Program-made: the position numbers and the translations under genes
Shown here: positions 1 to 64,000 of the stretch, in pieces
Numbering within the stretch: position 1 is the stretch's first letter
How the letters are laid out: every line of letters begins with the position of its first letter
Notes under the pieces: model-generated
Databases searched by the model: none
What the model was told of the DNA's origin: nothing
The model's input: only the letters and a program-made list of their open reading frames with translations
NCBI GenBank assembly: GCA_035516255.1
Contig: DATJAL010000047.1
Coordinates: 25,198-89,197, forward strand
DNA from: Chitinivibrionales bacterium
GTDB taxonomy: Bacteria; Fibrobacterota; Chitinivibrionia; Chitinivibrionales; FEN-1185
Length of the DNA: 64,000 bases
Reading direction: 5' to 3'

Positions 1-3000
1 AAAAAATGCTGTTTTCTTCAATTACTTTCCTTTTTTGCAATCTTGCAGTTGAATGTTCCCTCTTTTGCCAACCCTAACGGCCAGGCATGGTCCTTGCTTA
101 TTGATAATAAGCCCATGGAAGCAAAGGAACTGTTTTTAAAAAACACAACAGACAAGGACAAAACCGTGCGCGGCGAGGCGTTCCGCGGGCTTTCGCACAT
201 CGCGCGTTTCCTCGGCCAGGAGGAGGACGACGCGCGTTATTATTTTCAGGCGTGCCAGAACGACAATAACGTGCTCATGTTTTCGGCGGGCGTTCTCAAC
301 ACCTACGTGTTCGGCCGTTTCGCCACGGGCAGCCAGATCAAGGAGGGCTACCGCCTGATGAGCGACCTGGTGAAAAAGCCATCGATTTTTTCCGGCGAAT
401 TCATTGATCTGCTCGCCGAGCGTTACGCGAACGACGGCGACGTCAATGCCGCGAACCGCCTGGTGGACGGCATGGGCGCGATCCGCAAGTGGATGTTCAT
501 CGGGCCGTTCGACAACATTTCGAATTCGGGTTACAACAAGGTGTATCCGCCGGAAACCGAAATCAACCTGGCAAAAGTGTATCCGGCCAAGGACGGGAAC
601 AAGGCAAAGTGGAACCCGCTTGACAACACGGCGCCCACGGGCTGGATCTTCACCGAGCACCACTGCGAATCGCGCAACGCGGTGCTATACTATTACAGCA
701 CCGTGGAGTGCGACGAGGCGCGGGAGGCCATTCTTGCGTTCGGCGCGTCGGGGTCTTTTAAAATTTTCCTCAACGGCGTGTGCGTATGCGCCGATTCGGT
801 GTACCGCAACACCGGCGCCGACGCGTTCATGCAGCGGGTGACGCTCTGCAAGGGGGCGAATTCACTTCTTGTAAAGCTCTGCCACGAATGGAGCAGCCGG
901 CTTTCCGGCGAGACAAGGCTTTCCAATTTCTTTGTGCGGTTTCTCGACAAAGGCTACTCCCCGCTTAAAAATATTTCCTATTCCACGGTCCCTGCCGCGC
1001 CGGCGCAGCAGAAAACCGTTGTCTCCCGCCTGGCGCCGTCGCCCCTGATCGACACCGTGACGGGCGCGCTCTCCGCACGGCTCGCGAAAAATCCCGGCGA
1101 CATGGACGCGGCGCTTTCGCTCATGCTCGCCTACAACGGCATGGAGAAATTCGACGAGGGCCAGGTGCTTGCCAAAAGCTTCCTCGCCAAATTCCCCAAA
1201 AGCAGCCTGTGGCACCAGCTCTACAGCGAATCGCTCACGCGCTCGAAGAAATACACCGACGGCGAAACCGAAATAAAAACGGCGTACACCCTCTGCCCGC
1301 TCAATGAAGCGGGCTGGCAAAACGAAATGCAGATCATGCAGCAGACGTCCGAGCCACGCAAGGTGCTGGACTTCATCGCCTCGTCGCCCGCGGTGTTCCG
1401 CTCGTCGCTTTCGGCGCTGGTGGCGGAGCTCTACGCCAATTACCAGCTTGAAAACAAGGCGGACGTGCTCAAGATTGTCGCCGACATTGAACAAAAATAC
1501 GCGCTCAACCAGACCGCGCTCATGGTGCTGGCCGGCGTGTACGTGCAGGACGGGCAGGTCAAAAAGGCGGAAACGCTCATCAGGGACTTTCTTGCGCACC
1601 AGCACACAAGCACGCTCATGTACAAGACGCTCGCCACACTCGCGCTCAAGCAGGGCGACATGGGGAAGGTCGCCGACATCATCCAGGAAAGCCTGAAATA
1701 TTCCCCCCACAACGCAAGCATGTATTACCTTCTCGCAAGCCTCAATTACACCGCCAAAAATTTCTCCGCGGCGCATGAGAACATCGAACGGTGCCTTGCC
1801 GTGATGCCGGCGGACGCCGACGCCTTGAACCTCAGGGGCAACATCGCGCTCTCGCTGGGCAACAAGCAGGAGGCCAAACAGGCCTTTACCGATGCGATAG
1901 ATTTCACGAGCGACGATTTCAACGCGTGGGACAACCTGCGCGGCCTCGACGGCAAACCGCCGCTCGAATCGCTTGCCCCGCTGCCGCCGGTCGACAGCCT
2001 GGTCAGGGCCAGCGAACAATGGCCCTACCGCTCGCATGAAAACGGCGCCGTTTTGTCGCGAACAAAGGATGTGTTCTATTATCCGAGCCGCTGTTCCCGC
2101 GAGCGGCACTTTCTCGTGGTGTATCTGGGCACCCAGAAGGCGATTGACGCATGGAAGGAACGCGACATCGAGTACAACAGCTATTTCCAGGTCATGCACG
2201 TCGTCCGCGCCCTGTCGTACCGGGCCAACGGTTCGCAGGTGCAGGCCGACGTCCACGAAGGGAAGGTCGTGTTCAAATCGCTGCAGCCCGGCGACTGCAT
2301 CGTGCTTGAATGGTCGCTCAAGAACTTCTACACCGGCGACATGGCCGGCCAGGTGCACGGCAGCCAGGAGTTCGACAGAAGCCACCCGGCGTTCGACACG
2401 AGGCTGCGGCTCATCATGCCGGCAAACGACACCATCCCCTATCACGTGTTCGGCGATTCCATTTTGGTAAGCACCTCCACGGCCGGCGACTACCGCGTCA
2501 CCCGTTTCTTGCGACCCGCGTATAAAAACGCGCTCGACGAGACCTTCACCGCCACAGACTGGCCGGCCAAGGAAAAAGTGAATTACTCCACCTTTTCCGG
2601 GTGGGCCGACATCGTGAAATGGTACGACGACCTCACGCGCCGTAAGCAGGACAACACGCTGGAGCTCAAGGCGCTCGCCGATTCGCTGTTCGCCGGGTGC
2701 GCAACGGAGCTTGCGAAGGTGGAGAAGGTCCACGAGTATGTCACGGGCAACATCCGCTACAGCTACGTGCCGTTCAGGCAGTCGGGCTGGATCCCCCAGG
2801 ACGCGCACGACGTTCTCGCCACGAAGATCGGCGACTGCAAGGACATGGCGTCGCTCGGCAAGAGCCTGCTTGACCGCGCGGGAATCCCGTCGTGCCTCGT
2901 GCTCGTGAACACCGAGATCCGGCATTTCGACGGCCACGCCTGCGTGGGCCCGGATTTCAACCACTGCATCCTCTGCTACACCGTCGCCGGGCAGGACCGC

Positions 3001-3780
3001 TTCCTCGACTGCACCGACAACAACCTGCCGCTTGCCACCCTGCCGCGGCAAGACCAGGGCGCGCTCGCGCTGGTCATCAGGCCCGGCACCACGGGCACCA
3101 TCCTGCTGCCGATTGACAAACCGGAAGCACGCGCGCGGAAAAGGGCCATCACGTCGGCGCTCGACGACAAGGGCACGCTCACGGAAAAGGCGGCCACGCT
3201 GCGCACCGGCGTTTTCGCCGGCTCGTTCCGCGACAGCTACCGGTTCCTCTCCGAGGAGAAACGCAACGCCACGCTGCACCAGAGCCTTGCCCAGCAGTAT
3301 CCCGACATCTCGCTCGACACGTTCTCGCTGCAGGGCCTCAACACCGTGGGCGACACGCTCACCTACAACTACGCGTGCACGGCGCGCAACACCGTGACCT
3401 TTTCCGGCAGCACCGCGATTTTCCCCCTGCGGATTTCGGACAATATCCAGCCGAACGAATATCCGGTGGAGGAAAAGCGCACCTTCCCCATCGACATGTA
3501 CTGGGCATGGTACGATATTTCGTCGTGCGAATTGTCGGGCGAGCTCACCTACCCGGCGGCGTGGCGGCCCATCAGCCTGCCCGACAATGTCTCGGCGGAT
3601 TCGCCGTTCGGCTCGTACCGCCTCGAGTTCAAGCGCAAAGGCAATACGCTGTATTATAAGCGCACCGCGGTCATGAATTTCACCACGGTCATCCCGGCCG
3701 GCGGCCACGAGCAGCTCAAGGCGTTTCTCAACAAGGTGTCGAAGGCGGACGCGATTCAATTGTTGTTTTATACAAAGTAA
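1..3780 (+). CDS. Secreted TPR / transglutaminase-like protein (architecture resembles DUF3857 - transglutaminase core - DUF3858); 5' end outside the window
   Basis: The frame is open from base 1 (KKCCFLQLLSFFAILQLNVPSFA looks like a signal peptide), so the track start at 43 is an internal TTG. Helical TPR-like repeats fill the middle third. Papain-like transglutaminase core KIGDCKDMASLGKSLLDRAGIPSCLVLV...FDGHACV...FNHCILCY. Confidence 0.75.
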   Translation, partial: KKCCFLQLLSFFAILQLNVPSFANPNGQAWSLLIDNKPMEAKELFLKNTTDKDKTVRGEAFRGLSHIARFLGQEEDDARYYFQACQNDNNVLMFSAGVLNTYVFGRFATGSQIKEGYRLMSDLVKKPSIFSGEFIDLLAERYANDGDVNAANRLVDGMGAIRKWMFIGPFDNISNSGYNKVYPPETEINLAKVYPAKDGNKAKWNPLDNTAPTGWIFTEHHCESRNAVLYYYSTVECDEAREAILAFGASGSFKIFLNGVCVCADSVYRNTGADAFMQRVTLCKGANSLLVKLCHEWSSRLSGETRLSNFFVRFLDKGYSPLKNISYSTVPAAPAQQKTVVSRLAPSPLIDTVTGALSARLAKNPGDMDAALSLMLAYNGMEKFDEGQVLAKSFLAKFPKSSLWHQLYSESLTRSKKYTDGETEIKTAYTLCPLNEAGWQNEMQIMQQTSEPRKVLDFIASSPAVFRSSLSALVAELYANYQLENKADVLKIVADIEQKYALNQTALMVLAGVYVQDGQVKKAETLIRDFLAHQHTSTLMYKTLATLALKQGDMGKVADIIQESLKYSPHNASMYYLLASLNYTAKNFSAAHENIERCLAVMPADADALNLRGNIALSLGNKQEAKQAFTDAIDFTSDDFNAWDNLRGLDGKPPLESLAPLPPVDSLVRASEQWPYRSHENGAVLSRTKDVFYYPSRCSRERHFLVVYLGTQKAIDAWKERDIEYNSYFQVMHVVRALSYRANGSQVQADVHEGKVVFKSLQPGDCIVLEWSLKNFYTGDMAGQVHGSQEFDRSHPAFDTRLRLIMPANDTIPYHVFGDSILVSTSTAGDYRVTRFLRPAYKNALDETFTATDWPAKEKVNYSTFSGWADIVKWYDDLTRRKQDNTLELKALADSLFAGCATELAKVEKVHEYVTGNIRYSYVPFRQSGWIPQDAHDVLATKIGDCKDMASLGKSLLDRAGIPSCLVLVNTEIRHFDGHACVGPDFNHCILCYTVAGQDRFLDCTDNNLPLATLPRQDQGALALVIRPGTTGTILLPIDKPEARARKRAITSALDDKGTLTEKAATLRTGVFAGSFRDSYRFLSEEKRNATLHQSLAQQYPDISLDTFSLQGLNTVGDTLTYNYACTARNTVTFSGSTAIFPLRISDNIQPNEYPVEEKRTFPIDMYWAWYDISSCELSGELTYPAAWRPISLPDNVSADSPFGSYRLEFKRKGNTLYYKRTAVMNFTTVIPAGGHEQLKAFLNKVSKADAIQLLFYTK

Positions 3781-3794
3781 AGATAATAAAGATA

Positions 3795-3920
3795 ACCACA
3801 GAGACACGGAGGCACGGAGAAAATAAAACAGTTTAAAGTTGGAAGTTGAAAGTTGAACGTATTGTCGCTTTTAACCTCCAACACTGTGCGGTATCTCCGT
3901 GCTCTTCGTGTCTCCGTGGT
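3795..3920. repeat. Family-D imperfect inverted repeat enclosing a family-E (GTTGGAAGTTGAAAGTTGAA) hairpin
   Basis: Arms ACCACAGAGACACGGAGGCACGGAGA (3795-3820) and TCTCCGTGCTCTTCGTGTCTCCGTGGT (3894-3920) are reverse complements apart from a few mismatches. Related arms lie at 12193-12300 and a half-site at 8581-8600. Confidence 0.6.
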
Positions 3921-3943
3921 GATTTTCCGAAAGAACAAACAAT

Positions 3944-6892
3944 ATGCCTCATTCCGATATTACTTCGCCGAAGCGCATCGCCGGTTTCGTCCTCGAATCG
4001 ACGACAGACATTCCCGAGCTGCGCTGCACCGCTTCGCTGTATTACCACGAAAAGACCGGCGCGCGGCTGCTCCATTTGCGCAATGACGACCCCAACAACC
4101 TGTTCTCCATCGCGTTCCGTACGCCGGTGAGCGATTCGACCGGCGTGCCGCACATCCTGGAGCACTCGGTGCTCGGCGGATCGCGCAAGTTCCCGCTCAA
4201 GGATCCGTTCCAGGAGCTCCTGAAAGGATCGCTCCAGACGTTCCTCAACGCGCTCACCTATCCCGACAAGACCGTTTACCCTGTGTCAAGCCAGGTGGAG
4301 GCGGACTTCTTCAACCTCGTGGACGTGTACTGCGACGCCGTGTTCCATCCCCTGCTCACCGAGAACACCTTTTGCCAGGAGGGATGGCACTTCGCGGCGG
4401 AAAGCGAAAACGGCCCCATCGACATCAAGGGCATCGTCTACAACGAGATGAAGGGCGTTTTTTCCGATTTCGCAAGCCACGTGGAGCGCAAGACCGTGTC
4501 GCTTCTGTTCCCGGACACGCCCTACCGGTTCGAGAGCGGCGGCGAGCCCGAGCACATCACCGGCCTCACCTACCGGCAGTTCCGCGCCTTCCATGCGCAA
4601 TATTATCATCCGTCAAACGCGTTCATCGTGCTTTACGGCAGTCTCCCTCCCGAAAAGACGCTTTCCTTTCTTGACAAAAAGTACCTTGCCGCGTTCGATA
4701 AAACCGCGCCCGACGCCGTGATCGCACCGCAGCCTTCCTGGGATGCGCCGCGGAAGGCGGTGCTCGACGCGCCCGCCCCGGAAAAAGACGACGGTTTCGC
4801 CACGGTGGCGCTCGCCTGGAAGTTCGGGCTTTCCGCCGACCCGGTCGATTCACTGGTGGGCAGAATTCTATACCAGTACCTCATGGGCACCGAAAGCGGC
4901 CCGCTCAAGCGCGCGCTCATCGACAGCGGCCTGGGCGAGGACCTCGACGACCTCTGCGGGTTTGAGACCGAGTTCGTCCACGGCATTTTTGCGGTGGGCC
5001 TGCGCAAGACCAGGCCCGAGCACGCGGACGCCATCGAATCGCTCGTGCTCGGCACGCTCAAAAAGCAGGCCGAGGCCGGCCTCGACGAGGCGCTGCTCGA
5101 GGGTGTGGTGCGCCAGACCGAATTTCGGCTCCGCGAAATCAGCGACGCGGGCCGTTTTCCCTACAACCTCATCCTCGCCGAGCGGTGCTACCGCTCCTGG
5201 CTGTACGGCGGCGACCCGCTCGCGCACCTCGCGTTTGAAAAGCCGCTGGCCGTGATCCGCGAGGCACGCGCCGGCGGCACCGGCTGGTTTGCAGGAAAAA
5301 TCCGCACCATGCTCCTTGGCAATCCGCATTATCTCCGCATCACGGTGCGGGCGTCGTCGGAAATGGGAAGACGGCTCGAGACGCAGACCAGCGAGCAGGC
5401 GCTTGCGCTCACCAAAGACTTCACGGCCGAGGACCGGCGCCGCGTGGCCGAAGCCACGGCACTCCTCGCGGCCGAACAGAAAAAGCCGCAGTCGCCCGAG
5501 GCGCTCGCCTCGCTGCCCAGGCTGCGCAAGTCCGACCTTCCGCTCAAGAACCGCGAGGTTCCCGCTCTGCGGACGCGCTGCGGCGGCGCAGAGGCGATTT
5601 TTCATCCGATCTTTACATCAGGTATCGCTTATCTCGACCTGGCGTTCGACTGCCGCCAGGTGCCCCCCGGGCTTTTGTTATACCTGCCGCTCTATTCCGA
5701 GCTTTTGCCGCGGGCAGGCGCGGCCGGCCTTTCGTATGAGGAAATGTCAAAACGGCTTTCGCTCTCGACCGGCGGCGTGAGCGGCTCCATGCTGTGCGAG
5801 ACCGCGGCCGGCACCGGGGACGACCTCGTGTTCAAACTGTTCTTGCACGCGAAGGCGCTCGAGGAGCGCGGCGATGAAATGCTCGGCATCGTACGCGACC
5901 TGCTCACGGCGCCCGACCTTTCAAACGCCAAGCAGATCCGCGACATTCTGTTTGAGGCGCGAAACGACCTCAACGCCGCGATCATCGCCAACGGCCACCT
6001 CTTCGCCGCGACGCATGCCGGCGCGCAGCTTGCCCGCTCCCGGCATGTCGACGAGCTTCTCGGCGGCGTTGCGCAACTGCGTTTCCTGGACAGGCTTGTC
6101 AAACAGGACGACCCCGCGGCGGTGGCCGAAAAAATGCTCGCATTGCACAAGCTCATCGTGAACCGGGCCGCCTGCACCGTGTCCGTCACCGCCGGCACTC
6201 CGGATGTTCTTGCGCCGGGCATCGAACGATGCATGGCCTCGCTGCCGATTGTCACGGTGTCCCCCGCGGCCATCACGCACGCCGAACAGACCGGTTACAC
6301 GGGGATCGAGATCAGCTCTTCGGTCAATTTCGTGGCAAAGGCCTGGAAGCTCGGCCCGTCCACGGCCGCCGACGCGGGCGATTTCCTTCTGCTCGCCAGG
6401 AACCTTTCGTCGGGGTATCTGTGGGACAAGGTGCGCGTCGAGGGCGGCGCCTACGGCGGCATGGCAATGGTGTCGGCCGGCCACCCGGTGTTCGAATGCG
6501 CGTCGTACCGCGACCCCAACCTTGGACGCACCCTCGAACATTTCGAGAAGGGCCTGCAGCAGGCCGCGGCGGGGCTCGCGGCCGACGCGGTCGAGCAGAG
6601 CGTCATCAGCACCATCGGCCGCATCGACGCGCCGCACACGCCGCATCAGCAGGGGTTCGGGGAGACCGTGGCGCTTCTGTGCGGCCGCACCAGGGAGTTC
6701 CGCCAGGCACTACGCGACGCCGTGCTGTCGGCCTCGCCCCAAAGCATGCAAAAAACCGCGCGGATGCTCCTTGACAATCCCTCCTTCGCGGTCACGGTGC
6801 TGGGGAGCGCCGCGGCGTTTGACAATGCGGAAAAAGAACGGGTGTTTTTCAAGCGGGAAACGCTGTTCGACGAAAGGGCCGCCGCGGTATGA
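3944..6892 (+). CDS. M16C zinc metalloprotease, presequence-protease (PreP/Cym1)-like
   Basis: Inverted zinc motif HxxEH in GVPHILEHSVLGGSRKFPLKDPF. The 982-aa length fits a four-domain M16C layout. Clean ATG start. Confidence 0.9.
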   Translation: MPHSDITSPKRIAGFVLESTTDIPELRCTASLYYHEKTGARLLHLRNDDPNNLFSIAFRTPVSDSTGVPHILEHSVLGGSRKFPLKDPFQELLKGSLQTFLNALTYPDKTVYPVSSQVEADFFNLVDVYCDAVFHPLLTENTFCQEGWHFAAESENGPIDIKGIVYNEMKGVFSDFASHVERKTVSLLFPDTPYRFESGGEPEHITGLTYRQFRAFHAQYYHPSNAFIVLYGSLPPEKTLSFLDKKYLAAFDKTAPDAVIAPQPSWDAPRKAVLDAPAPEKDDGFATVALAWKFGLSADPVDSLVGRILYQYLMGTESGPLKRALIDSGLGEDLDDLCGFETEFVHGIFAVGLRKTRPEHADAIESLVLGTLKKQAEAGLDEALLEGVVRQTEFRLREISDAGRFPYNLILAERCYRSWLYGGDPLAHLAFEKPLAVIREARAGGTGWFAGKIRTMLLGNPHYLRITVRASSEMGRRLETQTSEQALALTKDFTAEDRRRVAEATALLAAEQKKPQSPEALASLPRLRKSDLPLKNREVPALRTRCGGAEAIFHPIFTSGIAYLDLAFDCRQVPPGLLLYLPLYSELLPRAGAAGLSYEEMSKRLSLSTGGVSGSMLCETAAGTGDDLVFKLFLHAKALEERGDEMLGIVRDLLTAPDLSNAKQIRDILFEARNDLNAAIIANGHLFAATHAGAQLARSRHVDELLGGVAQLRFLDRLVKQDDPAAVAEKMLALHKLIVNRAACTVSVTAGTPDVLAPGIERCMASLPIVTVSPAAITHAEQTGYTGIEISSSVNFVAKAWKLGPSTAADAGDFLLLARNLSSGYLWDKVRVEGGAYGGMAMVSAGHPVFECASYRDPNLGRTLEHFEKGLQQAAAGLAADAVEQSVISTIGRIDAPHTPHQQGFGETVALLCGRTREFRQALRDAVLSASPQSMQKTARMLLDNPSFAVTVLGSAAAFDNAEKERVFFKRETLFDERAAAV

Positions 6893-8391
6893 AGCCCGCC
6901 GTGGCCGCGCTGTCGTCGACCTGGCGGAAATCCCCCCTCGCGGTCATCATGCTCCTCGCGATCCTCTTCCGGCTTTTCGCGTTCGTTTTTGCCAAGGGCT
7001 ACGGCATGCACGACGACCATTTCGGCGTCATCGACCTTGCCCAGCGCTGGCTTGACGGAACGGAACACCCCTACGGCCCCGGGCAGGGATGGCTGAGCCC
7101 GTTGTACCCGTGGCTGCACTTCCTGCTCTTCGGCCTGCTGCAGAAATTCGGGATCTTCGATCCCCAGGCGAAAATGTACGCGGTCAGGTTTTTCCACGCG
7201 CTCTATTCCCTGCTCACCGTCTACTTCGGGTACAAGACCGTTCTGGTCGTTTCGGACGAAAACAAGGCAAGGCTCGCCGGCCTTCTGCTGGCGATTTTAT
7301 GGCCGTTTCCATTCATGGCGGTGCGCAACCTGGTCGAATTCGTGTGCGTGCCGCCGCTGGTGATCGGAACGTATCTGCTGGTGAAGGATCAAAGCCGTGG
7401 CCGCGCTCGGGTGCTCCTGCTCTCGGGCGCATTCTATGGCCTGGCCTTCGCCATCCGGTTCCAGACCCTTTCAATGGCAGGAACAATCATCCTCGTTCTG
7501 CTTGTCAGGAAGGAAATCAAACCCGCCGCGATATTTGCCCTTGGACTGTTCCTGTCCGCGTTCTGCTTTCTGGGGGTTCCCGACTGGGCCGGCTACGGCG
7601 CGCCGTTCATTTCGTTCTGGAACTATTTCTTCTACAACAAATCCGCCGCCTATGCCTATACCACCGGGCCCGTCTACCAATATTTCGGGCTGACCCTCGG
7701 CGTTCTCATTCCGCCAACGAGCCTCCTTTTATTGTATGGGTTCTGCAGGACCTGGAAAAAACATGCGCTCATCTTTTGGCCCGCCCTTGCCTTTTTCCTC
7801 CTGCACTCGTTTTTCCCAAACAAGCAGGAACGGTTCATTCTTCCCGTTCTTCCCTTCATCGTGATGGGCTGCGTGATCGGATGGCAGGAATTCGCCGAAC
7901 GCTCGCGGTTCTGGTCCCCCGGCAGGCCGTTGATGCGGGGGTTGTGGGCGTGGTTCTGGTTTGTCAATACACTCCTGCTCCTGCTCGCCACCTTCACCTA
8001 TTCCAAAAAGTCCCGCGTGGAGACCCTCTCGTTTCTTTCCCGCGAGCCCGGCCTTCGCGCCGTGCTCATCGAGACCACCGACGCCGCCGCGCCCCAGATG
8101 CCGCTGTTCTACCTGGGCAGGAACCAGGTCCCCCTCTATTACGTCACGGCGACGGCGGGCGTGGACTCGCTGCGGCCGCAGATCGAATCGCGCGGCGGCA
8201 TCATGCCCAACCGCGTGGTGTTCCTCACCAAAAACAACCTTGACAAACGGGTCAAGCGCCTAGAGCCGCTGCTGCCCGGCCTTTCCTACGAGACCACGGT
8301 ATCGCCGAGCATCGCCGACGCGCTTTTATATTTCTTGAACCCGAAGCACAATGTGAACCAGACGAGCGTAATTTACAAAACAGGAAATTGA
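6889..8391 (+). CDS. GT-C fold membrane glycosyltransferase (Alg9/PIG-B-like, GT22-type mannosyltransferase family)
   Basis: Multi-pass membrane protein. The N-terminal FAKGYGMHDDHFGVIDLAQRW motif is typical of GT22-type enzymes. ATGA start/stop overlap with the protease gene. Confidence 0.65.
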   Translation: MKPAVAALSSTWRKSPLAVIMLLAILFRLFAFVFAKGYGMHDDHFGVIDLAQRWLDGTEHPYGPGQGWLSPLYPWLHFLLFGLLQKFGIFDPQAKMYAVRFFHALYSLLTVYFGYKTVLVVSDENKARLAGLLLAILWPFPFMAVRNLVEFVCVPPLVIGTYLLVKDQSRGRARVLLLSGAFYGLAFAIRFQTLSMAGTIILVLLVRKEIKPAAIFALGLFLSAFCFLGVPDWAGYGAPFISFWNYFFYNKSAAYAYTTGPVYQYFGLTLGVLIPPTSLLLLYGFCRTWKKHALIFWPALAFFLLHSFFPNKQERFILPVLPFIVMGCVIGWQEFAERSRFWSPGRPLMRGLWAWFWFVNTLLLLLATFTYSKKSRVETLSFLSREPGLRAVLIETTDAAAPQMPLFYLGRNQVPLYYVTATAGVDSLRPQIESRGGIMPNRVVFLTKNNLDKRVKRLEPLLPGLSYETTVSPSIADALLYFLNPKHNVNQTSVIYKTGN

Positions 8392-8440
8392 TAAACGGGG
8401 GTTGTCGATACCCCAAATCCCAAAGAATGCTACTTAAAAT

Positions 8441-8480
8441 CAGGGCACCCCGGCGCGGCATCCGGTCCTGCCTGGCGCGC
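8441..8480 (-). repeat. Truncated 5' fragment of the family-A element
   Basis: The reverse complement GCGCGCCAGGCAGGACCGGATGCCGCGCCGGGGTGCCCTG aligns to the first ~45 nt of copy d (GGCGCCAGGCAGGACTGGAGGCCGCGCCGGAGCGCGGTGCTGCC). Confidence 0.4.
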
Positions 8481-8634
8481 GGCAATCAGTCAACTACCGC
8501 ATTTGTCAACCCCTTGTCAAAATTAAACGCATCAGCAGCCAGACACCACCGAGGGCCAAGAAAGTAAAAACAAAAATTTTACCGCAGAGACACAGAGAAG
8601 GCAAAAAGATATTCCTGAAGTAACCCGTGTCGGC

Positions 8635-8724
8635 TATAATATCACCGCCGCATCCCCGCTGCACTTTTTTGCTTTACATTGGGGACGAGGCGGAAGCCGG
8701 GGGCCAGCGGGAAACTTCCCCCAC
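8635..8724 (+). repeat. X hairpin module preceded by a TATAAT box
   Basis: Sequence is GGCTATAAT-ATCACCGCCGCATCCCC...GGGGACGAGGCGGAAGCCGGGGGCCAGCGGGAAACTTCCCCCACC. It belongs to the same family as 24217-24310, 53444-53530 and 57467-57556. Confidence 0.5.
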
Positions 8725-8765
8725 CACATTATGTTCAATTATTCCATGTTAAGCAGGTATTTACA

Positions 8766-8803
8766 AATAAAAAAAACGGCGCCCGTTACCCCGAGCGCCG
8801 CCG
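8766..8803 (-). terminator. Rho-independent terminator of the DUF2723 gene
   Basis: On the minus strand, GCGGCGC-TCGGGGTAACGG-GCGCCGT is followed by a run of eight T, about 45 nt after the stop at 8850. Confidence 0.65.
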
Positions 8804-8849
8804 TCTTAATCACCCAAATCTTCTCTTGATCATCGCTTCGGCCGTGCCG

Positions 8850-11639
8850 TCAGCGGAACCTCCCCGTATCCTGCGCCCCCGGCCCGGGCAGCGGCGACCG
8901 TACGAGCCGCTGAAGCCGCGCCGAGAGCTCGGCCGCCCGCTTGTCGCCCGGATGCGACGCCGCGAACGTCTCGATGACCGTGAGCGCGCTGTCGTACTCG
9001 CCCTCCTCCTCGTATATCCGGGAGAGCGACACGCATTCGTTCCACGGGTCGGGGTCGCGCTCGACGATCTCCTTGAACAGGACGCCGGCTTCCCTGCGCT
9101 TGCCCTCGAGGTCGAGCGCCTGCGCGAGCATCTTGACATATTCGATATTGCCGGAATCGATCGAGAGCGCCTCGCGCGCGCGCTTCTCGGCCTCGGCGGC
9201 GCGGTTGTGGTCGGTGAGGAACTCGTGGCGCAGCATGCGCGGCCGCCAGTCCCAGGGCATCATCGCCACGCACCGGTCCATCGTGGAGACGGCGAGGTCG
9301 ACCTTCTCCCCGTACTCCGCGCGCTTCGAGGCCAGGAGCGCCTCCTGTTCGGGAGAGGCCTGTTTCGTCGGGCCGGCAAGCTGCCTCTGCAGCGAGTCGA
9401 CCTCGTCGTGCAGGTCCATGAGCGGCTTGCGGAGCGCGAGCGCCAGCTGGAGGTAGCAGGCGGCGTAATTGGAAAGCAGCTTGCGCGACGTCTGCTCAAG
9501 GTGCGACGTGCCGTCGCCGAGGCCGCTGAAGCGGTAGACATGGTCGAGGAGGTACACGGTCTTGTCGATGTCGATCAGCCTGTCCTGCGGCACCACCACG
9601 GGCATGATGCGGTACGCGAGCCCCTGCATCTGCAGGTACGGGCCGAGGCCCATGAAGTTGTCCTCCGACACGGTGGCGGCGAAATAGATGGGCCTGCGCC
9701 ACCGGTTCGAGTCCACGATGTTGAGCACCATCTTGTCCTGCACGCGCAGCACCGGCTGCCGCTGCCGCCCCGGAATCACGATGTTTATGCCCGCGTTGGG
9801 CATGACATACGGCGTGGGCTCGGCGAACGGGTTTGCCTCGTGGATGAGCCCCTCGATCTGGGAGTCGCTGTAGGAGATGGGTACCTTGGGGTCGAGGTCC
9901 TTGAGCTGCTTGATGAACCAGTCGGTGTTGACCAGGCTCAAATTGACAATACGGACATCCCTGCGGATGCCGAACGCCTCCTGCAGGGCCCACAGCGGGA
10001 ACGTGTCGTTGTCGCCGTTCGTGATGAGGATGCCCTCCCTGTCGCAGGTCATGAGAAGGTTGTAGGCGTAATCGAAGGGCACGTGGTTGCCGCGGCGGCT
10101 CTGGTCGTTTACGTTCTGCGAAAAGGGCAGCGCGGGCGACACCGCGAACAGCACCGCGCACACCGGCGCCGCGGCGGTGCGGACGAACTTTCTCCTGTTT
10201 GTAAACATAACATACATGAGGCAGCCCGCCGAAAGGCCGAGCCACATTCCCTGGAACAAAAATCCGCCGGCCCAGAAATAATCTCGGACGCGCACCTCGC
10301 GGTGCACCACGGGCATGGGGCCCTGCTTGCCGTGCTGCGACCACGCGATGTAGTCGCGCTGCTCGGCCTTTGTCCCGTCCGCGAAATTCATGTACAGCGT
10401 GAGGATGACGGTGGTCATGAGTTCCAGCGCCATGAGCAGCACGGCGGCATTCCGGTTTTTTTTATACAGATAATAAAAACCAAAAAGGATGAAACCGACG
10501 GGCAGCAAATACGCAAGCATTTTCCCCGCCCCGGCCGCGGCGCCGTTTTTGGTGAGGATGTAGGGCTTTCCCTGTCCGTCGTTCTGGGTGTCGAGGTCCG
10601 AGAAATGGAAAAACTGGGTGATGAAATGCCCGCCGAACCCCATGTTTCCCTCGATGCCGAACTGGTGCGCCCACGTGCCGCGGCGCCAGAACATGCGCTG
10701 GACCATGGTTTCTGACCCATACTGCTTGCGCTCAAGGTAATCGTTGAAGGCCTGCAGGGTTGCGGGATGGTTCTCGTCGATCATGGGGTTGAGCGCCGAC
10801 CGCACCGGGATGTACAGGTAGCAGGAAAACCCGACAATTGACAAAAGGGCAAGCCAGAAACAGAACGCCCACGTGGCCTTGTTCTGCCGGCTCACGAGCG
10901 CGCCCAGGCCCATCACCGCCACGGCGGCCGCGCCGCACATGTAATAGAGGGCGTTGTCGTACATGATGACACCGCACGCCGCGGCCGTCGTCCACAACCG
11001 CCAGTCGCGGAGTTTCTGTTTGTCAACGAGCGCCACGAACAGCGCCATGGGCGCCAGAACGGTGCCCGAATACATGTGGATGCCGATGCCCAGAAACGCC
11101 AGGTAGGTGGTAAGGAGGAGCAGCCGGTCGCGTTTGGGGTCCTTGCTTTGCGCCCATACCAGCAGCAGCCAGGCGTTGATCACGATCGGCAGCAGCTGCG
11201 GGCCGTTTACCTCCGCTTCCACCGAGTCGAAAAGCATGGTCCGGCCGAGCGCCGCGAACAGGGCCCCCATCACCGCGCCCACGTAGATGGTGACCCGTTT
11301 CCACCGCGTGTCGGGAATGCCCATGAACCCCACCAGCGCGCGCACGATGATGAGGTAGATGAACATGACGATGACGGCGTCCATCGCCACGGTGAGGAGG
11401 TTGAGACGGTAGGCGAAGTCCTTGACAAAGAATAACGAGGCCGAAACGACGCGGCCGATCATGATGTAGAGCGGGTTCCCCGTCGGGTGCGGGATCTCGA
11501 GCGTGTGGCAGGAGGCGGCGTATTCGCCGCAGTCCCAGAAGCTCACCGTGGGTGAAAGAATGTAAAGATAGGTGGCCATGGTGATGCCCAGCACGATGAG
11601 GGCGAAAATGGTGTTCAGCCTTCTGTGGGTCTTCTCCAT
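8850..11639 (-). CDS. DUF2723 family membrane protein (GT-C-like) with C-terminal TPR repeats
   Basis: The motif SPTVSFWDCGEYAASCHTLEIPHPTGNPLY and many transmembrane segments are typical of DUF2723. The C-terminal third is TPR-like. ATG at 11639 (MEKTHRR...) is preferred over the track TTG at 11693. Confidence 0.8.
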   Translation of the reverse strand: MEKTHRRLNTIFALIVLGITMATYLYILSPTVSFWDCGEYAASCHTLEIPHPTGNPLYIMIGRVVSASLFFVKDFAYRLNLLTVAMDAVIVMFIYLIIVRALVGFMGIPDTRWKRVTIYVGAVMGALFAALGRTMLFDSVEAEVNGPQLLPIVINAWLLLVWAQSKDPKRDRLLLLTTYLAFLGIGIHMYSGTVLAPMALFVALVDKQKLRDWRLWTTAAACGVIMYDNALYYMCGAAAVAVMGLGALVSRQNKATWAFCFWLALLSIVGFSCYLYIPVRSALNPMIDENHPATLQAFNDYLERKQYGSETMVQRMFWRRGTWAHQFGIEGNMGFGGHFITQFFHFSDLDTQNDGQGKPYILTKNGAAAGAGKMLAYLLPVGFILFGFYYLYKKNRNAAVLLMALELMTTVILTLYMNFADGTKAEQRDYIAWSQHGKQGPMPVVHREVRVRDYFWAGGFLFQGMWLGLSAGCLMYVMFTNRRKFVRTAAAPVCAVLFAVSPALPFSQNVNDQSRRGNHVPFDYAYNLLMTCDREGILITNGDNDTFPLWALQEAFGIRRDVRIVNLSLVNTDWFIKQLKDLDPKVPISYSDSQIEGLIHEANPFAEPTPYVMPNAGINIVIPGRQRQPVLRVQDKMVLNIVDSNRWRRPIYFAATVSEDNFMGLGPYLQMQGLAYRIMPVVVPQDRLIDIDKTVYLLDHVYRFSGLGDGTSHLEQTSRKLLSNYAACYLQLALALRKPLMDLHDEVDSLQRQLAGPTKQASPEQEALLASKRAEYGEKVDLAVSTMDRCVAMMPWDWRPRMLRHEFLTDHNRAAEAEKRAREALSIDSGNIEYVKMLAQALDLEGKRREAGVLFKEIVERDPDPWNECVSLSRIYEEEGEYDSALTVIETFAASHPGDKRAAELSARLQRLVRSPLPGPGAQDTGRFR

Positions 11640-11746
11640 CGCAACGCGAGCCTTTCCGTGCTCTGGCGCACCTTCTTTTTTGACGGACGGCAATGAGAAA
11701 AGCGGTGAAAAATTTGGAATCAGCGCGACCTTTTAATTCGGTACTT

Positions 11747-12178
11747 TCACGCACCTTCGTCTTTTTTCAGCAGCATCTCCTTGTGGATCGAATCAATCAC
11801 GCCGTTGACGAACTTGCCGGAATCGTCGGTGCCGTACTGCTTGGCAAGTTCCACCGCTTCGTCGATGACCACCTTGAAGGGCACGTCGGCGCAGAAGCGG
11901 AGCTCGGCCACGGCCATGCGCAGGATGTTGCGGTCGATGACGGTCATGCGCTTGAGGTCCCAGTTCGCGGCGTGCTGGCCGAGTAGTGCGTCGATCTCCT
12001 TGATCGACGAAAGCGTTTTTCCTGCGAGCACGCCGGCGTACTCCTTCGCCCCGGAATCGTCGCCCTGGTCGTGAACGATTCCTTCGAGAACGCTGCCGAA
12101 CTCGGCGGTGTTGCCCACTTCGCAGGCGTACAGGGTCTGCAGGGCGAGCTCGCGGGATTTTCGTCTGTTCTGTTGCAT
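11747..12178 (-). CDS. nusB: Transcription antitermination factor NusB
   Basis: 143 aa with RRKSRELALQTLYACEV...DRNILRMAVAEL, typical of NusB. It sits downstream of ribH, as in many bacteria. Confidence 0.9.
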   Translation of the reverse strand: MQQNRRKSRELALQTLYACEVGNTAEFGSVLEGIVHDQGDDSGAKEYAGVLAGKTLSSIKEIDALLGQHAANWDLKRMTVIDRNILRMAVAELRFCADVPFKVVIDEAVELAKQYGTDDSGKFVNGVIDSIHKEMLLKKDEGA

Positions 12179-12192
12179 AGGGTTTTAAAGAG

Positions 12193-12300
12193 TCACCAAA
12201 GAGACGCGGAGGACACAGAAAAAATTAAAAAAAGTATTCAGGATAAATGACTAGATAGCAATTGTCACCTTTTTTCTCCGTGTTCTCTGTGCTTCTGTGA
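12193..12300. repeat. Family-D inverted repeat between ribH and nusB
   Basis: Arms TCACCAAAGAGACGCGGAGGACACAGAAAAAA (12193-12224) and TTTTTTCTCCGTGTTCTCTGTGCTTCTGTGA (12270-12300) are related to the 3795-3920 arms. Confidence 0.55.
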
Positions 12301-12306
12301 CTATCT

Positions 12307-12761
<455 letters not shown>

Positions 12762-12774
<13 letters not shown>

Positions 12775-13979
12775 TGTGCTCCTCCTTTGAGAAGGTGTCC
12801 GAGTTTTTCCTTTTTTGTTTTCAGGTATCTCGCGTTTTCCTTGCGCGCCGGAATCTCGATGGGAACCCGCTCCACGATTTCGATGCCGTACCCGCTCAGC
12901 CCCACGATTTTTTTCGGGTTGTTCGTCATGAGGCGGATCGACCGTATGCCCAGGTCGGCGAGGATCTGCGCGCCGATGCCGTAGTCCCTGCGGTCGGCCG
13001 GGAACCCGAGCTGCTCGTTGGCTTGCACGGTGTCAAGCCCCTTGTCCTGCAGCGCGTATGCTTTTATCTTGTTGACCAGCCCTATGCCGCGGCCCTCCTG
13101 GCGCAGGTAGAGCATGACGCCGCCCTCTTTGCCGATCCGCTCCAGGGAAACGGAAAGCTGGTCGCCGCACTCGCACCGCAGCGACCCGAGGATGTCGCCG
13201 GTGAAGCACTCCGAGTGCACGCGCACCAGCACCGGCTTCGCGGACTTGATGTCGCCCTTCTGCAGCACGACGTGTACGCCCTTGCTCAGGATGTCCTCGT
13301 AGCACTTGACGACGAAACGGCCGAACCGCGTCGGCAGCTCGGCGGCGGCCGTGCACTTGACAAAATGCTCATGCGCGGTGCGGTAGCGGATGAGGTCGGC
13401 GATGGTGACGATCCGTATGCCGTGTTCGGCGGAAAATTTCTTGAGCTGCGGCAGCCTGGCCATGGTGCCGTTCTCGTTCATGATCTCGCAGATGACGCCC
13501 GCCGGGTACAGGCCGGCAAGCCGCGCCAGGTCCACCGAGGCCTCGGTCTGGCCGCTGCGCACGAGCACGCCGCCCTCGCGGGCGCGCAGGGGGAACATGT
13601 GGCCGGGCCGCACGAAATCCTTGTGCGTGGTTTTGGGATTGACCAGCGCAAGCACCGTGACCGCACGGTCGGCCGCCGAGATGCCGGTGGTGGTTCCTTC
13701 GCGCGCGTCAACGCTGTCGGTGAACGCGGTCTCGAAGCGCGAGGTGTTTACCGACACCATCATGGGGATGCCGAGCTCGTCGAGCCTCTCCCCTTCCATG
13801 GTGGTGCAGACGAGCCCGCGGGCATATTTCACCATGAAGTTGATCTTCTCCGCGGTGCACAGCTCCGCGGCGAAGGCGAGGTCGCCCTCGTTCTCCCGGT
13901 CCTCGTCGTCGACGATGATGACGAAATTACCTTTTCGGAATTCGGCGATCGCCGCTTCCACGTCGTTATACTGCGTCAA
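12762..13979 (-). CDS. ribBA: Bifunctional 3,4-dihydroxy-2-butanone-4-phosphate synthase / GTP cyclohydrolase II
   Basis: DHBP synthase half ([16 protein letters not shown]) plus cyclohydrolase II half ([11 protein letters not shown]...CECG). The track ORF reaching 14093 reads through ribE in another frame. TTG at 13979 gives 405 aa and a TTGA overlap with the ribE stop. Confidence 0.9.
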
Positions 13980-14635
13980 AATCCGGCCCTTTCCAGGGAA
14001 TCCGCCAGCGAGCCGGCGGACCCCGTGATGTCCTTTTTGCCAATTGTCCCGGCCTCGAGCAGGCGCAAAAGGTACCGCGCGAGCACGTCGCATTCGACGT
14101 TCACGCCGTCGCCCGGGCGCTTGCGGCCGAGCGTGGTCTTTTCGAGCGTGAACGGGATGAGCGCCACGCCGATCTCATTGCCGGCCGCGGCCGCGATGGT
14201 CAGGCTGACGCCGTCAACGGCGATGGAGCCCTTTTCCGCGCAGAACGGAGAAAGGGATTCCGGCACCTTGAGCGTGCGCACCATACTATTGCCGATGCTG
14301 CGGTCGGCCGCGATGCTTGCCACGCCGTCGACATGTCCCAGCACGAAATGGCCGTCGAGCCTGCCCTGCACCGGCAGGGCGCGTTCGAGGTTCACCATGT
14401 CGCCCGCTCGTTTGGTCTTCAGCGTCGTCCGCGACAGCGTTTCGGCGACCGCGGTAAAATACAGGACGGCGCCGCGTTGCGATTCCAGCGTGAGGCATGT
14501 TCCGTCCACGCATACCGAGGCCCCTGGCAGGACTTCAAAAGGCGCCATGACAGGCTCTATGCCGAGCACAAAGCCACGGTCCCCGGGGCGGACTTCCCGA
14601 ATGGTGCCCAGCGTCTCAATGATTCCGGTGAACAT
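13976..14635 (-). CDS. ribE: Riboflavin synthase alpha chain
   Basis: Starts [12 protein letters not shown] and carries two lumazine-binding repeats; 219 aa. Confidence 0.9.
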
Positions 14636-14638
14636 GTT

Positions 14639-15751
14639 TCATCTCCTGGCCAGAAGACCGGTGACCATGACATCCCCGCCGAGCCTCTTGATTTCGATTC
14701 GGCCGAGCGTCATGCTTTTGTCAAGTGCAAGCCGGCGTGAAAACGCCAGACCAGGCAAACCGCCGCCGAGAATTTTGTTGCCGTAAAACAGATAGAGCCG
14801 GTTGACCAGCCGGTTTTCGATGAACGACGAAGCCAGCGCGCTTCCGCCTTCAATGAGAATCGAAGAAATTCCTTCACTCCCCGCCATCCGCAAAAATGAG
14901 CGCAGGTTTTTTTCCCTGTCGATTGTGCCGGTGCGCCAGACTTCGACGCCGTTCTCACGTCTTTCTTTTGAACCGGCATCGCCGCCTGCCACGACAAGAA
15001 TACTGCGCGGGCGCCTTTTTGCAATTGTTACAAAATAACTATTGGATGGCACTGAAGCTTTTGAAGAAAAGACAAACCGTACCGGATCGGAGCCTTTTCC
15101 ATGGCGCACGGTCAACTTTGGATTGTCCTTGATCAGCGTGCCGCGGCCGACCCCGACCGCCGCATTCCTGGCGCGCAAATAATGTCCATACCGTCTTGAA
15201 TCTTTTGAGGTGATCCATTGCGATGCGCCCGCCGCGTCGGCGATTCTTCCGTCGAGCGTCATGGCGAGTTTTAGGCTCACCCATGGGCTCTTTTGGGTTA
15301 TCCAGAAAAAAAAGTCTTCGTTGATCCGTTCCGCTTCATGCGCCATGAGGCCAGTGACAACCTCGATCCCGTTTTTTTTAAGAATGCCGGAACCCTTGCC
15401 GTTGACAAGCGGGTTCGGATCTTTGGTTGAAACGCACACCCGCTTTATTCCGGCACCGATGATCGCCGCGGTGCAGGGCGGCGTTTTTCCGAAATGACAA
15501 CAGGGCTCGAGCGTGACGTACATCGTCGCGCCCCGCGCTTTTTCCTTTGCCGCCGCAAGGGCGTTAATTTCGGCATGCGGTCCGCCGCAGTGCGATGTCG
15601 CGCCTTTTCCAACGATGTTTCCTTTTTTTACTATGACCGCGCCCACGGCGGGATTGGGAAACGTGGCGCCTTTTACGCTATCAGCCAAATGCACGGCCAG
15701 CGACATAAAGCGCAAATCCTGTTCGGTGCAAGTGTCGGCATTGCCGGGCAT
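14639..15751 (-). CDS. ribD: Bifunctional diaminohydroxyphosphoribosylaminopyrimidine deaminase / 5-amino-6-(5-phosphoribosylamino)uracil reductase
   Basis: Deaminase zinc motif HAEINAL...PCCHFGKTPPC followed by a C-terminal reductase domain; 370 aa. Confidence 0.9.
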   Translation of the reverse strand: MPGNADTCTEQDLRFMSLAVHLADSVKGATFPNPAVGAVIVKKGNIVGKGATSHCGGPHAEINALAAAKEKARGATMYVTLEPCCHFGKTPPCTAAIIGAGIKRVCVSTKDPNPLVNGKGSGILKKNGIEVVTGLMAHEAERINEDFFFWITQKSPWVSLKLAMTLDGRIADAAGASQWITSKDSRRYGHYLRARNAAVGVGRGTLIKDNPKLTVRHGKGSDPVRFVFSSKASVPSNSYFVTIAKRRPRSILVVAGGDAGSKERRENGVEVWRTGTIDREKNLRSFLRMAGSEGISSILIEGGSALASSFIENRLVNRLYLFYGNKILGGGLPGLAFSRRLALDKSMTLGRIEIKRLGGDVMVTGLLARR

Positions 15752-15896
15752 GTTAACGTTCCCGTAAAAATCCTGTAAAAATTCCGATTTTATCAGTCAA
15801 ATTTTACCTTGCTTTGCAATTGCTAAAATACCTCATGCTGTCATATTCCAACAACTTTAGGCAATACCGGATTTTACACGGATTTATTTTACATGC

Positions 15897-16805
15897 ATGA
15901 CTTCAATTCAGTCGCCGCAAGACCTGCTGGTCCACCTTGCCGGCAACGGGGATCCTTCCGCATTTTATACGCTTGCAGCGCCAAGCATTCGTACCACTTA
16001 TATTGACATGAGGAAGCACGGAAAAAGCCACGCCGAAGCAATGGCGGTCCTTGTGCCGTTTTTAAAAAAGATCCAAAAAAACTACCTCGCCGCAGGTTCC
16101 CGCGACGTTCCTTTTGGTGAATGGTACGAAGCGCAGCAGACAAAGCACCTGTCCAACAACACTGATCCGCAGAACGAAAAAGCGGTACCGGTCCCAATAC
16201 CGGCCGAGGACCTTTCAGATTTTGAATCGCAGATGAGGCTTGTGTTCCAGCAGACCTACCACAACCTCGTGGTGACCAAAAAGGGATCGTCGATGAAACG
16301 GCGATCAAATTCCGGCCTTCCGGCAAAACTTACCGCAGCAATCCTTGGCGTTCTGCTTGTCGCAGCAGGACTTCAACTCTATTTCACCCTGTCCGGTACC
16401 ACTATTTCATTTTCGATTTCCTCGCCAGGGCGCAACCGTCTTTTTTCACTTCCAGCAAAAACAAACAAACCCGTAAATTCACCGCAACCGATGGCTGCAG
16501 TACCCCCGGCTTCGTTTAAAGCCGACACGGTCAAACCGTATAAAGCCCAATCCTCCGACAGCATGAATCCGAATCCTGTAAAAAAACCTTCTCCTCCGCG
16601 GCTCCACCCGAGAATTTCATCATCGCCCCCAGCTGCCGCTCCTGCGCCGGCCCCCTCGGCCAAGCCCTTGCCCGATTCAGCGACCGTTTTCTCAAAACAG
16701 ATTGAGCCGGAGAAAAGCCCCGCTCTTCCCGAAAAAACGGGTCCTTCCGCCTCCCTTCAGAGAAAACAGGCTGTTTCCCCGCAAGATTCCTTATCCAAAG
16801 AATAA
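15897..16805 (+). CDS. Hypothetical single-pass membrane protein with a Pro/Ala-rich tail
   Basis: Features in order: an N-terminal helical segment that faintly resembles sigma-70 region 2 or an anti-sigma factor; one transmembrane helix (LTAAILGVLLVAAGLQLYF); a proline-rich low-complexity C-terminus. It heads the EPS gene run. Confidence 0.45.
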   Translation: MTSIQSPQDLLVHLAGNGDPSAFYTLAAPSIRTTYIDMRKHGKSHAEAMAVLVPFLKKIQKNYLAAGSRDVPFGEWYEAQQTKHLSNNTDPQNEKAVPVPIPAEDLSDFESQMRLVFQQTYHNLVVTKKGSSMKRRSNSGLPAKLTAAILGVLLVAAGLQLYFTLSGTTISFSISSPGRNRLFSLPAKTNKPVNSPQPMAAVPPASFKADTVKPYKAQSSDSMNPNPVKKPSPPRLHPRISSSPPAAAPAPAPSAKPLPDSATVFSKQIEPEKSPALPEKTGPSASLQRKQAVSPQDSLSKE

Positions 16806-16992
16806 ACCAGTTATTCTTCCCTGAGAACTCTATACAATAAGTATATTTCACTTGATAATAAGGATGTAAATAACTTATAATTAACTCTCTTGCGTTGAAA
16901 ATCCTTAGGCAGGAAAATTTAACATTTCTATCTTCGTAATTATATAGAAAAATTTATAATTTTCCCACAAAAGGGCTGGAATAAACGGGGAC

Positions 16993-17688
16993 ATGATGTT
17001 TTCTGAAGACTCTTCACCAGTCCGAGGCGGGTGCTTTGTCCACACACGAATTAAGCGACCGACCCTTGCTCTTTTGTTTATCGCGGCATTAGTTACCCTC
17101 TGTTTCGGCGAAACCGAAGAGTACGTTCTTCAGCCCGGCGACGTCATTTCAATTTCGGTGGTGGAGCACCCGGAATTTTCCGGCAGGCACAAGATCCGCC
17201 CGGATGGCAGAATAAACTATCCTGTGATCGGCGAACTCGACGTGGCCACCCTTACCTGCGCCCAACTCGTGAAAATCATGCAGGGCAAATTGTCGTCCTA
17301 CGTCAACAATCCCGTTGTCTCAGTGTCCATCGAGGAATATTATTCGAACAAAATCTATATCATCGGCGCCGTGCGCCAGCCGGGCCAATATCAAATTTAC
17401 GAGCCGATCGATATCCTCAAGGCCGTCGCAATGTGCGGGGGGCTGCAAAACCTGCGGATCAAAACTATCCGCATCATCCGGGCCGACGGTTCTATTGTTA
17501 CGGTGGAAACAAAGACGCTGTGGGGCGGCGAGGGCAAGCGAGACACCAAAAAATATGTGCTCTACCCAGGCGACACCATGTATGTGCCGGAAAGCTTCGA
17601 AATCCCGTGGGCGCTCATCACCACGGTGCTTACAGTCATCATTCTCTCCATGGAAATAGTTATTTATTCGCAGTACATGGCCAAATAA
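16993..17688 (+). CDS. Polysaccharide export protein (Wza-like Poly_export + SLBB)
   Basis: YVLQPGDVISISV...IRPDGRINYPVIGELDVATLTCAQL, then an SLBB-like segment and a C-terminal hydrophobic helix. Confidence 0.8.
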   Translation: MMFSEDSSPVRGGCFVHTRIKRPTLALLFIAALVTLCFGETEEYVLQPGDVISISVVEHPEFSGRHKIRPDGRINYPVIGELDVATLTCAQLVKIMQGKLSSYVNNPVVSVSIEEYYSNKIYIIGAVRQPGQYQIYEPIDILKAVAMCGGLQNLRIKTIRIIRADGSIVTVETKTLWGGEGKRDTKKYVLYPGDTMYVPESFEIPWALITTVLTVIILSMEIVIYSQYMAK

Positions 17689-17756
17689 ACCCGCACCATT
17701 CCCTCCCCGCTCCTGCGCGTCCAGCCGCGGCGTCTTGACAAAAGGACATCGGCGCT

Positions 17757-18608
17757 ATGGGATACCTCAAATTCTGGAAGCTCAAGGAAAAACCGTTTGA
17801 GGAGCTCTGCAACACGCGGTTCTTTTTCGAAAGCGACGACCACCGCGAAGCGCTCGACCGGATGCTGTACGTGGTCAACGACCGCAACATGAACATGGGC
17901 CTGCTCACCGGCGAGGTGGGCTGCGGCAAGACCATCACGAAAAGCGTGTTCGAAAGCTCACTCCCCAAGCAGCATTTCGAGGTGATCGGGTTCGAGAATT
18001 CGAATTTCACCTTTCTCGACATCCTTTACGATATCGTGACCCGCACCACGTTCCGCGAGGCGCGGCTCGATCTTTCGAGCGAGGAGGCCCAGGCGACTAG
18101 GGACGACAAGTACCTGCTGATGGCCCTGTTCAAAAAGAAGCTGGAAAAGCTCGCCTACGAGGAGAAGCGCCACCTCGTGCTCATCTTCGACGAGGCCCAG
18201 CAGATGGCCAACGAGGTCCTCGACGAGGTGAAAAACCTCACAAACATCACCTCACAAACGCAGAATTACCTCACCATTTTCTTCGTGGGCCAGCCCGAGA
18301 TGCGGGAGAAAATCCGCGCCTTGCGGCAGGTGGACCAGCGCATCTTCCTGCGCTTCCACCTCAACACCCTCGACTACAACAACACCACGAAATACGTCCT
18401 CCACCGTCTGCGCATCGCCGGCCCGGAAAATCTCGGGATCTTCGCGGCACCCGCGCTCGAGATGATTTTCAGGGCCACCGGCGGCGTTCCGCGCGAGATC
18501 AACCGGCTCTGCAAGCTCGCGCTCAATTACGGCTTTGCGCAGGAGCTCCCGGAAATCCGCGGTGAAGACATCGGACTCATCCTTGACGACATGCGAAAGC
18601 ACGGCTGA
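17757..18608 (+). CDS. ExeA/GspA-like AAA ATPase (as found in PEP-CTERM-type EPS loci)
   Basis: N-terminal FWKLKEKPFE...DDHREALDRMLY, Walker A GEVGCGKT and Walker B LVLIFDEAQ. Confidence 0.8.
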   Translation: MGYLKFWKLKEKPFEELCNTRFFFESDDHREALDRMLYVVNDRNMNMGLLTGEVGCGKTITKSVFESSLPKQHFEVIGFENSNFTFLDILYDIVTRTTFREARLDLSSEEAQATRDDKYLLMALFKKKLEKLAYEEKRHLVLIFDEAQQMANEVLDEVKNLTNITSQTQNYLTIFFVGQPEMREKIRALRQVDQRIFLRFHLNTLDYNNTTKYVLHRLRIAGPENLGIFAAPALEMIFRATGGVPREINRLCKLALNYGFAQELPEIRGEDIGLILDDMRKHG

Positions 18609-21600
18609 TGAAAGACCAAGGCAAAAAAAAATTCCGGTTGGGCGACATCATCCAGAAGCTCAATGAGAGCAGGGCGTCGTCCGACGAATCCGTTGCCAAC
18701 GAGCCCGACCCGGCCCAGCCGCCGCCCGAACCCCCGTCACGCCCCCCGTATAGCTTTACATCCGCCCGCGGCGGGGAAATGGAACCGCAGGGACAGGCGC
18801 ATGACCAGCTCGGACCGGGACCCAAAGTTCCGCCCGGCGCGACCGTGCCGGCCCGCGCCACCGGCGCCGGCGCTGATTTTTCCCCCGGACCCGCCGCCGG
18901 ACGCGACCCGAAGGCTGAATCCGACGAAGATTCCGAATTCGACATCATGCGCTACCTGGGCGTTCTGGTGCGCAGGAAAAACATCATCATCGCCGTCGCC
19001 GCAGCCGCGGTGCTGGTTTCCCTGTTCACCTATTTCCACGCCGTGAGGTATTATCCCGCCCACGCCCGCATGCTGTTCTCGCCCGGCTACCAGGAAGTCA
19101 TGGTCGGCGACATGGGCTCATGGGCGTCGTGGACCCGGGACGAGCAGCGGTTCAACACGCACCTCGAGCTGCTCAAGTCCCAGGTGGTGCTCAAGCGCGT
19201 CTCCGAATCGCTCGGCAACAAGATCACGCCCGAAGAAATCCTGCCGCTGCTCACCGTCACCCGCGGCCAGAGCAACGGCGAGAAAACCGACATCGTCGAC
19301 ATCGTGTTCAAGCACAAAGACCCAAGGATGGCCCAGACGGTGGCCAACCAGATCTGCCGTGAATACACCGAGTACATGAAAGAAGTGACCGTACAGGACC
19401 TCACGAGGCTCATCGTCAACCTCGAGGACCAGATCGGGAAGATGCAGGTGGATCTGGACAAAAAGGAAAACTCCCTGCGCGAGTTCAAGGAGAACAACCG
19501 CACGGTGCAGCTGTCCACCGAAACGAACATCACCATCTCCAAGCTGTCGGAGATGGAGCTGGCCAAGCAGAAGACCGAGCTTGACATGCTGGAAAGCCGG
19601 GAGCGGCTCACGGGGCTGCGGCAGGAGATCAACCAGCAGGACATCAACGTGATCCAGTCGATGACCTACAACAACCCGTTCCAGGCGCGGCTCGCCGAGC
19701 TCGAGCTCGAGCTCAACGCCGCCTCCGCCGAATACAGCCCCGAGCACTTCAAGGTCAAGATGATCAAGGGGCAGATCGAAAAGATACAGGCGGCGATGAA
19801 GAGCGACATCACGCAGGAGGCGGCATCGCGCACCCTCATCAAGAACCCGATCCGCGAGTCGCTCCTCCAGGAGGTGGTCAACCTCTCAATAGAAAAGAGC
19901 GCGAACGAGGCCAGGCGCGCCGCCCAGGAGCAGCTCATCAAGCAGCTCGACGGGGACCTCCTCAAGCTCCCCGCGGTCGAACTCCAGTTCGCGCAATTGA
20001 CAAGAGAGACCGAGTCGCTCGTGAACGTGCTCAAGCTCCTCAAGACGCGGTACGAAGAGGCGAAAATAAAGCGCGACTCGCAGGAATCCGACCTCAAAAT
20101 CCTGGAACCGGCGCCGCTCCCCGAGGCCACCGTTTCCAGCACGAACATCGGCAAGATGCTCATGGGCATCCTCATCGGGCTCCTGCTCGGCGTCGCGCTC
20201 GCGTTTCTCGTCGAGTTCCTCGACCAGTCGATCAAGGACCCGCAGAACGCCGAACGCGCGCTCGAGGTGCCGCTGCTCGGCATCGTGCCCACCATCGAGC
20301 TGGAAAACGCGGTCATCGACAGTTCGGTCGCCAAATGGAAAACCATTCTCGAGCCGTTCCGTGCCCTGCGGGCCACGCTCAAGCACCTCGCGGAGACCCG
20401 GCGGATAAAAACGTTCATCGTCTGCAGCGCGGTGAAGGGCGAGGGCAAGACCACGCTCGCCGCCAACCTTTCCATCACCTTCGCGCTCGACGGAAAAAAA
20501 GTGATCCTCGTTGACGGCGACCTGCGCCGCGCCCAGATGCACACCCTGTTCAACCTTCCCAAAAAAAACGGGCTCTCCGATTTCCTGCTCGGCACGAGCG
20601 GCGTGGAGGGCATCATCAAGAAAACGGTGCACGACAATCTCTCCGTCATCACGGCCGGCGAACATCCGCAGAACCCGGCGGAGCTCATCGGCGGCGCCCG
20701 CTTCGAGCAGCTCGTCGCCGCGCTGCGCAGCATGGCCGACTTTGTGATCTTCGATTCGCCCGCGCTGCTGCCGGTGAGCGACGGACTGAGCATGGCGCCG
20801 AAGGTCGACGCGTGCATCATGGTGGTGCGGGCGCTCTGGACGCCCGTGAAGGCCGCGCAGCAGGCGAAGAACCAGCTCAAGCGCATCGGCTGCTCGGTGG
20901 CCGGGGCCGTTCTCAACGGCATCTCCCATTCGCGCGGCTACTATCCGTACTACTACGGGTATTACCGCTATTACGCCTACAAATACACCTACGAGGACGA
21001 CCATGAGGAGGGAAAGCGCAAGCTTTCGGTGCGGGAAATGGGCCTTGCCTTTGAATCCAAACTCAAGGGCGCCATGCAGACGCTGGTGTATTCGGCCCCC
21101 CACTACACCGCCATGTCCCTCTCATTTGCAAAGCACCTGCTGCGCAGAAAAACCTTCTGGATCCTCCTGGCCCTCCTGTTCTGCGCCCCCTTCGTCCCGG
21201 CGGCCCTGAAATTTTTCGGCGTAGGCACCGCCGGGGGAAAAATATCTTATATTGGTAACAAGGAACCCATACGGTTTCTCGGCCCCCGCGCCGGCTCGTC
21301 GCTTGAGGCGCTCGCGCCAGGGCAAAAGGCGCCGCCGTCGGATTCAGCGGCCGCGCGAATCGTCCAGGCCGTTTCCGCCGACGCCGCGCCCCTCGCCGGA
21401 CTCAGCGACAGCCTGCGGCAATGGCAGAGGGCGCTCAACGAAAAGAACTTGACGCGGTTTCTTTCTTTTTACGACACCGCGCGGTTTAAATATCCGGGCG
21501 GAGGATTTACCGAATGGGAATATGAAAAAAGCGGCCTGTTCCGCCAGGACGGCACCGCGCCCGTTCTCGCCATCGACAGCATCTGGCCCGAGCCGGTGGC

Positions 21601-21733
21601 GATGCCGTTTTACGAGACTGACTGCGCCGCCACCGTTGCCATGGGCGCGGACTCGACGCACCGCGTGTATTCCATCATCTGGCAGTTCGTAAGCGGCCAA
21701 TGGCGGATCGTGCGGGAAAAATACAGGGAGTGA
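18608..21733 (+). CDS. Wzz chain-length determinant / BY-tyrosine kinase (Wzc-like) fused to an extra TM segment and an NTF2-like C-terminal domain
   Basis: Features in order: Pro-rich N-terminus; a TM helix, a coiled-coil Wzz-type region and a second TM helix; Walker A SAVKGEGKTT, A' VILVDGDLRR and B FVIFDSPA; Tyr cluster GYYPYYYGYYRYYAYKYTY; a third TM helix (FWILLALLFCAPFVPAAL); a C-terminal domain LRQWQRALNEKNLTRFLSFYD...WQFVSGQWRIVREKY. Confidence 0.85.
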   Translation: MKDQGKKKFRLGDIIQKLNESRASSDESVANEPDPAQPPPEPPSRPPYSFTSARGGEMEPQGQAHDQLGPGPKVPPGATVPARATGAGADFSPGPAAGRDPKAESDEDSEFDIMRYLGVLVRRKNIIIAVAAAAVLVSLFTYFHAVRYYPAHARMLFSPGYQEVMVGDMGSWASWTRDEQRFNTHLELLKSQVVLKRVSESLGNKITPEEILPLLTVTRGQSNGEKTDIVDIVFKHKDPRMAQTVANQICREYTEYMKEVTVQDLTRLIVNLEDQIGKMQVDLDKKENSLREFKENNRTVQLSTETNITISKLSEMELAKQKTELDMLESRERLTGLRQEINQQDINVIQSMTYNNPFQARLAELELELNAASAEYSPEHFKVKMIKGQIEKIQAAMKSDITQEAASRTLIKNPIRESLLQEVVNLSIEKSANEARRAAQEQLIKQLDGDLLKLPAVELQFAQLTRETESLVNVLKLLKTRYEEAKIKRDSQESDLKILEPAPLPEATVSSTNIGKMLMGILIGLLLGVALAFLVEFLDQSIKDPQNAERALEVPLLGIVPTIELENAVIDSSVAKWKTILEPFRALRATLKHLAETRRIKTFIVCSAVKGEGKTTLAANLSITFALDGKKVILVDGDLRRAQMHTLFNLPKKNGLSDFLLGTSGVEGIIKKTVHDNLSVITAGEHPQNPAELIGGARFEQLVAALRSMADFVIFDSPALLPVSDGLSMAPKVDACIMVVRALWTPVKAAQQAKNQLKRIGCSVAGAVLNGISHSRGYYPYYYGYYRYYAYKYTYEDDHEEGKRKLSVREMGLAFESKLKGAMQTLVYSAPHYTAMSLSFAKHLLRRKTFWILLALLFCAPFVPAALKFFGVGTAGGKISYIGNKEPIRFLGPRAGSSLEALAPGQKAPPSDSAAARIVQAVSADAAPLAGLSDSLRQWQRALNEKNLTRFLSFYDTARFKYPGGGFTEWEYEKSGLFRQDGTAPVLAIDSIWPEPVAMPFYETDCAATVAMGADSTHRVYSIIWQFVSGQWRIVREKYRE

Positions 21734-21735
21734 GT

Positions 21736-23319
21736 ATGAGCACATCGCAAAAAGACAAACAGCGGATCGCACGGCATGTCGTGTACACGATCCTCGCCGC
21801 CGCAATCGCGTGGCGGCTGGTTTCCGAAGTGCGCCCGCTTGTTTTTCCGGACCGGAGCGGCGCGTGGGACAATTACACCGTCACCATCACCGGAAACGTG
21901 CTGAGGCCCGGCCAGTACAGCGTACCGCCCGGCACCACCCATTTTGAGATCCTCAAGGTCGCCGGCGTGCGGCCGACCTCCGACATCTCGCAGTTCGAGC
22001 TCGCCCGGCCCATCACCGACAACCAGCAGCTGCAGGTGGGCACCATGCCCAACCCGGTCACTCTGAAAAGAGAGCCGAACAAGTTGCGCGTGGAATTTTT
22101 TCTCGACACCCTATCGGTGATCGCGCCGGACGGCAAGGCGCGGCCCGTCGCCGAGGGAATGGAGATCAACCAAGGCGACCGCGTGGTCACCAGGGAGAAA
22201 TCGCAGGCCGAGCTGTCGGTGTCCGCATTCTCGCACATCGACATCGACCATTCATCGGAGCTCGCCGCCGACAGGATCGCCGCGGCAGAGGGCGGCCGTT
22301 TGACCACCGCGCTGTTCCAGAAATCCGGCACCGTGTGGTACAAAATCGCCTACGGGGCGAAAACCGACCTGTTCAAGATCACCACGCCGCTGGTCAACGT
22401 CACGGTCGGGGGCGGCGGCGCCGATTTCACCATTACGATCAACCCGGGCCGCACCGACGTGAGCACCCTGGACGGGATGCTGCTGGTCGAGCGCGTCGCG
22501 GGCAGCGAGGCGATCAACCTGATTTCGGGCCAGTCCGCGGCCGTGTACGGCGATAACAGGCCGTTCCAGGTGACGTCGCTTGGCGCCGGAGCCGCGCCCG
22601 CCGAGCGCTTCTCGTTTTTGACAAAAGGCAAAACAAGCTTCATGACGCGCCGCATGCCGTTCAACTTCGTGTTCTGCGGCGTCCCCACCGTCTATTATTT
22701 CGGCTCGGTCCAGTACCAGACCGGCTCATTCCACCTGGTGCGCCTCCCTTCGGAAACCTCGGTGGAGGAATTCGCCCAGGGCTGCACCACGCTCGACCAG
22801 GCGTTTTTGTTCGGCGGCGGCGGTTTCGTGAGCTCGCTCGTGGAGCAGATCTTGGACATGCGCGTCTCGAAATTCTGCGTTCTGGAGAAGGATGACATCA
22901 TCAGGGTCGCCGGCGCCCTGGGCGGCATCAACAACGTCGACGTTGACGAAAAGGCGGCCGGCTACATGCACCTCTCCCGGGGGCCGCAGAAACTCACCAA
23001 CCAGCAGCTCTCCACGTTTCTCAAGCCCACCCTTTCGGGCCTGGAGGATTTCAAGGCGCGGCAGATAAAGGTGCTTAAAGCAATCTTCAACGAGTTTTCA
23101 TCGAAAAACACCGTGCTCACCGCGCTGCTCGCCCAGCAGGTGCTCGCCCATATCCAGACCAACGTCAGCGCCCTGGAAGCCATGGACGAATACGGAAAAT
23201 TCTCCGAGGTAAAGGGCTGGGCATTCAAGGAGCACTCGCTCCCGGTGCGGCAGGGCATGCGGGGCGGCCGGGCCATTGCCGACCCGATCCTTGACTCATG
23301 CAAAACCCTGCTGCAGTAG
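21736..23319 (+). CDS. Membrane-anchored SLBB + FecR-like protein with a possible LCP (LytR-CpsA-Psr)-like C-terminal domain
   Basis: Features in order: ATG 21736 three bases after the upstream stop (21731-21733); a TM helix; an SLBB-like segment (ITGNVLRPGQYSVPPGTTHFEILKVAGV); a FecR-like beta segment; a C-terminal region (FVFCGV...HLVRLP...LDQAFLFGGGGFV...VAGALGGINNVDVD) that resembles LCP folds. Confidence 0.5.
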   Translation: MSTSQKDKQRIARHVVYTILAAAIAWRLVSEVRPLVFPDRSGAWDNYTVTITGNVLRPGQYSVPPGTTHFEILKVAGVRPTSDISQFELARPITDNQQLQVGTMPNPVTLKREPNKLRVEFFLDTLSVIAPDGKARPVAEGMEINQGDRVVTREKSQAELSVSAFSHIDIDHSSELAADRIAAAEGGRLTTALFQKSGTVWYKIAYGAKTDLFKITTPLVNVTVGGGGADFTITINPGRTDVSTLDGMLLVERVAGSEAINLISGQSAAVYGDNRPFQVTSLGAGAAPAERFSFLTKGKTSFMTRRMPFNFVFCGVPTVYYFGSVQYQTGSFHLVRLPSETSVEEFAQGCTTLDQAFLFGGGGFVSSLVEQILDMRVSKFCVLEKDDIIRVAGALGGINNVDVDEKAAGYMHLSRGPQKLTNQQLSTFLKPTLSGLEDFKARQIKVLKAIFNEFSSKNTVLTALLAQQVLAHIQTNVSALEAMDEYGKFSEVKGWAFKEHSLPVRQGMRGGRAIADPILDSCKTLLQ

Positions 23320-23351
23320 GAATGATGTCCACCCCGAACAGAGACAAGCCC

Positions 23352-24212
23352 ATGAGCGTTCTCGTTGTCGGGCACCGGGGCCAGCTCGGCCGGGACATGA
23401 TGCTCGCCGCCGCCGCCAAAGGCTTCGCCGTGCACGGCGAGGATTTCCCCGGCATTGACATCACGCGCCTTGACAGCGTCACGAAAGCGGTGGCGCGGTA
23501 CCGCCCGGCGGCCGTCATCAATTGCGCCGCGTTCACCGCTGTTGACCAATGCGAATCCGAGACCGCGAAGGCGTTCGCGGTCAACGCCGACGGCGCGAAA
23601 AACCTCGCGCTTGCCGCGGCGGAGTGCGGCGCGAAGCTCGTGCACCTCAGCACCGACTATGTTTTCGACGGGATGAAAAAAACGCCCTATGTGGAAACGG
23701 ATAAGCCCAACCCCCTTTCCGTGTACGGAAAATCCAAACTCGAGGGAGAGAAGCTGCTCGCCGAAACCTACGACCGGTGCTTCATCGTCCGCGTGGCCTG
23801 GCTCTACGGCACCAGGGGAAACAATTTCCTCAAGACCATCCGCAGCCGCGCACAGAAATGCGCGGTGACGGGCGAACCGGTCAAGGTGGTCAACGACCAG
23901 ATCGGCACACCCACCTACACGATGCACGTTTGCCGGCAGCTGCTTTCCCTGATGCAATCCGAGCATTTCGGGATATATCACGGAACGAACGAGGGGTCGT
24001 GCTCCTGGTTTGACTTTGCAAGCGCGATTGTGAAGGCATACGCCATAAAGGCAAACGTGGTTCCCTGCACGACGGCTGAGTTCCCGCGGCCCGCGCCGAG
24101 ACCGGCAAACAGCGTATTGGAGAATGAGAGACTGAAAAAGCTGCTGATGAATACCATGCCGAGGTGGGAGATGGGGTTGGAGGAATATTTGGAGGAAGAG
24201 AAAAAGATATAG
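23352..24212 (+). CDS. rfbD: dTDP-4-dehydrorhamnose reductase
   Basis: MSVLVVGHRGQLG...STDYVFDG...YGKSKLEGE. The track start at 23298 overlaps the upstream gene, so ATG 23352 was chosen. Confidence 0.9.
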   Translation: MSVLVVGHRGQLGRDMMLAAAAKGFAVHGEDFPGIDITRLDSVTKAVARYRPAAVINCAAFTAVDQCESETAKAFAVNADGAKNLALAAAECGAKLVHLSTDYVFDGMKKTPYVETDKPNPLSVYGKSKLEGEKLLAETYDRCFIVRVAWLYGTRGNNFLKTIRSRAQKCAVTGEPVKVVNDQIGTPTYTMHVCRQLLSLMQSEHFGIYHGTNEGSCSWFDFASAIVKAYAIKANVVPCTTAEFPRPAPRPANSVLENERLKKLLMNTMPRWEMGLEEYLEEEKKI

Positions 24213-24216
24213 TATT

Positions 24217-24380
24217 GGAGGGGGAGGTTTCCCCCTGGGGTGCAGCTTCCACCGCCTCCTTCACAGAAAAGAAAATGTAGGCCGGAAGCGGTGGCGATCT
24301 GCACCCGCACCCCTTCCTGGGTGCGGCCGGGTACCGACAGCGGCAAGATTCACACTTTTGGTGGGCGCACCCGCGGAGGG
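24217..24380 (-). repeat. Y-X module, inverted copy, starting 5 nt after the rfbD stop
   Basis: The reverse complement reads ...GTGTGAATCTTGCCGCTGTC...GGGGTGCGGGTGCAGATCGCCACCGCTTCC-loop-GGAGGCGGTGGAAGCTGCACCCCAGGGGGAAACCTCCCCC and aligns with 57375-57556. Confidence 0.55.
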
Positions 24381-24450
24381 TAGTTGATTAAGAGAAAGCT
24401 TTCTTACCTTGATTTATTAATGATAATTAAAATCTGAGGCAGGAAAAAAT

Positions 24451-24846
24451 ATGGGAATCTTACTTGTTCTGCTGATAACACTATCAATTATCGCTACAAT
24501 CTTATTATTTCAAATCCTAAAGCAGCTTAAATCCTCAAATCAACACCAGCAAACCCTGATCAACGGCGTTGACAAAATCCAAGCCGACAGCGCAAGAAGT
24601 ATGTCCCGCCTGGAGGATTACCTGTCCGCCATCGCGGAACATTTCGGCAAAGACGCCCACGACCATAGAAAACAGCGAAACCTCGACACCCGGCTTTACG
24701 CGCTGCTCAAAGAAGGCAGCAAGGGCGAAGCCGTTAAGCAGTATCAAGACATTTCTGGAAAAGGGTTGAAGGAGTCCGAAAAGTATATTGATGAATTGGA
24801 AAGAAAAATCAAGAATAAAAGTTACTCGGGAGACACGCTGGTATAA
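24451..24846 (+). CDS. Hypothetical small membrane protein (N-terminal TM helix; L7/L12-C-like helical tail)
   Basis: ATG with GAGGCAGGA upstream. N-terminal helix ILLVLLITLSIIATILLF. The tail LYALLKEGSKGEAVKQYQDISGKGLKESEKYIDELE resembles the ribosomal L7/L12 C-terminal motif. The gene lies in AT-rich DNA. Confidence 0.45.
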   Translation: MGILLVLLITLSIIATILLFQILKQLKSSNQHQQTLINGVDKIQADSARSMSRLEDYLSAIAEHFGKDAHDHRKQRNLDTRLYALLKEGSKGEAVKQYQDISGKGLKESEKYIDELERKIKNKSYSGDTLV

Positions 24847-24916
24847 AAGGGCCATCAATGATTATTGGCCCTCGGTCGCGGTATTAGAAGCAACCTAAAA
24901 CTGGAATCTTTAAAAA

Positions 24917-25351
24917 ATGATCGGTAAATGGACAGGGTCGTACCGCTATTCCGGTTGGTTAATGCGGAAATTAATTCCCTATATTGAAACCCGATTTGAA
25001 ATTAACATAAGCGAATTTGACGGACACACTTTCAAAGGGACCGTTCAGGATGATTTGTCGACTGGTGGGACTCCGGGGATCGGCTCAATTGACGGCATAA
25101 TTTCTGAATATAAAATAGAATTCATTAAGAAAATGCCAATTCGGGCCTCCTACCTTACTTCAGGAAAACACCTAATTGAACAAGGAAAGAAGCATCCCCC
25201 AATTTATTATTCAGGAGTTTTCGGGCCAGATCTAACTGAAGCAGGGGGAAAATGGCGAATTAAAACGGGATTTGCGCTCGTAGGCTTTTTGCCCGCTCTA
25301 AGGTTGCCATTACGCGGTGAATGGACTATGGCATTTCAGCGTCAATTTTAA
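24917..25351 (+). CDS. Hypothetical protein (predicted beta-rich, GxWxGxY repeats)
   Basis: The ORF lies in the AT-rich islet and no family was recognised. GKWTGSYRY near the N-terminus and GGKWRIK/GEWTM near the C-terminus suggest a small beta-barrel. Confidence 0.4.
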   Translation: MIGKWTGSYRYSGWLMRKLIPYIETRFEINISEFDGHTFKGTVQDDLSTGGTPGIGSIDGIISEYKIEFIKKMPIRASYLTSGKHLIEQGKKHPPIYYSGVFGPDLTEAGGKWRIKTGFALVGFLPALRLPLRGEWTMAFQRQF

Positions 25352-25424
25352 TGTCATCATTGTATATGTTGCTTGTGACAACCAAATGAAATTTTAAATA
25401 ATTTACTTCAGGAGCTCATCTTCC

Positions 25425-26417
25425 ATGAAACTTCTCGTCACCGGCGGCTGCGGGTTCATCGGCTCGAACTTCGTCCTCCACATGCTTGCGTCACGCAAGG
25501 ACTGCTCCATTGTCAACCTCGACGCGCTCACCTACGCCGGCAACCCGGACAATTTGCGTTCGGTTGAGAACGACAGCAGGTATACTTTTGTCAAGGCCGA
25601 CATCTGCGACAGGAACGCTTGCGCCGCCGCATTCGACCGTCACGACGTCGACGCGGTGGTGCATTTCGCCGCCGAGTCGCATGTCGACCGGAGCATCCAG
25701 GGACCGGCCGCATTCGTGCTCACCAACGTCCTGGGCACCCAGAACCTGCTCGAAAGCGCGAAAAACGCCTGGAAGGGCAAGGCCGGCAAAAAACGCTTCA
25801 TCCACATCTCCACCGACGAGGTGTACGGCACGCTCGGCCGCAAGGGTGCTTTTTCGGAAACAACCCCGCTTGCGCCGAACAGCCCGTATTCGGCGAGCAA
25901 GGCGGGCAGTGACCTTGTCGCGCGCGCGTATTTCGAGACCTTCAGGTTCCCGGTCATCGTCACGCGCTGCTCCAATAACTACGGCCCGCTGCAGTTCCCG
26001 GAAAAGCTCATCCCGCTCATGATCACTAACGCGCTGCGCGATTTGCCGCTGCCGGTGTACGGCGACGGCCTTAACATACGCGACTGGCTGCACGTTTCCG
26101 ACCACTGCCGCGCCGTTGCCGCGGTGCTTGCCAAAGGAAAACCCGGCCAGGTGTACAACATCGGCGGCTCCAACGAACGGCGAAACATCGACATTGTCAA
26201 GCTCATCCTCAAGGAGCTGGGGAAACCCGAAAGCCTCGTCACCTTTGTGACCGACCGGCTCGGCCACGACCGGCGCTACGCCATAAACGCCGCGAAGATC
26301 AGGCGCGAGCTGGGGTGGAAGCCGAGGGTGAAATTCGATGAGGGGATACGGACGACGATCAAATGGTATCTTGACAACAAGGCGTGGTGGGAGAAATTGT
26401 TATATCAAAAAGTATAG
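25425..26417 (+). CDS. rfbB: dTDP-glucose 4,6-dehydratase
   Basis: MKLLVTGGCGFIGSNF...STDEVYG...YSASKA...; 330 aa, with CAGGAGC upstream of the ATG. Confidence 0.95.
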   Translation: MKLLVTGGCGFIGSNFVLHMLASRKDCSIVNLDALTYAGNPDNLRSVENDSRYTFVKADICDRNACAAAFDRHDVDAVVHFAAESHVDRSIQGPAAFVLTNVLGTQNLLESAKNAWKGKAGKKRFIHISTDEVYGTLGRKGAFSETTPLAPNSPYSASKAGSDLVARAYFETFRFPVIVTRCSNNYGPLQFPEKLIPLMITNALRDLPLPVYGDGLNIRDWLHVSDHCRAVAAVLAKGKPGQVYNIGGSNERRNIDIVKLILKELGKPESLVTFVTDRLGHDRRYAINAAKIRRELGWKPRVKFDEGIRTTIKWYLDNKAWWEKLLYQKV

Positions 26418-26442
26418 AGCCCTTCCCCCGACAGAAAAGATA

Positions 26443-26480
26443 GAACGCCGGCTGCTCACCAGCAACCGGCGTTCTTTATC
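26443..26480. terminator. Possible bidirectional terminator between convergent rfbB and the FecR-like gene
   Basis: A 9-bp stem GAACGCCGG / CCGGCGTTC with a 14-nt loop and T-rich flanks on both strands. Confidence 0.45.
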
Positions 26481-26497
26481 AGTCGGAAAACAATTTA

Positions 26498-27250
26498 TTA
26501 TTTCACTTTCTCCTTCATCAACTCCTTGTCCAGCTCCAAATTCTTCTTCACGAACTTCTCCTTTTGCACCGCCGCCATGTCCATTTTTTCCCTGGCGAAC
26601 TTGCCGTCCTTGCGCACCGAGATCTTCTGGCCGGCCACGATGGTAAGCCACTGCTCGAGCGACACCTCGTAGGGGCCGGGGATCTCTTCGGGGCCGGGCA
26701 CCTCGATGTGCTCTTTTTTTACCGTTTCCTTTTTCTGTTCCTTCTTTTTTTCCTGGTCGAGCTGCTTTTTCAAGCTGTCGGAAGGGCCGACCGCCACCTT
26801 GCCCTCGAACACGTTGACGTAGGTGGCGGAATCGGGCGTATATGAAAAGTCGAACACGGTTCCGCGTATGGCGGCCACGGCAGTCGGCGTGGCGACCTCG
26901 AACTGCTTGCCCGAGGAAATGAGCTTGCGCATGTTGACCCATACGCTCCCGAGCCCGCTCTTGGTGCGTATGGTCTTTTCGGACGATTCCTCGATGGTCA
27001 CCTTGGTCTTTTCGTCCATGCGCAGCACGGTGCCGATGGCGTAGCGTATTTCGGCGAAGCTTTCTTCGCGGGTGTAAACCTGGTCGCCCACCTCGAGCGC
27101 GGACCCCGGCTTTGCGTCGCGCCAGTCGGCCGCGCCCTTCTTGAGGATGCTCACGTTCCCCTCGAAGGACGTGATCTTCGCGACGCTTTCAGCGCCCACG
27201 GTCCAGACAACCATGCACACCGCCGCCGCAATCATCGCCAGTCTTCTCAT
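26498..27250 (-). CDS. Secreted FecR-domain protein with Lys/Glu-rich C-terminus
   Basis: ATG 27250 is preceded by AAGGGAGAA. Signal peptide MRRLAMIAAAVCMVVWTVGA. FecR-like segment ITSFEGNVSILKKGAADWRDAKPGSALEVGDQVYT. Confidence 0.7.
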   Translation of the reverse strand: MRRLAMIAAAVCMVVWTVGAESVAKITSFEGNVSILKKGAADWRDAKPGSALEVGDQVYTREESFAEIRYAIGTVLRMDEKTKVTIEESSEKTIRTKSGLGSVWVNMRKLISSGKQFEVATPTAVAAIRGTVFDFSYTPDSATYVNVFEGKVAVGPSDSLKKQLDQEKKKEQKKETVKKEHIEVPGPEEIPGPYEVSLEQWLTIVAGQKISVRKDGKFAREKMDMAAVQKEKFVKKNLELDKELMKEKVK

Positions 27251-27304
27251 AGTTTCTCCCTTTTTCTTTCTTGTCAACCTACATTCTGCAATCATCAATC
27301 GATC

Positions 27305-36259: not shown

Positions 36260-37083
36260 TGCGGGACAATCGCTTTAAGGAGTATGCCGCAGGAGAGATA
36301 GAGCACAAACGCCACGATGCCGGCCATGAGATAAATATCCGCCTCGCCGGCCGGACGCGGACCTGCCGCAGCGGTCCGCCTGCTTACGGAGGCAAGAATG
36401 GTTTCCGCAACGGCGATTCCCGCGATAAAAAGAAACTGCGAGAACACCGACCACGCGAATGACGGAAAAAAAGGAAGCCCCCACAGGAAAAGCGCAATGA
36501 CGGGGTCGGCCACGCCCAGCAGCAGGGTGATTCCCACGCCGTACGGCATCAGCCGTGCCAGCCGCTCGTTCGCGGACTCGTTTGACCGGGCCGCGGCCTT
36601 GAATGCGGCAATGTTGTTTTCCTGAAAAACCGCGCCGCCCGTCCGCGCGATCTTCTCCCGGAGCGCGCAAATCAGGCCGTAACAGTTTCTTGCCCTGAGC
36701 GAAATGATGAGGCGCCCCCCGGGATACCGGATGATGCCGTAACGCAGAAGCAAAGGGACCTGGACATACCGGAACTCGGCGATCTGGCCATACGCCACGC
36801 TCACGATGCGGAACGGGCTCCGCTTGGTGAGGCGGTCGTCCGAAACGATGTACACGGTGTCACGCATCTCCCTTGTCAAGGTAAGCCGCACGAGGCCCAG
36901 AAACAGGCCGGTGAGAAACACGTCGATGGTGAGCCTGGCATACGAGGAAAACATTCTTACCGACGCCGCGCTCACTCCCGCGGCCGCGCAGAACAGGCAG
37001 GTGAGGAACAGGCCCAGCAACAAAAACAGCGCCAGCCGCTCGAAACCGGCAAGTTCGGTGGAGGTGGTATAGGTTTCTTCCAT
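36256..37083 (-). CDS. Hypothetical multi-pass membrane protein (possible bacterial PH/DUF304-like loop)
   Basis: ATG 37083 (MEETYTT...). Transmembrane helices flank a soluble segment, YIVSDDRLTKRSPFRIVSVAYGQIAEFRYVQ. Confidence 0.45.
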   Translation of the reverse strand: MEETYTTSTELAGFERLALFLLLGLFLTCLFCAAAGVSAASVRMFSSYARLTIDVFLTGLFLGLVRLTLTREMRDTVYIVSDDRLTKRSPFRIVSVAYGQIAEFRYVQVPLLLRYGIIRYPGGRLIISLRARNCYGLICALREKIARTGGAVFQENNIAAFKAAARSNESANERLARLMPYGVGITLLLGVADPVIALFLWGLPFFPSFAWSVFSQFLFIAGIAVAETILASVSRRTAAAGPRPAGEADIYLMAGIVAFVLYLSCGILLKAIVPH

Positions 37084-37127
37084 TGTTATTTTTCCGTAAA
37101 GATTTGCCGCTGAGGACACGAAATAAT

Positions 37128-37197
37128 GTTGGAAGTTAAGGGTTAAAAGTTGAAAATAACAAAACAAATAATCAACATCAAACTTTCATCTTCCAAC
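37128..37197. repeat. Family-E inverted repeat
   Basis: GTTGGAAGTTAAGGGTTAAAAGTTGA (37128-37153) and TCAACATCAAACTTTCATCTTCCAAC (37172-37197) are imperfect reverse complements. Confidence 0.5.
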
Positions 37198-37235
37198 TTT
37201 AAACTATTTATTCTGCGCTCTCTCCGGTAATTTTA

Positions 37236-38528
37236 TCATTTAATCCTACTGGTACACAAATCAATTATGCCGCATCGTTTTGCCAGCGCGGAAAGCAATT
37301 CCAGATCGTCGGCGGTTTTTATGACCGCGTATGAATCCGGCTCAATGCTGAGAACGGCCCCGTGTTTGGCGCAGGACATGAGGTCGGTGGCGGCATATCC
37401 TATCTTGGGGCTTTTCGGAAGCCCGGGCAGGACTTCCTTGGGCGGCGTCGCGTAATCGGGCAGGCCGCTTTTCGAAAGCAGCGCGACGTCGAAGACATAA
37501 AGCCCCGTGTTGAAAGGCAAAAATAACTTCCCTGTTTTGTCCCGCACTTTCATGGTTTCGTTATTGCGGACGGCCTGCTCGATGATGACAAGCGAACATG
37601 TGCCATTTTTTTCAAGGTTTACAAACGCGCCGTACTGGTCTGTTTTGTCGAATTTCGTCCTGAGGATGCCGACGCCCATGCAGTCATGCTGTTTTCCGGC
37701 CGCCGCCATGGCCAGGACCACGGCCGGATCATAGAGCGCCGTGGCCTGCAGCGCGATTATTTTTTTGCAGCCAAGCCCCGACAGCCAGTCAAGCGCACTT
37801 AACATACCGGAAAATCCCGGTTGTGCGAGCTTCATGAACGGCCCGCCGGTCTCGTCCGGGTTGGTGGCGGGCCGCGCCTTATCGCCGTCAACGGCAACCA
37901 TGCCGTCGGGCGTGAGATGGAGGCGCTCGTCCTGCGCAAGCGCGGCCAGGTATTTTATGCCGTAATTGTTGCGCGCCGCGATAACGCCGGAGATAATGCG
38001 GGCGTTCTCCGAAGACGCCGGCCCCGTGGTGACGATCACGGGAATGTCCAAACCGCCTCTTCGGCACAGACCTGCGATCACGGCAAGGTTCGCCTGCAGG
38101 CTGCCGAATCCCTTTGGAAAGCCGGGCAGCTGGAATGTCGCCTTTGTAAAGTCTTTCAGATCTGCGTCGCTCGCGCCGCGGCCGCGCAGGCTTGCACGCA
38201 GCCGCTCGCCGTCGCCGCCCGCGGTGAGGACAACGGCGTAGCCGGCCAGGTCAGACGGCGCCGCGTTGAGGTCCGCCGCATTAATCACGGGCGGAAACCT
38301 CTGTTTCGCGCCGCTCACGATTTTCTTCCTTTCCTCGGCATTTTTGATTGCCGCAAGCTGGCGGCGGCGATGCTCCCGGTACACCGGCGGCGGAAAACGC
38401 CTGTTGAGTTCGTCAAGCAGGTTTTTTTTCTGGGCCGCGGAAAAGGCGGAGAAATTATAAACGTGCTTTTGGGCGAGTGAATCGGTCCATGTGTTCATAA
38501 ATTTATCTTTTGTGTAATTATCTATCAT
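37236..38528 (-). CDS. UDPGP-family nucleotide-sugar pyrophosphorylase-like protein
   Basis: VVLTAGGDGERL (a diverged LxGGxGTRL loop), NPDETGGPFMKL (compare APDGNGG) and a C-terminal left-handed-helix-like region; 430 aa. Confidence 0.55.
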   Translation of the reverse strand: MIDNYTKDKFMNTWTDSLAQKHVYNFSAFSAAQKKNLLDELNRRFPPPVYREHRRRQLAAIKNAEERKKIVSGAKQRFPPVINAADLNAAPSDLAGYAVVLTAGGDGERLRASLRGRGASDADLKDFTKATFQLPGFPKGFGSLQANLAVIAGLCRRGGLDIPVIVTTGPASSENARIISGVIAARNNYGIKYLAALAQDERLHLTPDGMVAVDGDKARPATNPDETGGPFMKLAQPGFSGMLSALDWLSGLGCKKIIALQATALYDPAVVLAMAAAGKQHDCMGVGILRTKFDKTDQYGAFVNLEKNGTCSLVIIEQAVRNNETMKVRDKTGKLFLPFNTGLYVFDVALLSKSGLPDYATPPKEVLPGLPKSPKIGYAATDLMSCAKHGAVLSIEPDSYAVIKTADDLELLSALAKRCGIIDLCTSRIK

Positions 38529-38553
38529 TTAAAAGCTGGCGACGGTTTTATAT

Positions 38554-39065
38554 TCAACCCAATTCGTGAGTGCCAAACCTCTTGACAAATCGGGCAATAT
38601 TTGTCATTTCTTCACTTATCTTAATAATGTCTACTTGACATTTTTTAAAAGATTTCAAGACGGCATAATAAACCCGTTCAACTTGAAGTTCTTCAATAAA
38701 AGACCGTCTTTTTTTAAACATTTCCTTTGAATTTTCATCTGGTTCTTCATGGCACATTCCCTTAAAAAGAAATGGATATTATCCAAGTTCAGATTATTTG
38801 AATAAAGCACCTTGTTGTCCGGTTTGATACCAAATGCTTCATATATTGTACTTATTCTTATTGCTGCCGAGCTTAGATAGGACAAAAGTATTGAAAGGCG
38901 CCCATCTTTCTGGCTCGGCCTACCATTCTCAAACCCTTTTGATACCTCTTTTGTCTTCATCAATAATTGCCTTTTGTCAATTCCTGATATGCAATTCTTG
39001 CCAAGCCCAACAAAGTTGTTTGCAGCATGAAAAAGCTGATTAATCTCTGCTTGTTTGTATTTCAT
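38554..39065 (-). pseudogene. AT-rich orphan ORF split by a 1-nt homopolymer frameshift (136-aa + 67-aa pieces)
   Basis: ORFs 38655-39065 and 38554-38757 overlap in different frames. One extra T in the T5 run (plus-strand A5 at 38764-38768) would fuse them into ~170 aa (...LDNIHFFFKGMCHEEPDENSKEMFKKRRSFIEEL...). No family was recognised. Confidence 0.3.
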
Positions 39066-39139
39066 GACGTCCCGGTGCCAATTGAATTTTAATCAACAGT
39101 CTCCCGTTGCTGACCTTTTCAACTGCCCTCCGGAGGACC

Positions 39140-39224
39140 GGTCGCGCAGATTTCCGGTTACGAAATCATGGGAAATATTTTGAAACGCGACCGGGCCGCA
39201 GCGAGGGGGAAACCTCCCCCACCA
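39140..39224 (+). repeat. Degenerate Y-X module
   Basis: CGAAATCATGGG (compare CGCAAATCATGGG at 57429) followed by ...GCAGCGAGGGGGAAACCTCCCCCACCAGAATTTTTTT. Confidence 0.35.
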
Positions 39225-39281
39225 GAATTTTTTTAAAATTTGGAAATGTCAAATCCCTCCCCTCCTGTCAATCATTTCACC

Positions 39282-39791
39282 TCAACGATCAGGTTTGGCG
39301 GGTTTATCCCTTTTATCCTTGAAAAACGATTTTAACAACTGCGAACATTCCTCCTTTATCACGCCCGACGTGATTTTCGGAAAATACCGGTACGCTCGCT
39401 CCAGTTCCTGCCGGTGGAAGAACGTGTCGATGGCGCCGCAGCGCGGGTCGGGGGCGGCATACACGACGGCGTCCATTCTTGCCTGTAAAGCAGCGCCGAG
39501 GCACATGACGCAGGGCTCGAGCGTCACGTACAGGGTGCAGCCCGCAAGCCGCCACGTTTCAAGAAGCGTTGACGCGGCGCCGATGGCCACGATTTCGGCA
39601 TGGGCGGTGGCGTCGGACAGTTTTTCCATGCGGTTGTAGCCCCGGCCGATGACCCGGCCGCCCTTTTCCACCACCGCGCCCACCGGCACCTCGCCTTCGT
39701 CAAAGGCCTTGACGGCCTCCTGATACGCGGCGTTCATAAAATATTGGGCGTCCAGCAAAACATATTTCCTTTCGATTTCAATATCCTGCAT
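39282..39791 (-). CDS. tadA: tRNA adenosine(34) deaminase
   Basis: HAEIVAI...LEPCVMCLGA zinc motif; 169 aa. Confidence 0.9.
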   Translation of the reverse strand: MQDIEIERKYVLLDAQYFMNAAYQEAVKAFDEGEVPVGAVVEKGGRVIGRGYNRMEKLSDATAHAEIVAIGAASTLLETWRLAGCTLYVTLEPCVMCLGAALQARMDAVVYAAPDPRCGAIDTFFHRQELERAYRYFPKITSGVIKEECSQLLKSFFKDKRDKPAKPDR

Positions 39792-39922
39792 TGACTTTAA
39801 ACTAAATTATCCCATGGGAGAAAATTCAAGTATAAATTTGTATTGCCGTATATCAAACCATAACACGCGTGGGACAAGCGATTGGTCAGGGTTGTCGATG
39901 AATTATTGACAAATGTCCGACC

Positions 39923-40116
39923 GGCGCCATTATAGTCTGTTGGCTAACCAGAATTCCGCCGCCGCGTTAGGGGCGACGGAGGGTGCGCTGGAGCGCATTG
40001 CCGGCCGACCCCGCCGCAAGGCATCGGGGCGGTCCGGCAACGAGGCAATTAGCCGAGCCCGGAGGAGAACCGACCCGAACCTGAGGTTTACCGAAGGTGA
40101 GGGGAACGCCCATCTT
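39923..40116 (+). repeat. Family-A multi-helix GC-rich element, copy a (candidate structured RNA)
   Basis: 194 nt from GGCGCC to GGGGAACGCCCATCTT. It shares module order and helices with 52899-53082(-), 57100-57279(-) and 61264-61400(+). Hairpins include TGCGC-TGGA-GCGCA, TTGCCGG...CCGGCAA, GCC-GCAA-GGC and GGC-AATTA-GCC. Confidence 0.55.
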
Positions 40117-40293
40117 TTCCAACTACGATTGCTATAGTAAGTATTATGCCCCCCCAAATATTATTTTAGGTGACCAGTTTACAGCGCTCTTTTTATCTGG
40201 GGCGGGACCCGTGTGCCGGAGAGATGCCGGTCAAGGGGTCAGCCGGTTTCCCGATAGTATTGCTGGCGAGCTTTACCGACAGGATATTGTATC

Positions 40294-40704
40294 GTGGCCG
40301 AGAAGAATCCGTTCCGCATCCTGCTTGTCGATGATGAGCCCGGCATCCGGAAGATCCTGCGGCTGTTCCTCGAATTGGAGGGATATACGGTCTTCGAGGC
40401 CATCACCGCGAACCAGGCCATGCAGGTGGTGAAAAAGGAAAAGCCGCACCTCATCATCCTCGACGTGATTCTGTTCGGCCAGACGGGGTTTGACGTGTGC
40501 GAATGGGTGAAGAGCAACCCGGAAACAAAGGACATCATCATCTTTCTTTTTACCGCCCTCAACCAGGAGCACGATTACCGCGAGGGACAGCGCCTCGGCT
40601 GCGACCTGTACCTCACCAAGCCGCAGAACCCGAAGGACATCGTGGAAAAAGTCCGCGAGTACCTTCAGGCAAAGGCGGGCCCCGGCGCAGCGAACGCCGA
40701 TTGA
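40294..40704 (+). CDS. Single-domain response regulator (CheY-like receiver)
   Basis: ILLVDDEPGIRKIL...PHLIILDVILFGQTGFDVC...LTKP; GTG start; 136 aa. Confidence 0.85.
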   Translation: MAEKNPFRILLVDDEPGIRKILRLFLELEGYTVFEAITANQAMQVVKKEKPHLIILDVILFGQTGFDVCEWVKSNPETKDIIIFLFTALNQEHDYREGQRLGCDLYLTKPQNPKDIVEKVREYLQAKAGPGAANAD

Positions 40705-40737
40705 CCAATTTTATCTGAAAGGAACGTTGTTGCACTC

Positions 40738-42435
40738 ATGAACAGAAACATCACCATCGGCATGATCGTCACCGTCGCCCTGATCGGGCTCGCGCTGTTT
40801 TTTCTGAAGGACTCGATCCTGTTCTACACCAAAAGCCCGCAGGAGCAGGACAAGTACGCGCAGTCGCACCCCACCGTCTTCAAGAAGATCATCAACCTCG
40901 GGCTCGACATCCAGGGCGGCATGCGGATCGTGCTTGAGATTGACAAGTCGAACCTGCCCAAGGAGGCGACGGGCGACATCCTCGACCGGGCCTACACGGT
41001 GATCGAGAACCGCATCAACGGACTCGGCGTGGCCGAGCCTTCCATCCAGAAGCAGGGCACCGAACGGATCATCGTCGAGCTGCCCGGGTTCCGCGACGAG
41101 GCGGCGGCCTCGCGGGTGATCGGCTCCACGGCGCAGCTCGAGTTCAACCTGCTGCGCGAGCCCGCGGAGCTCGACAAGGCGATCAAGGTCATCGACAACA
41201 CGCTCAAGGGCCAGAAGCCCGCCGACACCGGCGCGGCCGCCGCATCCGCCGACACGTTGACAACCAAGAAAAAAGAGGCGCAGAGCAAGGCGCAGAGCCT
41301 TTTTGAGGGAAAAGAACTTCACAAGGACACGGCAGCGGCAGCCGCGGAATCGACCCAGACCGAAGACACCACCACCGCCGCGTCGTTCTCCGAGCTGCTG
41401 TCGGGCGTCGGCGAGCAGATCGGCGTGCTGGAAAGCAACAAGGCGAAGGTCGACGCCATTCTTGCGCGCAAGGACGTGAAGGACGCGCTCGAACGCTCGG
41501 GCCTGGGCGGCTCCAATTTCCTCTGGGGCCACGAAACAAGGGTCCTCGGCAGCTCCCTGTACCGGATGTTGTATTATGTCAAGTCGCGCCCCGAAATGCG
41601 CGGCGACGCGATACGCGACGCGCGCGGCTCCATCGACCGCAGCGGGTTTTCGGCGGGCCAGGCCATCGTGGAGCTCGAGATGAACAACAAGGGCGCCAAG
41701 ACGTTTTCCCGCGTCACCGGCGCCAACGTGAACAAGTATCTCGCCATCGTGCTTGACTCAACCGTGTATTCGGCGCCCGTCATCCGCAGCAAGATCCCGT
41801 CGGGAAGGGCGCAAATCGAGGGCAGCTTCACCATGGAGGAGGCCAAGAACCTCGCCGTGGTGCTGCGCGCCGGCGCGTTGCCCGCGCCCGTCAAGATCAT
41901 GGAACAGCGCACCGTGGGACCGTCGCTGGGACAGGACTCCATCCGCGACGCGACCTACGCCGCCATCATCGGCGCCGTCTTGGTGTTCATCTTCATTCTT
42001 TTCTACTACAAATTGAGCGGCGCCTACGCGGTGTTCGCGCTCATCCTGAACCTGCTGTTCGTGCTCGCCGCGATGGCCACCATCAACGCGACGCTCACGA
42101 TCCCCGGCATCTGCGGCCTGGTGCTCAACCTTGCCGTCGCCGTGGACGCCAACGTGCTCATCTGCGAGCGCATCCGCGAGGAACTGCACCTCGGCAAGAC
42201 CGTGCGCAGCGCAATTGACATAGGCTACAAGCGCGTGCTCGTGGTCATCCTCGACAGCAATCTCACCATGCTCATCAAGGCGGCCATTCTGCTGTGGATC
42301 GGCACGGGCGCGATCAAGGGCTTTGCCGTGACGCTGATGTTCGGCCTCATCATCTCGATGTTCACGTCGCTGTACATCACCCACATCATGTACAACATAT
42401 TCACGCCCAAAACCGGGGAAAAACTCAGCATTTAA
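40738..42435 (+). CDS. secD: Protein translocase subunit SecD
   Basis: 565 aa. It has a large periplasmic loop plus six C-terminal transmembrane segments, with GLDIQGG and EQRTVGPSLG motifs. Confidence 0.95.
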   Translation: MNRNITIGMIVTVALIGLALFFLKDSILFYTKSPQEQDKYAQSHPTVFKKIINLGLDIQGGMRIVLEIDKSNLPKEATGDILDRAYTVIENRINGLGVAEPSIQKQGTERIIVELPGFRDEAAASRVIGSTAQLEFNLLREPAELDKAIKVIDNTLKGQKPADTGAAAASADTLTTKKKEAQSKAQSLFEGKELHKDTAAAAAESTQTEDTTTAASFSELLSGVGEQIGVLESNKAKVDAILARKDVKDALERSGLGGSNFLWGHETRVLGSSLYRMLYYVKSRPEMRGDAIRDARGSIDRSGFSAGQAIVELEMNNKGAKTFSRVTGANVNKYLAIVLDSTVYSAPVIRSKIPSGRAQIEGSFTMEEAKNLAVVLRAGALPAPVKIMEQRTVGPSLGQDSIRDATYAAIIGAVLVFIFILFYYKLSGAYAVFALILNLLFVLAAMATINATLTIPGICGLVLNLAVAVDANVLICERIREELHLGKTVRSAIDIGYKRVLVVILDSNLTMLIKAAILLWIGTGAIKGFAVTLMFGLIISMFTSLYITHIMYNIFTPKTGEKLSI

Positions 42436-42464
42436 TATAGAAAGAAAAGAAGGGCATTTATTCT

Positions 42465-43382
42465 ATGATCCAGATTTTCAAAACAGTTCCCAACATCAAC
42501 TTCATCGGGGTATGGAAGATCGCCTTTTCCATTTCGGGCGCGCTGCTGCTCATCACCGTGGGCTCCATCATTTATCACAAGGGGTTCAACACCTCCATCG
42601 AATTCACCGGCGGCACCGAGATCCAGCTCCGGTTCGAAAAGCCGATTGAAAACGACCTGGCAAAAATCCGGTCCGTCGTGAGCGGGCTTTCGTTCGGCCA
42701 GCCGGAAATCAAGACCATCGGCGCCATCAAGAACAACGAGATCCAGGTAACGGTGAAAAAGCAGGGCGAGGGCACCTCGATCGGCGACGCGGTGAAGCAG
42801 GCGCTCATCAAGAACTACCCGGAGAACAAATTCGAGGTGCGGCGCGAGGAAAAGGTGGGCACCAAGATCGGCGCCGAGTTCGCTTCGAAGGCCTTCTGGG
42901 CGGTGGTGCTGGCGCTCATCGGCATCGTGATTTACATGGGGATACGGTTCAACATCCCCTACGGCCTCGGCGGCGTGCTGAGCCTGTTCCACGACGTGTT
43001 CATCACGCTCGGGTTCTTCTCGCTTACCAACCGGGAAATCTCGCTGGGCATCATCGCGGCCCTGCTCACCATCGTGGGATACTCGCTCAACGACACCATC
43101 GTGGTGTTCGACCGCGTGCGCGAGAACATGGGCGGCAAGCTTTTGGGCCCCAACGTGGAACCGATGATCAACAAGAGCATCAACCAGACCCTGTCGCGCA
43201 CCATCATCACCACGGGCACGGTGCTCTTCGTGCTCCTGGCGTTTTCGCTTTTCGGCGGCCAGGTGATCCAGGACTTCTCGCTCGCCATGCTCGTCGGGTG
43301 CGCCAGCGGCGTGTATTCCACGGTCTACATCGCGAGCCCCATCGTGCTCTGGTGGAACAAACAGTTTCCGGCGAAAATCTAA
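42465..43382 (+). CDS. secF: Protein translocase subunit SecF
   Basis: 305 aa with FNTSIEFTGGT..., YSLNDTIVVFDRVREN and a SecF transmembrane pattern, directly after secD. Confidence 0.95.
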   Translation: MIQIFKTVPNINFIGVWKIAFSISGALLLITVGSIIYHKGFNTSIEFTGGTEIQLRFEKPIENDLAKIRSVVSGLSFGQPEIKTIGAIKNNEIQVTVKKQGEGTSIGDAVKQALIKNYPENKFEVRREEKVGTKIGAEFASKAFWAVVLALIGIVIYMGIRFNIPYGLGGVLSLFHDVFITLGFFSLTNREISLGIIAALLTIVGYSLNDTIVVFDRVRENMGGKLLGPNVEPMINKSINQTLSRTIITTGTVLFVLLAFSLFGGQVIQDFSLAMLVGCASGVYSTVYIASPIVLWWNKQFPAKI

Positions 43383-43409
43383 TCGGTTTGATTTAATCTT
43401 TATATAAAT

Positions 43410-43450
43410 CCCTGCTTCTTCTTTGTGAAGGAGCGGGGCTTTTTATTTTA
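43410..43450 (+). terminator. Rho-independent terminator after secF
   Basis: A 12-bp stem CCCTGCTTCTTC / GAAGGAGCGGGG (two G-T pairs), loop TTTGT, then CTTTTTATTTTA. Confidence 0.7.
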
Positions 43451-43640
43451 TCATGATTTCATGATAAAAAGTTGGGCGCGTCGCGCCTTCGCAACGCAAC
43501 CGCTGCGGAACGCCGCTTCGCGGCGATACACAAATTGTAGGGATTTTTTTTCTTGGCCGGCAAAGGGCAATGATATAATGGATGGTGCGGAGCACCGCTA
43601 CCTTACCCTAAAGGAACAAAGTGACGCAAAGCGATTTTTT

Positions 43641-43678
43641 CCCCCTCGCCCTGTGGGAGAGGGGGTCAGGGGGTGAGG
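43641..43678. repeat. Family-C REP-like hairpin (CCCTC..GGGAGAGGG + GGGGTGAGG)
   Basis: CCCCCTCGCCCTGTGGGAGAGGGGGTCAGGGGGTGAGG. Relatives lie at 51488-51590, 53111-53156, 53408-53440 and 54985-55015. Confidence 0.45.
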
Positions 43679-43809
43679 TTGCACGAAAAACCCAACAATT
43701 CCGTTTATTCCGCGACAATCTCTTCCTTCATGAACAAATTCATCCAAAATAAGGTATTTTACCCCCTATAGCCGTAATTCTGTCATCATATGGGACATCA
43801 ATTATCATC

Positions 43810-44472
43810 ATGAAAAAATATCTTCCACTATTATTCCTCATCATCATTTTTGCGAACGCCGTCAACGCGGAGAAAAACCCGTGCGAGCTGACCATTGCGG
43901 TGCTCAAGTACGGCGGCGGGGGCGACTGGTATATCAACCCGTCGTCGCTGCCCAACCTTATCACGGCGCTGCATGAGCGCACGGCCGTGCCGGTCTGCGA
44001 CACCGTCGCCACGATCGAGATCATGGACGAGAAATTGTTCCGTTACCCGTTTTTATACATGACCGGCCACGGCAACGTCCACTTCACCGACGCCGAACGG
44101 CTGCGGCTGCGCAAGTTTCTCGCCGGCGGCGGATTTTTATGGGCCGACGACTGTTACGGCATGGACAAATCGTTCCGGCGGGAAATGGCCTCCCTGTTTC
44201 CGGAGAACCCGCTCGTGCCCATCGGCAGTGGCCATCCCATTTACAAAAGCAAATACGCCCTGCCCGGGCTGCCCAAGATCCACGAGCACAACGGCGACCC
44301 GGCACAGGGTTTCGGCATCTACTTCAACAACCGGCTCGTGGTGTATTACTCCTACAGCTCCGACATCGGCGACGGCATGGAAGACCTTAACGTGCACAAC
44401 GACGGCCCCAGGCTGCACGAGCTCGCGCTCGAAATGGGGATCAACGTCGTCGTGTGGTTTTTAAACCCATGA
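43810..44472 (+). CDS. DUF4159 domain protein (class-I glutamine-amidotransferase-like fold)
   Basis: Signal peptide, then LKYGGGGDWYINPSSLPNL...FLYMTGHGNVHFT...GGFLWADDCYG, typical of DUF4159. Confidence 0.8.
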   Translation: MKKYLPLLFLIIIFANAVNAEKNPCELTIAVLKYGGGGDWYINPSSLPNLITALHERTAVPVCDTVATIEIMDEKLFRYPFLYMTGHGNVHFTDAERLRLRKFLAGGGFLWADDCYGMDKSFRREMASLFPENPLVPIGSGHPIYKSKYALPGLPKIHEHNGDPAQGFGIYFNNRLVVYYSYSSDIGDGMEDLNVHNDGPRLHELALEMGINVVVWFLNP

Positions 44473-47400
44473 ATTCCGATCTCGCAATCGTCATGCGTTT
44501 TCTGCACGGGCTCCGGCGGCGGCTTGTTGCGGCCGCCCTGGGCCGCCGGATTTCCCGGCTCGCCTCGGCCGTGCTGTTATGCTGCGCGGCCGTGCAGATT
44601 CTTTTTGCCGCATTCCCCTGGGTGATCCTGCCCGTGATCTGGGATTTTCTCCTCGCGTTCATGATGATCGCCGCGTGCGCAATCTTCTGCGATCTCTTGT
44701 TCCTGCGCAAACCAACGCTGCTCCATGCCGCCCGTACCGCCGAAACCACGGCAAGCCTCGCCCATCCGTGGCTCTCGCTTTCGGTCGAACTTTCCCGTCG
44801 GCATAACGGCTCCGATTCATTGACATCCGCAACATTTGAAAAAGCGGCGCAGGCCATCGCCGACACTGCGCCTGCCGCGCCGGGAATGAACTATTGGCGC
44901 AACGCGGTCATGCTGCTTGTTTCGGTTCTCGCTTTCATCGGGTCGGGCGGCTTTCTGCAGCCGCAATGCGCCAGGTTCTGGAAAATGCCTTTTTCGTATT
45001 TTGCGTCGGTGGCCGCGGAAATTTCTCCCGGCACCATCAGCGTTCCCAGCGGTACGTCGTGCGTGGTGCGGCTTGCGCCGCGCGCGGCGTTTTTTCCCTC
45101 GTGCCGGCTCTCGGTGTTCTTTGCCGATGGAGGGCTGCAGAGGAACTCCCTGCTTGCCGCGGACAACGCGGGACGGTTTTCTTTCCGCCTCGATACCGTG
45201 ACCAGGTCGGTTGCCTACCAGTTCACCATCGGGAATACCGTGTTTCCTGCCGACACTGTTTTCGTTGTTCCGAAGCCGCTGCTGTCGCGGCTCCAGGTCC
45301 GCGTGACGCCGCCCGCCTACACCGGCATCAGGCCGTCAACCCTGCTTGACGGACAGGGAAATTTCATCGCCTATCCCGGTACGCGCGCGCACATTTCGCT
45401 CTCCGCACCGCACCCGCTCAAGCGGGCGCTGTTCATCTCGTCGCGGAACGACACGGTGCCCTTTTCGGTGTCGCGTTGCGACGCGTCCGGCGACATCACG
45501 GTTTCCTCGCGCCTGGGCTACACGTTCGCGCTCACCGACACCTTTCTCCAGAAAAGCGATTCGGTCCCGCTTTTTTCCATCGACGTGATCCCGGACGCGC
45601 CGCCGTCGGTGTTCATCGTGAAGCCGGGCCGCAGCGGTGACTGCACGCCGGCCATGAGCGAAACGCTCATGGTGGAGGCCACCGACGACATAGGAGTGCG
45701 CGCAACCGGCGTTTTCACCAGGAAGAACGGAGATTCTCCCGTTGCCTATGTCAATCATGATGTTGCCCGCAGCGAGGGGCTTCAGAAACTCGTGCGGCTC
45801 GAGCTGCCGCTTGATCTCAACGCGTTTTCACTGTACCCCGGCGACACGCTGTTTTACTGGGCGACCGCGTGCGACAACCGGGAATACGGCCGGCCGCAAT
45901 GCACGGCCTCGGACACGTTCTTCTTCCGCGTCCCCACGTTCGAGGAGATACAGCAGAGCGTCACCGACGAGCAGAATTACACCGAGCGCGCCCTGTCGTC
46001 GGCCGCCAGGCGCAACGACGAAATGCGCCGGTCGCTCGACAACCTCATGAAGGCTTCGCCGGGAAAGCAGCGGCTTTCGTGGGAACAGCAGCAGATCGTG
46101 CGGGACCTCAAGGAGAGCGCGGCGGCTCAGGCGGATTCGCTTTCCAAGGCCCTGGAGTCCTTCAAGCAGGCCGTTGACAAACTAAAACGGCAGGACGCCG
46201 CTCCCGCCGAGATCCTGTCGAAAATGGACGAGGTCCAGAAGGCCATAGAAGAATTGCGGCGCCAGTACGGCGACAGCCTTCTGTTTTCCCTGCCCTCCAA
46301 GGCGGACGACGTTTCTCTGCGCGACCTGCAGGAATCGCTTGAAAAATTCAAAAAGGCGATTCCTGATCTGGCGCAGCGGCTCGAGACCACGCTCAAATTT
46401 TTACAGGCGCTCAAGCGCGACATGGAGCTCGGCAGGATGGCGGTAAACGCGCAGCGCCTGGCGCGCGAGCAGCAGGAAAACGCCTCGCAAAAAGAAGCAG
46501 GCGCATGCATGAACAAACAGGAAAACCTCTGCAACGGCATTGACGGGCTGCTCAAGGACATCGATAAAAACGCCGGCGCGTCCGGCGATTCCTCGCTTTT
46601 TTCAAAGGACCAGTTGCCTGCGCTCGGCCAGATATGTCCGCTGCAGAAATCCCTGCGCTCGTCCCTTTCCAGAAAATCGGTTCCCGGCAGGGACGACATG
46701 AATGCCATGGCCGGCTCGCTCATGGCGCTTTCGGAAAGCCTTTCAAACATGCAGGGCTGCGCTTTGGCGAAAAAGCTCGACAAGGAACGCGAGATTTTGC
46801 TGGCTATGGCGCATGACGCACTGGACATGTCGGCGTGGCAGCAGTCGCTTGTCGAGGAGTCGTTCAGCCCGTCCGGATCGGCCGGCGAGACCGCCGCGCT
46901 CGAGCAGGCGCTCAGGAACTCTCTCGCCGCGAGCAGGGAAAAAATGAACCTGCTTTCCGTGGTGCCCCCGCGGACGCTCTTGTCAATAAAGAAAAGCTAC
47001 GACAACGCAGACGCGGCGATCGCCAACGACCTTGCCTATCTCTCGTCCGAAAACGCCAGGATCTATTCCCGCGACGGCGAAACTGGTCTCAACGATCTTG
47101 TCAGGACCGTGCTCGACGCCCTGTTGCAGCTCGGCAACATGCAGTCACAGTCCGGCGGCGCGGGCGGCATGATGTCGGGCATGCGCAGGCTGTCGTCGAA
47201 ACAGGCCATGCTCAACGCGGCGACCGGCGGGCTCCTCAGAATGCTGCTCGGCCAGGGCGGTGAGGCAATGGAACGCGAGGGGCAGGGCGGGCGCGATGGC
47301 GGAAAAGGCGGGCGGGAAAACGAGCGCGCCCGCGAAGAGGCGGCCGCGGCGCAGAGGGCCATCGCCGACGAGCTCAAGCGGCTCGCGGAAAAATACGGCA

Positions 47401-47765
47401 AGGAGGCGGGCGCGTCCCTTGACAAAAAGGCACGCGACCTCGAGGAGGAGGCGCGCCGCCTGTCGAACATGTTCGACAACCCGTCGCAGGAGCTGCGCGA
47501 CCGGCAGGACCGCTTCCTTTCGCGGCTTTTGGAGACCTCGTTGTCGCAGCACAAGCAGGACGAGGGCAAAGAGGAACGGGTGTCGCAGTCAGCGAAAAAC
47601 ATGTTCTCGCCCCAGAGAAACGACACGACGGCGGGTTCCCGCGATTTCGACACCTACTACCGGCTCCGCCAGCGCGCGTTTACCGGGAATTTCCCGGAAA
47701 GCTACCGGTTCTCCGTGAAAAATTATTTTGACTCGCTGGGAGTTCTTTACTTAAAAGAGAAATAA
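44469..47765 (+). CDS. Large membrane-anchored coiled-coil protein (DUF4175-like)
   Basis: Features in order: ATG 44469 forming an ATGA overlap with the DUF4159 stop; about four N-terminal transmembrane helices; a beta-rich middle; a long coiled-coil and Gly/Arg-rich C-terminal half ending ...FPESYRFSVKNYFDSL. The family assignment comes from context and architecture only. Confidence 0.5.
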   Translation: MNSDLAIVMRFLHGLRRRLVAAALGRRISRLASAVLLCCAAVQILFAAFPWVILPVIWDFLLAFMMIAACAIFCDLLFLRKPTLLHAARTAETTASLAHPWLSLSVELSRRHNGSDSLTSATFEKAAQAIADTAPAAPGMNYWRNAVMLLVSVLAFIGSGGFLQPQCARFWKMPFSYFASVAAEISPGTISVPSGTSCVVRLAPRAAFFPSCRLSVFFADGGLQRNSLLAADNAGRFSFRLDTVTRSVAYQFTIGNTVFPADTVFVVPKPLLSRLQVRVTPPAYTGIRPSTLLDGQGNFIAYPGTRAHISLSAPHPLKRALFISSRNDTVPFSVSRCDASGDITVSSRLGYTFALTDTFLQKSDSVPLFSIDVIPDAPPSVFIVKPGRSGDCTPAMSETLMVEATDDIGVRATGVFTRKNGDSPVAYVNHDVARSEGLQKLVRLELPLDLNAFSLYPGDTLFYWATACDNREYGRPQCTASDTFFFRVPTFEEIQQSVTDEQNYTERALSSAARRNDEMRRSLDNLMKASPGKQRLSWEQQQIVRDLKESAAAQADSLSKALESFKQAVDKLKRQDAAPAEILSKMDEVQKAIEELRRQYGDSLLFSLPSKADDVSLRDLQESLEKFKKAIPDLAQRLETTLKFLQALKRDMELGRMAVNAQRLAREQQENASQKEAGACMNKQENLCNGIDGLLKDIDKNAGASGDSSLFSKDQLPALGQICPLQKSLRSSLSRKSVPGRDDMNAMAGSLMALSESLSNMQGCALAKKLDKEREILLAMAHDALDMSAWQQSLVEESFSPSGSAGETAALEQALRNSLAASREKMNLLSVVPPRTLLSIKKSYDNADAAIANDLAYLSSENARIYSRDGETGLNDLVRTVLDALLQLGNMQSQSGGAGGMMSGMRRLSSKQAMLNAATGGLLRMLLGQGGEAMEREGQGGRDGGKGGRENERAREEAAAAQRAIADELKRLAEKYGKEAGASLDKKARDLEEEARRLSNMFDNPSQELRDRQDRFLSRLLETSLSQHKQDEGKEERVSQSAKNMFSPQRNDTTAGSRDFDTYYRLRQRAFTGNFPESYRFSVKNYFDSLGVLYLKEK

Positions 47766-47802
47766 AAAATAATGATGCGTTGATGCATTTATGGATGACC
47801 AG

Positions 47803-47890
47803 TGTCACTCCCGCGGAAGCGGGAGTCCATCGTGCAAGAACAGATTCCCGTTCCCCGCTTTCGCGGGGACAAGTTTTGCGGTAATGACAC
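47803..47890. repeat. Twin GC hairpin REP (ACTCCCGC-GGAA-GCGGGAGT and CCCCGC-TTTC-GCGGGG)
   Basis: This is a widely seen REP type that produces spurious ...PRKRES...RFRGD...GNDT peptides. It sits in the spacer before the B12-rSAM gene. Confidence 0.5.
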
Positions 47891-47973
47891 ACGGAGTGTT
47901 ATCCATTTACCGATTGATTAAAAGAAACTCTTCAACCCATCACCCTCTGAACCCATCAACCCGTTAACCCGCG

Positions 47974-49524
47974 ATGCGCATCCTTCTCATCAACACCAAC
48001 CAGTTAAAGATCCCGTTTCCGGTCATGCCCGTGGGGCTGTGCTCCGTGGCCGCCTCGCTCGAGGCGGCGGGCCACCAGGTGAAGGTGTTGGACCTCTGCT
48101 TTTCGCTCAACCCAGCCGCCGACATCGCCGCGGCGGTCGCGTCGTTTTCGCCGGGCATGGCCTGCGCGGGCATACGCAACATCGACATGGCCAACGGCTT
48201 CAGGCCCGCGTTCATGCTTGACAAAATAAAAACTGGCGTGATCGTCCCGCTCAAGCGGGTATTTTCCGGTCCCGTCGTGCTGGGAGGCCCGGCGGCGGGG
48301 ATCAACGGCGCCGAGCTGCTTGGCTATTTTGACTGCGACTATGCAGTGCAGGGCGACGGCGAAGGGACAACGGTCGCGCTCGCGAACCGCATTGAAGCGG
48401 ACCTGAGCCCGGGCGGCATGGCCGGGCTCATCATCCGGCGCAAGGGCATTGTGGCCGAAGCAAATCCCCCGGATTTTCCAGACGATCTCGACACTCTCCC
48501 GCCCTCGCGGCCGCAGAAATACCTTAACTGCGCGCTTTACAAACTGTACAACTCGCCGTTCCCCGTGCAAACAAAACGCGGTTGTGCCCTTTCGTGCGTC
48601 TATTGCACCTATAACCGCATCGAGGGCCGTGTCTACCGGCTGCGCTCCCCTTCCGCGATCGCGGACGAGATCCAGGAATTCGCCGCGGCCACCGGCAACC
48701 GCACCGTGGAGATCGTCGACAGCACGTTCAACGTGCCGCTTGACCATGCCAAGGCGGTGCTCAGGGAAATTATCTCGCGCAACGTAAAATTGCGCCTGTT
48801 AACCATGGGACTGAACCCGCGCTTTCTGGACCGCGAACTCGCGGGACTCATGAAACAGGCGGGATTCGTCGAGGCATGCTTCGGCACCGAGGCGATTTGC
48901 GACGACATGTTAAAAAGTTTCGGAAAAAATTTTTCAGTGGCTGACATCCGAGCGGCCGCGGACATCATCCACCAGACCCGCATTCCGGCGTCGTGGTTCC
49001 TCATCATCGGCGCGCCGGGCGAAACGGCGAAGACCATCAAAGAGACTTTTTCGAACATCAGCCGCATCGCGGCCCCGCTTGACCTTGTCAACATCGGCGT
49101 GGGCATACGCGTGTACAACGGCGCGCCCATTGCCGAAACGTGGAAGGCCGAAACAAAAAGTTCTACACCCGACAATTTCCTCACGCCCGTCGCGTATCAG
49201 CCCGGCACTCTCACCATGAAAAAACTCAAGGCCGTCACGCGGCTCGCCGCGGCGCTGCACCATAATTTCTTCATGTTCGACGAGGGCGCGGTCATCCTTC
49301 TGCCGGTGAGGATCATCATGGGCCTGTTTTTCGCGAACCAGCCGCTGTGGCGGGGCTATATCGTGATGCGGCTGTTTGAAAAATATTCAGGCGTGTTTTT
49401 GGTGAGGGCGCTCATCGCGTGGGTAAGGTGCAATGCGGCGTTTCGGAAAGGGATGAGGGCTATAATGGCTGCAAAGGAAAATAAGATGACAGGTGATCGA
49501 AGTCTGTATCGTTATGAAGAATAA
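47974..49524 (+). CDS. B12-binding domain radical SAM protein with a hydrophobic C-terminal extension
   Basis: N-terminal Rossmann-like B12 domain (MRILLINTNQLKIPFPVMPVGLCSVAASLEAAGHQV), the CxxxCxxC motif CALSCVYC, and a C-terminal ~90 aa with hydrophobic helices. Confidence 0.85.
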   Translation: MRILLINTNQLKIPFPVMPVGLCSVAASLEAAGHQVKVLDLCFSLNPAADIAAAVASFSPGMACAGIRNIDMANGFRPAFMLDKIKTGVIVPLKRVFSGPVVLGGPAAGINGAELLGYFDCDYAVQGDGEGTTVALANRIEADLSPGGMAGLIIRRKGIVAEANPPDFPDDLDTLPPSRPQKYLNCALYKLYNSPFPVQTKRGCALSCVYCTYNRIEGRVYRLRSPSAIADEIQEFAAATGNRTVEIVDSTFNVPLDHAKAVLREIISRNVKLRLLTMGLNPRFLDRELAGLMKQAGFVEACFGTEAICDDMLKSFGKNFSVADIRAAADIIHQTRIPASWFLIIGAPGETAKTIKETFSNISRIAAPLDLVNIGVGIRVYNGAPIAETWKAETKSSTPDNFLTPVAYQPGTLTMKKLKAVTRLAAALHHNFFMFDEGAVILLPVRIIMGLFFANQPLWRGYIVMRLFEKYSGVFLVRALIAWVRCNAAFRKGMRAIMAAKENKMTGDRSLYRYEE

Positions 49525-49680
49525 ACGCACCATGGTGAAGACACAACGCCGCGATGATGCAATCGGCTGGGCTCCCGATATGATTCTTAAAATATTGAAA
49601 ATGTTATGGCCTTTTATTTCAACCGGCCTACTTTGAGTATACAAGGGAAATGGTCGATGCCAAAACCATCGGAATGTCAC

Positions 49681-50382
49681 TCACCTCTTGGAATAATTCC
49701 CGCCCGCGAGCAACACGTTCGATATTTTTTCCGCCAGCTTTTCAAAGCTTGTCCTTTCGACAGCCGGGACCAGGCCCACGTAATTCTCCTGGATTTTCCC
49801 GAACGAGACGACCCTGCCCGAATCCGCCTTCAGGTAAACGTAGTCCGCGGAAAAATTAAGCGTCGTCTGGCTGAACACGACGTCCTGTTCCTTGTATTCG
49901 ACGGTCGCCGAATCGAGTGCCGCATTGTAAACGAACAGGACAAGGTCGCCCGCTTCGGCGCAGGGAAGTCTTCCCGCAGGACGCCATATTCCGGTGTAGG
50001 CATTTTTCACCCGAACGGAATCCCCGACAACAGCGGCGGCCTGCCGGCCGCACCACTTCACGCTGCGGAAGCATGAGGTCTTCGAAAGGTTTGCCGCAAC
50101 GGCCTGCTCAAAGAAACTGACGATCAGGGAATCTTTCCTGCCTTTTCCCAGGATCTTTTCCACGGAGCCCGGGAAGTTGATCGTGGAATTAAAAAACGGC
50201 ATTATGGTCAGATTGCATGCCGCGAGCTGTGTTCTGTCGAGCTTGACAACAACATACGTGGGAGCACAGGACGCCGTACAAAAGAATACTGCCATGAGGA
50301 TTCTTTGGGTAATTACTAGTTTGAGCCTTGTCAAAATGCGCCTCGTGTATTCTTTGGAGGTTATTTTCCAGTCAAGAATCAA
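49681..50382 (-). CDS. Hypothetical lipoprotein
   Basis: Lipobox-like ...ILMAVFFCTASC. The start is uncertain: TTG 50382 overlaps the ispG stop, and ATG 50295 is the alternative. No family was recognised. Confidence 0.4.
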   Translation of the reverse strand: MILDWKITSKEYTRRILTRLKLVITQRILMAVFFCTASCAPTYVVVKLDRTQLAACNLTIMPFFNSTINFPGSVEKILGKGRKDSLIVSFFEQAVAANLSKTSCFRSVKWCGRQAAAVVGDSVRVKNAYTGIWRPAGRLPCAEAGDLVLFVYNAALDSATVEYKEQDVVFSQTTLNFSADYVYLKADSGRVVSFGKIQENYVGLVPAVERTSFEKLAEKISNVLLAGGNYSKR

Positions 50383-51448
50383 CCTTGGCTTTTTCTTTGA
50401 TCAGTTTCTGCACATAGCTCCATAAAACATCAAGTAATTTTTCCTCCGGTACCTTCTCCTTCATTTTCCCCTTTACGAAAATCCGCCCTTCGCCCCTGCC
50501 GCCCGCGATGCCCACGTCCGCGTCGGCGGCCTCGCCCGGGCCGTTCACGATGCAACCCATGACCGCGATTTTGATGTCCGCCGTGAGCGGGGCAGCCATT
50601 GCCTCAACCTTTTCGGCGAGCGCGACCACGTTTATCTGGGTGCGTCCGCACGTGGGGCAGGCGATCACGGTGGGCCCCGGGGCTAGGCCCAGGCTCTTGA
50701 GGATCGCGATGCCGGCGTACACTTCGTTGACGGGATCGGAACACAGCGATACGCGCAGCGTGTCGCCGATGCCTTCGGCAAGAAGCGCGCCGATGCCCAC
50801 GCTCGAGCGTATGGTGCCGGTTCTGAGCGTGCCGGATTCGGTGATGCCGATGTGCTGGGGAACGTCGGTTTTCCGTGACAACAGGCGGCACGCCTCGATC
50901 GTGGTGAGGACGTCGCTTGCCTTTATTGATAAAATGATGTCGCCGAACGAAAACTTCTCCATCATTGCAATGAACCCGAGGCCGCTTTGCACGAGCGCCT
51001 GCGGCGTTGCGCCGCCGTATTTTTCAAGCAGCTCTTTTTCAAGCGAGCCCGAATTGACTCCTATACGGATGGGGACATGCGCGGCCCTTGCCGCGTCAAC
51101 CACCTTTTTCACCTTATCTGCCGCGCCGATGTTTCCAGGATTGATGCGCACCTTGTCGGCGCCCGCCTCGATCGCGGCAACGGCGAGCTCGTGCTGGAAA
51201 TGGATGTCGGCCACGAGAGGTACTTTTGTTCCTTTCCGTATTTTCGCGAACGCCGCGGCCGCGTTTCGGTTGGGAACCGCGACGCGCACGATTTTGCACC
51301 CGGCAGCAAAAAGCTTTTCTATCTGGCCGAGCGTGGCGTCAACGTCCTCGGTGGCGGTGTTGGTCATCGACTGGACAGGAATCGGCGAATTGCTGCCGAT
51401 GGGAATATTCCTGACTGTGATTTGGCGGGTTTTTTTACGGGTGATCAT
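50372..51448 (-). CDS. ispG: 4-hydroxy-3-methylbut-2-en-1-yl diphosphate synthase
   Basis: MITRKKTRQITVRNIPIGSNSPIPVQSMTNT...CPTCGR... ATG 51448 matches the usual IspG N-terminus; the track GTG at 51490 adds 14 aa. Confidence 0.95.
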   Translation of the reverse strand: MITRKKTRQITVRNIPIGSNSPIPVQSMTNTATEDVDATLGQIEKLFAAGCKIVRVAVPNRNAAAAFAKIRKGTKVPLVADIHFQHELAVAAIEAGADKVRINPGNIGAADKVKKVVDAARAAHVPIRIGVNSGSLEKELLEKYGGATPQALVQSGLGFIAMMEKFSFGDIILSIKASDVLTTIEACRLLSRKTDVPQHIGITESGTLRTGTIRSSVGIGALLAEGIGDTLRVSLCSDPVNEVYAGIAILKSLGLAPGPTVIACPTCGRTQINVVALAEKVEAMAAPLTADIKIAVMGCIVNGPGEAADADVGIAGGRGEGRIFVKGKMKEKVPEEKLLDVLWSYVQKLIKEKAKVDS

Positions 51449-51487
51449 TTCTTGGTTTTCCTGATGATAAATTATTCGATCCGTTTT

Positions 51488-51590
51488 CACCTCACCCCAT
51501 CACCCCGGCCCTGCGCTTCGCTTCGGGCCACCCTCTTCCCCTCTCCGTGGCGGAGAGGGGAAGAGGGGCCGGAGGAGCAGGGTCAGGCGA
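51488..51590. repeat. Family-C repeat containing a perfect 17-bp hairpin
   Basis: CCCTCTTCCCCTCTCCG (51531-51547), loop TGG, CGGAGAGGGGAAGAGGG (51551-51567), preceded by CCTCACCCCATCACCCCGGCC...GGGCC. Confidence 0.6.
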
Positions 51591-51660
51591 GAAATAACAG
51601 AGGCCCGCTCGCGCAGGCCCCCACCACGTGTTCAATCCGGAATAATTTCCATCACGCCGT

Positions 51661-52806
51661 TCACATCGCCTGCACCTGCAGCGATACCCTCAGCCCGTTC
51701 AGTCCCGACACCGCGATGCTGCCCGCGCCCGACTTCAGCTTGAACCCGTCGATGCGTGTGCAGAAGCCGTTCGCGTTGCCCTTGTACTGCAGGTCGACCA
51801 TGAGCAGCTTGCTCTGCATGTCCCAATTCCGCTCGTGCACGGCCGACACGTTGGGCACCCACGTGAGCGTCTGGATCAGGTCGTTCTTGAGCCGGAAGGT
51901 GGAAACGCCGCTGATGGTGATCGACAGGGTCATGCCGTTGTTCTGCTGGTTGTTCCACTCCTTTACTATTTTGTCAAGAAGGTCCCTGATCGCCTTTTGC
52001 GACGCCTTGGCGATGGCCTGCGTGCCGGCCGTGTTGGCGCTGACGTGCACCATGGCCGCGTGCTCCTGCGCCGTTCCCATGATGCTCCCCGTGGTGCAAT
52101 TGATGGCGCGGAGCGTCACGTCGGCCTGCACCGACACCATGCCGCCTAAATTCTGGTTAAGGTTCTTTGCCTCCCTGCTCACCGCGCTGCCCGTGATGAT
52201 CACCTCCGCGCCGCTCTGCGTGCCGAGCTGGGCCGCTGCCGCCACGTCGCCGGCGATGCTCGCCATTTTTTCCTGCGAGGCGCGGATTGCGGCGCTCGCC
52301 TTCGGGTCGACAAGATCGAATTCGTAAGGATCCTTCAGGAACTGGAGAATGGTCGCCTCGGCCGACGAGTTGGTGGGCTCCCCGGTCCCCACGTTGTTCT
52401 CGTCGATCACCACCATGGTGCGCGGCTTGTTCATGGACTCGATGAGGATGTGAAACGCGGCAAGGTCCTGGGTGATGGAGCTTTTCGAGAGCACGGCCTT
52501 GATCTTCACTTCATAAGACCCGGCCTCGCTTTTCCCTTCCGAGATTTTTTCGTAGCTTTTCACCGAGCCGATGGTCTTGGTGATGATCTGGTCTTTTTTC
52601 ACCATGAAATTCTCGATTTCGGTCTGCGAAAGAAGTATGGTGCCGATGCCTTTCTCAATGGCGTTGCGCTTTGCCGCCAGAAGCGCCTCTTCCGGGTTCG
52701 CCCCTTCGCCAAATCCCTCCGCGACAATGGTTTCGTCCTGGGCAAGAACTAGGCCGGCGCCGAAAACAAGCAGGAACCCCGCGCACAGCGCAATCATTTT
52801 CCGCAT
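51661..52806 (-). CDS. Secreted protein/lipoprotein with LPP20-like N-terminal domain
   Basis: ATG 52806 is preceded by GAGGAGGA. Signal peptide MRKMIALCAGFLLVFGAGLVLA. The N-terminal AEGFGEGANPEEALLAAKRNAIEKGIGTIL pattern resembles LPP20/FlgO-type domains. Confidence 0.5.
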   Translation of the reverse strand: MRKMIALCAGFLLVFGAGLVLAQDETIVAEGFGEGANPEEALLAAKRNAIEKGIGTILLSQTEIENFMVKKDQIITKTIGSVKSYEKISEGKSEAGSYEVKIKAVLSKSSITQDLAAFHILIESMNKPRTMVVIDENNVGTGEPTNSSAEATILQFLKDPYEFDLVDPKASAAIRASQEKMASIAGDVAAAAQLGTQSGAEVIITGSAVSREAKNLNQNLGGMVSVQADVTLRAINCTTGSIMGTAQEHAAMVHVSANTAGTQAIAKASQKAIRDLLDKIVKEWNNQQNNGMTLSITISGVSTFRLKNDLIQTLTWVPNVSAVHERNWDMQSKLLMVDLQYKGNANGFCTRIDGFKLKSGAGSIAVSGLNGLRVSLQVQAM

Positions 52807-52898
52807 AGCAATCCTCCTCTTTGTGACCGGAAACAACGGTGAAAGTATGAATATATATTATCTCAAAACTGGTGGCCTGATGTCAATAGTCTATAAGT

Positions 52899-53082
52899 AA
52901 AGAGGCGGGCGTTCCGCGGCTTCGCCACGGCGGCCGTCCTTCCGGTCTCGCCTTTGGCTCGGGCTGCCACGGCCCCTGTATGCCTTCAGCGAGGGCCGGG
53001 CAGCACCGCGCTCCAGCACGGCCTCCAGTCCTGCCTAACGCGGCGGCGGAGTTCCAGTTAGTCAACGCACCATCGTGGCGCC
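52899..53082 (-). repeat. Family-A element, copy b
   Basis: The reverse complement runs GGCGCCACGATGG...CCGCCGCCGCGTTAGGCAGGACTGGAGGCCGTGCTGGAGCGCGGTGCTGCCCGGCCC...GGGGCCGTGGCAGCCCGAGCCAAAGGCGAGACCGGAAGGACGGCC...GGAACGCCCGCCTCTT. Its core is about 90 percent identical to copy d. Confidence 0.55.
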
Positions 53083-53110
53083 AATCGATCGTTTGCAGCG
53101 TCAAGTATGA

Positions 53111-53156
53111 CCTCACCCCGGCCTTACAGGCCACCCCTCTCCGAATTGGAGAGGGA
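53111..53156. repeat. Family-C REP-like hairpin
   Basis: CCTCACCCCGGCCTTACAGGCCACCCCTCTCCGAATTGGAGAGGG. Confidence 0.45.
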
Positions 53157-53272
53157 AAACGATTTGTTTTTGTCACTTACTTTGTCGTATTACCAAATGA
53201 AGTGATGCAGTGGCGCAGTTGTCAAGTATTAACCAACAACCAAGCTAATGGAAATCTTTTCTTGTAATTGGC

Positions 53273-53530
53273 TATACTATTTGTCTTTTTCCGCCGTGTA
53301 AAGCTTGACCTGCCGCAGGCGGATGGTAAGCCACCCGGGTCCCCGCACACCACGAGACTCCGGCGCCAAAGAGGGGGTGTGCATATAAAATCTTCAATCA
53401 ATATTTTCTCCCTCTCCCATTGGGAGAGGGCGGGGTGAGGTCTGATCACCGCCGCATCCCACGGCAGTGTTTGTCTTGACATATGGGATGCGGCGGAAGC
53501 CGGGGGCCAGGGGGGAGACTTCCCCCACCG
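53273..53530 (+). repeat. Y-X module (with TATACT box and an inserted family-C REP)
   Basis: Parts in order: TATACT (53273-53278); TCCGCCGTGTAAAGCTTGACCTGCCGC...CGGCGCCAAAGAGGGGGTGTG; REP at 53408-53440; a 13-bp perfect stem CCGCCGCATCCCA / TGGGATGCGGCGG; GGGGGA-GACT-TCCCCC. Confidence 0.55.
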
Positions 53531-53558
53531 GAATGTTTCTTAATGGGAAAAGAATTTA

Positions 53559-54773
53559 TCAGAATCCTTGTAACCCGCAGCACCTGGTGCACACCGGCAT
53601 CAACCCCTTTTTCATCTCGCGCCGGAAGGTCTTGAACTTCTCGCCGTTCCAGACATCGTAGAACGGCGTATCGTTGATGTTGCCGCAGGTGTAGTCCTGG
53701 TAGTCGCGGCAGGGCGTGACGCGGCCGTCGGGAGAGACTTCGGCGATGAAGTAGATGCTCTCGCAGCTGGGATAGCCGCAATGCCAGGTGTGGTCGGTGT
53801 AGTAGCGCCGGATTTCCTGTTCGGTGGTGATATCGGGCAAAAACTGCGGCACCGATGACCGGCCTTTGGAGATTTTTATGACCTCGGCGATCTGCGCCGC
53901 GGTGGCGGCCGGATCGACGTCGTTGAAGCACGATTTAAGGTAGCCGCGGTGGTTCCGGGGCTTGTAGCCGAACCGCTCCTCGAACACCTTTTCGTGGAGC
54001 GCGGAGCGCTCCTCGGTGATGAACCAGCCGAAGTAGAACGGGTGCAGCTGCGTTTTGTCAAGGACAAGCCGGTGGATGTCGGCCAGGTGCCGGTGGTTGT
54101 CGTTTGAGATGACGCTGATGGGAATGATGAGCGGGAACCTCAGGTTTTTCTTTTTCTTCATGGCGTCCACCTTGTCGATGATCGCCATGGTCTTCTCGAA
54201 GTTCTGCGACGACCCGCCGCTCGCGGGCGAGCGCATCAGGTTCTGCGACGCCGCGTCCCATCCGTCAAGGCTCAGAAACAGCACCGACAGCGAGCCGGTG
54301 GCCACGAGGTCGTCGATGATGGGGTCGAGCGCCTGGGCGTTGGTCACGATGGAGCCGAGCAGCTTGTACTTGGCCATTTCCTGGAACAGGGGCAAGAGCG
54401 GCTTCCACATGGTGGGCTCCCCGCCCCAGATGTAATAGTACGGCCGGTCGCGCCGCGTCTCGAACACCACGCGCTTCACCACATCAAAGTCGAGCTGCTG
54501 CAGCTTTTCGCCGCGCGAAAGCTTCGCGTTGAGGTGGCCGTTCTCGCCCCATTGCCCGCACGAGCGGCACCGCAGGTTGCACACCTCGTTGACGCGGAGG
54601 GAAATCTGCCCCACCGGGATGTTCTTGTCCCACCGGTGCGGAACAAGGTATTTGCGCACCTGGTGCGGCAGCATGTGCCAGTAGCTCAGGTCTGAAAATG
54701 AAAACAGCGGCGGGACGATGTAGTTCCACACGAATTGCGTCGGGAGAAGGGCCTTGCCCCTGAATTTGGCCAT
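53559..54773 (-). CDS. Radical SAM protein with C-terminal SPASM/twitch-like Cys cluster
   Basis: CNLRCRSC (CxxxCxxC) near residue 65. The C-terminus reads PCRDYQDYTCGNINDTPFYDVWNG...MPVCTRCCG. 404 aa. Confidence 0.85.
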   Translation of the reverse strand: MAKFRGKALLPTQFVWNYIVPPLFSFSDLSYWHMLPHQVRKYLVPHRWDKNIPVGQISLRVNEVCNLRCRSCGQWGENGHLNAKLSRGEKLQQLDFDVVKRVVFETRRDRPYYYIWGGEPTMWKPLLPLFQEMAKYKLLGSIVTNAQALDPIIDDLVATGSLSVLFLSLDGWDAASQNLMRSPASGGSSQNFEKTMAIIDKVDAMKKKKNLRFPLIIPISVISNDNHRHLADIHRLVLDKTQLHPFYFGWFITEERSALHEKVFEERFGYKPRNHRGYLKSCFNDVDPAATAAQIAEVIKISKGRSSVPQFLPDITTEQEIRRYYTDHTWHCGYPSCESIYFIAEVSPDGRVTPCRDYQDYTCGNINDTPFYDVWNGEKFKTFRREMKKGLMPVCTRCCGLQGF

Positions 54774-54810
54774 GATAATTCTTCCTGTTCTATTTTCTAA
54801 TTTTTAATCT

Positions 54811-54960
54811 GGTGGGGGCACCGCTTCGCGTTTCCCCCTGGCCCCAAGCCTCCTAGCCGCGCGTTGCGCGTCTGCGGGGTCTCGGGGCACACCCCCTCCA
54901 GCAAAGGGGCGCGCGAGGTCGCTCGCGTTCGCTCGCGATGCGTCGCCCCTTCGCAACGCA
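54811..54960 (-). repeat. Diverged Y-X-like module upstream of the rSAM/SPASM gene
   Basis: The reverse complement contains ...CCCCTTTGCTGGAGGGGGTGTG...GGCTTGGGGCCAGGGGGAAACGCGAAGCGGTGCCCCCACC. It also shares CCTTCGCAACGCA with 43491-43505. Confidence 0.35.
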
Positions 54961-55145
54961 TCTTCTGCAGTTCATCCCCCTCCGCCTCCGGCACCTCCCC
55001 CTTGGAAAGGGGGAGTGACTTTACTTATGATATTCCTGCCTAACGCATCGGCGAACATTTATTCCACTTCAACCTTTACTTGCTCCAATTAACTTCAGTT
55101 CCAATTCAAAGAGACTTAAAAATATCTCCTGCTCATTCCTGTTTC

Positions 55146-57071
<1,926 letters not shown>

Positions 57072-57099
57072 AGTGTTCTAAAATAATTTCTTACTAAAT

Positions 57100-57279
57100 A
57101 AGATGGGCGTTCCCATTCTTGCTTTACATAGACACAATTATCATGGCGCCTGCCGGTCACGGTACCGTGCCTCCTTCCGGGCTCGGCTAGTCGCCTCGTT
57201 GCCGGACCGCCCGAAGTCGCCTTCGGTGAAGGGGTGGCCGGCAATTCGCTCTTGCTCACCCTCCAGTCCGCACTGGCGC
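57100..57279 (-). repeat. Family-A element, copy c (ends 28 nt before the ABC-F start codon)
   Basis: The reverse complement runs GCGCCAGTGCGGACTGGAGGGTG...TTGCCGGCC...CGAAG-GCGA-CTTCG...GGTCCGGCAACGAGGCGACTAGCCGAGCCCGGAAGGAGGCACGGTACCGTGACC...GGGAACGCCCATCTT. Confidence 0.55.
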
Positions 57280-57355
57280 AAAACATCATCCTGCGTATTT
57301 TGTTAATCTGGATTTCAAATTCTGACAGGAACGAACTGTCAGAAAATGTCAAAGC

Positions 57356-57556
57356 TATAATATTTTATCTTCATCCGCCGTGTAAAATTTGCGCTGCCGC
57401 CGCTGTCTCGCCAGCCACTAAGTATCTCCGCAAATCATGGGTGTATCGGCGCCAAAGAGGGGGTGTGGGTGCAGATCGCCGCCGCTTTCATTTTCATTTT
57501 GGATTAGCGTTGTGGAAGCGGCGGAAGCTGCACCCCAGGGGGAGACTTCCCCCGCC
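57356..57556 (+). repeat. Y-X module with TATAAT box, upstream of zur
   Basis: Parts in order: TATAAT (57356-57361); TCCGCCGTGTAAAATTTGCG...CGCAAATCATGGGTGTATCGGCGCCAAAGAGGGGGTGTG; a long hairpin GGGTGCAG-ATC-GCCGCCGCTT...AAGCGGCGG-AAG-CTGCACCC; GGGGGA-GACT-TCCCCC. Confidence 0.55.
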
Positions 57557-57576
57557 AGAAAAACACAATGTTTTTC

Positions 57577-57615
57577 AATTGCAACTGACTTGCATTTAAA
57601 TTTATATTGCAATTC
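57577..57615 (+). promoter_or_regulatory. Candidate Zur/Fur-family operator
   Basis: An AT-rich segment 20-60 nt upstream of the zur ATG carries the inverted repeat TGCAA-N5-TTGCA (57580-57594) and the palindrome ATTGCAAT (57606-57613). No consensus for this lineage is known to me. Confidence 0.25.
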
Positions 57616-57635
57616 AAGGAATTGCAGGAATCATC

Positions 57636-58073
57636 ATGAAGCTTTCTTCCTTTGCCAAAAACCTCGAACAAAACGCGTCCCGACTATTATCCGACCGCGG
57701 ATTAAAGAAGACGAAGACCCGCCTCTCGATCCTCAACCTGCTGCTGTCCTCCAAAAAGCCCCTGAGCCACCAGGACATCAGCCACAAGATACCGGGCCTT
57801 GACAAAGTGACCGTCTATCGCGTGCTGTCGTCGTTTCTCGATAAAAACATCGCCCACCGCATCGAGACGCAGGACCATGTATGGCATTTTGCCGTGTGCC
57901 CGTGCGGCCATACGGCGCACTGCCACCCGCATTTCTCCTGCCGCAAGTGCGGCAGGATCGAATGCTTGTCGGATGTAAAGCTGCCGGTCTGGAGCCGCTC
58001 CGCAACCGGCCATGTCGTGGAAAACCAGGAAATCTACCTGCACGGCCTGTGCGTGCAATGCGCGACACGGTGA
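57636..58073 (+). CDS. zur: Fur-family metalloregulator, probably Zur
   Basis: Winged-helix N-terminus (KKTKTRLSILNLL...) and C-terminal CPC...C..C metal sites. It is the first gene of the znu operon. Confidence 0.8.
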   Translation: MKLSSFAKNLEQNASRLLSDRGLKKTKTRLSILNLLLSSKKPLSHQDISHKIPGLDKVTVYRVLSSFLDKNIAHRIETQDHVWHFAVCPCGHTAHCHPHFSCRKCGRIECLSDVKLPVWSRSATGHVVENQEIYLHGLCVQCATR

Positions 58074-58077
58074 CAAA

Positions 58078-58980
58078 ATGAAGCACATTTCCCTTTATAT
58101 CCTTGGGGCCGCGTTGCTCGCCTTCTGCTTTTGCGTCCAGAAGCGCGCGGGGCGGATCGAAAAACCCCTGGTATTCGTGAGCATTGTGCCGCAGAAATAC
58201 TTTGTCGACAAAATCAGCGGCGGCCTGGACAGCTGCCTCGTCATGGTGCCGCCGGGAACCAACGCGCACTCCTACGAGCCGCGGCCGGCGCAGATGTCGC
58301 TCTTGTCAAAGGCAAAAGCCTACTTCGCCGTGGGCCTGGAATTCGAAGGGCCGTGGCTGCCGAAGTTCGGCGCGCTCTCCCCGGCGCTCCGCATCGTGCA
58401 CACCGACAGCGGCGTCAAGAAAATCCCCATGGAAATTCCGGATTCAAGAGGCGCAGTGCGCCACGCCGACCAAGGCGAGAGCGGGCTCGACCCGCACATC
58501 TGGCTGTCACCCGAACTTGTCAAACAGCAGGTCGCTTCGATCACCATAGCCCTGAAAAGTCTCGACACCGCGCACGCGGAAGTGTATGAGAATAATTCTT
58601 CGGCATTTGTCCGCGAAATAGATTCTCTTGAACTCAAGCTCCGCAGGATACTGCCATGTGATTCGGCAAATCAATCATCAAATAAAAGGGCATTTCTCGT
58701 ATTTCATCCCACCTGGGGATATTTTGCCAGGGATTTCTGCCTCAAACAGATCGCCATCGAATCCGAGGGAAAGGAGCCGGGCCCGCGCACCATGAAAGCC
58801 CTCTTGGACGCGGCGCGGCAGTATCGCATCCGCACCGTGTTCGTGCAGCCGGAATTCTCGCGGAAAAGCGCCGAGGTCATTGCGCACGAAATCGGCGCAA
58901 GTGTAGTCGACGCCGATGCGCTTTCCTACGATTGGCCGAACACACTCTTGACCGTTGCGCAAAGGATTGCGGGTCAATGA
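58078..58980 (+). CDS. znuA: Zinc ABC transporter substrate-binding lipoprotein (ZnuA/TroA family)
   Basis: ATG 58078 (MKHISLYILGAALLAFCFC lipobox). Motifs VSIVPQKYFVDKI...NAHSYEPRP...LDPHIWLSP. Confidence 0.85.
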   Translation: MKHISLYILGAALLAFCFCVQKRAGRIEKPLVFVSIVPQKYFVDKISGGLDSCLVMVPPGTNAHSYEPRPAQMSLLSKAKAYFAVGLEFEGPWLPKFGALSPALRIVHTDSGVKKIPMEIPDSRGAVRHADQGESGLDPHIWLSPELVKQQVASITIALKSLDTAHAEVYENNSSAFVREIDSLELKLRRILPCDSANQSSNKRAFLVFHPTWGYFARDFCLKQIAIESEGKEPGPRTMKALLDAARQYRIRTVFVQPEFSRKSAEVIAHEIGASVVDADALSYDWPNTLLTVAQRIAGQ

Positions 58981-59753
58981 CCGAAAAACATGATGCAATT
59001 CCCGCCCTCGAGATGACGGACGTTTCGTTCTCCTACGGCGACGAGGCCGTTCTCACAGACGTTTCCCTTGTCGTCAACCGCGGCGATTTCGTGGGCATCA
59101 TCGGGCCCAACGGCGGCGGAAAGACCACTTTGCTGCGCACCGCACTCGGCGTGATAACGCCCGCGGCCGGGACCGTCCGCCTTCTGGGCGCCGCACCGGA
59201 AAAAACACGGATGCGGGCGGGCTACATCCCGCAGGAGACCTCATCGAACAAATGGTTCCCCATTTCCGTGACCGACGTGACGCTCATGGGGCTGCTCTCG
59301 ACGCGGCGCATGTTTAGCCCCTACACGCGGCAGGACCGTGAAAAGGCCGCCGCCATTCTCGGCGAGCTCAAGCTTTCCCATCTTGCCGATAAGAGCATCG
59401 GCGAGCTTTCGGGGGGACAGCGGCAAAAGGTGCTGCTCGCGCGCGCGCTCGTGTCGGAGCCGCAGATATTGTTCCTCGACGAGCCCACGGCCTCGATCGA
59501 CGCCATGGGCCAGGACGAAATCTACGAGCACCTGCTCGCGAAAAACAAGGCCGGCACCACGGTGGTGCTGGTGACGCACAACGTGGGCGCGGTGTCGGCG
59601 TACATCAGGTCTGTCGCGTGCGTCAACAAGCAGTTGTTTTACCACGCCGACGGCGTGCTCGACGAGAAGAGCGTGACCGCGACGTTCGGCTGCCCCGTTG
59701 ACCTCATCGCGCACGGGCTGCCGCACCGGGTGTACCAGGCGCATAAGCATTAA
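58977..59753 (+). CDS. znuC: Zinc ABC transporter ATP-binding protein
   Basis: ATGA overlap with the znuA stop. Motifs GPNGGGKTT, LSGGQRQKVLLARAL and LFLDEPT. Confidence 0.9.
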   Translation: MTEKHDAIPALEMTDVSFSYGDEAVLTDVSLVVNRGDFVGIIGPNGGGKTTLLRTALGVITPAAGTVRLLGAAPEKTRMRAGYIPQETSSNKWFPISVTDVTLMGLLSTRRMFSPYTRQDREKAAAILGELKLSHLADKSIGELSGGQRQKVLLARALVSEPQILFLDEPTASIDAMGQDEIYEHLLAKNKAGTTVVLVTHNVGAVSAYIRSVACVNKQLFYHADGVLDEKSVTATFGCPVDLIAHGLPHRVYQAHKH

Positions 59754-59757
59754 TAAA

Positions 59758-59830
59758 GAGGTTGAACGGTTGAAAAGTTGAGGAGTTGAGGAGTTTAGAC
59801 ACAGTTGACCGTAGACCGTCAACTTGAAGA
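59758..59830. repeat. Family-E repeat plus 7-bp hairpin inside the znuC-znuB spacer
   Basis: GAGGTTGAACGGTTGAAAAGTTGAGGAGTTGAGGAG (nearly identical to 62209-62243), then AGTTGAC-CGTAGACC-GTCAACT. Confidence 0.5.
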
Positions 59831-59840
59831 AGGCAATCCA

Positions 59841-60689
59841 ATGCTGGATTTATTGCATTACGATTTCATGCGAAATGCTTTGCTGGCCGGGCTGCTCGTG
59901 AGCGTGGCCTGCGGCGTCGTGGGGAGCCTGGTGGTGGTGAACCGGCTGTCGTCGCTGTCGGGCGGCATCGCGCACGCGGCCTACGGCGGCCTCGGCCTTG
60001 CCGTGTTCTTCAAGTGGCCGCTGCTTTCGGGCGCCATGCTCTTTTCGCTCGCCGCGTCGTGGGTCATGGGCTACGTGACGGCGGAGAAAAAGGAGCGCGC
60101 CGACACCATGGTGGGCGTGGTGTGGGCCGTGGGCATGGCCTTCGGCATTTTAATGATAGACTTGACAAAAGGGTATTATGCCGACGTCATGAGCTACCTG
60201 TTCGGCAGCATCCTGGCGGTGCCGGGGCAGAGCATCCTCTTCATGGCCGGCCTCGACGCCGCGGTCCTCGCGGTGGTCGCGCTGCTGTACAAGGAGCTCG
60301 TGGCGCTTTCGTACGACGAGGAGTTCGCCCTGATCAGCGGCGTGCCGGTACGGGCGCTGTATTATCTGATACTGGTGCTCATCGCGCTCTGCGTGGTGGT
60401 GCTCATCCGCGTGGTGGGGCTCATCCTGGTGATCGCGCTGTTCACCATCCCCGCGTCCATTGCCGAGCTTTTCACCCGGAAGCTCGGCCGCATCATGGTC
60501 ATCTCGTGCGGCCTCGGCATGGCGTTCACCATTTCCGGGCTTTTTCTTTCGTATTATTTCAACCTGACCTCGGGAGCGACCATCATTCTCGTGGCGGGGA
60601 CCTGTTACTTTGCGGCACTCTTGGTCGCGCGGCTGCGCAAGAGGCGCCCGTCCGCAATTGCCGCGCCTTCCCACGGGAAGAATCAATGA
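59841..60689 (+). CDS. znuB: Zinc ABC transporter permease (ABC-3 family)
   Basis: ATG 59841 (MLDLLHYDFMRNALLAG...) with GAAGAAGG upstream, and about eight transmembrane segments. Confidence 0.9.
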   Translation: MLDLLHYDFMRNALLAGLLVSVACGVVGSLVVVNRLSSLSGGIAHAAYGGLGLAVFFKWPLLSGAMLFSLAASWVMGYVTAEKKERADTMVGVVWAVGMAFGILMIDLTKGYYADVMSYLFGSILAVPGQSILFMAGLDAAVLAVVALLYKELVALSYDEEFALISGVPVRALYYLILVLIALCVVVLIRVVGLILVIALFTIPASIAELFTRKLGRIMVISCGLGMAFTISGLFLSYYFNLTSGATIILVAGTCYFAALLVARLRKRRPSAIAAPSHGKNQ

Positions 60690-61180
60690 AGCGCCTCTCC
60701 GTCACCCTGCTCGTGAAAAAGCTTTACCGCATCTGTAAAGAAAAGGGGCTCTCGCTTTCCATTGCCGAATCGTGCACCGGCGGCATGGTCGGCGCCGCGA
60801 TCACGGCAATACCGGGCTCGTCGGATTACTTTAAAGGCGGGGTGGTTTCGTACGGCAACGAAGTGAAGCACGACGTGCTCGGCGTTTCACGGCTCGTTTT
60901 AAAAAACAAGGGCGCGGTAAGCGCGGAGACCGTGCGGCAAATGGCGGCGGGCGTGAAGCGGCTCTGCAAAACCGACTGCGCCATCGCGGTGTCGGGCATT
61001 GCAGGCCCGGGCGGCGGGACAAAACAAAAGCCCGTAGGGCTTGTTTATATTGGAATAGGGCTGGGGAAAAAGGTGCGGGGATTCAGATATTTATTTAAGG
61101 GAGGGCGGCAAGAGATCCGAAGGCAGGCAGTATATGCAGCGTTACAGAGGATGATTGATGAAGTAAAAAAAAGCCAATAA
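60686..61180 (+). CDS. pncC: Nicotinamide-nucleotide amidohydrolase (CinA C-terminal domain only)
   Basis: ATGA overlap with the znuB stop. Motifs LSLSIAESCTGGMVGAAITAIPGSSDYFKGGVVSYGNEVK...GIAGPGGG. The longer track ORF from 60014 is an out-of-frame overlap with znuB. Confidence 0.85.
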   Translation: MKRLSVTLLVKKLYRICKEKGLSLSIAESCTGGMVGAAITAIPGSSDYFKGGVVSYGNEVKHDVLGVSRLVLKNKGAVSAETVRQMAAGVKRLCKTDCAIAVSGIAGPGGGTKQKPVGLVYIGIGLGKKVRGFRYLFKGGRQEIRRQAVYAALQRMIDEVKKSQ

Positions 61181-61263
61181 GGTCAGACCTTTTCTATTAC
61201 CCCACATTTAGAATAGGATACTTTGCAAACGACACTAAAAAAACCACCACATTACCTACTGGT

Positions 61264-61400
61264 GGCGCCAGGCAGGACTGGAGGCCGCGCCGGAGCGCGG
61301 TGCTGCCCGGCCCACGCCGTTAGGCACATAGGGGCCGTGGCAGCCCGAGCCGAAGGCGAGACCGGAAGGACGGCCGCCGCCGCGCTTCGCGGCGGGGCGC
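61264..61400 (+). repeat. Family-A element, copy d (shortest, 137 nt)
   Basis: GGCGCCAGGCAGGACTGGAGG / CCGCGC-CGGA-GCGCGG / GCTGCCCGGCCC..GCC-GTTA-GGC..GGGGCCGTGGCAGC / CCGAG-GCC-GAA-GGC-GAG / ACCGGAAGGAC / CCGCCGCG-CTT-CGCGGCGG / GGCGC, followed by a T-rich tract. Confidence 0.55.
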
Positions 61401-61418
61401 ACAGTTCTTTATTTTTTA

Positions 61419-62198
61419 TTAGATCCACCCCATCAGCCAATACGCGACGATCCCGTAATATTCGTGCAGCGCGTCGGTCGATTCGTCGAGCGAAACGGCG
61501 TTGGGAATGAACGAAAACAGGTTGAACTGGAACGCCTTGTCTTCGCGGTAATCGGTGGGCGCCGGATGCACCACGTAGCCCCGCTTCTTGAACAGCAGCA
61601 CCGAACGGTGCATGTGCATGGCGCTGGTCACCAGGATTATCTCCTTTGTCAATCCACGCGCAAGCAATATTTTCTCCACGTTCGGCGGGTGGTCGTGCGT
61701 GTCCTTCGCCTTTTCCTCCAGGATGATGCTCGCCGAATCAATGCCGCAGTCGTTGCGCAGCACGCTCGCCATGCACTGCGCCTCGGAACTGGGGAAGTCG
61801 TACACAAACGTTATCTTGCCGCCCGTGGCGATAATGACCGGCGCGTATCCTTTTTTAAACAGCCGGGCCGCGTTGAGGATCCGGTTTCCCGCGCCGGTGA
61901 TCTCGACGCGGTCGCGCGGCGGGACCGCGGGCCGCGTGCACCCGCCCAGCAGCACGATGGCCGGCACCTTGGGAAAGTTCTCGGGCGGGTCGTAGCGGGC
62001 CTCAAGGCTCCGCGTAAGAACGTGCGTCAGGGCCGGGGTCGAGAAAAAGCACAACACCCCCGCCGACGCAAAGGACAGCACTAGGGCCGTTCTTCTTTTT
62101 TTTACAACGGCGAAAATGCCGGCCGCGGCCGCGCACAGGAACGCAAGCCCGACGGGATAGATGAGCATCTGGATGAATTTCGCCAAAAACAAGAGCAT
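61419..62198 (-). CDS. YdcF/DUF218 family membrane-anchored protein
   Basis: N-terminal transmembrane helices, then AIVLLGG...PVIIATGG...LVTSAMHMHRS, typical of DUF218. Confidence 0.8.
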   Translation of the reverse strand: MLLFLAKFIQMLIYPVGLAFLCAAAAGIFAVVKKRRTALVLSFASAGVLCFFSTPALTHVLTRSLEARYDPPENFPKVPAIVLLGGCTRPAVPPRDRVEITGAGNRILNAARLFKKGYAPVIIATGGKITFVYDFPSSEAQCMASVLRNDCGIDSASIILEEKAKDTHDHPPNVEKILLARGLTKEIILVTSAMHMHRSVLLFKKRGYVVHPAPTDYREDKAFQFNLFSFIPNAVSLDESTDALHEYYGIVAYWLMGWI

Positions 62199-62208
62199 AA
62201 AGCGTTTA

Positions 62209-62525
62209 GAGGTTGAATGGTTGAAAAGTTGAATGGTTAGGAGAAAAACTTTTTGCCGGCCTCAATAACCTTACTGCAATATTTTTCATACCAGAAGTTT
62301 TTCAAACGATAAATTATGACGCACCGCTTGTCCTTTTTTAAACTTCTCACTCAACGGGGGATTGCTTCGCGGAGTTTATCCCGAGCCATGTCGAGGAGCT
62401 CGCAATGACACTTGTGGTGTTTGCTTTCAACTCTCATCTTAACACTTTCAACTTTTTACAACTCATCAACCCGTGTACCCGTCTGCTCGTCAACTTTTCA
62501 CCTTGTCAACCTTTCACCCATTAAA
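62209..62525. repeat. Composite spacer: family-E arms flanking a GATTGCTTCGC...CTCGCAATGACA type REP
   Basis: Left arm GAGGTTGAATGGTTGAAAAGTTGAATGGTTAGGAG (62209-62243). Core GGGGGATTGCTTCGCGGAGTTTATCCCGAGCCATGTCGAGGAGCTCGCAATGACA (62356-62410). Inverted family-E tracts TTCAAC...GTCAACTTTTCACCTTGTCAACCTTTCACC (62426-62525). Confidence 0.5.
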
Positions 62526-62532
62526 CTTTTTT

Positions 62533-64000
62533 TCACGCGAACATGTTCCTCATCAATTCGTCGAAATCCGGGCCGGCCATTTCGGGAATGAGCTCCCGCA
62601 TATCGTCGTAGATCTTCTTGATGTTGCCGAGCTCCACGTGCGACCGCAGGTCGTGCACGAACTTCTCGATGCGGTCGGGGTCGAAGTTCTCGTTGCGCTG
62701 CAGCCGCACCTTGTCGAAGCGCGTGCGCGCCAGGTTTTCCGATTCGGTCAACAACTCCTCCTCGATCTTCTCCCCCGGCCGCATGCCGGTGAACACGATC
62801 TCAATGTCCTCGCCCACCTTGAGGCCGGAAAGCTCGATGAGGTTTTTCGCCAGGTCGACGATCTTGATCGGCTCGCCCATCTCGAGCATGAAAATGGCCT
62901 TCGCCTCGTTGAGGGTCGACGCCTGCAGCACGAGCTGCACCGCCTCGGGGATCGACATGAAGAAACGCCGCGTTTCGGGGCTGGTCACCGTGACCGGCCC
63001 GCCCTCGCGGATCTGCTTCTGGAACAGCGGGATCACGCTGCCGCTTGAGCCGAGCACGTTGCCGAACCGCACCACGTTGAAGAGCGTCCCCGACTTGTGG
63101 CGCTCGAGCACCACGCGCTCGGCGAGCCGCTTGGACACGCCCATGATGCCGCGCGGGTTCACCGCCTTGTCGGTGGAGATCATCACGAACTGCTTGACGC
63201 CGTGGCGCTCGGAGAGCGAGGCGAGCATGGCCGTGCCGAGCACGTTGTTCTTGAGCGCGGCCAGCGGGTTCCACTCCATGAGGTGCACGTGCTTGTAGGC
63301 CGCGGCGTGGTAGATGTAATCGACCGGATAGCGCCGCATGAGCAGGTCCATGAACCCGGCGTCGAGCATGTTGCCCACCACGGTGTTGACCACGACGTCG
63401 GGATGGCGTTTCTTGAGGTCCTGGTCGAGGTCGTAGGCGTTCTGTTCCGCCGAGTCAAGCAAAATGAGCCGCGAGGGCCGGTAGGCCGCCACCTGGTACG
63501 ACAGCTCCGAGCCGATGGAGCCGCCCGCGCCCGTGATGAGCACGGTCTTGGCCGCGAGCTGCCGCCGCACGTGCGCGTCGTCGAGCGTGATATTGGGCCG
63601 CGACAAAAGGTCGTTGATCGACACGTCGCGGATCTGGTTGAGCTGGAACTTGCCGCTCATGATGTCGAGCATCGACGGCACGATCTTGAATTTCACTTCC
63701 CAGTCGGGCACCTTCGACGCGGCGATGATCTCCTCCACCTGCTTGTTGGTGGCCTCGGGGATGGCGATGAAGATTTCGTGGATGCGGAACTTCTTGATGT
63801 GCTGGCGCACCGAGCCGAGGTCGCCGAGCACCTTGAGGCCCGCGATGCGGCGGCCGACCAGCGCCGGGTCCCGGTCGATGAAGCCGTACAATTCGTATTC
63901 CTTGCGCTTGGCCGACTTGAGCGTCTTGGCGATCTCGTTGCCGGCCGAGCCCGCGCCCACGATGAGCACGTTGCGCACGTTTTCCACCTGGGGCACGAAA
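62533..64000 (-). CDS. Polysaccharide biosynthesis protein CapD/PglF/WbpM-type NDP-sugar 4,6-dehydratase; N-terminus beyond the window
   Basis: VLIVGAGSAGNEI (first Rossmann fold), VLITGAGGSIGSEL (second) and ...YKHVHLMEWNP... The frame is still open at base 64000. Confidence 0.85.
   Translation of the reverse strand, partial: FVPQVENVRNVLIVGAGSAGNEIAKTLKSAKRKEYELYGFIDRDPALVGRRIAGLKVLGDLGSVRQHIKKFRIHEIFIAIPEATNKQVEEIIAASKVPDWEVKFKIVPSMLDIMSGKFQLNQIRDVSINDLLSRPNITLDDAHVRRQLAAKTVLITGAGGSIGSELSYQVAAYRPSRLILLDSAEQNAYDLDQDLKKRHPDVVVNTVVGNMLDAGFMDLLMRRYPVDYIYHAAAYKHVHLMEWNPLAALKNNVLGTAMLASLSERHGVKQFVMISTDKAVNPRGIMGVSKRLAERVVLERHKSGTLFNVVRFGNVLGSSGSVIPLFQKQIREGGPVTVTSPETRRFFMSIPEAVQLVLQASTLNEAKAIFMLEMGEPIKIVDLAKNLIELSGLKVGEDIEIVFTGMRPGEKIEEELLTESENLARTRFDKVRLQRNENFDPDRIEKFVHDLRSHVELGNIKKIYDDMRELIPEMAGPDFDELMRNMFA

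Follow-up and report, generated by a model that had tools for sequence, protein, structure and literature searches.

The TwoAYGGAY RNAs of Pseudomonas (Rfam RF01731) have a median copy number of 11-23 per genome, with a maximum of 202; 68% of their nearby pairs are divergent, and GMTBT repeats are enriched upstream of them in a fixed orientation (bioRxiv 10.64898/2026.09.22.753630). The repeat family described here, family A, resembles them closely in its genomic behavior. Both are multi-copy structured non-coding elements with covariation, very uneven in copy number among related strains and linked to other repeat modules. Nearby pairs are likewise divergent (9/9 in family A), and AGTTGA takes the place of GMTBT as the oriented upstream oligonucleotide repeat. 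In contrast, family A gives no match to the RF01731 model, lacks AYGGAY loops, and folds into seven helices closed by a helix P1 rather than into two hairpins on a basal stem. It also belongs to another phylum, Fibrobacterota, and its estimated density is higher.

Comparable traits are found in other known repeats. Like the REP, BIME and REPIN sequences of Proteobacteria, family A is high-copy (probably hundreds of copies), intergenic, in excess between convergent genes, mosaic with other motifs and arranged in inverted doublets; compensatory changes preserve the hairpins, and related species fill the same spacers with different variants. REPs act as stabilizers of mRNA 3' ends and as terminator-like elements. 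A REP consists of one imperfect palindrome, 20-40 nt long, that carries a GTAG-type tetranucleotide on its 5' side and is linked to a RAYT gene, whereas the family A core measures 133-175 nt, folds into seven helices and has long unpaired strings that do not vary, and neither the short palindrome with its 5' tetranucleotide nor a RAYT is seen at or near the copies. The Correia/NEMIS, ERIC, BOX, RUP and bcr1 repeats resemble family A as multi-copy intergenic elements of 100-200 nt that are co-transcribed with their neighbors, have predicted RNA folds and in some cases carry internal deletions. Unlike family A, which has only a 5-bp closing helix and no duplication beyond chance, they display clear terminal inverted repeats and usually target-site duplications. 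IS200/IS605-derived elements and TnpB/IscB guide-RNA scaffolds share with family A the lack of inverted terminal repeats and duplications as well as strand-specific folded ends, and the TnpB/IscB scaffolds are also ~150 nt long and structured, with conservation stopping abruptly at the 3' boundary. However, family A has no adjacent tnpA, tnpB or iscB and gives no IS605-orfB or HEARO model match. Past its 3' boundary it is U-rich instead of holding a diverse guide, and its 5' flank shows no conserved target motif.

The window, i.e., the entire 64,000-nt stretch of Chitinivibrionales DNA analyzed here, contains four full copies of family A (a-d) and one remnant, all of which the original prediction had located exactly or to within a few bases. 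A degenerate pattern of 26.5 bases, built from positions invariant across copies a-d and containing the string CCGGAAGGA, matches the window four times, exactly at these copies, against a shuffled expectation of 0.00 (100 shuffles). Covariance model R1, run over the entire window with filters off, places the conserved core of copy a at 39962-40115 on the + strand (88.8 bits, E 1.8e-19; P1 GCGUU/AACGC) and that of copy b at 52903-53043 on the - strand (109 bits). Copy a represents the a/c subtype, with a G-U pair closing hairpin H1 and a long hairpin H5, and copy b the b/d subtype. The core of copy c lies at 57140-57281 on the - strand (88.3 bits; P1 GCGCC/GGCGC), with tandem G-A pairs in H1. 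That of copy d, at 61263-61406 on the + strand (104 bits), is followed by a T-rich run; its neighbors are convergent CinA and DUF218 genes, and a terminator-like site is found at 61382-61400. The remnant at 8439-8480 on the - strand (20.8 bits, E = 0.002) consists of 22 nt from the 5' end of the core, an 8-nt link and 12 nt from its 3' end, so that both ends are kept and the middle is gone. The best score in the whole window after the four copies and the remnant is 14.9 bits (E = 0.06).

Additional modules surround these cores. A variable 5' module precedes copy a (39923-39961, +; GGCGCC...UGGCUAACCA...CCGCCGCC) and is homologous to the aligned 5' modules of other copies; the corresponding module of copy b (53044-53086, -) begins with GAUUGGCGCC at 53086 and holds a UUGAC-containing segment. 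A sigma-70-like TTGACA-16-CATTAT sequence, a candidate promoter, overlaps the 5' module of copy a. Copy b is part of a composite unit, whose GC-rich upstream module (53300-53528, -, 3' limit approximate) begins with GGUGGGGGAAGUCUCCCCCCUGGCCCCCGGCUUCC 30 nt past the stop codon of a radical-SAM gene and aligns with the upstream modules of other copies. The signature of this module matches the window twice versus 0.08 expected, once within the copy b unit at 53494-53513 and once, with 1 mismatch, at 8691-8710 (-), oriented like the remnant and ~210 nt upstream of it. The spacer upstream of copy c (57282-57635, -, limits approximate) holds the shared upstream module, contains the string GGCGAUCUGCACCCACACCCCCUC and displays in-register homology to 17 other copies. 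On its other side, copy c carries a 3' extension (57100-57139, -) that ends in a second, solo 3' terminus, GGGAACGCCCAUCUUAUUU (57100-57118); GCGCC-type extensions of this kind are also present in loci L150 and L187. The original prediction had taken this terminus for the end of copy c, and while it is indeed a 3' end, it is an extra one, the true end lying at ~57140.

The fold of the core is elaborate. The 5-bp closing helix P1, either GCGUU/AACGC or GCGCC/GGCGC, is followed by a purine-rich junction, AGGNNGGACUGGAGG, by hairpin H1 with an NNGA loop and by a long stack in three parts (P3-P3a-P3b). P4 is a short hairpin between CGAG...CGAG, an arrangement that gives tandem G-A pairs; after it come the string ACCGGAAGGAGG and hairpin H5, whose length varies, then the 3' strand of P1 and, finally, CCA with ~15 nt of U-rich sequence. 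The helices H1-H5 of the original prediction are thus real and covarying, while its module order needs revision. The conserved core begins at GCG(UU/CC)AGG and not at GGCGCC, and GGCGCC together with the supposed optional 40-nt insert of copies a and b was mis-parsed, both belonging to the separate variable 5' module. Closure is likewise provided by the two P1 versions instead of by pairing of the 5' GGCGCC.

Covariation supports a conserved multi-helix element whose helices persist through sequence change, as originally proposed. In a MAFFT alignment made without structure, 88.4% of the cells pair, compared with 35-43% with slid partners; 19 pairs show double changes, and 0/500 shuffles attain the observed values. 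Among 143 distinct copies, the paired fraction is 92.7% versus 36-46% for slid controls, double changes occur in 34/40 pairs, P1 covaries (UA 97 / CG 40), and many pairs swap G-C for C-G by transversion. Single-base indels separate the copies, and the element is non-coding, as assumed from the start. The junction strings AGGNNGGACUGGAGG, GAGMCCGGAAGRAGG and GCCCA are invariant while all helices vary. The loops, in turn, are strand-specific, with 66 GNRA tetraloops versus 0 of the reverse complement UYNC; C-GNA-G triloops number ~95, and 30 copies have a fixed G-U pair. Taken together, the fold is shown to be under selection and specific to one strand, the kind of covariation-backed one-strand fold that is generally expected of a structured RNA. 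Motifs such as GNRA loops and tandem G-A pairs are typical of RNA, and from the sequences the folded strand is most likely RNA. C-GNA-G triloops, however, are especially stable in DNA and fit a single-stranded DNA intermediate equally, and among mispairs G-U is only slightly commoner than A-C (111 vs 85).

Homology between copies extends well beyond the core on one side only, reaching -300 to -75 upstream with none downstream. The upstream module is common to 78/118 copies and has a sharp 5' start, indicating, as far as sequence comparison can tell, that in about two-thirds of copies the core forms the 3' part of a larger mosaic unit; the 5' end of this unit varies between copies. Upstream of the copies, AGTTGA short repeats are in excess, but only in the sense orientation (0.70 vs 0.11-0.33 per copy). 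No sigma-70 promoter conserved at a fixed distance from the copies was found, and the recurrent TTGAC often lies within hairpin loops, or in a loop closed by a GGGUGNCCCC/GGGGCACCC helix, instead of serving as a -35 box. The 5' flank of the core displays weak base preferences only (C at -2, 65%), and a hairpin directly 5' of the core occurs in ~20% of copies with a mean stability no higher than in shuffles. On the 3' side, the U-rich tract begins 4-6 nt past P1, and at most positions from -1 to +14 after CGCCCA, T makes up 50-80% and G <=10%. In a simple terminator scan, copy d and the solo 3' terminus of the copy c extension are picked up, but copies a and b are not. We also considered a long-range helix P0 between the 3' CCCAGAU tail and either a GAUUGG(CG) module or the start of the upstream module as 5' partner. 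Such pairing is persuasive in individual copies, e.g., AGUAAAUAA/UUAUUUACU in L175, but across four tests the own-versus-cross comparisons are not significant, and P0 was rejected.

The family is large. The pattern search of metagenomes matched 95 loci with 101 distinct cores, and the covariance model yields 144 matches in metagenome loci from peat and wetland that total 692 kb. With the selecting copy excluded, the density in these loci is ~1 copy per 15 kb; therefore, some uncultivated peat Chitinivibrionales lineages probably harbor hundreds of copies per genome, which is the behavior of a dispersed repeat and not of a riboswitch. The hosts are Chitinivibrionales (Fibrobacterota), judging by GcpE relatives that carry Chitinivibrionales names. 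L030, a genuine but distant copy (56% GC) in a named Chitinivibrionales MAG, has a P1 of GCAUU/AAUGC and retains the invariant junction strings.

Database comparisons assign the family to no known class. At the gathering score, the Rfam scan of the whole window matched only one tRNA, and at E <= 10 nothing relevant was obtained around the copies; the original prediction had named a significant known-family hit among the findings that would refute it, and on this point it holds. A scan of eight further loci likewise returned nothing. The classes without a match comprise riboswitches, ribozymes, SRP, tmRNA, RNase P, group I/II introns, HEARO, IS605-orfB and TwoAYGGAY. Resemblances to the GGAA tetraloop region of SRP RNA, a tRNA-like CCA end, glycine and ykkC riboswitch strings and CsrA-type GGA motifs are without model support. 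Viral contigs, plasmids and phages contain no family match, and a literature search on the conserved strings and on Chitinivibrionia repeats found nothing relevant. Family A is a previously undescribed folded repeat family.

The gene context bears directly on function. Contexts come from a codon-usage-scored ORF caller, checked against three loci with called genes only, and on this basis the 113 classifiable copies comprise 47 with both neighbors on the strand of the copy, 28 convergent, 22 antisense and 16 divergent. In co-directional spacers, sense copies thus outnumber antisense ones ~2:1 (47 vs 22, p = 0.0035). About one-third of informative copies are antisense to both neighbors, and therefore a role within host mRNAs cannot be general. 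The 3' end of the core lies at a median of 31-84 nt from the nearest gene and the 5' side at 265-350 nt, irrespective of gene strand.

A cis-regulatory leader, either a riboswitch or a protein-binding 5' UTR element of the downstream genes, would agree with several of these features. Copies a, b and c lie upstream of same-strand genes, ~20 copies outside the window end 17-40 nt ahead of a start codon, the window, L216 and L217 all carry a copy upstream of the ABC-F gene, and the complex fold has conserved unpaired bases. Nonetheless, this reading is already contradicted by the context data, and we consider it very improbable. The downstream genes are unrelated (a response regulator, an ABC-F ATPase and an unknown ORF in the window; leuA-like, transporter and fatty-acid genes, assigned by eye, elsewhere), and 50/113 classifiable copies have no same-strand downstream gene. 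An 11/12-match predicted promoter lies between copy b and its gene, which would put copy b upstream of its neighbor's promoter. Moreover, the syntenic, equally related loci L218, L219 and L220 have no copy before the same genes, and L175 has none before ABC-F. L216 and L217 share some sites with the window, and orthologous sites in L216 hold other subtypes. For the filled site of copy c, the spacers in the 'empty' L175, L218 and L219 are too diverged to align. The density of ~1 copy per 15 kb and the lack of an Rfam match also stand against a leader. Because of the spread over all gene contexts, the predicted promoter position at copy b, the syntenic absences and the subtype switching at orthologous sites, family A is not a riboswitch or any ligand-sensing leader of adjacent genes. 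The gaps of 177, 92 and 28 nt to downstream genes given in the original prediction are correct in value yet unrepresentative of the family.

Two further explanations deserve weight, one at the level of DNA and one at the level of RNA. Family A could be a non-autonomous mobile DNA element whose single-stranded form folds and is moved in trans by a Y1/HUH-type enzyme encoded elsewhere, by analogy with the IS200/IS605-derived palindrome-associated elements or REPINs, with any RNA effects being incidental. The very high copy number, patchy among equally related genomes, the abundant C-GNA-G triloops, the near-equal G-U and A-C mispairs, the head-to-head close pairs (9/9), the internally deleted remnants and the BIME-like mosaic composition all fit such an element, as does strand-specific conservation of the fold. 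MITE-type terminal inverted repeats (~10 bp or more) are absent, only the 5-bp P1 in its two covarying versions being present, and tests for longer complementarity of the flanks are not significant. Target-site duplications give no consistent signal either, with 15 shared flank words of >=7 nt versus 6.9 in shuffles, a slight excess, at variable distances from the ends. Family A is hence not a classical MITE, one of the outcomes by which the original prediction would have been refuted, but these absences are precisely the expectation for single-strand 'peel and paste' elements. Yet no ORF family recurs near 150 copies, therefore no transposase, reverse transcriptase or TnpB was found, and neither a RAYT-like ORF nor TnpA is seen near copies; a conserved target tetranucleotide abutting the core is also missing. 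Seven helices with invariant purine-rich junctions exceed the complexity of transposase recognition hairpins, none of which, to our knowledge, approaches it. The GNRA loops and tandem G-A pairs point to RNA, the 2:1 bias is relative to transcription, and the orientations in the window (+ + - - -) do not follow one replication strand despite a GC skew mostly of one sign. We consider mobile DNA of this type unlikely, though with an appreciable chance of being correct.

At the RNA level, family A might instead constitute a new functional class expressed from many gene copies, whether protein-binding, sponge or catalytic, with each unit an independent transcription unit ending at the U-rich tail and with the invariant GGA-/GGAGG-rich junctions and single-stranded UUGAC/AGUUGA motifs as its working parts. 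Invariance of AGGNNGGACUGGAGG, GAGMCCGGAAGRAGG and GCCCA even in L030 is consistent with this, although it could equally stem from recent expansion of a few master copies. A separate 5' region for each unit would agree with the positional asymmetry and the sharp 5' start, and back-to-back transcription units with the divergent orientation of close pairs; the AGTTGA enrichment is sense-only, and TwoAYGGAY RNAs in Pseudomonas behave alike (bioRxiv 10.64898/2026.09.22.753630). Against it speak the missing conserved promoter, the copy b unit beginning just 30 nt past the upstream gene's stop codon, and the related genomes that manage without the element. Hundreds of gene copies for a single RNA function would also be needed, for which we know of no precedent, and we regard this explanation as improbable.

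We tentatively favor, with slightly less than even confidence, the reading that family A is a structured dispersed repeat not described before, with the core as the conserved 3' domain of a mosaic non-coding unit and folded as a single strand, most likely of RNA. In some Chitinivibrionales lineages this unit would have multiplied, reaching by estimate a few hundred copies in each genome, and it might be transcribed from its own upstream region or within neighboring transcripts. Its GC-rich fold and U-rich tail may then form a transcript 3' end, serving as a terminator or exonuclease block. The copies would have been spread or exchanged without leaving either terminal inverted repeats or target duplications behind, possibly through gene conversion or recombination among them or through some single-strand mechanism. 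More speculatively, and with a small chance of being right, the family could, by analogy with TwoAYGGAY, represent an independently expressed, self-propagating structured RNA unit equipped with the upstream module and AGUUGA/UUGAC repeats, whose purine-rich junctions bind protein or the ribosome or catalyze a reaction, and whose RNA or single-strand spread would be new to bacteria. An expressed RNA unit would be expected to give sense transcripts running from near GGUGGGGGA or from the core to the U-rich tail. The original framing as a discrete 137-194-nt RNA, akin to a riboswitch or a single sRNA, is not supported in view of ~1 copy per 15 kb in all gene contexts, of absence from equally related syntenic genomes, and of a core that is only the 3' domain of a larger unit in ~2/3 of copies.

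For genome annotation, the covariance model allows hundreds of spacers in each of these MAGs to be masked or annotated, and family A is a lineage marker. As a caution, a few copies preceding genes are no ground for a riboswitch annotation. If the favored reading is right, family A would be a covariation-supported addition to the small set of high-copy structured non-coding bacterial elements, and neither its phylum, Fibrobacterota, nor its peat and wetland habitat has described examples so far. REP and MITE hairpins are far simpler in architecture than family A, whose genomic behavior, parallel to that of TwoAYGGAY, hints at a wider class of repeat-associated structured RNAs.

The core of Family A, its conserved part, was recovered in all four window copies by the R1 covariance model, which was trained on copies b, c and d plus relatives from metagenomes and run with filters off. 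The matches lie at 39962–40115 (+) for copy a (88.8 bits), 52903–53043 (−) for b (109 bits), 57140–57281 (−) for c (88.3 bits) and 61263–61406 (+) for d (104 bits). A remnant at 8439–8480 (−) scored 20.8 bits and represents an internal deletion, its two termini being aligned with only 8 nt between them; the scan of the whole window gave no further significant match. A degenerate pattern of the positions invariant in all four copies matches these four sites only (chance expectation 0.00). The four copies and the fragment of the original prediction are present. Mean column identity among the copies is 63%, with two subtypes, a/c and b/d. At 57100–57118 (−), downstream of copy c, which is complete and of GCGCC type, the 3′ terminus of a GCGUU-type copy stands alone (GGGAACGCCCAUCUUAUUU), suggesting that copies are nested or partly deleted.

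The limits of the core follow from the flank profiles of 138 distinct copies. Conservation begins abruptly at (C)GCG[UU/CC]AGG and closes with [AA/GG]CGCCCA and RNU, followed by about 15 nt of T-rich, G-poor sequence. The closing helix P1 (GCGUU/AACGC or GCGCC/GGCGC) leads into the junction AGGNNGGAC(U)GGAGG, hairpin H1 with a 6-bp stem and an NNGA loop, the long P3-P3a-P3b stack with a GNRA or GNA loop at its tip, CCGAG-[P4 hairpin]-CGAG, the string A/C-CCGGAAGGAG(G), a possible 3-bp P5, a variable H5 of 15–60 nt and the 3′ strand of P1. In the a/c subtype, H1 carries a G-U closing pair, with tandem G-A pairs in some copies such as c. The sequence GGCGCC-A with its optional 40-nt insert, originally parsed as part of the element, does exist, but it belongs to a separate variable 5′ module that opens with (C)GAU(U/C)GGCGC and includes a segment bearing UUGAC. 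Many GCGCC-type copies display a conserved downstream box, UUUGAGACAGGCUGNACNUCCCCC, 25–45 nt after the core; it was seen in nine of the compared loci, and in several a CCCAG..CUGGG hairpin and UUUU stand before it.

The helices had been proposed to persist while their sequences change, and we found pairing above slid and shuffled controls, with changes on both sides of many pairs. In a structure-blind MAFFT alignment of 54 copies, 88.4% of cells pair versus 35–43% when partners are slid by 1–3 columns; two-sided changes occur in 19 of 40 pairs, and 0 of 500 shuffles reach the observed values. A model-guided alignment of 143 distinct copies, which leans towards the model, gives 92.7% pairing versus 36–46% in slid controls, and both partners have changed in 34 of the 40 pairs. 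Transversion swaps are seen at many pairs, with 111 G-C to 19 C-G, 101 C-G to 30 G-C and 75 G-C to 45 C-G. At the two inner positions of P1, U-A occurs in 97 and 94 cases and C-G in 40 and 41, respectively, with mixed cases almost absent. In the distant copy L030, a single divergent copy in a named Chitinivibrionales MAG, a P1 pair that is invariant elsewhere has changed (GCAUU/AAUGC), but the junction strings persist. P5 displays one-sided changes only and is unproven. Cell counts overstate independent events because the copies form subfamilies; selection on the helices is argued by how many distinct pair types each position has and by the slid controls.

In about two thirds of copies the core forms the 3′ domain of a larger unit. 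Its 3′ end lies a median of 31–84 nt from the next gene, on either strand, and its 5′ side 265–350 nt from its neighbour; the 3′ side is the closer one in 42 of 47 sense co-directional, 27 of 28 convergent and 13 of 16 divergent copies. This asymmetry arises because inter-copy homology continues upstream, in register from about −300 to −75, and not downstream. A shared upstream segment is present in 78 of 118 copies, 73 of the 78 forming one cluster. The upstream module is GC-rich and structured, lies 100–300 nt 5′ of roughly two thirds of the cores in the same orientation, and starts sharply after AT-rich DNA with GGUGGGGGAAG..CCCCC.GGCCCCCGGCUUCC (also given as GGUGGGGGAAG..CCCCC.GGCCCCCGGCUUCCGGCGC...). 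Its helix GGGUGNCCCC/GGGGCACCC covaries in length and encloses a CUGCAAGAUUC...UUGACAA loop; the module has no Rfam match, and examples lie in seven loci. Of the window copies, b and c have the module and a and d are without it. The one ahead of copy b lies at 53300–53528 (−), starting at 53528, 30 nt past the radical-SAM stop codon, and the remnant has the module's signature 210 nt upstream, at 8691–8710 (−).

Upstream sequence is enriched in short AGTTGA repeats, but solely in the sense orientation (0.70 per copy versus 0.11–0.33); at least three occur upstream of 15 copies versus none downstream. Six loci hold sense-only arrays of AGTTGA(A/R) or TTGAC, with a period of about 8 nt, 60–140 nt upstream of cores; three TTGAC motifs also fall within 32 nt upstream of the remnant (8489–8520, −). 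Core pairs at most 400 nt apart are divergent and head-to-head in 9 of 9 cases, with a spacing of mostly 64–120 nt and spacers consisting of two abutting 5′ modules. Further small GC-rich hairpins recur in Family A spacers of the window and five loci, namely CCCUCUCC-AAUU-CGGAGAGGG at 53134–53155 (−) in the window and CCCCCUUGAUAAGGGGG upstream of several metagenomic copies.

Beyond the window, a validated pattern identified 95 metagenome loci with 101 distinct cores, drawn from a handful of sample sets (prefixes Ga0182027/21/28, Ga0335081, Ga0209039, JGI20214J and Ga0181527) whose habitats we take to be peat, bog and wetland; the viral contigs searched with it gave no core. The window's GcpE has a 100% identical match in a protein encoded on a 213-kb contig, and its closest named relatives are Chitinivibrionales and Chitinispirillaceae MAGs. 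R1 detected 144 copies in 692 kb of metagenome loci, about 44 of them additional to the locus-selecting copy, or roughly one per 15 kb, in agreement with the window's 4 per 64 kb. Extrapolated from this density rather than counted, a genome of a few megabases would hold a few hundred copies.

Rfam 15 gave no Family A match at gathering scores in the window and eight further loci, and the surroundings of the copies yielded no relevant match at E ≤ 10, supporting the proposed novelty; the sole Rfam match in the window is a tRNA gene at 34904–34977 (−, 51.2 bits). Plasmid and phage collections held no similarity to Family A, and a full-text literature search for its longest conserved strings returned nothing. 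In sequence and architecture, Family A is like nothing curated. Its genomic behaviour resembles that of REP/BIME elements, and with the multi-copy TwoAYGGAY loci of Pseudomonas (bioRxiv 10.64898/2026.09.22.753630) it shares doublets in divergent arrangement, short upstream repeats of fixed orientation and an association with further repeats. Two hallmarks by which the original prediction would recognize a MITE were not found: there is no shared terminal inverted repeat beyond P1, and flank word sharing, a possible target-site duplication, is barely above control and away from the boundaries. No ORF family recurs near the copies. A long-range helix pairing the 3′ tail with upstream sequence was tested in four ways without a significant result, with striking complementarity in some copies. 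The data fit a structured repeat that is dispersed and mosaic.

Copy a is flanked by a divergent deaminase gene and a response regulator. Copy b shares its strand with both of its neighbours, a radical-SAM gene and an unknown ORF; c lies before an ABC-F ATPase gene, and d between convergent CinA and DUF218 genes. For 132 copies (close pairs excluded), a codon-usage-scored gene caller that reproduces the window's Pfam-supported genes gave 47 sense co-directional, 28 convergent, 22 antisense co-directional and 16 divergent contexts; within the informative class, sense copies outnumber antisense ones 2:1 (p = 0.0035), a real bias but far from a rule. Between copy b and the following 391-aa ORF sits a near-consensus sigma-70 promoter at 52857–52886 (−; TTGACA, 18 nt, TG-n-GATAAT; 11/12 match, extended −10), and copy b therefore lies outside the leader of that gene. 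The same promoter is found at the orthologous gene in two other loci. The ORF (51661–52836, −) has no Pfam match; every syntenic relative has a conserved counterpart of 378–381 aa beside gcpE.

Among orthologous loci, found through GcpE relatives, the syntenic L216 (82% GcpE identity) is occupied at the b, c and d sites, and L217 (81%) carries a copy at the c site and two others. No copy was found in 14–21 kb each of L218 (81%; ENA ERZ27254249), L219 (73%; NCBI assembly GCA_037447435.1; syntenic) and L220 (70%), which at 70–81% are as close to the window as the two carriers and two of which are syntenic; the distribution within the order is patchy. Shared sites hold different subtypes: at c, GCGCC type a/c in the window versus GCGUU type b in L216, and at b, type b with the 5′ module versus type a without it. 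The orthologous loci are thus decisive: the element is dispensable for neighbouring genes and lineage-restricted, and individual spacers have had it replaced or have acquired it again.

When 143 copies are folded at minimum energy, hairpin tetraloops are of the GNRA class in 66 cases versus 0 for UYNC, the reverse-complement class, and triloops are C-GAA-G (57), C-GCA-G (21), C-AAA-G (17), C-GUA-G (9) and C-GGA-G (8). Thirty copies have a fixed G-U closing pair, and the tandem G-A pairs would become pyrimidine mismatches if the opposite strand folded. These features therefore show selection on the given strand in single-stranded form, for which RNA is the simplest reading. Mispairs are G-U in 111 cases, barely above A-C with 85, and C-GNA-G triloops are especially stable in DNA, so that single-stranded DNA is conceivable too. 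A mobile element folding as single-stranded DNA, of the IS200/REPIN kind, is the main rival, which we consider rather unlikely.

We tentatively propose, as quite possible, that the given strand would fold as RNA, that the GC-rich fold with its U-rich tail would act at transcript 3′ ends, and that copies may spread via a process leaving no classical transposon scars; our reserve reflects that we infer transcription, termination and the mechanism of spread alike. A truly new class of functional RNA, serving as a protein-binding sponge or a ribozyme from many units, appears distinctly unlikely. A riboswitch or leader of neighbouring genes, suggested by three window copies, is highly improbable, being contradicted by the wider sample of contexts, by the position of copy b upstream of its neighbour's promoter and by syntenic relatives without the element. 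Family A is real and previously undescribed, and its structure is unusually well supported; it exceeds known bacterial repeats in complexity and behaves as a repeat, not as a regulator.

Follow-up and report, generated by a model that had tools for sequence, protein, structure and literature searches.

A portable divergent cassette of two candidate structured RNA elements in intergenic DNA of Chitinivibrionales

Introduction

Several kinds of repeated or structured intergenic DNA invite comparison with the locus described here. REP, BIME and REPIN repeats, which are mobilised by RAYT, occur in high copy number, are strictly intergenic, structured and mosaic, alternate in orientation and often lie near gene 3' ends, and REPs themselves are imperfect palindromes of about 20-40 nt. 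Promoter-bearing or RNA-folding MITEs, such as the Correia/NEMIS elements of Neisseria, RUP, BOX and ERIC, are non-autonomous, dispersed and polymorphic for presence or absence, and can carry promoter-like boxes, while elements of the IS200/IS605 type have ends read from a single strand. The Weinberg/Breaker motifs and Rfam classes combine conserved structures and abundant covariation with a distribution in narrow lineages and environmental DNA, and 3' ends made of a helix, one nucleotide and CCA are found in tmRNA, viral tRNA-like structures and the Mauriceville retroplasmid. Symmetric bidirectional promoters have been described in bacteria (Warman et al. 2021, as cited in PMC10268837; PMC12825309), with offset -10 hexamers and start sites 18 bp apart (PMC10268837). 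The known examples are single promoters giving an mRNA and an incidental antisense or non-coding RNA.

In a 64,000-nt stretch of DNA from a Chitinivibrionales bacterium (the window, to which all positions refer), the region at 52895-53535 is best read as a single representative of a repeated, multi-copy intergenic cassette that is lineage-specific and non-autonomous. Its halves are two mutually unrelated, previously undescribed structured RNA elements that point outward from a short AT-rich promoter-like core: family A, of about 150-190 nt on the minus strand, and Y-X, of about 170-250 nt on the plus strand, with the same strands used at a second locus. The cassette occurs in genomes of Chitinivibrionales (Fibrobacterota), a poorly studied lineage common in peat and wetland metagenomes, and in related peat and wetland metagenomes themselves; literature searches on Fibrobacteres structured RNAs, on Chitinivibrionales and on the motif sequences returned nothing relevant.

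The cassette, like REP-type repeats, is high-copy, strictly intergenic, structured and mosaic, with modules that alternate in orientation and often lie near gene 3' ends, and genuine REP-like palindromes coexist with it and insert into it. In contrast to REPs, its modules measure 150-250 nt and contain multi-helix junctions, with compensatory changes in at least 8 helices and loops that are purine-rich on one strand; its two halves are unrelated in sequence, and no RAYT was found in the approximately 1 Mb examined. The REP form is confined to the family-C inserts at 53111-53156 and 53408-53440, and neither A nor the X core is of REP size. It resembles MITEs in the respects given, but shows no target-site duplication and, by eye, no terminal inverted repeats, and diverged copies keep their structure. 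The likeness to symmetric bidirectional promoters, a TATAMTA heptamer in both cores and a 1-nt hexamer offset, is a sequence match only; unlike the known promoters, the box would be a fixed part of a repeat and is predicted to drive two conserved structured RNAs, and the type-1 Y domain has no obvious TATAAT box. The structures, covariation and distribution recall the Weinberg/Breaker and Rfam classes, whereas the copy density is far higher and head-to-head pairing of two families is obligatory. The ends offer a lead towards tRNA-like 3' ends, since Y-X closes with a G5:C5 hairpin, one nucleotide and CCA, and A with a helix and then CCA; unlike tRNA-like ends, the elements have no cloverleaf, no ARAGORN match and no reverse transcriptase nearby. 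The fixed head-to-head layout, module exchange, helix-CCA ends and gain or loss as a protein-less block fall outside the categories of riboswitch, small RNA, REP, MITE and IS-borne guide RNA.

Architecture and distribution of the cassette

A preliminary description of the region had listed a family A copy, a Y segment, an X hairpin and two REPs at locus 1, and each was recovered at or near its expected place:

52895-53535: locus 1, head-to-head A/Y-X
52895-53048 (core 52900-53048), minus strand: family A, copy b; nhmmer match 52886-53100, E=4.5e-42; fits the covarying consensus structure
53049-53100, minus strand: conserved 5' flank of the alpha subtype of A, ATTGGCGCCA-N12-TTGACTAA-N3-GAAYTCC
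53111-53156, minus strand: REP-like palindromic repeat of family C, inserted secondarily in the core and absent from locus 2
53249-53302, no single strand: AT-rich core with predicted overlapping divergent sigma-70-type promoters
53289-53381, plus strand: Y domain of type 2, TCCGCCGTGTAAA ... CGGCGCCAAAGAGGGGGTGTG, with a conserved G-run at its end; aligns with locus 2, L016, L029, L031 and L115
53382-53445, plus strand: 64-nt insertion, by comparison with 48 Y-X cores, carrying a second REP (53408-53440)
53446-53535, plus strand: X domain, with P2 hairpin at 53449-53496 and P3 hairpin at 53510-53526

In copy b the 5' strand of P1, GCGTT, occupies 53041-53037 and the 3' end reads GGAACGC-CCG-CCTCTT; its single-sequence fold is no more stable than its shuffles (z = -0.7). 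The alpha flank motif precedes A with identical spacing at 39910 in the window and in related loci L090, L108, L031 and L029, and could be either an RNA leader or a protein-binding or promoter element. The 64-nt insertion stands where the outer helix of X should have its 5' strand (GCCCCCGG), and the remaining order is an ATC linker ending at 53447, P2 with a perfect 13-bp stem (53449-53461 with 53484-53496), GGAAGC, an orphan P1 3' strand CGGGGGC at 53501-53507, P3 (GGGGGGA-GACT-TCCCCC) and A-CCG. Because a REP-bearing insertion has taken the place of the outer-helix strand, the Y-X half of locus 1 is probably defective or dead; its covariance model (CM) score is 48.6 bits versus 90.9 bits at locus 2. 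The same REP type breaks into cores and Y domains in L005, L018, L019, L075 and L102, and this, with its absence from locus 2, bears out the suggestion that the REPs are secondary insertions. Only one other retrieved contig spans locus 1, and it (L132) is 99.94% identical across it.

The second locus, where the same parts had been reported in the same order and orientation, does carry them without REPs, and further copies lie elsewhere in the window:

57095-57562: locus 2, head-to-head A/Y-X, no REPs
57095-57281, minus strand: family A; nhmmer E=1.6e-38
57282-57374, no single strand: core with symmetric TATAATA box at 57356-57362
57375-57562, plus strand: intact Y-X, Y type 2 and X; CM 90.9 bits, E=1e-19; fold z-score -4.6
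8450-8731: third divergent A/X cassette, truncated, with an A 5' fragment at 8505-8450 (minus strand) and X only at 8641-8731 (plus strand), TATAATA directly 5' of X
24211-24385, minus strand: solitary intact Y-X
39130-39229, plus strand: solitary Y-X-like element of class X2
39949-40120, plus strand: solitary family A, preceded by TTGACA-17-ATTATA / TATAGT
54805-55010, minus strand: Y-X with a type-3 Y domain; CM 59.4 bits, E=3e-12
about 55050-55038, minus strand: 13-nt remnant of an A 5' end, GCGTTAGGCAGGA, preceding the 54805 Y-X
61250-61414, plus strand: solitary family A, its centre 92% identical to copy b

At locus 2 the P1 of A is partly mismatched (GCGCC with AACGC) and its P7 enlarged. 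In Y-X, P1 pairs GGGTGCAG with CTGCACCC, P2 pairs CCGCCGC with GCGGCGG around a 35-nt AU-rich loop, and P3 (GGGGGA-GACT-TCCCCC) is followed by G-CCA. Both halves of this locus look usable.

An A-derived motif has 3 matches in the window against 0.11 expected, and 1.0 Mb of related Fibrobacterota/Chitinivibrionales DNA contains 183 A matches and about 110 Y-X copies. Where A and Y-X are neighbours within 500 nt, in the window and 131 related loci, they are divergent in 55 cases, tandem in one and convergent in none, which greatly exceeds chance. The outward-pointing halves are indeed structured elements on opposite strands. Among 143 A copies the divergent partner is Y-X in 57, another A in 26 and a third family in 8, and most of the distances measured between the 5' end of A and the 3' end of Y-X are 200-300 nt. 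Subtypes are coupled, with alpha A paired with Y2 in 3/4 pairs and beta A in 0/26. At a density of about 5 A and 6 Y-X copies per 64 kb, a genome would by extrapolation contain roughly a hundred copies or more. Within a single genome the copies are strongly diverged, and their structure is nonetheless kept.

Structure, strand and 3' ends of the two elements

RNAalifold recovered only 15 pairs from a 98-sequence alignment, and the structure was therefore built from mutual information and stacking and then tested. The 47 pairs of family A are paired in 91.7% of cells, compared with 33-46% when the partner columns are slid, and 464 cells carry double changes versus 153 in shuffles, with 0/500 shuffles as high. 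For the Y-X core the corresponding values are 95.8% versus 45-58%, and 93 versus 28 double-change cells, again with 0/500 shuffles. Across its copies family A measures 140-270 nt and has at least 8 helices, and the X core of about 70-140 nt has 3. Covariation is as well supported here as in accepted RNA families, and at least two undescribed structured RNA classes are indicated, probably four or more. At the gathering threshold, Rfam 15 (4227 families) identifies only the tRNA at 34904-34977 in the whole window, and E-value scans of both loci (E<=10) and of 17 related loci gave chance-level matches only, the best on A being c-di-GMP-II-GAG (17 bits, E=3). Resemblances to Cobalamin, Moco, SRP and c-di-GMP-II that had been noticed by eye were not borne out by these searches.

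On the annotated strand, purines dominate the unpaired positions of A (A 1819 versus T 538, G 1804 versus C 793), the loops are of GNRA/GNA type, and tandem G.A pairs, suggestive of internal loops that bind protein, occur within stems. G.U pairs are no commoner than A.C mismatches in A helices (68 versus 88), which made this asymmetry uninformative as a test of strand, so loop and junction composition was used instead. Such a lack of G.U excess is not what a functional RNA usually shows, and selection might act on the DNA instead. The elements could be REP/BIME/REPIN- or MITE-type DNA repeats whose hairpins serve as single-stranded DNA or cruciforms for a transposase encoded elsewhere, with any RNA incidental, a reading to which the G.U counts lend themselves, along with the high copy number, strictly intergenic position, mosaic build, alternating module orientation, fast turnover and common truncated and recombinant copies, the presence of genuine REPs beside the cassettes, and back-to-back A/A pairs that form large inverted repeats. 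The one-strand purine bias, the GNRA/GNA loops and the use of tandem G.A for Watson-Crick pairs are, however, features of RNA structure, and the two halves fold on opposite strands, unlike IS200/IS605-type ends. The modules of 150-250 nt with multi-way junctions are also not 20-40-nt palindromes, and neither a target-site duplication nor terminal inverted repeats (by eye) nor, in 1 Mb of flanking sequence, a transposase was found. We regard this DNA-level reading as rather unlikely.

The three columns that follow P1 in A are C, C and A in 95, 98 and 85 of 98 sequences, and the C, C and A of the N-C-C-A end of Y-X are present in 25, 22 and 23 of 25. With a helix followed by CCA on both RNAs, maturation of their 3' ends may resemble that of tRNAs. 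In the window the tRNA at 34904-34977 is the sole ARAGORN match, with no cloverleaf at the elements. Beyond these ends the sequence is T-rich after A (CCCA-R-N-T-Y-T) and A-rich after Y-X.

The core and its predicted promoters

The core of locus 1 contains a predicted rightward promoter, TGGAAA-18-TATACT (53249-53278), and a predicted leftward one, TTTACA-17-TAGTAT (53302-53274), whose -10 hexamers, TATACT at 53273-53278 (plus strand) and TAGTAT at 53279-53274 (minus strand), are offset by 1 nt. The same 1-nt offset separates TATAAT at 57356-57361 (plus strand) from TATTAT at 57362-57357 (minus strand) at locus 2, where the leftward predicted promoter is TTTACA-18-TATTAT (57386-57357). A consensus scan of locus 1 gave 3 promoter-like sites against 0.4 expected. 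The promoter-like box that had been placed ahead of Y is present in the core, in both loci as a symmetric TATAMTA heptamer with -35-like boxes on each side, and on sequence grounds both cores have the geometry of a symmetric bidirectional sigma-70 promoter, with reciprocal pairing of -7T and -11A. Y type 2 has a -10-like box about 7-13 nt ahead of it at both loci as well as in L016, L031 and L115, and some A copies have promoter-like boxes too. Ahead of Y type 1 stand TTCAAC 8-mer repeats in place of a TATAAT box. A search for a promoter motif shared by all A copies found none, upstream conservation being restricted to subfamilies.

Flanking genes

The preliminary description had left two uses for the unit, a portable promoter/leader cassette for flanking genes or a pair of divergent small RNAs. 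Riboswitch- or attenuator-like leaders on a portable bidirectional promoter that drives both flanking genes would suit several placements: the locus-2 A ends 24 nt before an ABC-F start codon (57071), the 54805 Y-X ends about 30 nt before the ATG of a radical-SAM/SPASM gene (54773), and the 43% of A copies that are co-oriented with the next gene lie at a median distance of 82 nt. Across all copies, however, the downstream gene is co-oriented for 64/150 A and 19/51 Y-X copies, which is near random and without the consistency of a 5' leader, and for 57% of A and 63% of Y-X copies the next gene is convergent, with its 3' end facing the element. The neighbouring proteins belong to unrelated, ordinary housekeeping families with no functional coherence. 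At locus 1 the lipoprotein gene has its own near-consensus promoter, TTGACA-18-TGnGATAAT, downstream of A and before its ATG; at locus 2 the interval from X to the Fur-family gene contains a promoter-like site; and the A copy at 61250, with its own compensated P1 (GCGCC with GGCGC) and T-rich tail, is followed only by a convergent gene. A role as leader or promoter for the flanking genes is therefore very improbable, and that half of the earlier proposal is not supported.

Spacers are long on the upstream side of A, with a median of about 270-300 nt, and short on the downstream side, where medians are 21-82 nt. Another reading makes the elements operon-boundary modules whose very stable structures act as bidirectional terminators, insulators or 3'-end stabilisers for neighbouring genes. 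In its favour, element 3' ends lie close to the stop codons of convergent genes (median about 21 nt), and the slight excess of gene-3'-end contexts and the T-rich stretch after A point the same way. Neither element has a canonical intrinsic terminator (hairpin plus U-tract) at its ends at either locus, however, and termination requires neither elaborate junctions nor invariant unpaired purines nor strict head-to-head pairing; empty orthologous intergenic regions, moreover, suffice with 27 nt. These points make a boundary function improbable.

Mobility of the cassette

Portability, the remaining element of the composite unit as first described, is observed at orthologous intergenic regions, where the cassette is present or absent as a block and is replaced between close relatives. 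One such region is 407 nt long with Y-X/A in L068 and 27 nt in L119, and L005 and L080 have flanks that are 90-94% identical and element content that is unrelated. An apparent empty site in the comparison of L049 with L012 proved to be a rearrangement with a gene remnant and was not used. Truncated or mosaic copies are numerous and turnover is fast, a pattern that suits selfish repeats no less than useful RNA genes.

ORFs were clustered over 1 Mb (131 loci), with Pfam searches on the top clusters, which comprise ABC exporters, PAS histidine kinases, radical-SAM proteins, glycosidases, FabF and RpoD. In this approximately 1 Mb of flanking DNA the elements were linked to no transposase, reverse transcriptase or other protein family, no HUH transposase or RAYT was among its recurrent ORF clusters, and no TnpB/IscB or IS110-type nuclease/recombinase family was found in the 131 loci. 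The longest substring common to the two flanks averaged 4.6 nt in 42 cassettes versus 4.8 nt in mismatched flanks, with boundaries uncertain by a few nucleotides, and by eye the cassette ends have only CCCA/CCA-type motifs in common. An IS or transposon end was rejected on the housekeeping paralogues in the ORF clusters and the negative target-site duplication test, and a phage origin on 0 matches for both motifs in IMG/VR.

A proposed portable pair of divergent RNA genes

A portable unit with structures on opposite strands, a promoter-like core and secondary REPs makes a pair of small RNAs the better of the two original alternatives, and we put the probability that the cassette is a portable pair of divergently transcribed structured small RNAs, as predicted from sequence, at roughly 55%. 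The symmetric -10 box (TATAMTA) in the AT-rich core would start RNA polymerase in both directions. Leftward transcription would yield the family A RNA, a rod with GA-rich internal loops and a three-way junction closed by a 5-bp P1; rightward transcription would yield the Y-X RNA, with a variable 5' Y domain, the conserved G-run, an outer helix around a hairpin whose long AU-rich loop is hypervariable, and a G5:C5 hairpin at its end. Transcription of both halves from the core, CCA as the mark of the mature end, and a role of the RNAs in trans or in the spread of the cassette are our inferences. The two candidate RNA genes travel jointly, in blocks that are gained, lost and exchanged between intergenic regions, and their modules recombine.

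A more speculative and doubtful extension of the small-RNA pair is that the cassette represents a new kind of portable element without a protein gene, in which two or several interchangeable helix-CCA-tagged RNAs (including family B and Y1-variant modules) aid their own spread, for instance as templates or substrates for host tRNA-processing or reverse-transcribing enzymes, or else are paralogous scaffolds whose hypervariable AU-rich Y-X P2 loops address targets. If expressed, the pair would be a tractable system for how bacterial non-coding RNA genes multiply and move, would inform what bidirectional promoters are for, and would test whether RNA structure can be selected for the benefit of an element rather than its host.

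Covariance models of the two families would also prevent spurious ORF calls such as the 97-aa ORF at 52883-53176. The ORFs over A at this position and at 57068-57352 are ruled out as protein-coding by indels of 1-2 nt and compensatory pair changes in the alignment.

Composition of the divergent cassette

The cassette at 52837-53558 (locus 1) consists of two unrelated structured repeat elements, family A (A) and Y-X, placed head-to-head and pointing outward from an AT-rich core. Every part listed here by the preliminary description is present in the sequence, and the second locus that it reported about 4 kb away (locus 2) repeats their order and orientation but lacks the REP-like palindromes (REPs). 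Further copies were found by a repeat scan, profile HMMs and a covariance model (CM), so that cassette elements fill three consecutive intergenic regions at 52.8-57.6 kb; a pair at 8450-8731 forms a third, truncated divergent cassette.

Cassette parts and copies in the window (coordinates, strand, feature). Locus 1 and 2 entries are from the sequence, the others from the window scan.
52900-53048, -, family A core (copy b), locus 1
53049 to ~53100, -, conserved 5' flank of A, locus 1 (motif also at 39910-39956 (+) and in L090, L108, L031 and L029)
53111-53156, REP-like palindrome in the core, locus 1
53273-53278, TATACT in AT-rich stretch, locus 1
53289-53381, +, Y segment, locus 1
53408-53440, second REP, locus 1
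53449-53461 with 53484-53496, +, X hairpin stem, perfect 13 bp, locus 1
53510-53526, +, GGGGGGA-GACT-TCCCCC, locus 1
57095-57281, -, family A, locus 2
57375-57562, +, Y-X, locus 2
39949-40120, +, additional A copy
61250-61414, +, additional A copy
8450-8505, -, A fragment
~55038-55050, -, A fragment
8641-8731, +, Y-X, X part only
24211-24385, -, Y-X copy
39130-39229, +, Y-X copy
54805-55010, -, Y-X copy

Handles L001-L132 denote related Fibrobacterota/Chitinivibrionales loci collected for comparison. The A subtype with a conserved 5' flank (alpha) carries there a perfect 8-bp palindrome TGGCGCCA, then TTGACTAA 12 nt on, and this flank resembles a binding site for a protein, or a 5' extension of the RNA, more than a standard promoter.

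Conserved structure and strand

Helices of A were derived from mutual information and stacking in an alignment of 98 diverse copies, because RNAalifold was too conservative on it. P1 pairs GCGUU with AACGC, or GCGCC with GGCGC in 25 sequences; in P2 and P2b, columns 37 and 150 form a pair, which is C-G in 49 sequences but U-A in 43; hairpins P3 and P7 (the latter variable), the long P4/P4a arm and P5, which has a tandem G.A, complete the model. It pairs 91.7% of cells, versus 33-46% with the 3' partners slid 1-3 columns, and contains 464 double-change cells versus 153 in shuffles, none of 500 shuffles reaching any of five measures. For P1, P2 and P3 of the X core (25 sequences), 95.8% of cells are paired versus 45-58% slid, with 93 double-change cells versus 28 in shuffles; four of the five measures are reached by 0/500 shuffles and the remaining one, further pair types, by 1/500. 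X P1 occurs in at least six compensated versions, among them GGGUGCAG, GGGUGCGG, GCCCCCGG, GCCCCAAG and GCCACCGG. Single-sequence folding gives z = -4.6 for the locus 2 Y-X and -0.7 for copy b, so the evidence for the A structure is comparative, not thermodynamic.

The A helices contain 68 G.U pairs and 88 A.C mismatches. Since G.U is no commoner than A.C, the classical strand test is uninformative, which counts against a purely RNA reading and lends something to the alternative that these are DNA-level repeats of the REP/BIME/MITE kind. Set against that alternative are strand-specific, RNA-like features: the unpaired positions of A are rich in purines (A 1819 vs T 538; G 1804 vs C 793), the hairpin loops are of GNA/GNRA or NNRA type, and in P3, P5 and P7 tandem G.A/A.G alternates with Watson-Crick pairs, all typical of folded RNA. 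At locus 1 and locus 2 alike, such features assign A to the minus strand and Y-X to the plus strand; the halves therefore point outward from the core.

The Y-X P2 hairpin (53450-53497 and 57466-57522) carries an AU-rich, hypervariable loop or distal stem of 20-35 nt, as it does in L001, L006, L009, L010, L011 and L031. TTGACA often lies inside it, sometimes with a TATAAT-like box after it, and the loop might pair with a target or embed a promoter. A fourth module (L068 ~2790-2880; L103 ~200-500 and ~11900-12180; L022 ~3760-3900), at times in two or three repeats, joins a Y1-like 5' domain (GGGTGCCCC...GGGGTCACCC) to a different 3' part, GGCNCAGCNATCCA(A/G)A with an AT-rich loop, which suggests domain shuffling between families.

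The AT-rich core and the pairing of A with Y-X

Promoter-like sites were located by sigma-70-type consensus scans and are sequence matches only. Both cores contain overlapping, divergent sites: TGGAAA-18-TATACT rightward and TTTACA-17-TAGTAT leftward at locus 1, and TATAAT rightward and TTTACA-18-TATTAT leftward at locus 2. In each core the two -10 hexamers are one base out of register because they share a TATAMTA heptamer. Reciprocal pairing of -7T with -11A, with start sites 18 bp apart, is described for bacterial bidirectional promoters (PMC10268837; see also PMC12825309), and by sequence match both cassette cores have exactly that -10 arrangement. In core sequence, symmetric promoters of this kind are their nearest counterpart. 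The leftward -35 (TTTACA) falls within the conserved GTGTAAA of type 2 of the 5' Y domain; in L016, L031 and L115 a -10-like box stands comparably close ahead of Y type 2, and in the truncated copy at 8640 it is directly 5' of X. Cassettes with Y type 1 carry tandem 8-mers TTCAAC(N2-3) in place of the TATAAT box, and a promoter motif common to all A copies was not found.

Tandem GTTGA(A/C)NN 8-mers (TTCAACNN on the opposite strand) occur at 59757-59794, 62208-62232, 3826-3854 and 37181-37209, and in L001 (5400-5440, 6790-6830) and L119 (~3581-3607). They lie immediately 5' of Y type 1 elements; intergenic regions that are otherwise empty, such as a 27-nt spacer in L119, also have them, shortly before a start codon. 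Candidate roles are those of a promoter or translation element, or of a site bound by a regulator.

Neighbouring A and Y-X at most 500 nt apart are divergent in 55 cases, tandem in 1 and convergent in 0. Among 143 A copies with sufficient upstream sequence, the upstream partner is a divergent Y-X in 57, a divergent second A in 26 (13 back-to-back pairs) and a divergent family B element in 8; one copy is in tandem, and no partner was detected for 51. Most A/Y-X pairs have 200-300 nt between the A 5' end and the Y-X 3' end. Subtypes are coupled: Y type 2, to which locus 1 and locus 2 belong, goes with A bearing the CGCCGCCGCG flank, and the partner of A with a TGCCnnGCG flank is Y type 1, never type 2. 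Orientation, partners, spacing and coupling clearly rule out the case, raised by the preliminary description against itself, of no association genome-wide.

The best-supported reading, which we put at roughly 55%, is that this is a portable, protein-less cassette whose AT-rich core would fire both ways into two structured small RNAs. Of the earlier suggestions, the pair of divergently transcribed small RNAs fares best, given the conserved structures on opposite strands and the divergent boxes, although its transcription is predicted. Duplication, loss and recombination would affect the cassette as a whole, and selection would act on the RNA structures, perhaps for a service of the RNAs to the cell, perhaps because the cassette's own spread depends on them.

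Family B is a third structured repeat (L103 4768-4976 (+), L072 5231-5417 (+), L096 5459-5667 (-), L046 509-725 (+), L080 11439-11617 (+)) with a long-range helix CAGUGGCGC...GCGCCACUG or CAUCAGCGCCGCC...GGCGGCGCUG. Its position is upstream of, and divergent from, A copies without a Y-X partner, and it has no match in Rfam.

Abundance, exchange and decay

The window holds about 5 A and 6 Y-X per 64 kb, a density that, if it held genome-wide, would give about a hundred or more copies per genome. In the collected 1.01 Mb, nhmmer yields 183 family-A hits, 138 of them distinct full-length cores (118 less than 88% identical to one another), and there are about 110 Y-X copies. An exact-pattern scan of GTDB species representatives places the X 3' motif at 12 loci, all in four Fibrobacterota/Chitinivibrionales MAGs; the A motif occurs in at least 119 JGI metagenome stretches, many sharing long contigs, and neither motif is present in IMG/VR viral contigs. 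JGI contig 3300032783|Ga0335079_10025086 (L132) is 99.94% identical to 48335-55166, and a Logan contig from SRR8881010 matches 53548-54836 at 100% identity. Both come from samples that could serve for study of the organism and possibly of its transcripts.

Orthologous intergenic regions, compared across the collected loci, bear out portability. A 407-nt region with Y-X(-)/A(+) in L068 corresponds to a 27-nt spacer in L119, the flanking proteins of the two loci being 79-81% identical, which shows block-wise presence/absence; where L005 has A(-)/Y-X(+), L080, with flanking DNA 90-94% identical, has a mosaic made up of one remnant each of X and A, family B and a 3' fragment of A, which shows replacement. 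L006 and L131 carry different subtypes at one site. Copy b and the A copy at 61250 are 92% identical in the centre, with P1 differing (fully compensated) and P7 different, which suggests module exchange.

Decay is visible at both loci. At locus 1, 64 nt (53382-53445, including the second REP) replace the 5' strand of Y-X P1 (expected GCCCCCGG) and leave its 3' strand CGGGGGC orphaned, with CM scores of 48.6 bits versus 90.9 at locus 2; at locus 2 half of A P1 is mismatched (GCGCC vs AACGC). That the REPs are secondary insertions, as first proposed, is borne out by locus 2 and by cassettes elsewhere broken up by the same REP type. This family, CTCTCC-N4-6-GGAGAGGG-(N)-GGGGTGAGG, has inserted repeatedly, in either orientation, into cassette cores and Y domains (53111-53156, 53408-53440; L005 ~2440-2480; L018, L019, L075, L102).

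Such mosaicism and turnover, like the inverted A/A pairs, would also suit DNA-level repeats, and BIME/REPIN mosaics and promoter-bearing MITEs are nearest to the cassettes in behaviour. Module size, halves that fold on opposite strands, and the finding of neither flanking target-site duplication nor, in about 1 Mb of collected sequence, a transposase speak against that alternative, which we regard as unlikely.

Neighbouring genes, 3' ends and relation to known elements

Genes next to the elements in the window encode IspG, an unannotated lipoprotein, a radical-SAM/SPASM protein, an ABC-F ATPase, a Fur-family regulator with ZnuABC, and DUF218. When every ORF of 150 aa or more in the collected loci was clustered, nothing but large families of housekeeping paralogues emerged, as Pfam confirmed (ABC exporter, PAS histidine kinase, B12/radical-SAM, glycosidases, FabF, RpoD), and no protein was seen to travel with the cassette. 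The next downstream gene is co-oriented for only 64/150 A and 19/51 Y-X copies, which rejects a consistent leader; of the proposed portable promoter/leader, portability is supported, and a role as leader or promoter for the flanking genes is not. With unrelated neighbours as well, cis-regulatory leaders on a portable promoter are very improbable. Directly downstream of the A 3' end at locus 1, before the lipoprotein ATG, a near-consensus predicted promoter with extended -10 (TTGACA-18-TGnGATAAT, 11/12 matches; 52857-52886 (-)) would let the lipoprotein gene be expressed without A; at locus 2 the stretch from X to the Fur-family gene contains a promoter-like site.

Element 3' ends lie a median 21 nt from convergent stop codons and 82 nt from co-oriented start codons, and solitary A copies have a median 270-300 nt of non-coding DNA upstream, an asymmetry expected of a unit with an upstream control region that ends at its own 3' boundary. 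The nearby stop codons would also suit operon-boundary terminators or insulators; these would hardly need such elaborate conserved junctions or strict A/Y-X pairing, and we consider them improbable.

After A P1, C-C-A is found in 95, 98 and 85 of 98 sequences, followed by R-N-T-Y-T; after the terminal G5:C5 hairpin of Y-X, one variable base precedes C-C-A in 25, 22 and 23 of 25. The hallmark of a tRNA-like 3' end is a helix with (N)CCA after it. The likeness, offered as a lead, suggests that the two unrelated RNAs might be matured or recognised by the same machinery. The cassette is not detected as tRNA or tmRNA.

No match was found among 4227 Rfam 15 families, and 1-2-nt indels with compensatory changes in the alignment rule out protein coding. 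Membership tests for named families (Rfam score, REP size and form, target-site duplication, linked transposase or nuclease, leader orientation) were all negative. In type of evidence the nearest systems are orphan structured-RNA classes from comparative genomics, and we class the cassettes among multi-copy structured intergenic elements. The organisation is unusual and has strong structural and genomic support, expression is predicted and any function putative; it is doubtful that the cassette is categorically new, either as a mobile RNA-gene module with tRNA-like tags or as a large scaffold-RNA family presenting hypervariable loops.

Two further RNAs were recorded. L085 1641-1726 (-) is a NiCo riboswitch (RF02683, 49.7 bits, E=1e-8), unrelated to the cassette. 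The window has a tRNA gene at 34904-34977 (-) (Rfam, 51.2 bits), which ARAGORN also reports, with no amino acid assigned and an unusual 4-base anticodon read (gcaa).

Follow-up and report, generated by a model that had tools for sequence, protein, structure and literature searches.

What fills the 564-nt spacer between two divergent genes of an uncultured Chitinivibrionales bacterium, and does it control either of them? The window, the whole stretch of 64,000 nt that was analysed, carries an ABC-F family ATPase gene on the minus strand (55146–57071; 641 aa, Uup-like, with a C-terminal coiled-coil domain) and zur on the plus strand (57636–58073), which encodes a Fur-family regulator of 145 aa and is the first gene of zur-znuA-znuC-znuB. 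These gene identities had been given in an earlier note made from the letters of the sequence, and Pfam agrees. The ABC-F protein contains two ABC_tran domains, ABC_tran_Xtn, and ABC_tran_CTD; Zur contains FUR; and the genes downstream of zur encode ZnuA, an ABC ATPase (ABC_tran), and an ABC-3 permease. Orthologues of the ABC-F protein share 72–78% identity from residue 1 in Fibrobacterota / Chitinivibrionales MAGs from soil, fen, and bog (loci L005–L009). Contigs from several soil metagenomes encode a Zur protein identical to this one, with the genes in the same order. The note had proposed that the spacer is filled by the second copy of a divergent cassette, with an element of family A on one side and a Y-X element on the other, and that both genes are expressed through long structured leaders of repeat origin. 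The strings that it quotes are all located in the sequence, at the positions given there or no more than 1–2 nt away.

The spacer contains a module of ~420 bp (57143–57559), with A on the minus strand and Y-X on the plus strand. The core of A occupies 57143–57279 (covariance model R1, 86.8 bits, E ~1e-13, full length), and a conserved 5′ extension of this copy reaches ~57299. The center of the module (57300–57373) is AT-rich and contains a 7-bp hairpin (CTGACAG-GAACGAA-CTGTCAG, 57322–57342) and overlapping −10-like boxes, TATAAT at 57356–57361 on the plus strand and TATTAT at 57362–57357 on the minus strand. The Y domain, which is of type 1 (TCCGCCGTGTAAA ... CGGCGCC; 57374–57448, plus strand), begins with TCCGCCG at 57374 and is homologous to 53290–53381 (73%). 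The X element (57449–57559, plus strand; covariance model R2, 116.3 bits, with covariation across 61 copies) is made up of GAGGGGGTGTG, two stems of 8 bp and 9–11 bp separated by an internal loop, and the hairpin GGGGGAGACTTCCCCC, followed by GCCA. Its hairpins end at ~57557, 79 nt ahead of the zur ATG at 57636. Downstream of X, a promoter scan identifies a candidate zur promoter (57579–57608, plus strand; −35 TTGCAA, −10 TATATT), which overlaps a palindrome, TGCAA-N5-TTGCA (57580–57594), a candidate Zur operator. Each part of the spacer has other copies within the window (blastn E 1e-5 to 1e-17), and the homology is also evident from MAFFT alignments.

The boundary of A on the side of ABC-F has to be moved. 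The A copy was said to span 57100–57279 and to end 28 nt before the ABC-F ATG. According to R1, the element is confined to 57143–57279, retains an intact closing helix (GCGCC/GGCGC), and ends 72 nt before the ATG. The window copy is 93% identical to a copy on another contig (L072:6018–6154), with AATACRCAGGATGATGTTYT and CATGAT as flanks in common, and the two copies share sequence only from AATAC...GATGTTYT to ...GGCGCCATGAT. Because the similarity stops there, GGGAACGCCCATCTT at 57100–57116 is not the end of the window copy. Judged by its similarities, this stretch, 28 nt from the ATG, is an orphan fragment, derived from the 3′ end of a copy in another A subfamily (TT/AA type). The fragment (ATGGGAACGCCCATCTT, minus strand) comprises a small hairpin and a T-rich tail, is a weak terminator-like hairpin by a simple scan, and matches the 3′ end of the A copy at 40098–40115. 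A broken closing helix in the window copy, with GCGCC facing AACGC, was considered and ruled out, as the 3′ strand identified by R1 is GGCGCC at 57143–57152.

Family A is widespread in related DNA. A search with nhmmer identifies 20 copies in the window and its four closest relatives, with a closing helix of either GCGTT/AACGC or GCGCC/GGCGC. A two-block pattern derived from the conserved core finds at least 119 further stretches in metagenome contigs, mostly from a few peat and wetland data sets. Among the 97 full pattern copies listed, the closing helix is GCGTT/AACGC in 71 and GCGCC/GGCGC in 20, and CCA comes next in 80. With R1, 112 copies are identified across related contigs from peat and wetland, 668,023 bases in all. 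In the window, the full copies by R1 are at 39964–40112 (plus), 57143–57279 (minus), 52906–53041 (minus), and 61265–61403 (plus).

The core of A is composed of 136 nt and five helices. The closing helix P1 is followed by a long helix, irregular in form, whose GGA/GAG purine loop is invariant. This helix encloses three hairpins, of which one has tandem G.A pairs on its flanks, and a fifth hairpin continues directly into the 3′ strand of P1. The structure was drawn by hand, as a nested structure, on a MAFFT alignment of 25 copies (alignment A8). In this alignment, standard pairs account for 87.7% of the pair cells, and both partners vary in 22 of 43 pairs; slid controls, in which the 3′ partners are moved by 1–3 columns, give 30–47% paired and 2–8 pairs. 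With the alignment fitted to the model, pairing reaches 93.3% of cells, two-sided changes are seen in 36 of 41 pairs, and 709 cells are altered in both partners, compared with 37–45% paired, no more than 19 pairs, and no more than 84 cells in the slid controls. Pair counts from the alignments fitted to models (A9 and A11) lean toward the structure for that reason, which makes the MAFFT value of 87.7% the more cautious estimate. When RNAalifold is applied to 18 copies in a raw MAFFT alignment, it misses the closing helix because a variable hairpin is misaligned, and the hand-drawn structure and covariance models were used instead. Folding of single sequences, on either strand, gives energies only modestly better than those of shuffled sequences (z −1.6 to −2.2) and is not discriminating.

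X is composed of three helices, with Y directly before it. Searches of the same contigs find ~45 copies of Y-X with nhmmer and 61 copies of X with R2 (the same 668-kb set). For X, pairing holds in 93.7% of cells and both partners vary in 21 of 25 pairs, compared with 45–57% paired in slid controls. Two of the stems vary freely and stay complementary (GGGTGCAG/CTGCACCC, GCCCCCGG/CCGGGGGC, and GCCCCGAG/CTTGGGGC). The single-stranded stretches between the stems are invariant (GGAGGGGGTGTG, GAT, GGAAGC, and CCAGGGGG) and are followed by the terminal hairpin and then N-CCA. The G-run GGAGGGGGUG of Y-X and the terminal C-run are conserved as well, all three runs being nearly invariant. Y occurs in two types, with ~10 copies of type 1 in the related contigs. 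The window contains six X copies: 57449–57559 (plus), 24214–24324 (minus), 53421–53532 (plus), and 8621–8728 (plus), a variant at 54808–54906 (minus) just upstream of a radical-SAM gene, and a weak R2 match at 39125–39226 (plus). In both A and X, base pairs are thus maintained by compensatory changes beyond the level of the slid controls, as would be expected of structured RNA families.

That A and X are two new structured families, absent from Rfam, is well supported. Rfam 15, run on the whole window at the gathering threshold, reports one tRNA only. A permissive search with four copies of the module gives no match above 20 bits, the best recurrent one being c-di-GMP-II-GAG, with 17 bits where the threshold is 40. 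A literature search found these elements described nowhere, and turned up one analogue, TwoAYGGAY, which is discussed below. No match to A is found in 887,069 bases around ABC-F in more distant relatives (55 genomes, including other Fibrobacterota). The two families are high in copy number and appear to be restricted to one lineage, a peat-soil lineage of Fibrobacterota.

Several features bear on the strand that is read. Among the non-Watson–Crick cells of A, G.A/A.G outnumber C.U/U.C by 157 to 18. The preference for G.U over A.C is only 1.5- to 2.2-fold (69 vs 46 in A; 40 vs 18 in X). A T-rich tract lies 3′ of A (positions +3 to +7, 48–69% T). The 3′ end carries CCA in 87 of 112 A copies and N-CCA, with a variable N, in 33 of 57 X copies. 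The strand asymmetry, the T tract, and the CCA ends favor an RNA that would be read in the orientation given here.

These ends raise the possibility that the elements encode trans-acting small RNAs that serve the cell, for example protein-titrating or tRNA-like RNAs whose CCA is seen by tRNA-processing enzymes; copy number would then be selected as dosage and would not be selfish. In line with this, nucleotides that are unpaired or at junctions are conserved (GGAC.GGAG, the tandem G.A pairs of CGAG...CGAG, GGAGGGGGUGUG, and GGAAGC), promoter-like boxes lie upstream and a T-rich tract downstream, and the CCA ends are common. In addition, the 5-bp closing helix of A stacks on the contiguous 7-bp hairpin P5, which would give a 12-bp stack similar to a tRNA acceptor/T-arm. 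However, the elements have no T-loop or D-arm, and ARAGORN calls no tRNA or tmRNA at the element copies in the window. Truncated copies and orphan fragments (57100–57116, 8445–8478, and about 55040–55052) are what decaying repeats would give, and turnover between related genomes is high. We therefore consider a cellular small-RNA function unlikely.

The arrangement of the two families is not random. An A copy lies within 900 nt of 45 of the 61 X copies, and 43 of these 45 pairs are head-to-head, two are tandem, and none is tail-to-tail. Seen from the other family, 44 of 112 A copies have such an X partner. This strongly confirms that the A / Y-X cassette is a genuine module, as the note had claimed for the spacer. 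The module is 327–627 bp long, with mostly 100–220 nt between the A core and the X core. Y takes 85–110 nt of this distance, so that the center is only 40–90 nt of AT-rich DNA. The module of locus L006 includes a small palindromic element between A and Y, as does the copy at 53 kb in the window, and A–A pairs also occur (L006, L131, and L120).

The center of the module looks like a pair of overlapping divergent promoters, judged by matches to consensus sequences. On the Y side, a TATAAT-like box recurs 11–14 nt ahead of the CCGCCG that opens type-1 Y. On the other strand, the conserved TGTAAA in Y reads TTTACA, and TATTAT or TAGTAT follows 17–18 nt on. At a fixed distance upstream of A, a position profile of the 90 nt preceding 107 copies reveals no promoter. 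A TTGAC at −26 in 25 A copies was considered as a −35 box for a start at G1 and rejected; it is part of an optional 5′ module instead. Strand-specific arrays of GTTGA-N3 also lie upstream of A, with at least three repeats in 9 of 108 copies, compared with 0.7% of AT-rich background windows.

Are A and Y-X leaders of the genes that they face? Such leaders, of repeat origin and controlling ABC-F and zur-znu in cis, would be expected to have a constant orientation upstream of functionally related genes, and neither A nor X behaves in this way. A faces a gene start in 46 cases and the 3′ end of a convergent gene in 46, with a median of 32 nt to the stop codon; X faces a gene start in 20 cases and the 3′ end of a convergent gene in 38 of 58, with a median of 20 nt to the stop codon. 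Genes for these counts were called on the element-bearing contigs by a simple method based on GC3. In the window, the Y-X copies at 24 kb and 53 kb and the X copy at 8.6 kb run into the ends of convergent genes; of the four Y-X or X copies that are clear, three thus point into a gene end. The neighboring genes are unrelated in function and include ABC-F, radical SAM, RmlD, a TadA-like deaminase, a response regulator, CinA, and DUF218.

For ABC-F, the local evidence is more favorable to a leader. On the minus strand, just one good match to a sigma-70-type promoter is found, TTTACA (57386–57381)-18-TATTAT, extending to 57357; it agrees at 10 of 12 positions and lies upstream of A. In the 72 nt between A and the ABC-F ATG, no convincing promoter is found. 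Because the sole good minus-strand match lies upstream of A, ABC-F is probably transcribed through A. An A copy is located just upstream of ABC-F in the same orientation in three loci, the window, L006, and L007, and in L007 the same module is directly upstream of ABC-F, as in the window.

For zur, the comparison points the other way. Y-X faces zur in the window, as a leader would, but the promoter-like TTGCAA-18-TATATT and the candidate operator lie downstream of X and are conserved in relatives without Y-X at this place. The sequence TTGCAACT(G/C)ACTTGCATTT is kept at an equal distance from zur in L005 and L008, that is, in three genomes with the window. Upstream of this promoter block, L005 has the 3′ half of an A-like element and L008 has ~0.9 kb with two small ORFs. 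The AT-rich inverted repeat over the −35 and −10 elements directly before zur-znuACB, conserved in relatives, is similar to what is seen in Zur-regulated znu promoters, although TGCAA-N5-TTGCA is not known as the sequence of a characterized Zur box. The zur gene would keep its own promoter and palindrome downstream of X, and its zinc-regulated transcript would most likely start near 57615, leaving out Y-X.

The proposal of long structured leaders for both genes is therefore partly supported. It is half right for ABC-F, which is probably transcribed through A; it is probably wrong for zur; and it is wrong as a description of the families. One further case resembles a leader: both the window and L008 have an X variant 35 nt ahead of the radical-SAM gene. 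Weighing the loci at ABC-F and the radical-SAM gene against the orientation counts, the zur promoter, and the unrelated neighbors, we regard dedicated leaders as very unlikely.

The spacer between ABC-F and the radical-SAM gene illustrates how the elements come and go. It is empty in L009 and occupied elsewhere: by A in L005, by A with an inverted X in L006, and by X variants in the window and L008. The density of A and X, for the window and the relatives nearest to it, is about one copy per 6–15 kb, a figure that is inflated, as the metagenome loci were chosen for carrying an A copy. Despite this distribution, no signature of transposition is recognizable. No target-site duplication flanks any of 43 modules, and the modules have no terminal inverted repeats, the ends sharing only TGG...CCA. 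Pfam assigns the 18 window proteins to housekeeping genes only, with no transposase, reverse transcriptase, or other mobile-element protein. An all-against-all comparison of 2172 ORFs from 125 element-bearing loci reveals no multi-copy protein family near the elements. As terminal inverted repeats, target-site duplications, and a multi-copy protein gene are all missing, the case for mobility is one of distribution alone.

The same observations bear on whether the repeats act as DNA. A REP is an imperfect palindrome of 20–40 nt, and a REPIN consists of two inverted copies of one unit and is mobilized by the RAYT transposase. The REP, BIME, and REPIN elements of Proteobacteria can stabilize or terminate neighboring transcripts and mediate rearrangements. 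MITEs such as Correia/NEMIS, ERIC, RUP, and BOX are transcribed and folded, and MITEs have terminal inverted repeats and target-site duplications. If A and Y-X were REP/REPIN- or MITE-like, they would form single-stranded DNA hairpins for a transposase or nucleoid protein and their RNA would be incidental. The elements resemble REP, BIME, and REPIN in being high-copy, intergenic, often just 3′ of genes (within 20–30 nt of stop codons), and arranged in inverted pairs. They resemble MITEs in being dispersed non-coding repeats, and MITEs carry promoters and terminators that alter the expression of neighbors. Moreover, both outward ends finish in CCA, so that the module reads 5′-TGG...CCA-3′, and gene blocks bounded by elements are rearranged between genomes.

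Other features are difficult to reconcile with action as DNA. The units are 136–200 nt with several helices, whereas REPs are short palindromes; the multi-branched folds (five helices in A) and conserved purine-rich internal loops are not those of simple palindromes. The two arms are unrelated in sequence and are not inverted copies as in a REPIN. The non-Watson–Crick cells are strongly strand-asymmetric (G.A over C.U, above). Unlike MITEs, the 43 modules lack terminal inverted repeats and target-site duplications. Neither a RAYT nor any other multi-copy protein gene is seen among the window proteins or in the element-bearing loci. A role at the DNA level is therefore quite improbable in our estimate.

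The module can also be compared with RNAs that belong to transposons. HEARO/IscB and TnpB omega RNAs are transposon-derived guide-RNA scaffolds of 130–300 nt, can be multi-copy, and are located at transposon ends. A and X are similar in being structured and multi-copy. However, Rfam gives no HEARO or IS605-orfB match, and no IscB, TnpB, or TnpA gene is adjacent to the elements in the window.

In behavior, the closest analogue appears to be the TwoAYGGAY RNAs of Pseudomonas (RF01731). Doublets of these RNAs are preferentially divergent (68%), short arrays of 5–6-nt repeats lie upstream, and an expansion resembling that of mobile elements is suspected, as copy number varies between relatives (bioRxiv 10.64898/2026.09.22.753630). 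The elements described here are likewise multi-copy, and their doublets are mostly divergent (43 of 45). The members of a doublet are at most a few hundred bp apart in both systems, short repeats lie upstream (here the GTTGA-N3 arrays before A), and copy number differs between relatives in a way that suggests a mobile-element-like expansion. In contrast, sequence and fold differ: RF01731 gives no match at E up to 10, and AYGGAY loops are absent from both consensuses. The doublet is usually heterotypic here (A with Y-X), the host phylum is Fibrobacterota, and the 3′ ends carry CCA.

Taken with the rivals above, the evidence leads us to favor, with some reservation, a dispersed two-element structured-RNA module that is present in the spacer incidentally and is not a dedicated regulator of ABC-F or zur. 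In the module, two structured-RNA elements that are unrelated to each other flank a short AT-rich center back to back, and each arm would be transcribed outward from the putative overlapping divergent promoters of the center. It may have spread or been copied through the genome in the manner of a mobile element, with no recognizable transposition signature. ABC-F, whose own promoter is not evident, would probably be driven by the A-side promoter of the module. Transcription from that promoter would place A and the orphan A fragment in a 5′ untranslated region of ~280 nt. Zur would retain its own promoter and palindromic candidate operator downstream of X, and read-through from Y-X could give it some unregulated transcription.

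A broader and more speculative proposal, which we put forward at long odds, is that the module is a self-propagating element without a protein gene of its own. It would produce outward-directed folded RNAs bearing tRNA-like 3′-CCA tags for host enzymes, propagate either by recombination or by way of an RNA or single-strand intermediate, and donate promoters and untranslated structures to its neighbors. If this is true, the tags would be read by host tRNA-processing or nucleic-acid-copying enzymes.

For structure work, the families offer more than 100 natural sequence variants. The architecture is clear enough for testing bidirectional promoters, and the effects of a repeat on its neighbors could be measured at ABC-F, the radical-SAM gene, and zur. 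Annotation of Chitinivibrionales MAGs should avoid calling these GC-rich islands in AT-rich spacers riboswitches or gene-specific leaders. Together with TwoAYGGAY, the A / Y-X module would provide a second, independent example, in another phylum, of multi-copy structured RNAs organized as divergent doublets.

The module consists of a family-A element (136-nt core, five helices) and the three-helix element X with its preceding Y segment, arranged head-to-head. Head-to-head A-A pairs are present in L006, an ABC-F locus of a related genome (9532-9669(-)/9791-9959(+)), and in two further element-bearing contigs, L131 (8309-8445(-)/8609-8743(+)) and L120 (4328-4488(-)/4611-4750(+)), indicating that the divergent doublet is not always composed of A and Y-X. 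The L006 copy starting at 9791, the 3' end of which is clipped by the model, has P5, the hairpin contiguous with the closing helix, enlarged into a perfect hairpin of roughly 21 bp.

A small palindromic element, CCTCACCCCGGCC...GGCCACCCCTCTCC...GGAGAGGG, occurs at window positions 53105-53160 and 53395-53435 (inverted). In the 53-kb cassette (A, 52906-53041(-); X, 53421-53532(+)), one copy intervenes between Y and X, and the element is also present in L006 and L007, another ABC-F locus, where it is located between A and Y. GTTGA arrays with a spacing of ~8 nt are positioned at 59759-59794, in the znuC/znuB spacer, and at 62477-62512 (inverted). Such arrays show strand-specific enrichment within 150 nt on the 5' side of A copies and are similar to the short repeat arrays that precede the TwoAYGGAY RNAs, the multi-copy structured RNAs of Pseudomonas.

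The gap between two convergent genes near the start of the window contains a truncated module, composed of a 34-nt A remnant (8445-8478(-)) and an X copy without Y (8621-8728(+)), preceded by GGCTATAAT. A canonical terminator adjoins it at 8776-8808. Two other features of the window were recorded. At 31356-31752, within a large ORF (29512-32448), a unit of 127-141 nt occurs three times in tandem, with 69-72% identity between copies, and presumably corresponds to a repeated protein domain. For the tRNA gene at 34904-34977(-) (Rfam, 51.2 bits), ARAGORN reads a four-base anticodon, 'gcaa', implying an 8-nt anticodon loop.

In the other ABC-F spacer of the window, the radical-SAM/SPASM gene is preceded, at a distance of 35 nt, by a diverged X copy (54808-54906(-), 33 bits). 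This spacer also contains a 5' fragment of A, GCGTTAGGCAGGA, 13 nt in length, at about 55040-55052(-). Therefore, repeats flank the ABC-F gene on both sides. At the related locus L008 (9010-9800), the ABC-F/zur gap is occupied by about 0.9 kb containing two small ORFs instead of the module.

The arrangement of gene blocks differs among window 50372-57071, L006 6364-11926, and L007 3508-8746. The blocks themselves, namely the 391-aa/372-aa gene pair, ABC-F, and the radical-SAM gene, are conserved and are edged by A or X. In addition, the A copies at orthologous positions in the three genomes belong to different subfamilies. The differing block arrangement and the subfamily mismatch suggest that element copies have recombined with one another.

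Follow-up and report, generated by a model that had tools for sequence, protein, structure and literature searches.

The DNA analyzed here, referred to below as the window, is a 64,000-nucleotide stretch from a Chitinivibrionales bacterium. Genes were called with a codon log-odds caller, which reproduced the public gene calls. The window contains the gene string fur-znuA-znuC-znuB-pncC, for which public contigs showed matching gene calls and synteny. The last gene of this string, pncC, encodes a CinA/PncC-domain protein (positions 60686 to 61180, plus strand; Pfam PF02464, E = 2.8e-55) and faces a convergent gene of the DUF218/YdcF family (61419 to 62198, minus strand; PF02698, E = 2e-27), whose product matches a "YdcF family protein [Chitinivibrionales bacterium]" at 100% identity. 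Between these two genes lies copy d, which the covariance model identified as an intact member of a dispersed repeat that we term family A. Its core covers positions 61264 to 61400 (137 nt), and the element was annotated at 61265 to 61400 on the plus strand on the basis of matches to the covariance model R1 (61263 to 61376, 86.2 bits, E = 5.8e-18) and in an nhmmer search (61265 to 61396, E = 8.7e-20). The core begins 83 nt after the end of the pncC stop codon at 61180, and 18 nt separate its 3' end from the stop of the ydcF-like gene. Copy d is in sense orientation in any transcript that reads through from pncC, and a promoter scan detected no promoter-like site in the stretch from the pncC stop codon to the core. 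Because there is no promoter before copy d and the next gene is convergent, copy d cannot be a 5' leader, as the sequence-only reading of this DNA had argued. Two open reading frames across the spacer (61223 to 61510 on the plus strand and 61252 to 61440 on the minus strand) are annotation artefacts of copy d, and a 176-amino-acid "gene" called over a family-A copy in the relative L112 is likewise an artefact.

A further hairpin, read directly from the minus strand (61237 to 61265), adjoins the 5' end of the copy d core with a 1-base overlap. It pairs CCACCA (61244 to 61249) with TGGTGG (61260 to 61265) and is followed by a run of seven U (61237 to 61243). To judge from its sequence, this hairpin with its U7 tract probably serves the ydcF-like gene as its intrinsic terminator. 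The terminator scan did not flag the hairpin because its loop measures 10 nt; an orthologous hairpin (CACCA...UGGUG) occupies the equivalent place in L107.

Copy d is closed by helix P1, in which GCGCC (61265 to 61269) pairs with GGCGC (61396 to 61400). The other helices, all on the plus strand, are P1.1 (GGC at 61271 to 61273 with GCC at 61373 to 61375), a putative P7 (CUGG at 61278 to 61281 with CCGG at 61362 to 61365), P2 (61285 to 61290 with 61295 to 61300, loop CGGA), a bent P3/P4 hairpin (61302 to 61344), P5 (61349 to 61351 with 61355 to 61357), and the P6 hairpin (61377 to 61395). The last of these reads CCGCCGCG-CTT-CGCGGCGG, and its 8-bp arms (61377 to 61384 and 61388 to 61395; inverted repeat I4) are 100% complementary. 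The minimum free energy of copy d is -84.9 kcal/mol, with a z score of -3.3 relative to shuffled sequences. Read directly, the 3' tail (61401 to 61418, plus strand) consists of ACAG and the U-rich tract UUCUUUAUUUUUUAUU; the T-rich tract covers 61405 to 61418 and reaches the ydcF stop codon (61419 to 61421). A consensus scan classified 61382 to 61400 plus the tail as terminator-like, and this alternative hairpin takes up the 3' strand of P1. The coordinates of copy d, the 83- and 18-nt distances, the closing helix, the hairpin, and the T-rich tract described in the sequence-only reading were all correct.

The register of P3 is shifted between subtypes, and the family fold was therefore derived from the covariance-model alignment (model R1). 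In this fold, the 5-bp P1 opens into a tight three-way junction that includes the variable P6, and P1.1 connects this junction to an inner four-way junction formed by P2, the P3/P4 hairpin, and P5. Covariation strongly supports this multi-branched fold. (i) The paired share of pair cells was 93.9%, versus 79.8% in shuffles, and none of 500 shuffles reached the observed value. (ii) Sliding the pairing partners reduced the paired share to 31 to 43%. (iii) Changes on both sides were found in 24 of the 31 pairs. (iv) The two strands of P1 switch together, with GCGUU/AACGC in 83 copies, GCGCC/GGCGC in 34, and mismatches in about 5. Private changes in paired columns preserved the pair in 38 cases and broke it in 28. 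The junction nucleotides are invariant, also in 68 copies that lie outside the selection made by the search pattern. G-U pairs are common on the given strand in the family alignment, and the fold most likely acts on one strand, as RNA. Five GGA motifs occur in the core, including one in the P2 loop, and P6, which adjoins the 3' end, is the most variable part of the element. The G+C content of the family is about 72% overall and 66 to 80% in the cores. A long-range helix, P0, in which the 5' box UUGGCG would pair with a 3' CCAA, was dropped because it showed no covariation (39 copies paired versus 37.4 expected).

The sequence-only reading had described a terminator-like 3' end for copy d. This feature is real and family-wide: in 123 copies, P1 is followed by CCA, RN, and a U-rich tract, and the T frequency at position +5 of the tail is 0.8 compared to a background of 0.28. 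CCA follows P1 in about 95% of the copies, its counterpart in copy d being ACA. As a side observation, the CCA bears only a resemblance to a tRNA-like 3' end; a tRNA-like or tmRNA identity was discarded, as ARAGORN and Rfam found just the true tRNA at 34904 to 34977. Across the family, the U-rich tract begins 4 to 5 nt past P1, a greater distance than that of textbook intrinsic terminators. In 13 copies, a start codon on the same strand follows 20 to 70 nt downstream. These copies need read-through, so that the element cannot be an efficient constitutive terminator everywhere. At the other end, copies b and c have a module of about 45 nt ahead of P1, and more than 55 copies of the family conserve it. 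It is missing from about half of the copies, including copy d, for which the absence of a 5' insert had been correctly noted. We found no indication that the module takes part in the RNA fold (RNAalifold, -2.3 kcal/mol, zero compensatory pairs), and in the absence of RNA structure it is considered a DNA-level signal. Its spacings, by inspection, misfit those of sigma-70, sigma-54, ECF, and Bacteroidetes-type promoters.

The covariance model detected four full family-A copies in the window, with E values from 1e-11 to 1e-19 (6e-18 for copy d) and a best non-family match at 0.18. Copy b (52907 to 53090, minus strand; R1, 94.5 bits) comprises a core at 52907 to 53043 and a 5' module at about 53044 to 53090. 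It is the closest relative of copy d, with 92% identity over 110 nt in blastn and 87% over the model-aligned core, in agreement with the similarity claimed earlier. The sigma-70-like promoter that follows it (52886 to 52857; TTGACA-18-TGnGATAAT, 11 of 12 matches) serves a downstream gene for a 381-amino-acid protein, and its -10 region, TGAGATAAT, was found again in L020. Copy b thus lies upstream of the promoter of the neighboring gene and outside that transcription unit. Copy c (39918 to 40125, plus strand; 66.4 bits), made up of a 5' module, a core at 39964 to 40111, and a tail, is found upstream of a response-regulator gene and secDF, as assigned by Pfam; a sigma-70-like promoter candidate, TTGACA-16-CATTAT, is present at 39906 to 39933, about 30 nt upstream of this copy. 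Copy e (57103 to 57281, minus strand; 61.1 bits) has its core at 57145 to 57281, a GCGCC/GGCGC P1, and an orphan second 3' box, GGGAACGCCCA (57103 to 57114). An ABC-F gene starts about 35 nt downstream of copy e, and the element ahead of this gene has orthologues in L020 and L076, being kept in three genomes; no element precedes the ABC-F gene in the syntenic regions checked in relatives with the same gene order. Two fragments on the minus strand were also detected, namely, a truncated 5' fragment at 8440 to 8480 that comprises the end of the 5' module, the 5' strand of P1, and about 35 nt of core (93% identity over 29 nt in blastn; weak R1 match, E = 0.78) and a very short 5' fragment at 55016 to 55048 (GCGTTAGGCAGGA; weak R1 match, E = 2.1), which is followed by a different GC-rich repeat.

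In 537 kb of DNA from related Fibrobacterota (Chitinivibrionales), the covariance model retrieved 135 copies, nearly all of them intact with their pairing kept. The MAG CAVWBU01 contains at least 84 copies within 296 kb, and genomes probably hold hundreds of copies. A pattern scan of 185,579 species genomes detected the family only in Fibrobacterota MAGs. Besides the MAG of the window and CAVWBU01, DATFYJ01 and PLWQ01 carry it, and GCA_037447435.1 is an example of a relative that lacks it. The genomes that carry family A are also filled with other repeat families. A cmscan of the whole window against Rfam 15 matched none of the four copies, whether gathering thresholds or a cutoff of E ≤ 5 was applied, and an initially considered likeness to the Moco, ykkC, and SRP RNA motifs was not borne out. 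Searches of plasmid, phage, and IMG/VR sequences returned no match to family A, and we found no account of RNAs or repeats in the literature on this clade. Family A is thus a set of undescribed GC-rich structured RNA elements of about 135 to 165 nt from one clade of uncultured Chitinivibrionales.

The copies are intergenic, with 124 of 126 free of gene overlap, and occur in both orientations. Of the downstream genes, 61 share the strand of the element and 60 are convergent with it. Like copy d, 35 copies are placed between convergent genes; the median distance from the tail end to the convergent stop codon is 57 nt. About 22 copies are antisense to both neighbors and would need a promoter of their own. 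Head-to-head pairs of whole elements exist as well. The functions of the flanking genes are unrelated, since 95 neighboring proteins matched 167 Pfam families, none of them more than three times, and clusters among these proteins consisted of orthologues between MAGs. There was neither a recurrent partner nor a mobility gene beside the copies among these 95 proteins, and the recurrent Pfam families listed for them include no transposase or reverse transcriptase. Given the balance in orientation, the lack of a common pathway, and the fact that copy d faces a convergent gene, a riboswitch or 5' leader is very unlikely for the family.

We then compared the family with known mobile elements. No terminal inverted repeats were found beyond the 5-bp P1, and no longer arms surround copy d. 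Matching flanks were sought over a grid of boundaries 0 to 59 nt upstream and 0 to 24 nt downstream, and at most 6 of 132 copies had matching 4-mers and 3 of 132 matching 5-mers, so that target-site duplication was not apparent; the 8-mer AGCCAATA, which flanks the spacer, is about what would be expected by chance. Bacterial MITEs have been described as A+T rich with TA termini and a transcript that forms one long stem-loop (PMC2229807). The missing terminal repeats and target duplications, the cores of 66 to 80% G+C, and the branched fold are at odds with a typical MITE. REP/REPIN sequences, which are palindromes of 20 to 40 nt, usually arranged in inverted pairs, that occur with a RAYT transposase in the genome, were discarded because the family-A unit is branched and about 137 nt long and no transposase was present among the recurrent families of the 95 neighbors. 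An IS200/IS605-derived element or a guide scaffold of the TnpB/IscB type is likewise unlikely, as there was no Rfam match, no tnpA, tnpB, or iscB among the recurrent neighbor families, and a conserved U-rich tail in the 3' flank.

The pncC-ydcF spacer differs among relatives. It is element free and measures 0 to 46 nt in L108, L113, and the P0031 locus, is 228 nt long and filled by a different repeat in L112, and contains an inverted element in L106. L108, L113, the P0031 locus, and L112 are all distant relatives, with 55 to 61% protein identity; absence from relatives, which had been proposed as grounds for refutation, was thus observed at that distance only. A metagenome scan with the YdcF protein for orthologous spacers yielded 2 loci, one of which was already in the set. 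Two relatives that otherwise share the gene order also lack family A in their syntenic 20-kb regions. The counterparts of copy d in other genomes have at most 75% identity to it, compared to 87% for its paralogue, copy b, and copies from orthologous sites resemble each other no more closely (0.66) than random pairs do (0.67); both results reject vertical inheritance with orthologues being most alike. Discrete subtypes are common to several genomes, with 82 to 93% identity at non-orthologous sites, and subtypes at the same site differ between near-identical haplotypes. Non-orthologous copies have 82 to 89% identity in genomes whose proteins are 77 to 88% identical. In two such haplotypes, L034 and L090, the core has been exchanged exactly between GCGTTAGG and GGGGAACGCCC, with almost identical flanks. 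The swapped unit extends from closing helix to closing helix and corresponds to the family's 137-nt stretch, which bears out the minimal core that copy d had been proposed to define. Taken together, these observations mark copy d as a core-only member, acquired at its site, of a new dispersed family of structured RNA elements.

As to its role, the most likely one, at about even odds, is that copy d caps and terminates the 3' end of the znuABC-pncC transcript. The element would have been acquired in the convergent spacer, which measures 0 to 46 nt in the three element-free relatives. As copy d lacks a promoter of its own, read-through from znuABC-pncC would be the only source of its transcription; its compact fold, strong 3' hairpin, and U tract would end the transcript just ahead of the ydcF stop codon and shield this 3' end, in the manner of REP and ERIC elements in enterobacteria. 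Transcripts of ydcF would cross copy d in antisense and stop at the CCACCA hairpin and U7 tract beyond. Among the three options of the sequence-only reading, a 3'-UTR element and a mobile or dispersed insertion fit best, whereas a free-standing small RNA is unlikely for copy d because both 5' module and promoter are missing. Against a simple end cap counts that the invariant junctions, the CCA, and the high identity across non-orthologous copies exceed what this function needs, which hints at a specific partner. It is therefore possible, if rather doubtful, that the family consists of multicopy genes encoding a structured small RNA that acts in trans, such as a ribonucleoprotein scaffold, a protein sponge, or a ribozyme, in which full copies bear their own control region (the 5' module) and terminator (the tail) and the promoter-less copy d is silent or freed from the pncC 3' UTR by processing. 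The complex fold with junctions invariant also in the 68 copies outside the search-pattern selection, the strong covariation, the five GGA motifs, and the CCA right after P1, which recalls the 3' end of tRNA-like RNAs, are consistent with such an RNA, as are the subtypes shared across genomes at non-orthologous sites, the unstructured 5' module in more than 55 copies, the promoter-like site ahead of copy c, the position of copy b outside its neighbor's transcription unit, and the copies antisense to both neighbors. However, to our knowledge, a bacterial small-RNA gene in hundreds of copies is without precedent, the 5' module misfits sigma-70 spacing and is missing from half of the copies, the family is lacking in the two syntenic 20-kb regions, and the differences at one site between near-identical haplotypes make the subtypes look interchangeable. 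A more specific version, in which family A is a new class of abundant trans-acting RNA in Fibrobacterota that ends in CCA beside P1, is unlikely; such an RNA might act as a ribozyme or as a ribonucleoprotein scaffold, or it might be a tRNA-like substrate of RNase P or of the CCA-adding enzyme. The core would then be diversified or homogenized through cassette-like exchange among copies, and copy d would be a gene copy that lies within the 3' UTR and is set free by processing.

Turnover and copy number could also reflect a non-autonomous DNA transposon, either a MITE or a transposase-less IS200/IS605 type, with the fold being a single-stranded-DNA structure recognized by a transposase encoded elsewhere and copy d a functionless insertion. 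The intergenic location in either orientation, the variation in presence, orientation, and subtype at one spacer among relatives, the truncated fragments and orphan 3' boxes, and the other repeat families in these genomes agree with this origin, and IS200/IS605 "peel and paste" transposition needs neither terminal repeats nor target duplications. We nevertheless regard it as quite improbable: no terminal inverted repeat extends past P1, matching 4-mers flank at most 6 of 132 copies, no transposase recurs among the families of the 95 neighbors, and nearly all copies are intact with pairing kept. Moreover, the most variable part, P6, would make a poor transposase recognition site, the exchanged unit is the inner core rather than the whole element and resembles gene conversion, and a branched element with about 72% G+C is unlike the bacterial MITEs described (PMC2229807). 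Even less probable, and to be given very little weight, is a core that acts as an aptamer, riboswitch, or protein-dependent attenuator, in which P1 would close on a global signal and make the adjoining U tract a conditional terminator, copy d being a stray or 3'-end copy. The riboswitch-like fold with conserved junctions, the U tract after P1, the read-through needed by the 13 start-proximal copies, the alternative hairpin of copy d that borrows the 3' strand of P1, and the element kept ahead of ABC-F in three genomes favor it. Copy d, however, has no gene to regulate, copy b is upstream of its neighbor's promoter, the same ABC-F gene lacks the element in relatives, same-strand and convergent downstream genes are equally frequent (61 versus 60), and the neighbors are functionally unrelated (167 Pfam families in 95 proteins). 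In addition, the copy number far exceeds that of any known riboswitch class, and we know of none that comes near it.

Bacterial high-copy intergenic repeats are usually plain hairpins, and we know of no cultured genetic model in the Fibrobacterota. Among known systems, family A resembles ERIC/IRU (127-bp) and REP/BIME sequences in being small, non-coding, intergenic, and present in tens to hundreds of copies in either orientation. Those repeats, too, commonly lie between convergent genes or within transcribed spacers, and the position of copy d is typical of them; they are folded as RNA, conserved across species, and known in variants with internal insertions. Their effects on mRNA ends and stability have been documented in enterobacteria (PMC2229807). 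Unlike ERIC and REP, which form single long or short hairpins, family A has three-way and four-way junctions with invariant unpaired nucleotides, a conserved CCA and U tail, and a 5' module in half of the copies; it lacks the 7-bp terminal repeats and TA target duplications of ERIC and comes from a different phylum, without sequence similarity and with 72% G+C. With bacterial MITEs (Correia/NEMIS, RUP, RPE, YPAL), it shares a length below 200 bp, the absence of coding capacity, amplification in intergenic regions, and variable presence among relatives, and some MITEs similarly carry promoters or terminators, but terminal inverted repeats, TA ends, A+T richness, target-site duplications, and the long terminal stem-loop are all lacking. 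HEARO/IscB and IS605-orfB guide-RNA scaffolds match it in their complex covarying folds, many copies, and absence of terminal repeats and target duplications; they differ in that family A has no Rfam match, no adjacent tnpB, iscB, or tnpA, and a conserved U-rich tail instead of a variable guide in the 3' flank. Copy d shares with intrinsic terminators a GC-rich P6 (8 bp) and P1 followed by a U-rich tract at an operon end, yet the approximately 110-nt structured core upstream is superfluous for termination, 4 to 5 nt (CCA plus RN) separate the last helix from the U tract, and several copies must be read through. Family A also accounts for broken assemblies and false gene calls in these MAGs, and the core swap between L034 and L090 provides a testable case of rapid RNA-cassette exchange. 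If family A is only a transcript-end module, it would represent a new and unusually elaborate type within the REP/ERIC class; a specific partner, at which the conserved CCA, the conserved junctions, and the sequence conservation across genomes hint, would make it an abundant RNA class of a new kind. In either case, family A combines fold complexity, junctions, and covariation of riboswitch or ribozyme grade with an abundance of at least 84 copies in a single MAG.

The spacer between pncC and ydcF is 238 nt long in the window. The CinA/PncC-domain gene pncC (plus strand; Pfam PF02464, E = 2.8e-55) has its stop at 61180, the DUF218/YdcF gene ydcF (PF02698) lies on the minus strand at 61419-62198, and the gene order fur-znuA-znuC-znuB-pncC, facing ydcF, is found with identical gene calls in public contigs. 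This spacer harbors copy d of family A, a dispersed structured RNA repeat. Copy d comprises an intact core and tail, sense to pncC, and lacks the 5' module found in other copies. In its closing helix, GCGCC (61265-61269) pairs with GGCGC (61396-61400); a perfect hairpin, CCGCCGCG-CUU-CGCGGCGG, is located at 61377-61395, and the 3' tail consists of ACAG and a U-rich run (61405-61418) that reaches up to the ydcF stop codon. Copy b (52907-53043, minus strand) shares 92% identity with it over 110 nt. The sequence-only reading of 61181-61418 had described these gene ends, the helix, hairpin and tail, and the similarity to copy b, and all match the sequence. The minimum free energy of copy d alone is -84.9 kcal/mol (z = -3.3). 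A scan of the segment between pncC and the core revealed no promoter-like site. On the far side of the core from the U tract, a minus-strand hairpin followed by U7 (61237-61265) appears to be placed to end ydcF transcripts. The ORFs 61223-61510 (+) and 61252-61440 (-) are artefacts over copy d, like the 176-amino-acid "gene" without a Pfam match at 2026-2556 of the related locus L112, called directly over a family-A copy (2332-2442). Short-read contigs with pncC and ydcF (L104 and L105, Logan assembly of SRR8881011) both stop within copy d; the assembly appears to have broken at this repeat.

A covariance model of the family-A core, R1, was built from 21 cores and detected exactly four full copies in the window (E values of 7e-20 to 4e-12; next match, 0.18), namely, b (52931-53043, -), c (39962-40072, +), d (61263-61376, +), and e (57166-57281, -). 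Two short 5' fragments are present at ~8440-8480 and 55016-55048. None of the window copies matched Rfam 15, either at gathering thresholds or at E <= 5, ARAGORN returned nothing at them, and searches of plasmid, phage, and IMG/VR sequences with family A gave no match. Family A is thus real and lies outside Rfam, and copy d is one ordinary member of it. The only tRNA in the window (34904-34977, -; 51 bits with Rfam) is called "tRNA-???" with the four-base anticodon "gcaa" by ARAGORN; its anticodon arm, CUGUUUGCAAAAACAGG, has no standard 7-nt loop. Candidate identities are a tRNA-Cys(GCA) whose loop is unusual and a frameshift-type tRNA.

A degenerate family-A pattern scanned over 185,579 species, with one genome each, matched 101 stretches. 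True matches were confined to three Fibrobacterota MAGs, CAVWBU01, DATFYJ01 (Chitinivibrionales), and PLWQ01, and the remainder were chance matches in GC-rich genomes. The YdcF of the window is 100% identical to that of a Chitinivibrionales MAG. With R1, 135 copies were found in 537 kb of related loci, and CAVWBU01 contained at least 84 in only 296 kb. DNA that had been fetched via a protein rather than via the element held 4 copies per 64 kb (the window) or 3 to 5 per 21 kb, a density that suggests hundreds of copies per genome. No R1 copies were present in the ~21 kb each of L108 and L113, two loci with the gene order of the window. Family A is a previously undescribed RNA element of uncultured Chitinivibrionales, unusually elaborate and high in copy number.

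The fold is backed by compensatory changes. In a model-based alignment of the 135 copies, standard pairs fill 93.9% of pair cells, compared to 79.8% with partners shuffled (0 of 500 shuffles reached 93.9%) and 31 to 43% with partners slid by 1 to 3 columns; fitting to R1 biases this alignment toward structure, and the margin over the shuffles is large. Changes on both sides were seen in 24 of 31 pairs. The closing helix P1, which is not part of R1, covaries almost perfectly (GCGUU/AACGC, n = 83; GCGCC/GGCGC, n = 34; ~5 mismatched). From 5' to 3', the fold opens with P1 (5 bp), one unpaired A, and P1.1 (GGN with NCC). An internal loop rich in purines, a putative P7 (CUGG with CCGG), and AGG come next, followed by P2 (6 bp, loop YRGA) and one unpaired U. 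The long, bent P3/P4 hairpin is succeeded by NCGA, P5 (3 to 4 bp), and GAGM, and the fold ends with P6 (a variable hairpin of 4 to more than 20 bp) and the P1 3' strand. P7 is beyond the reach of covariation because CUGG/CCGG is invariant. Junction nucleotides are at least 90% conserved in 68 copies outside the search pattern. Where paired columns deviate from the subfamily consensus, the pair is kept in 80% of cases, and changes private to one copy comprise 38 pair-keeping versus 28 pair-breaking ones. G-U pairs are frequent on the given strand (60 at one P2 position, for example), which shows that selection acts on this strand rather than its complement. An additional hairpin, GACGACCCTTGGAAGCACCCGAAGGGGTGG, is optional: some cores (L009; L058, 1839-1955; L066, 3211-3324; L023, 494-612; L035, 4475-4591; L040, 4486-4602) have it inserted at one of two sites close to the CCGGA junction.

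In 123 copies, the P1 3' strand is followed by CCA, with T absent at these three positions, two variable bases, and a U-rich run with T frequencies of 0.81, 0.44, 0.70, 0.80, 0.59, 0.61 and onward, which return to the background of 0.28 some 20 nt later. The terminator-like end is thus a family-wide feature and not special to copy d, which has ACA in place of CCA and in which a consensus scan flagged 61382-61400 plus the tail as terminator-like. The U run begins 4 to 5 nt after the helix, whereas that of a textbook terminator is nearer to it. Some copies with the GCGCC helix possess a 3' module in which UUUU follows a small hairpin (CCCAG...CUGGG).

About half of the copies, including b and c, possess the 5' module, in the order tGGCGC, ~13 nt, TTGAC, nGAATAGAt, ~7 nt, and TGCCGC immediately before P1. 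It shows neither RNA structure nor covariation and is treated as a DNA-level signal; by inspection, its spacing does not fit a sigma-70, sigma-54, ECF, or Bacteroidetes-type promoter. Tandem GTTGAnnn octamers often precede it. These occur as 3 to 6 units (e.g., L068, L015, and L087), usually 60 to 100 nt upstream of the module in relatives; those of the window stand alone between znuC and znuB (59761-59792, +) and just past the ydcF start (62212-62235, +). Further repeats occur nearby. One forms two adjacent hairpins, CCCTCTCC-N-GGAGAGGGGTGGCC...GGCCGGGGTGAGG (window 53108-53160, -), and adjoins 5' modules, just upstream, in several genomes (L011, L018, L089, and L040). A very GC-rich one, ...GATGCGTTGCGAAGGGGCGACGC...CGCGAGCG...GGTGCCCCC... 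(window 54800-55000, -), fills the radical-SAM/ABC-F spacer after the truncated family-A fragment at 55048 and recurs in upstream regions of L028, L056, L062, and L091. A short palindromic one, GTCATTGCGAG(C/G)...CGAAGCAATC, is found in L112 (5380-5425), the window (62399-62409, -), L026, and L040, and takes the place of family A in the pncC/ydcF spacer of L112. The perfect palindrome CTGACAG-N7-CTGTCAG, beside TTGACA at ~57310-57330 (-), looks like an operator upstream of copy e and the ABC-F unit.

For a census of genomic context, we wrote a codon log-odds gene caller, which agrees with the public gene calls for the window. No gene overlap was found for 124 of 126 copies, and the downstream gene shared the strand of the copy 61 times and was convergent 60 times. 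Spacers were co-directional for 54 copies, convergent for 35, and divergent for 21, which is close to the split of an orientation-blind intergenic element with a modest excess at convergent ends; the position of copy d is therefore a common one. For copies between convergent genes, the median distance from the tail end to the opposing stop codon is 57 nt. In thirteen cases, a same-strand start codon follows less than 70 nt downstream, and the copy must hence be part of the mRNA of that gene. A strong sigma-70-like promoter (TTGACA-18-TGnGATAAT) follows copy b, which places this copy outside the transcript of the neighboring gene; the -10 region of the promoter, TGAGATAAT, is found again in L020. 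The 95 neighboring proteins matched 167 Pfam families, each three times at most, and the recurrent families listed included no transposase, integrase, or reverse transcriptase. Family A thus behaves as a dispersed intergenic repeat and not as a regulon, and we rate it among structured intergenic repeats. The earlier placement of copy d was broadly correct: it is not a leader and is better viewed as a 3'-UTR element or dispersed insertion.

Gene order (ydcF facing pncC, then znuB, znuC, and znuA) was kept in every relative fetched, and the spacer content differed. At 77% YdcF identity to the window, L107 (spacer of 257 nt) has family A in the place and orientation of copy d, with the same upstream hairpin; in L106 (76%, 386 nt) it is inverted and adjoins the pncC stop; and in L109 (62%, 252 nt) a full copy with 5' module and octamers fills the spacer in copy-d orientation. 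Family A is absent from the spacers of L112 (61%, 228 nt), which has two copies elsewhere in the locus, L108 (61%, genes overlapping by 4 nt), L113 (58%, 38 nt), and, judged from spacer length, the P0031 locus (55%, 46 nt). This comparison indicates that family A was acquired in a once-minimal spacer and has since been replaced or inverted. L108 (9571-9936) and L112 (272-634) also have, near ydcF, a small gene that is not in the window; its product is a four-helix-bundle protein of the bAvd/23S-rRNA-intervening-sequence family (PF05635, PF22296).

The nearest relative of copy d is its paralogue b (87%), and its identity to the same-position copies of L107 and L109 is no higher than 75%. Twelve pairs in the same configuration beside orthologous genes had a mean identity of 0.66, compared to 0.67 for random pairs, and the same is true even where flanking proteins are 96 to 100% identical. 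In two haplotypes of CAVWBU01 (L034, 1066-1178; L090, 1308-1421), the flanks, 5' module, and 3' box are near-identical, and the cores, bounded by GCGTTAGG and GGGGAACGCCC, belong to different subtypes; precisely the stretch from one P1 strand to the other has been exchanged as a cassette. Orphan 3' boxes after copy e, in L026, and in L098 tell the same story of turnover. The same subtypes recur across genomes at non-orthologous sites with 82 to 93% identity, and proteins adjoining subtypes shared by the window and CAVWBU01 are only 77 to 88% identical. The core sequence is thus held constant and its location is not.

Several readings of these data were weighed. Bacterial MITEs are characterized by terminal repeats, TA ends, A+T richness, target duplications, and a long stem-loop (PMC2229807). 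We found no target-site duplication at any fixed boundary pair (maximum, 6 of 132 copies for 4-mers) and no terminal inverted repeat beyond P1, and the element is branched, with ~72% G+C; family A therefore does not show these MITE features. That it is a single-stranded-DNA transposon is unlikely, and that it is a conditional terminator or riboswitch we consider highly improbable; the tests on the family weaken both readings. Family A could instead be a set of many genes for an RNA that acts in trans, with a control module and terminator of their own, and copy d would then be a promoter-less or 3'-UTR-processed member; we consider this possible but distinctly less favored than our best explanation. 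The invariant CCA, conserved junctions, and cross-genome sequence conservation fit a specific partner better than a mere end cap. It is rather doubtful that family A represents a new abundant RNA class with a dedicated partner.

The best explanation, for which we consider the case evenly poised, is that copy d serves as a transcript-end element of the znuABC-pncC mRNA. It would be transcribed only as the 3' end of this mRNA, where its very stable fold, hairpin, and U tract would halt RNA polymerase and shield the transcript from 3' exonucleases, and the convergent pncC and ydcF mRNAs would overlap across it. Copy d would then act in the manner of REP and ERIC elements, which stop or protect mRNA 3' ends.
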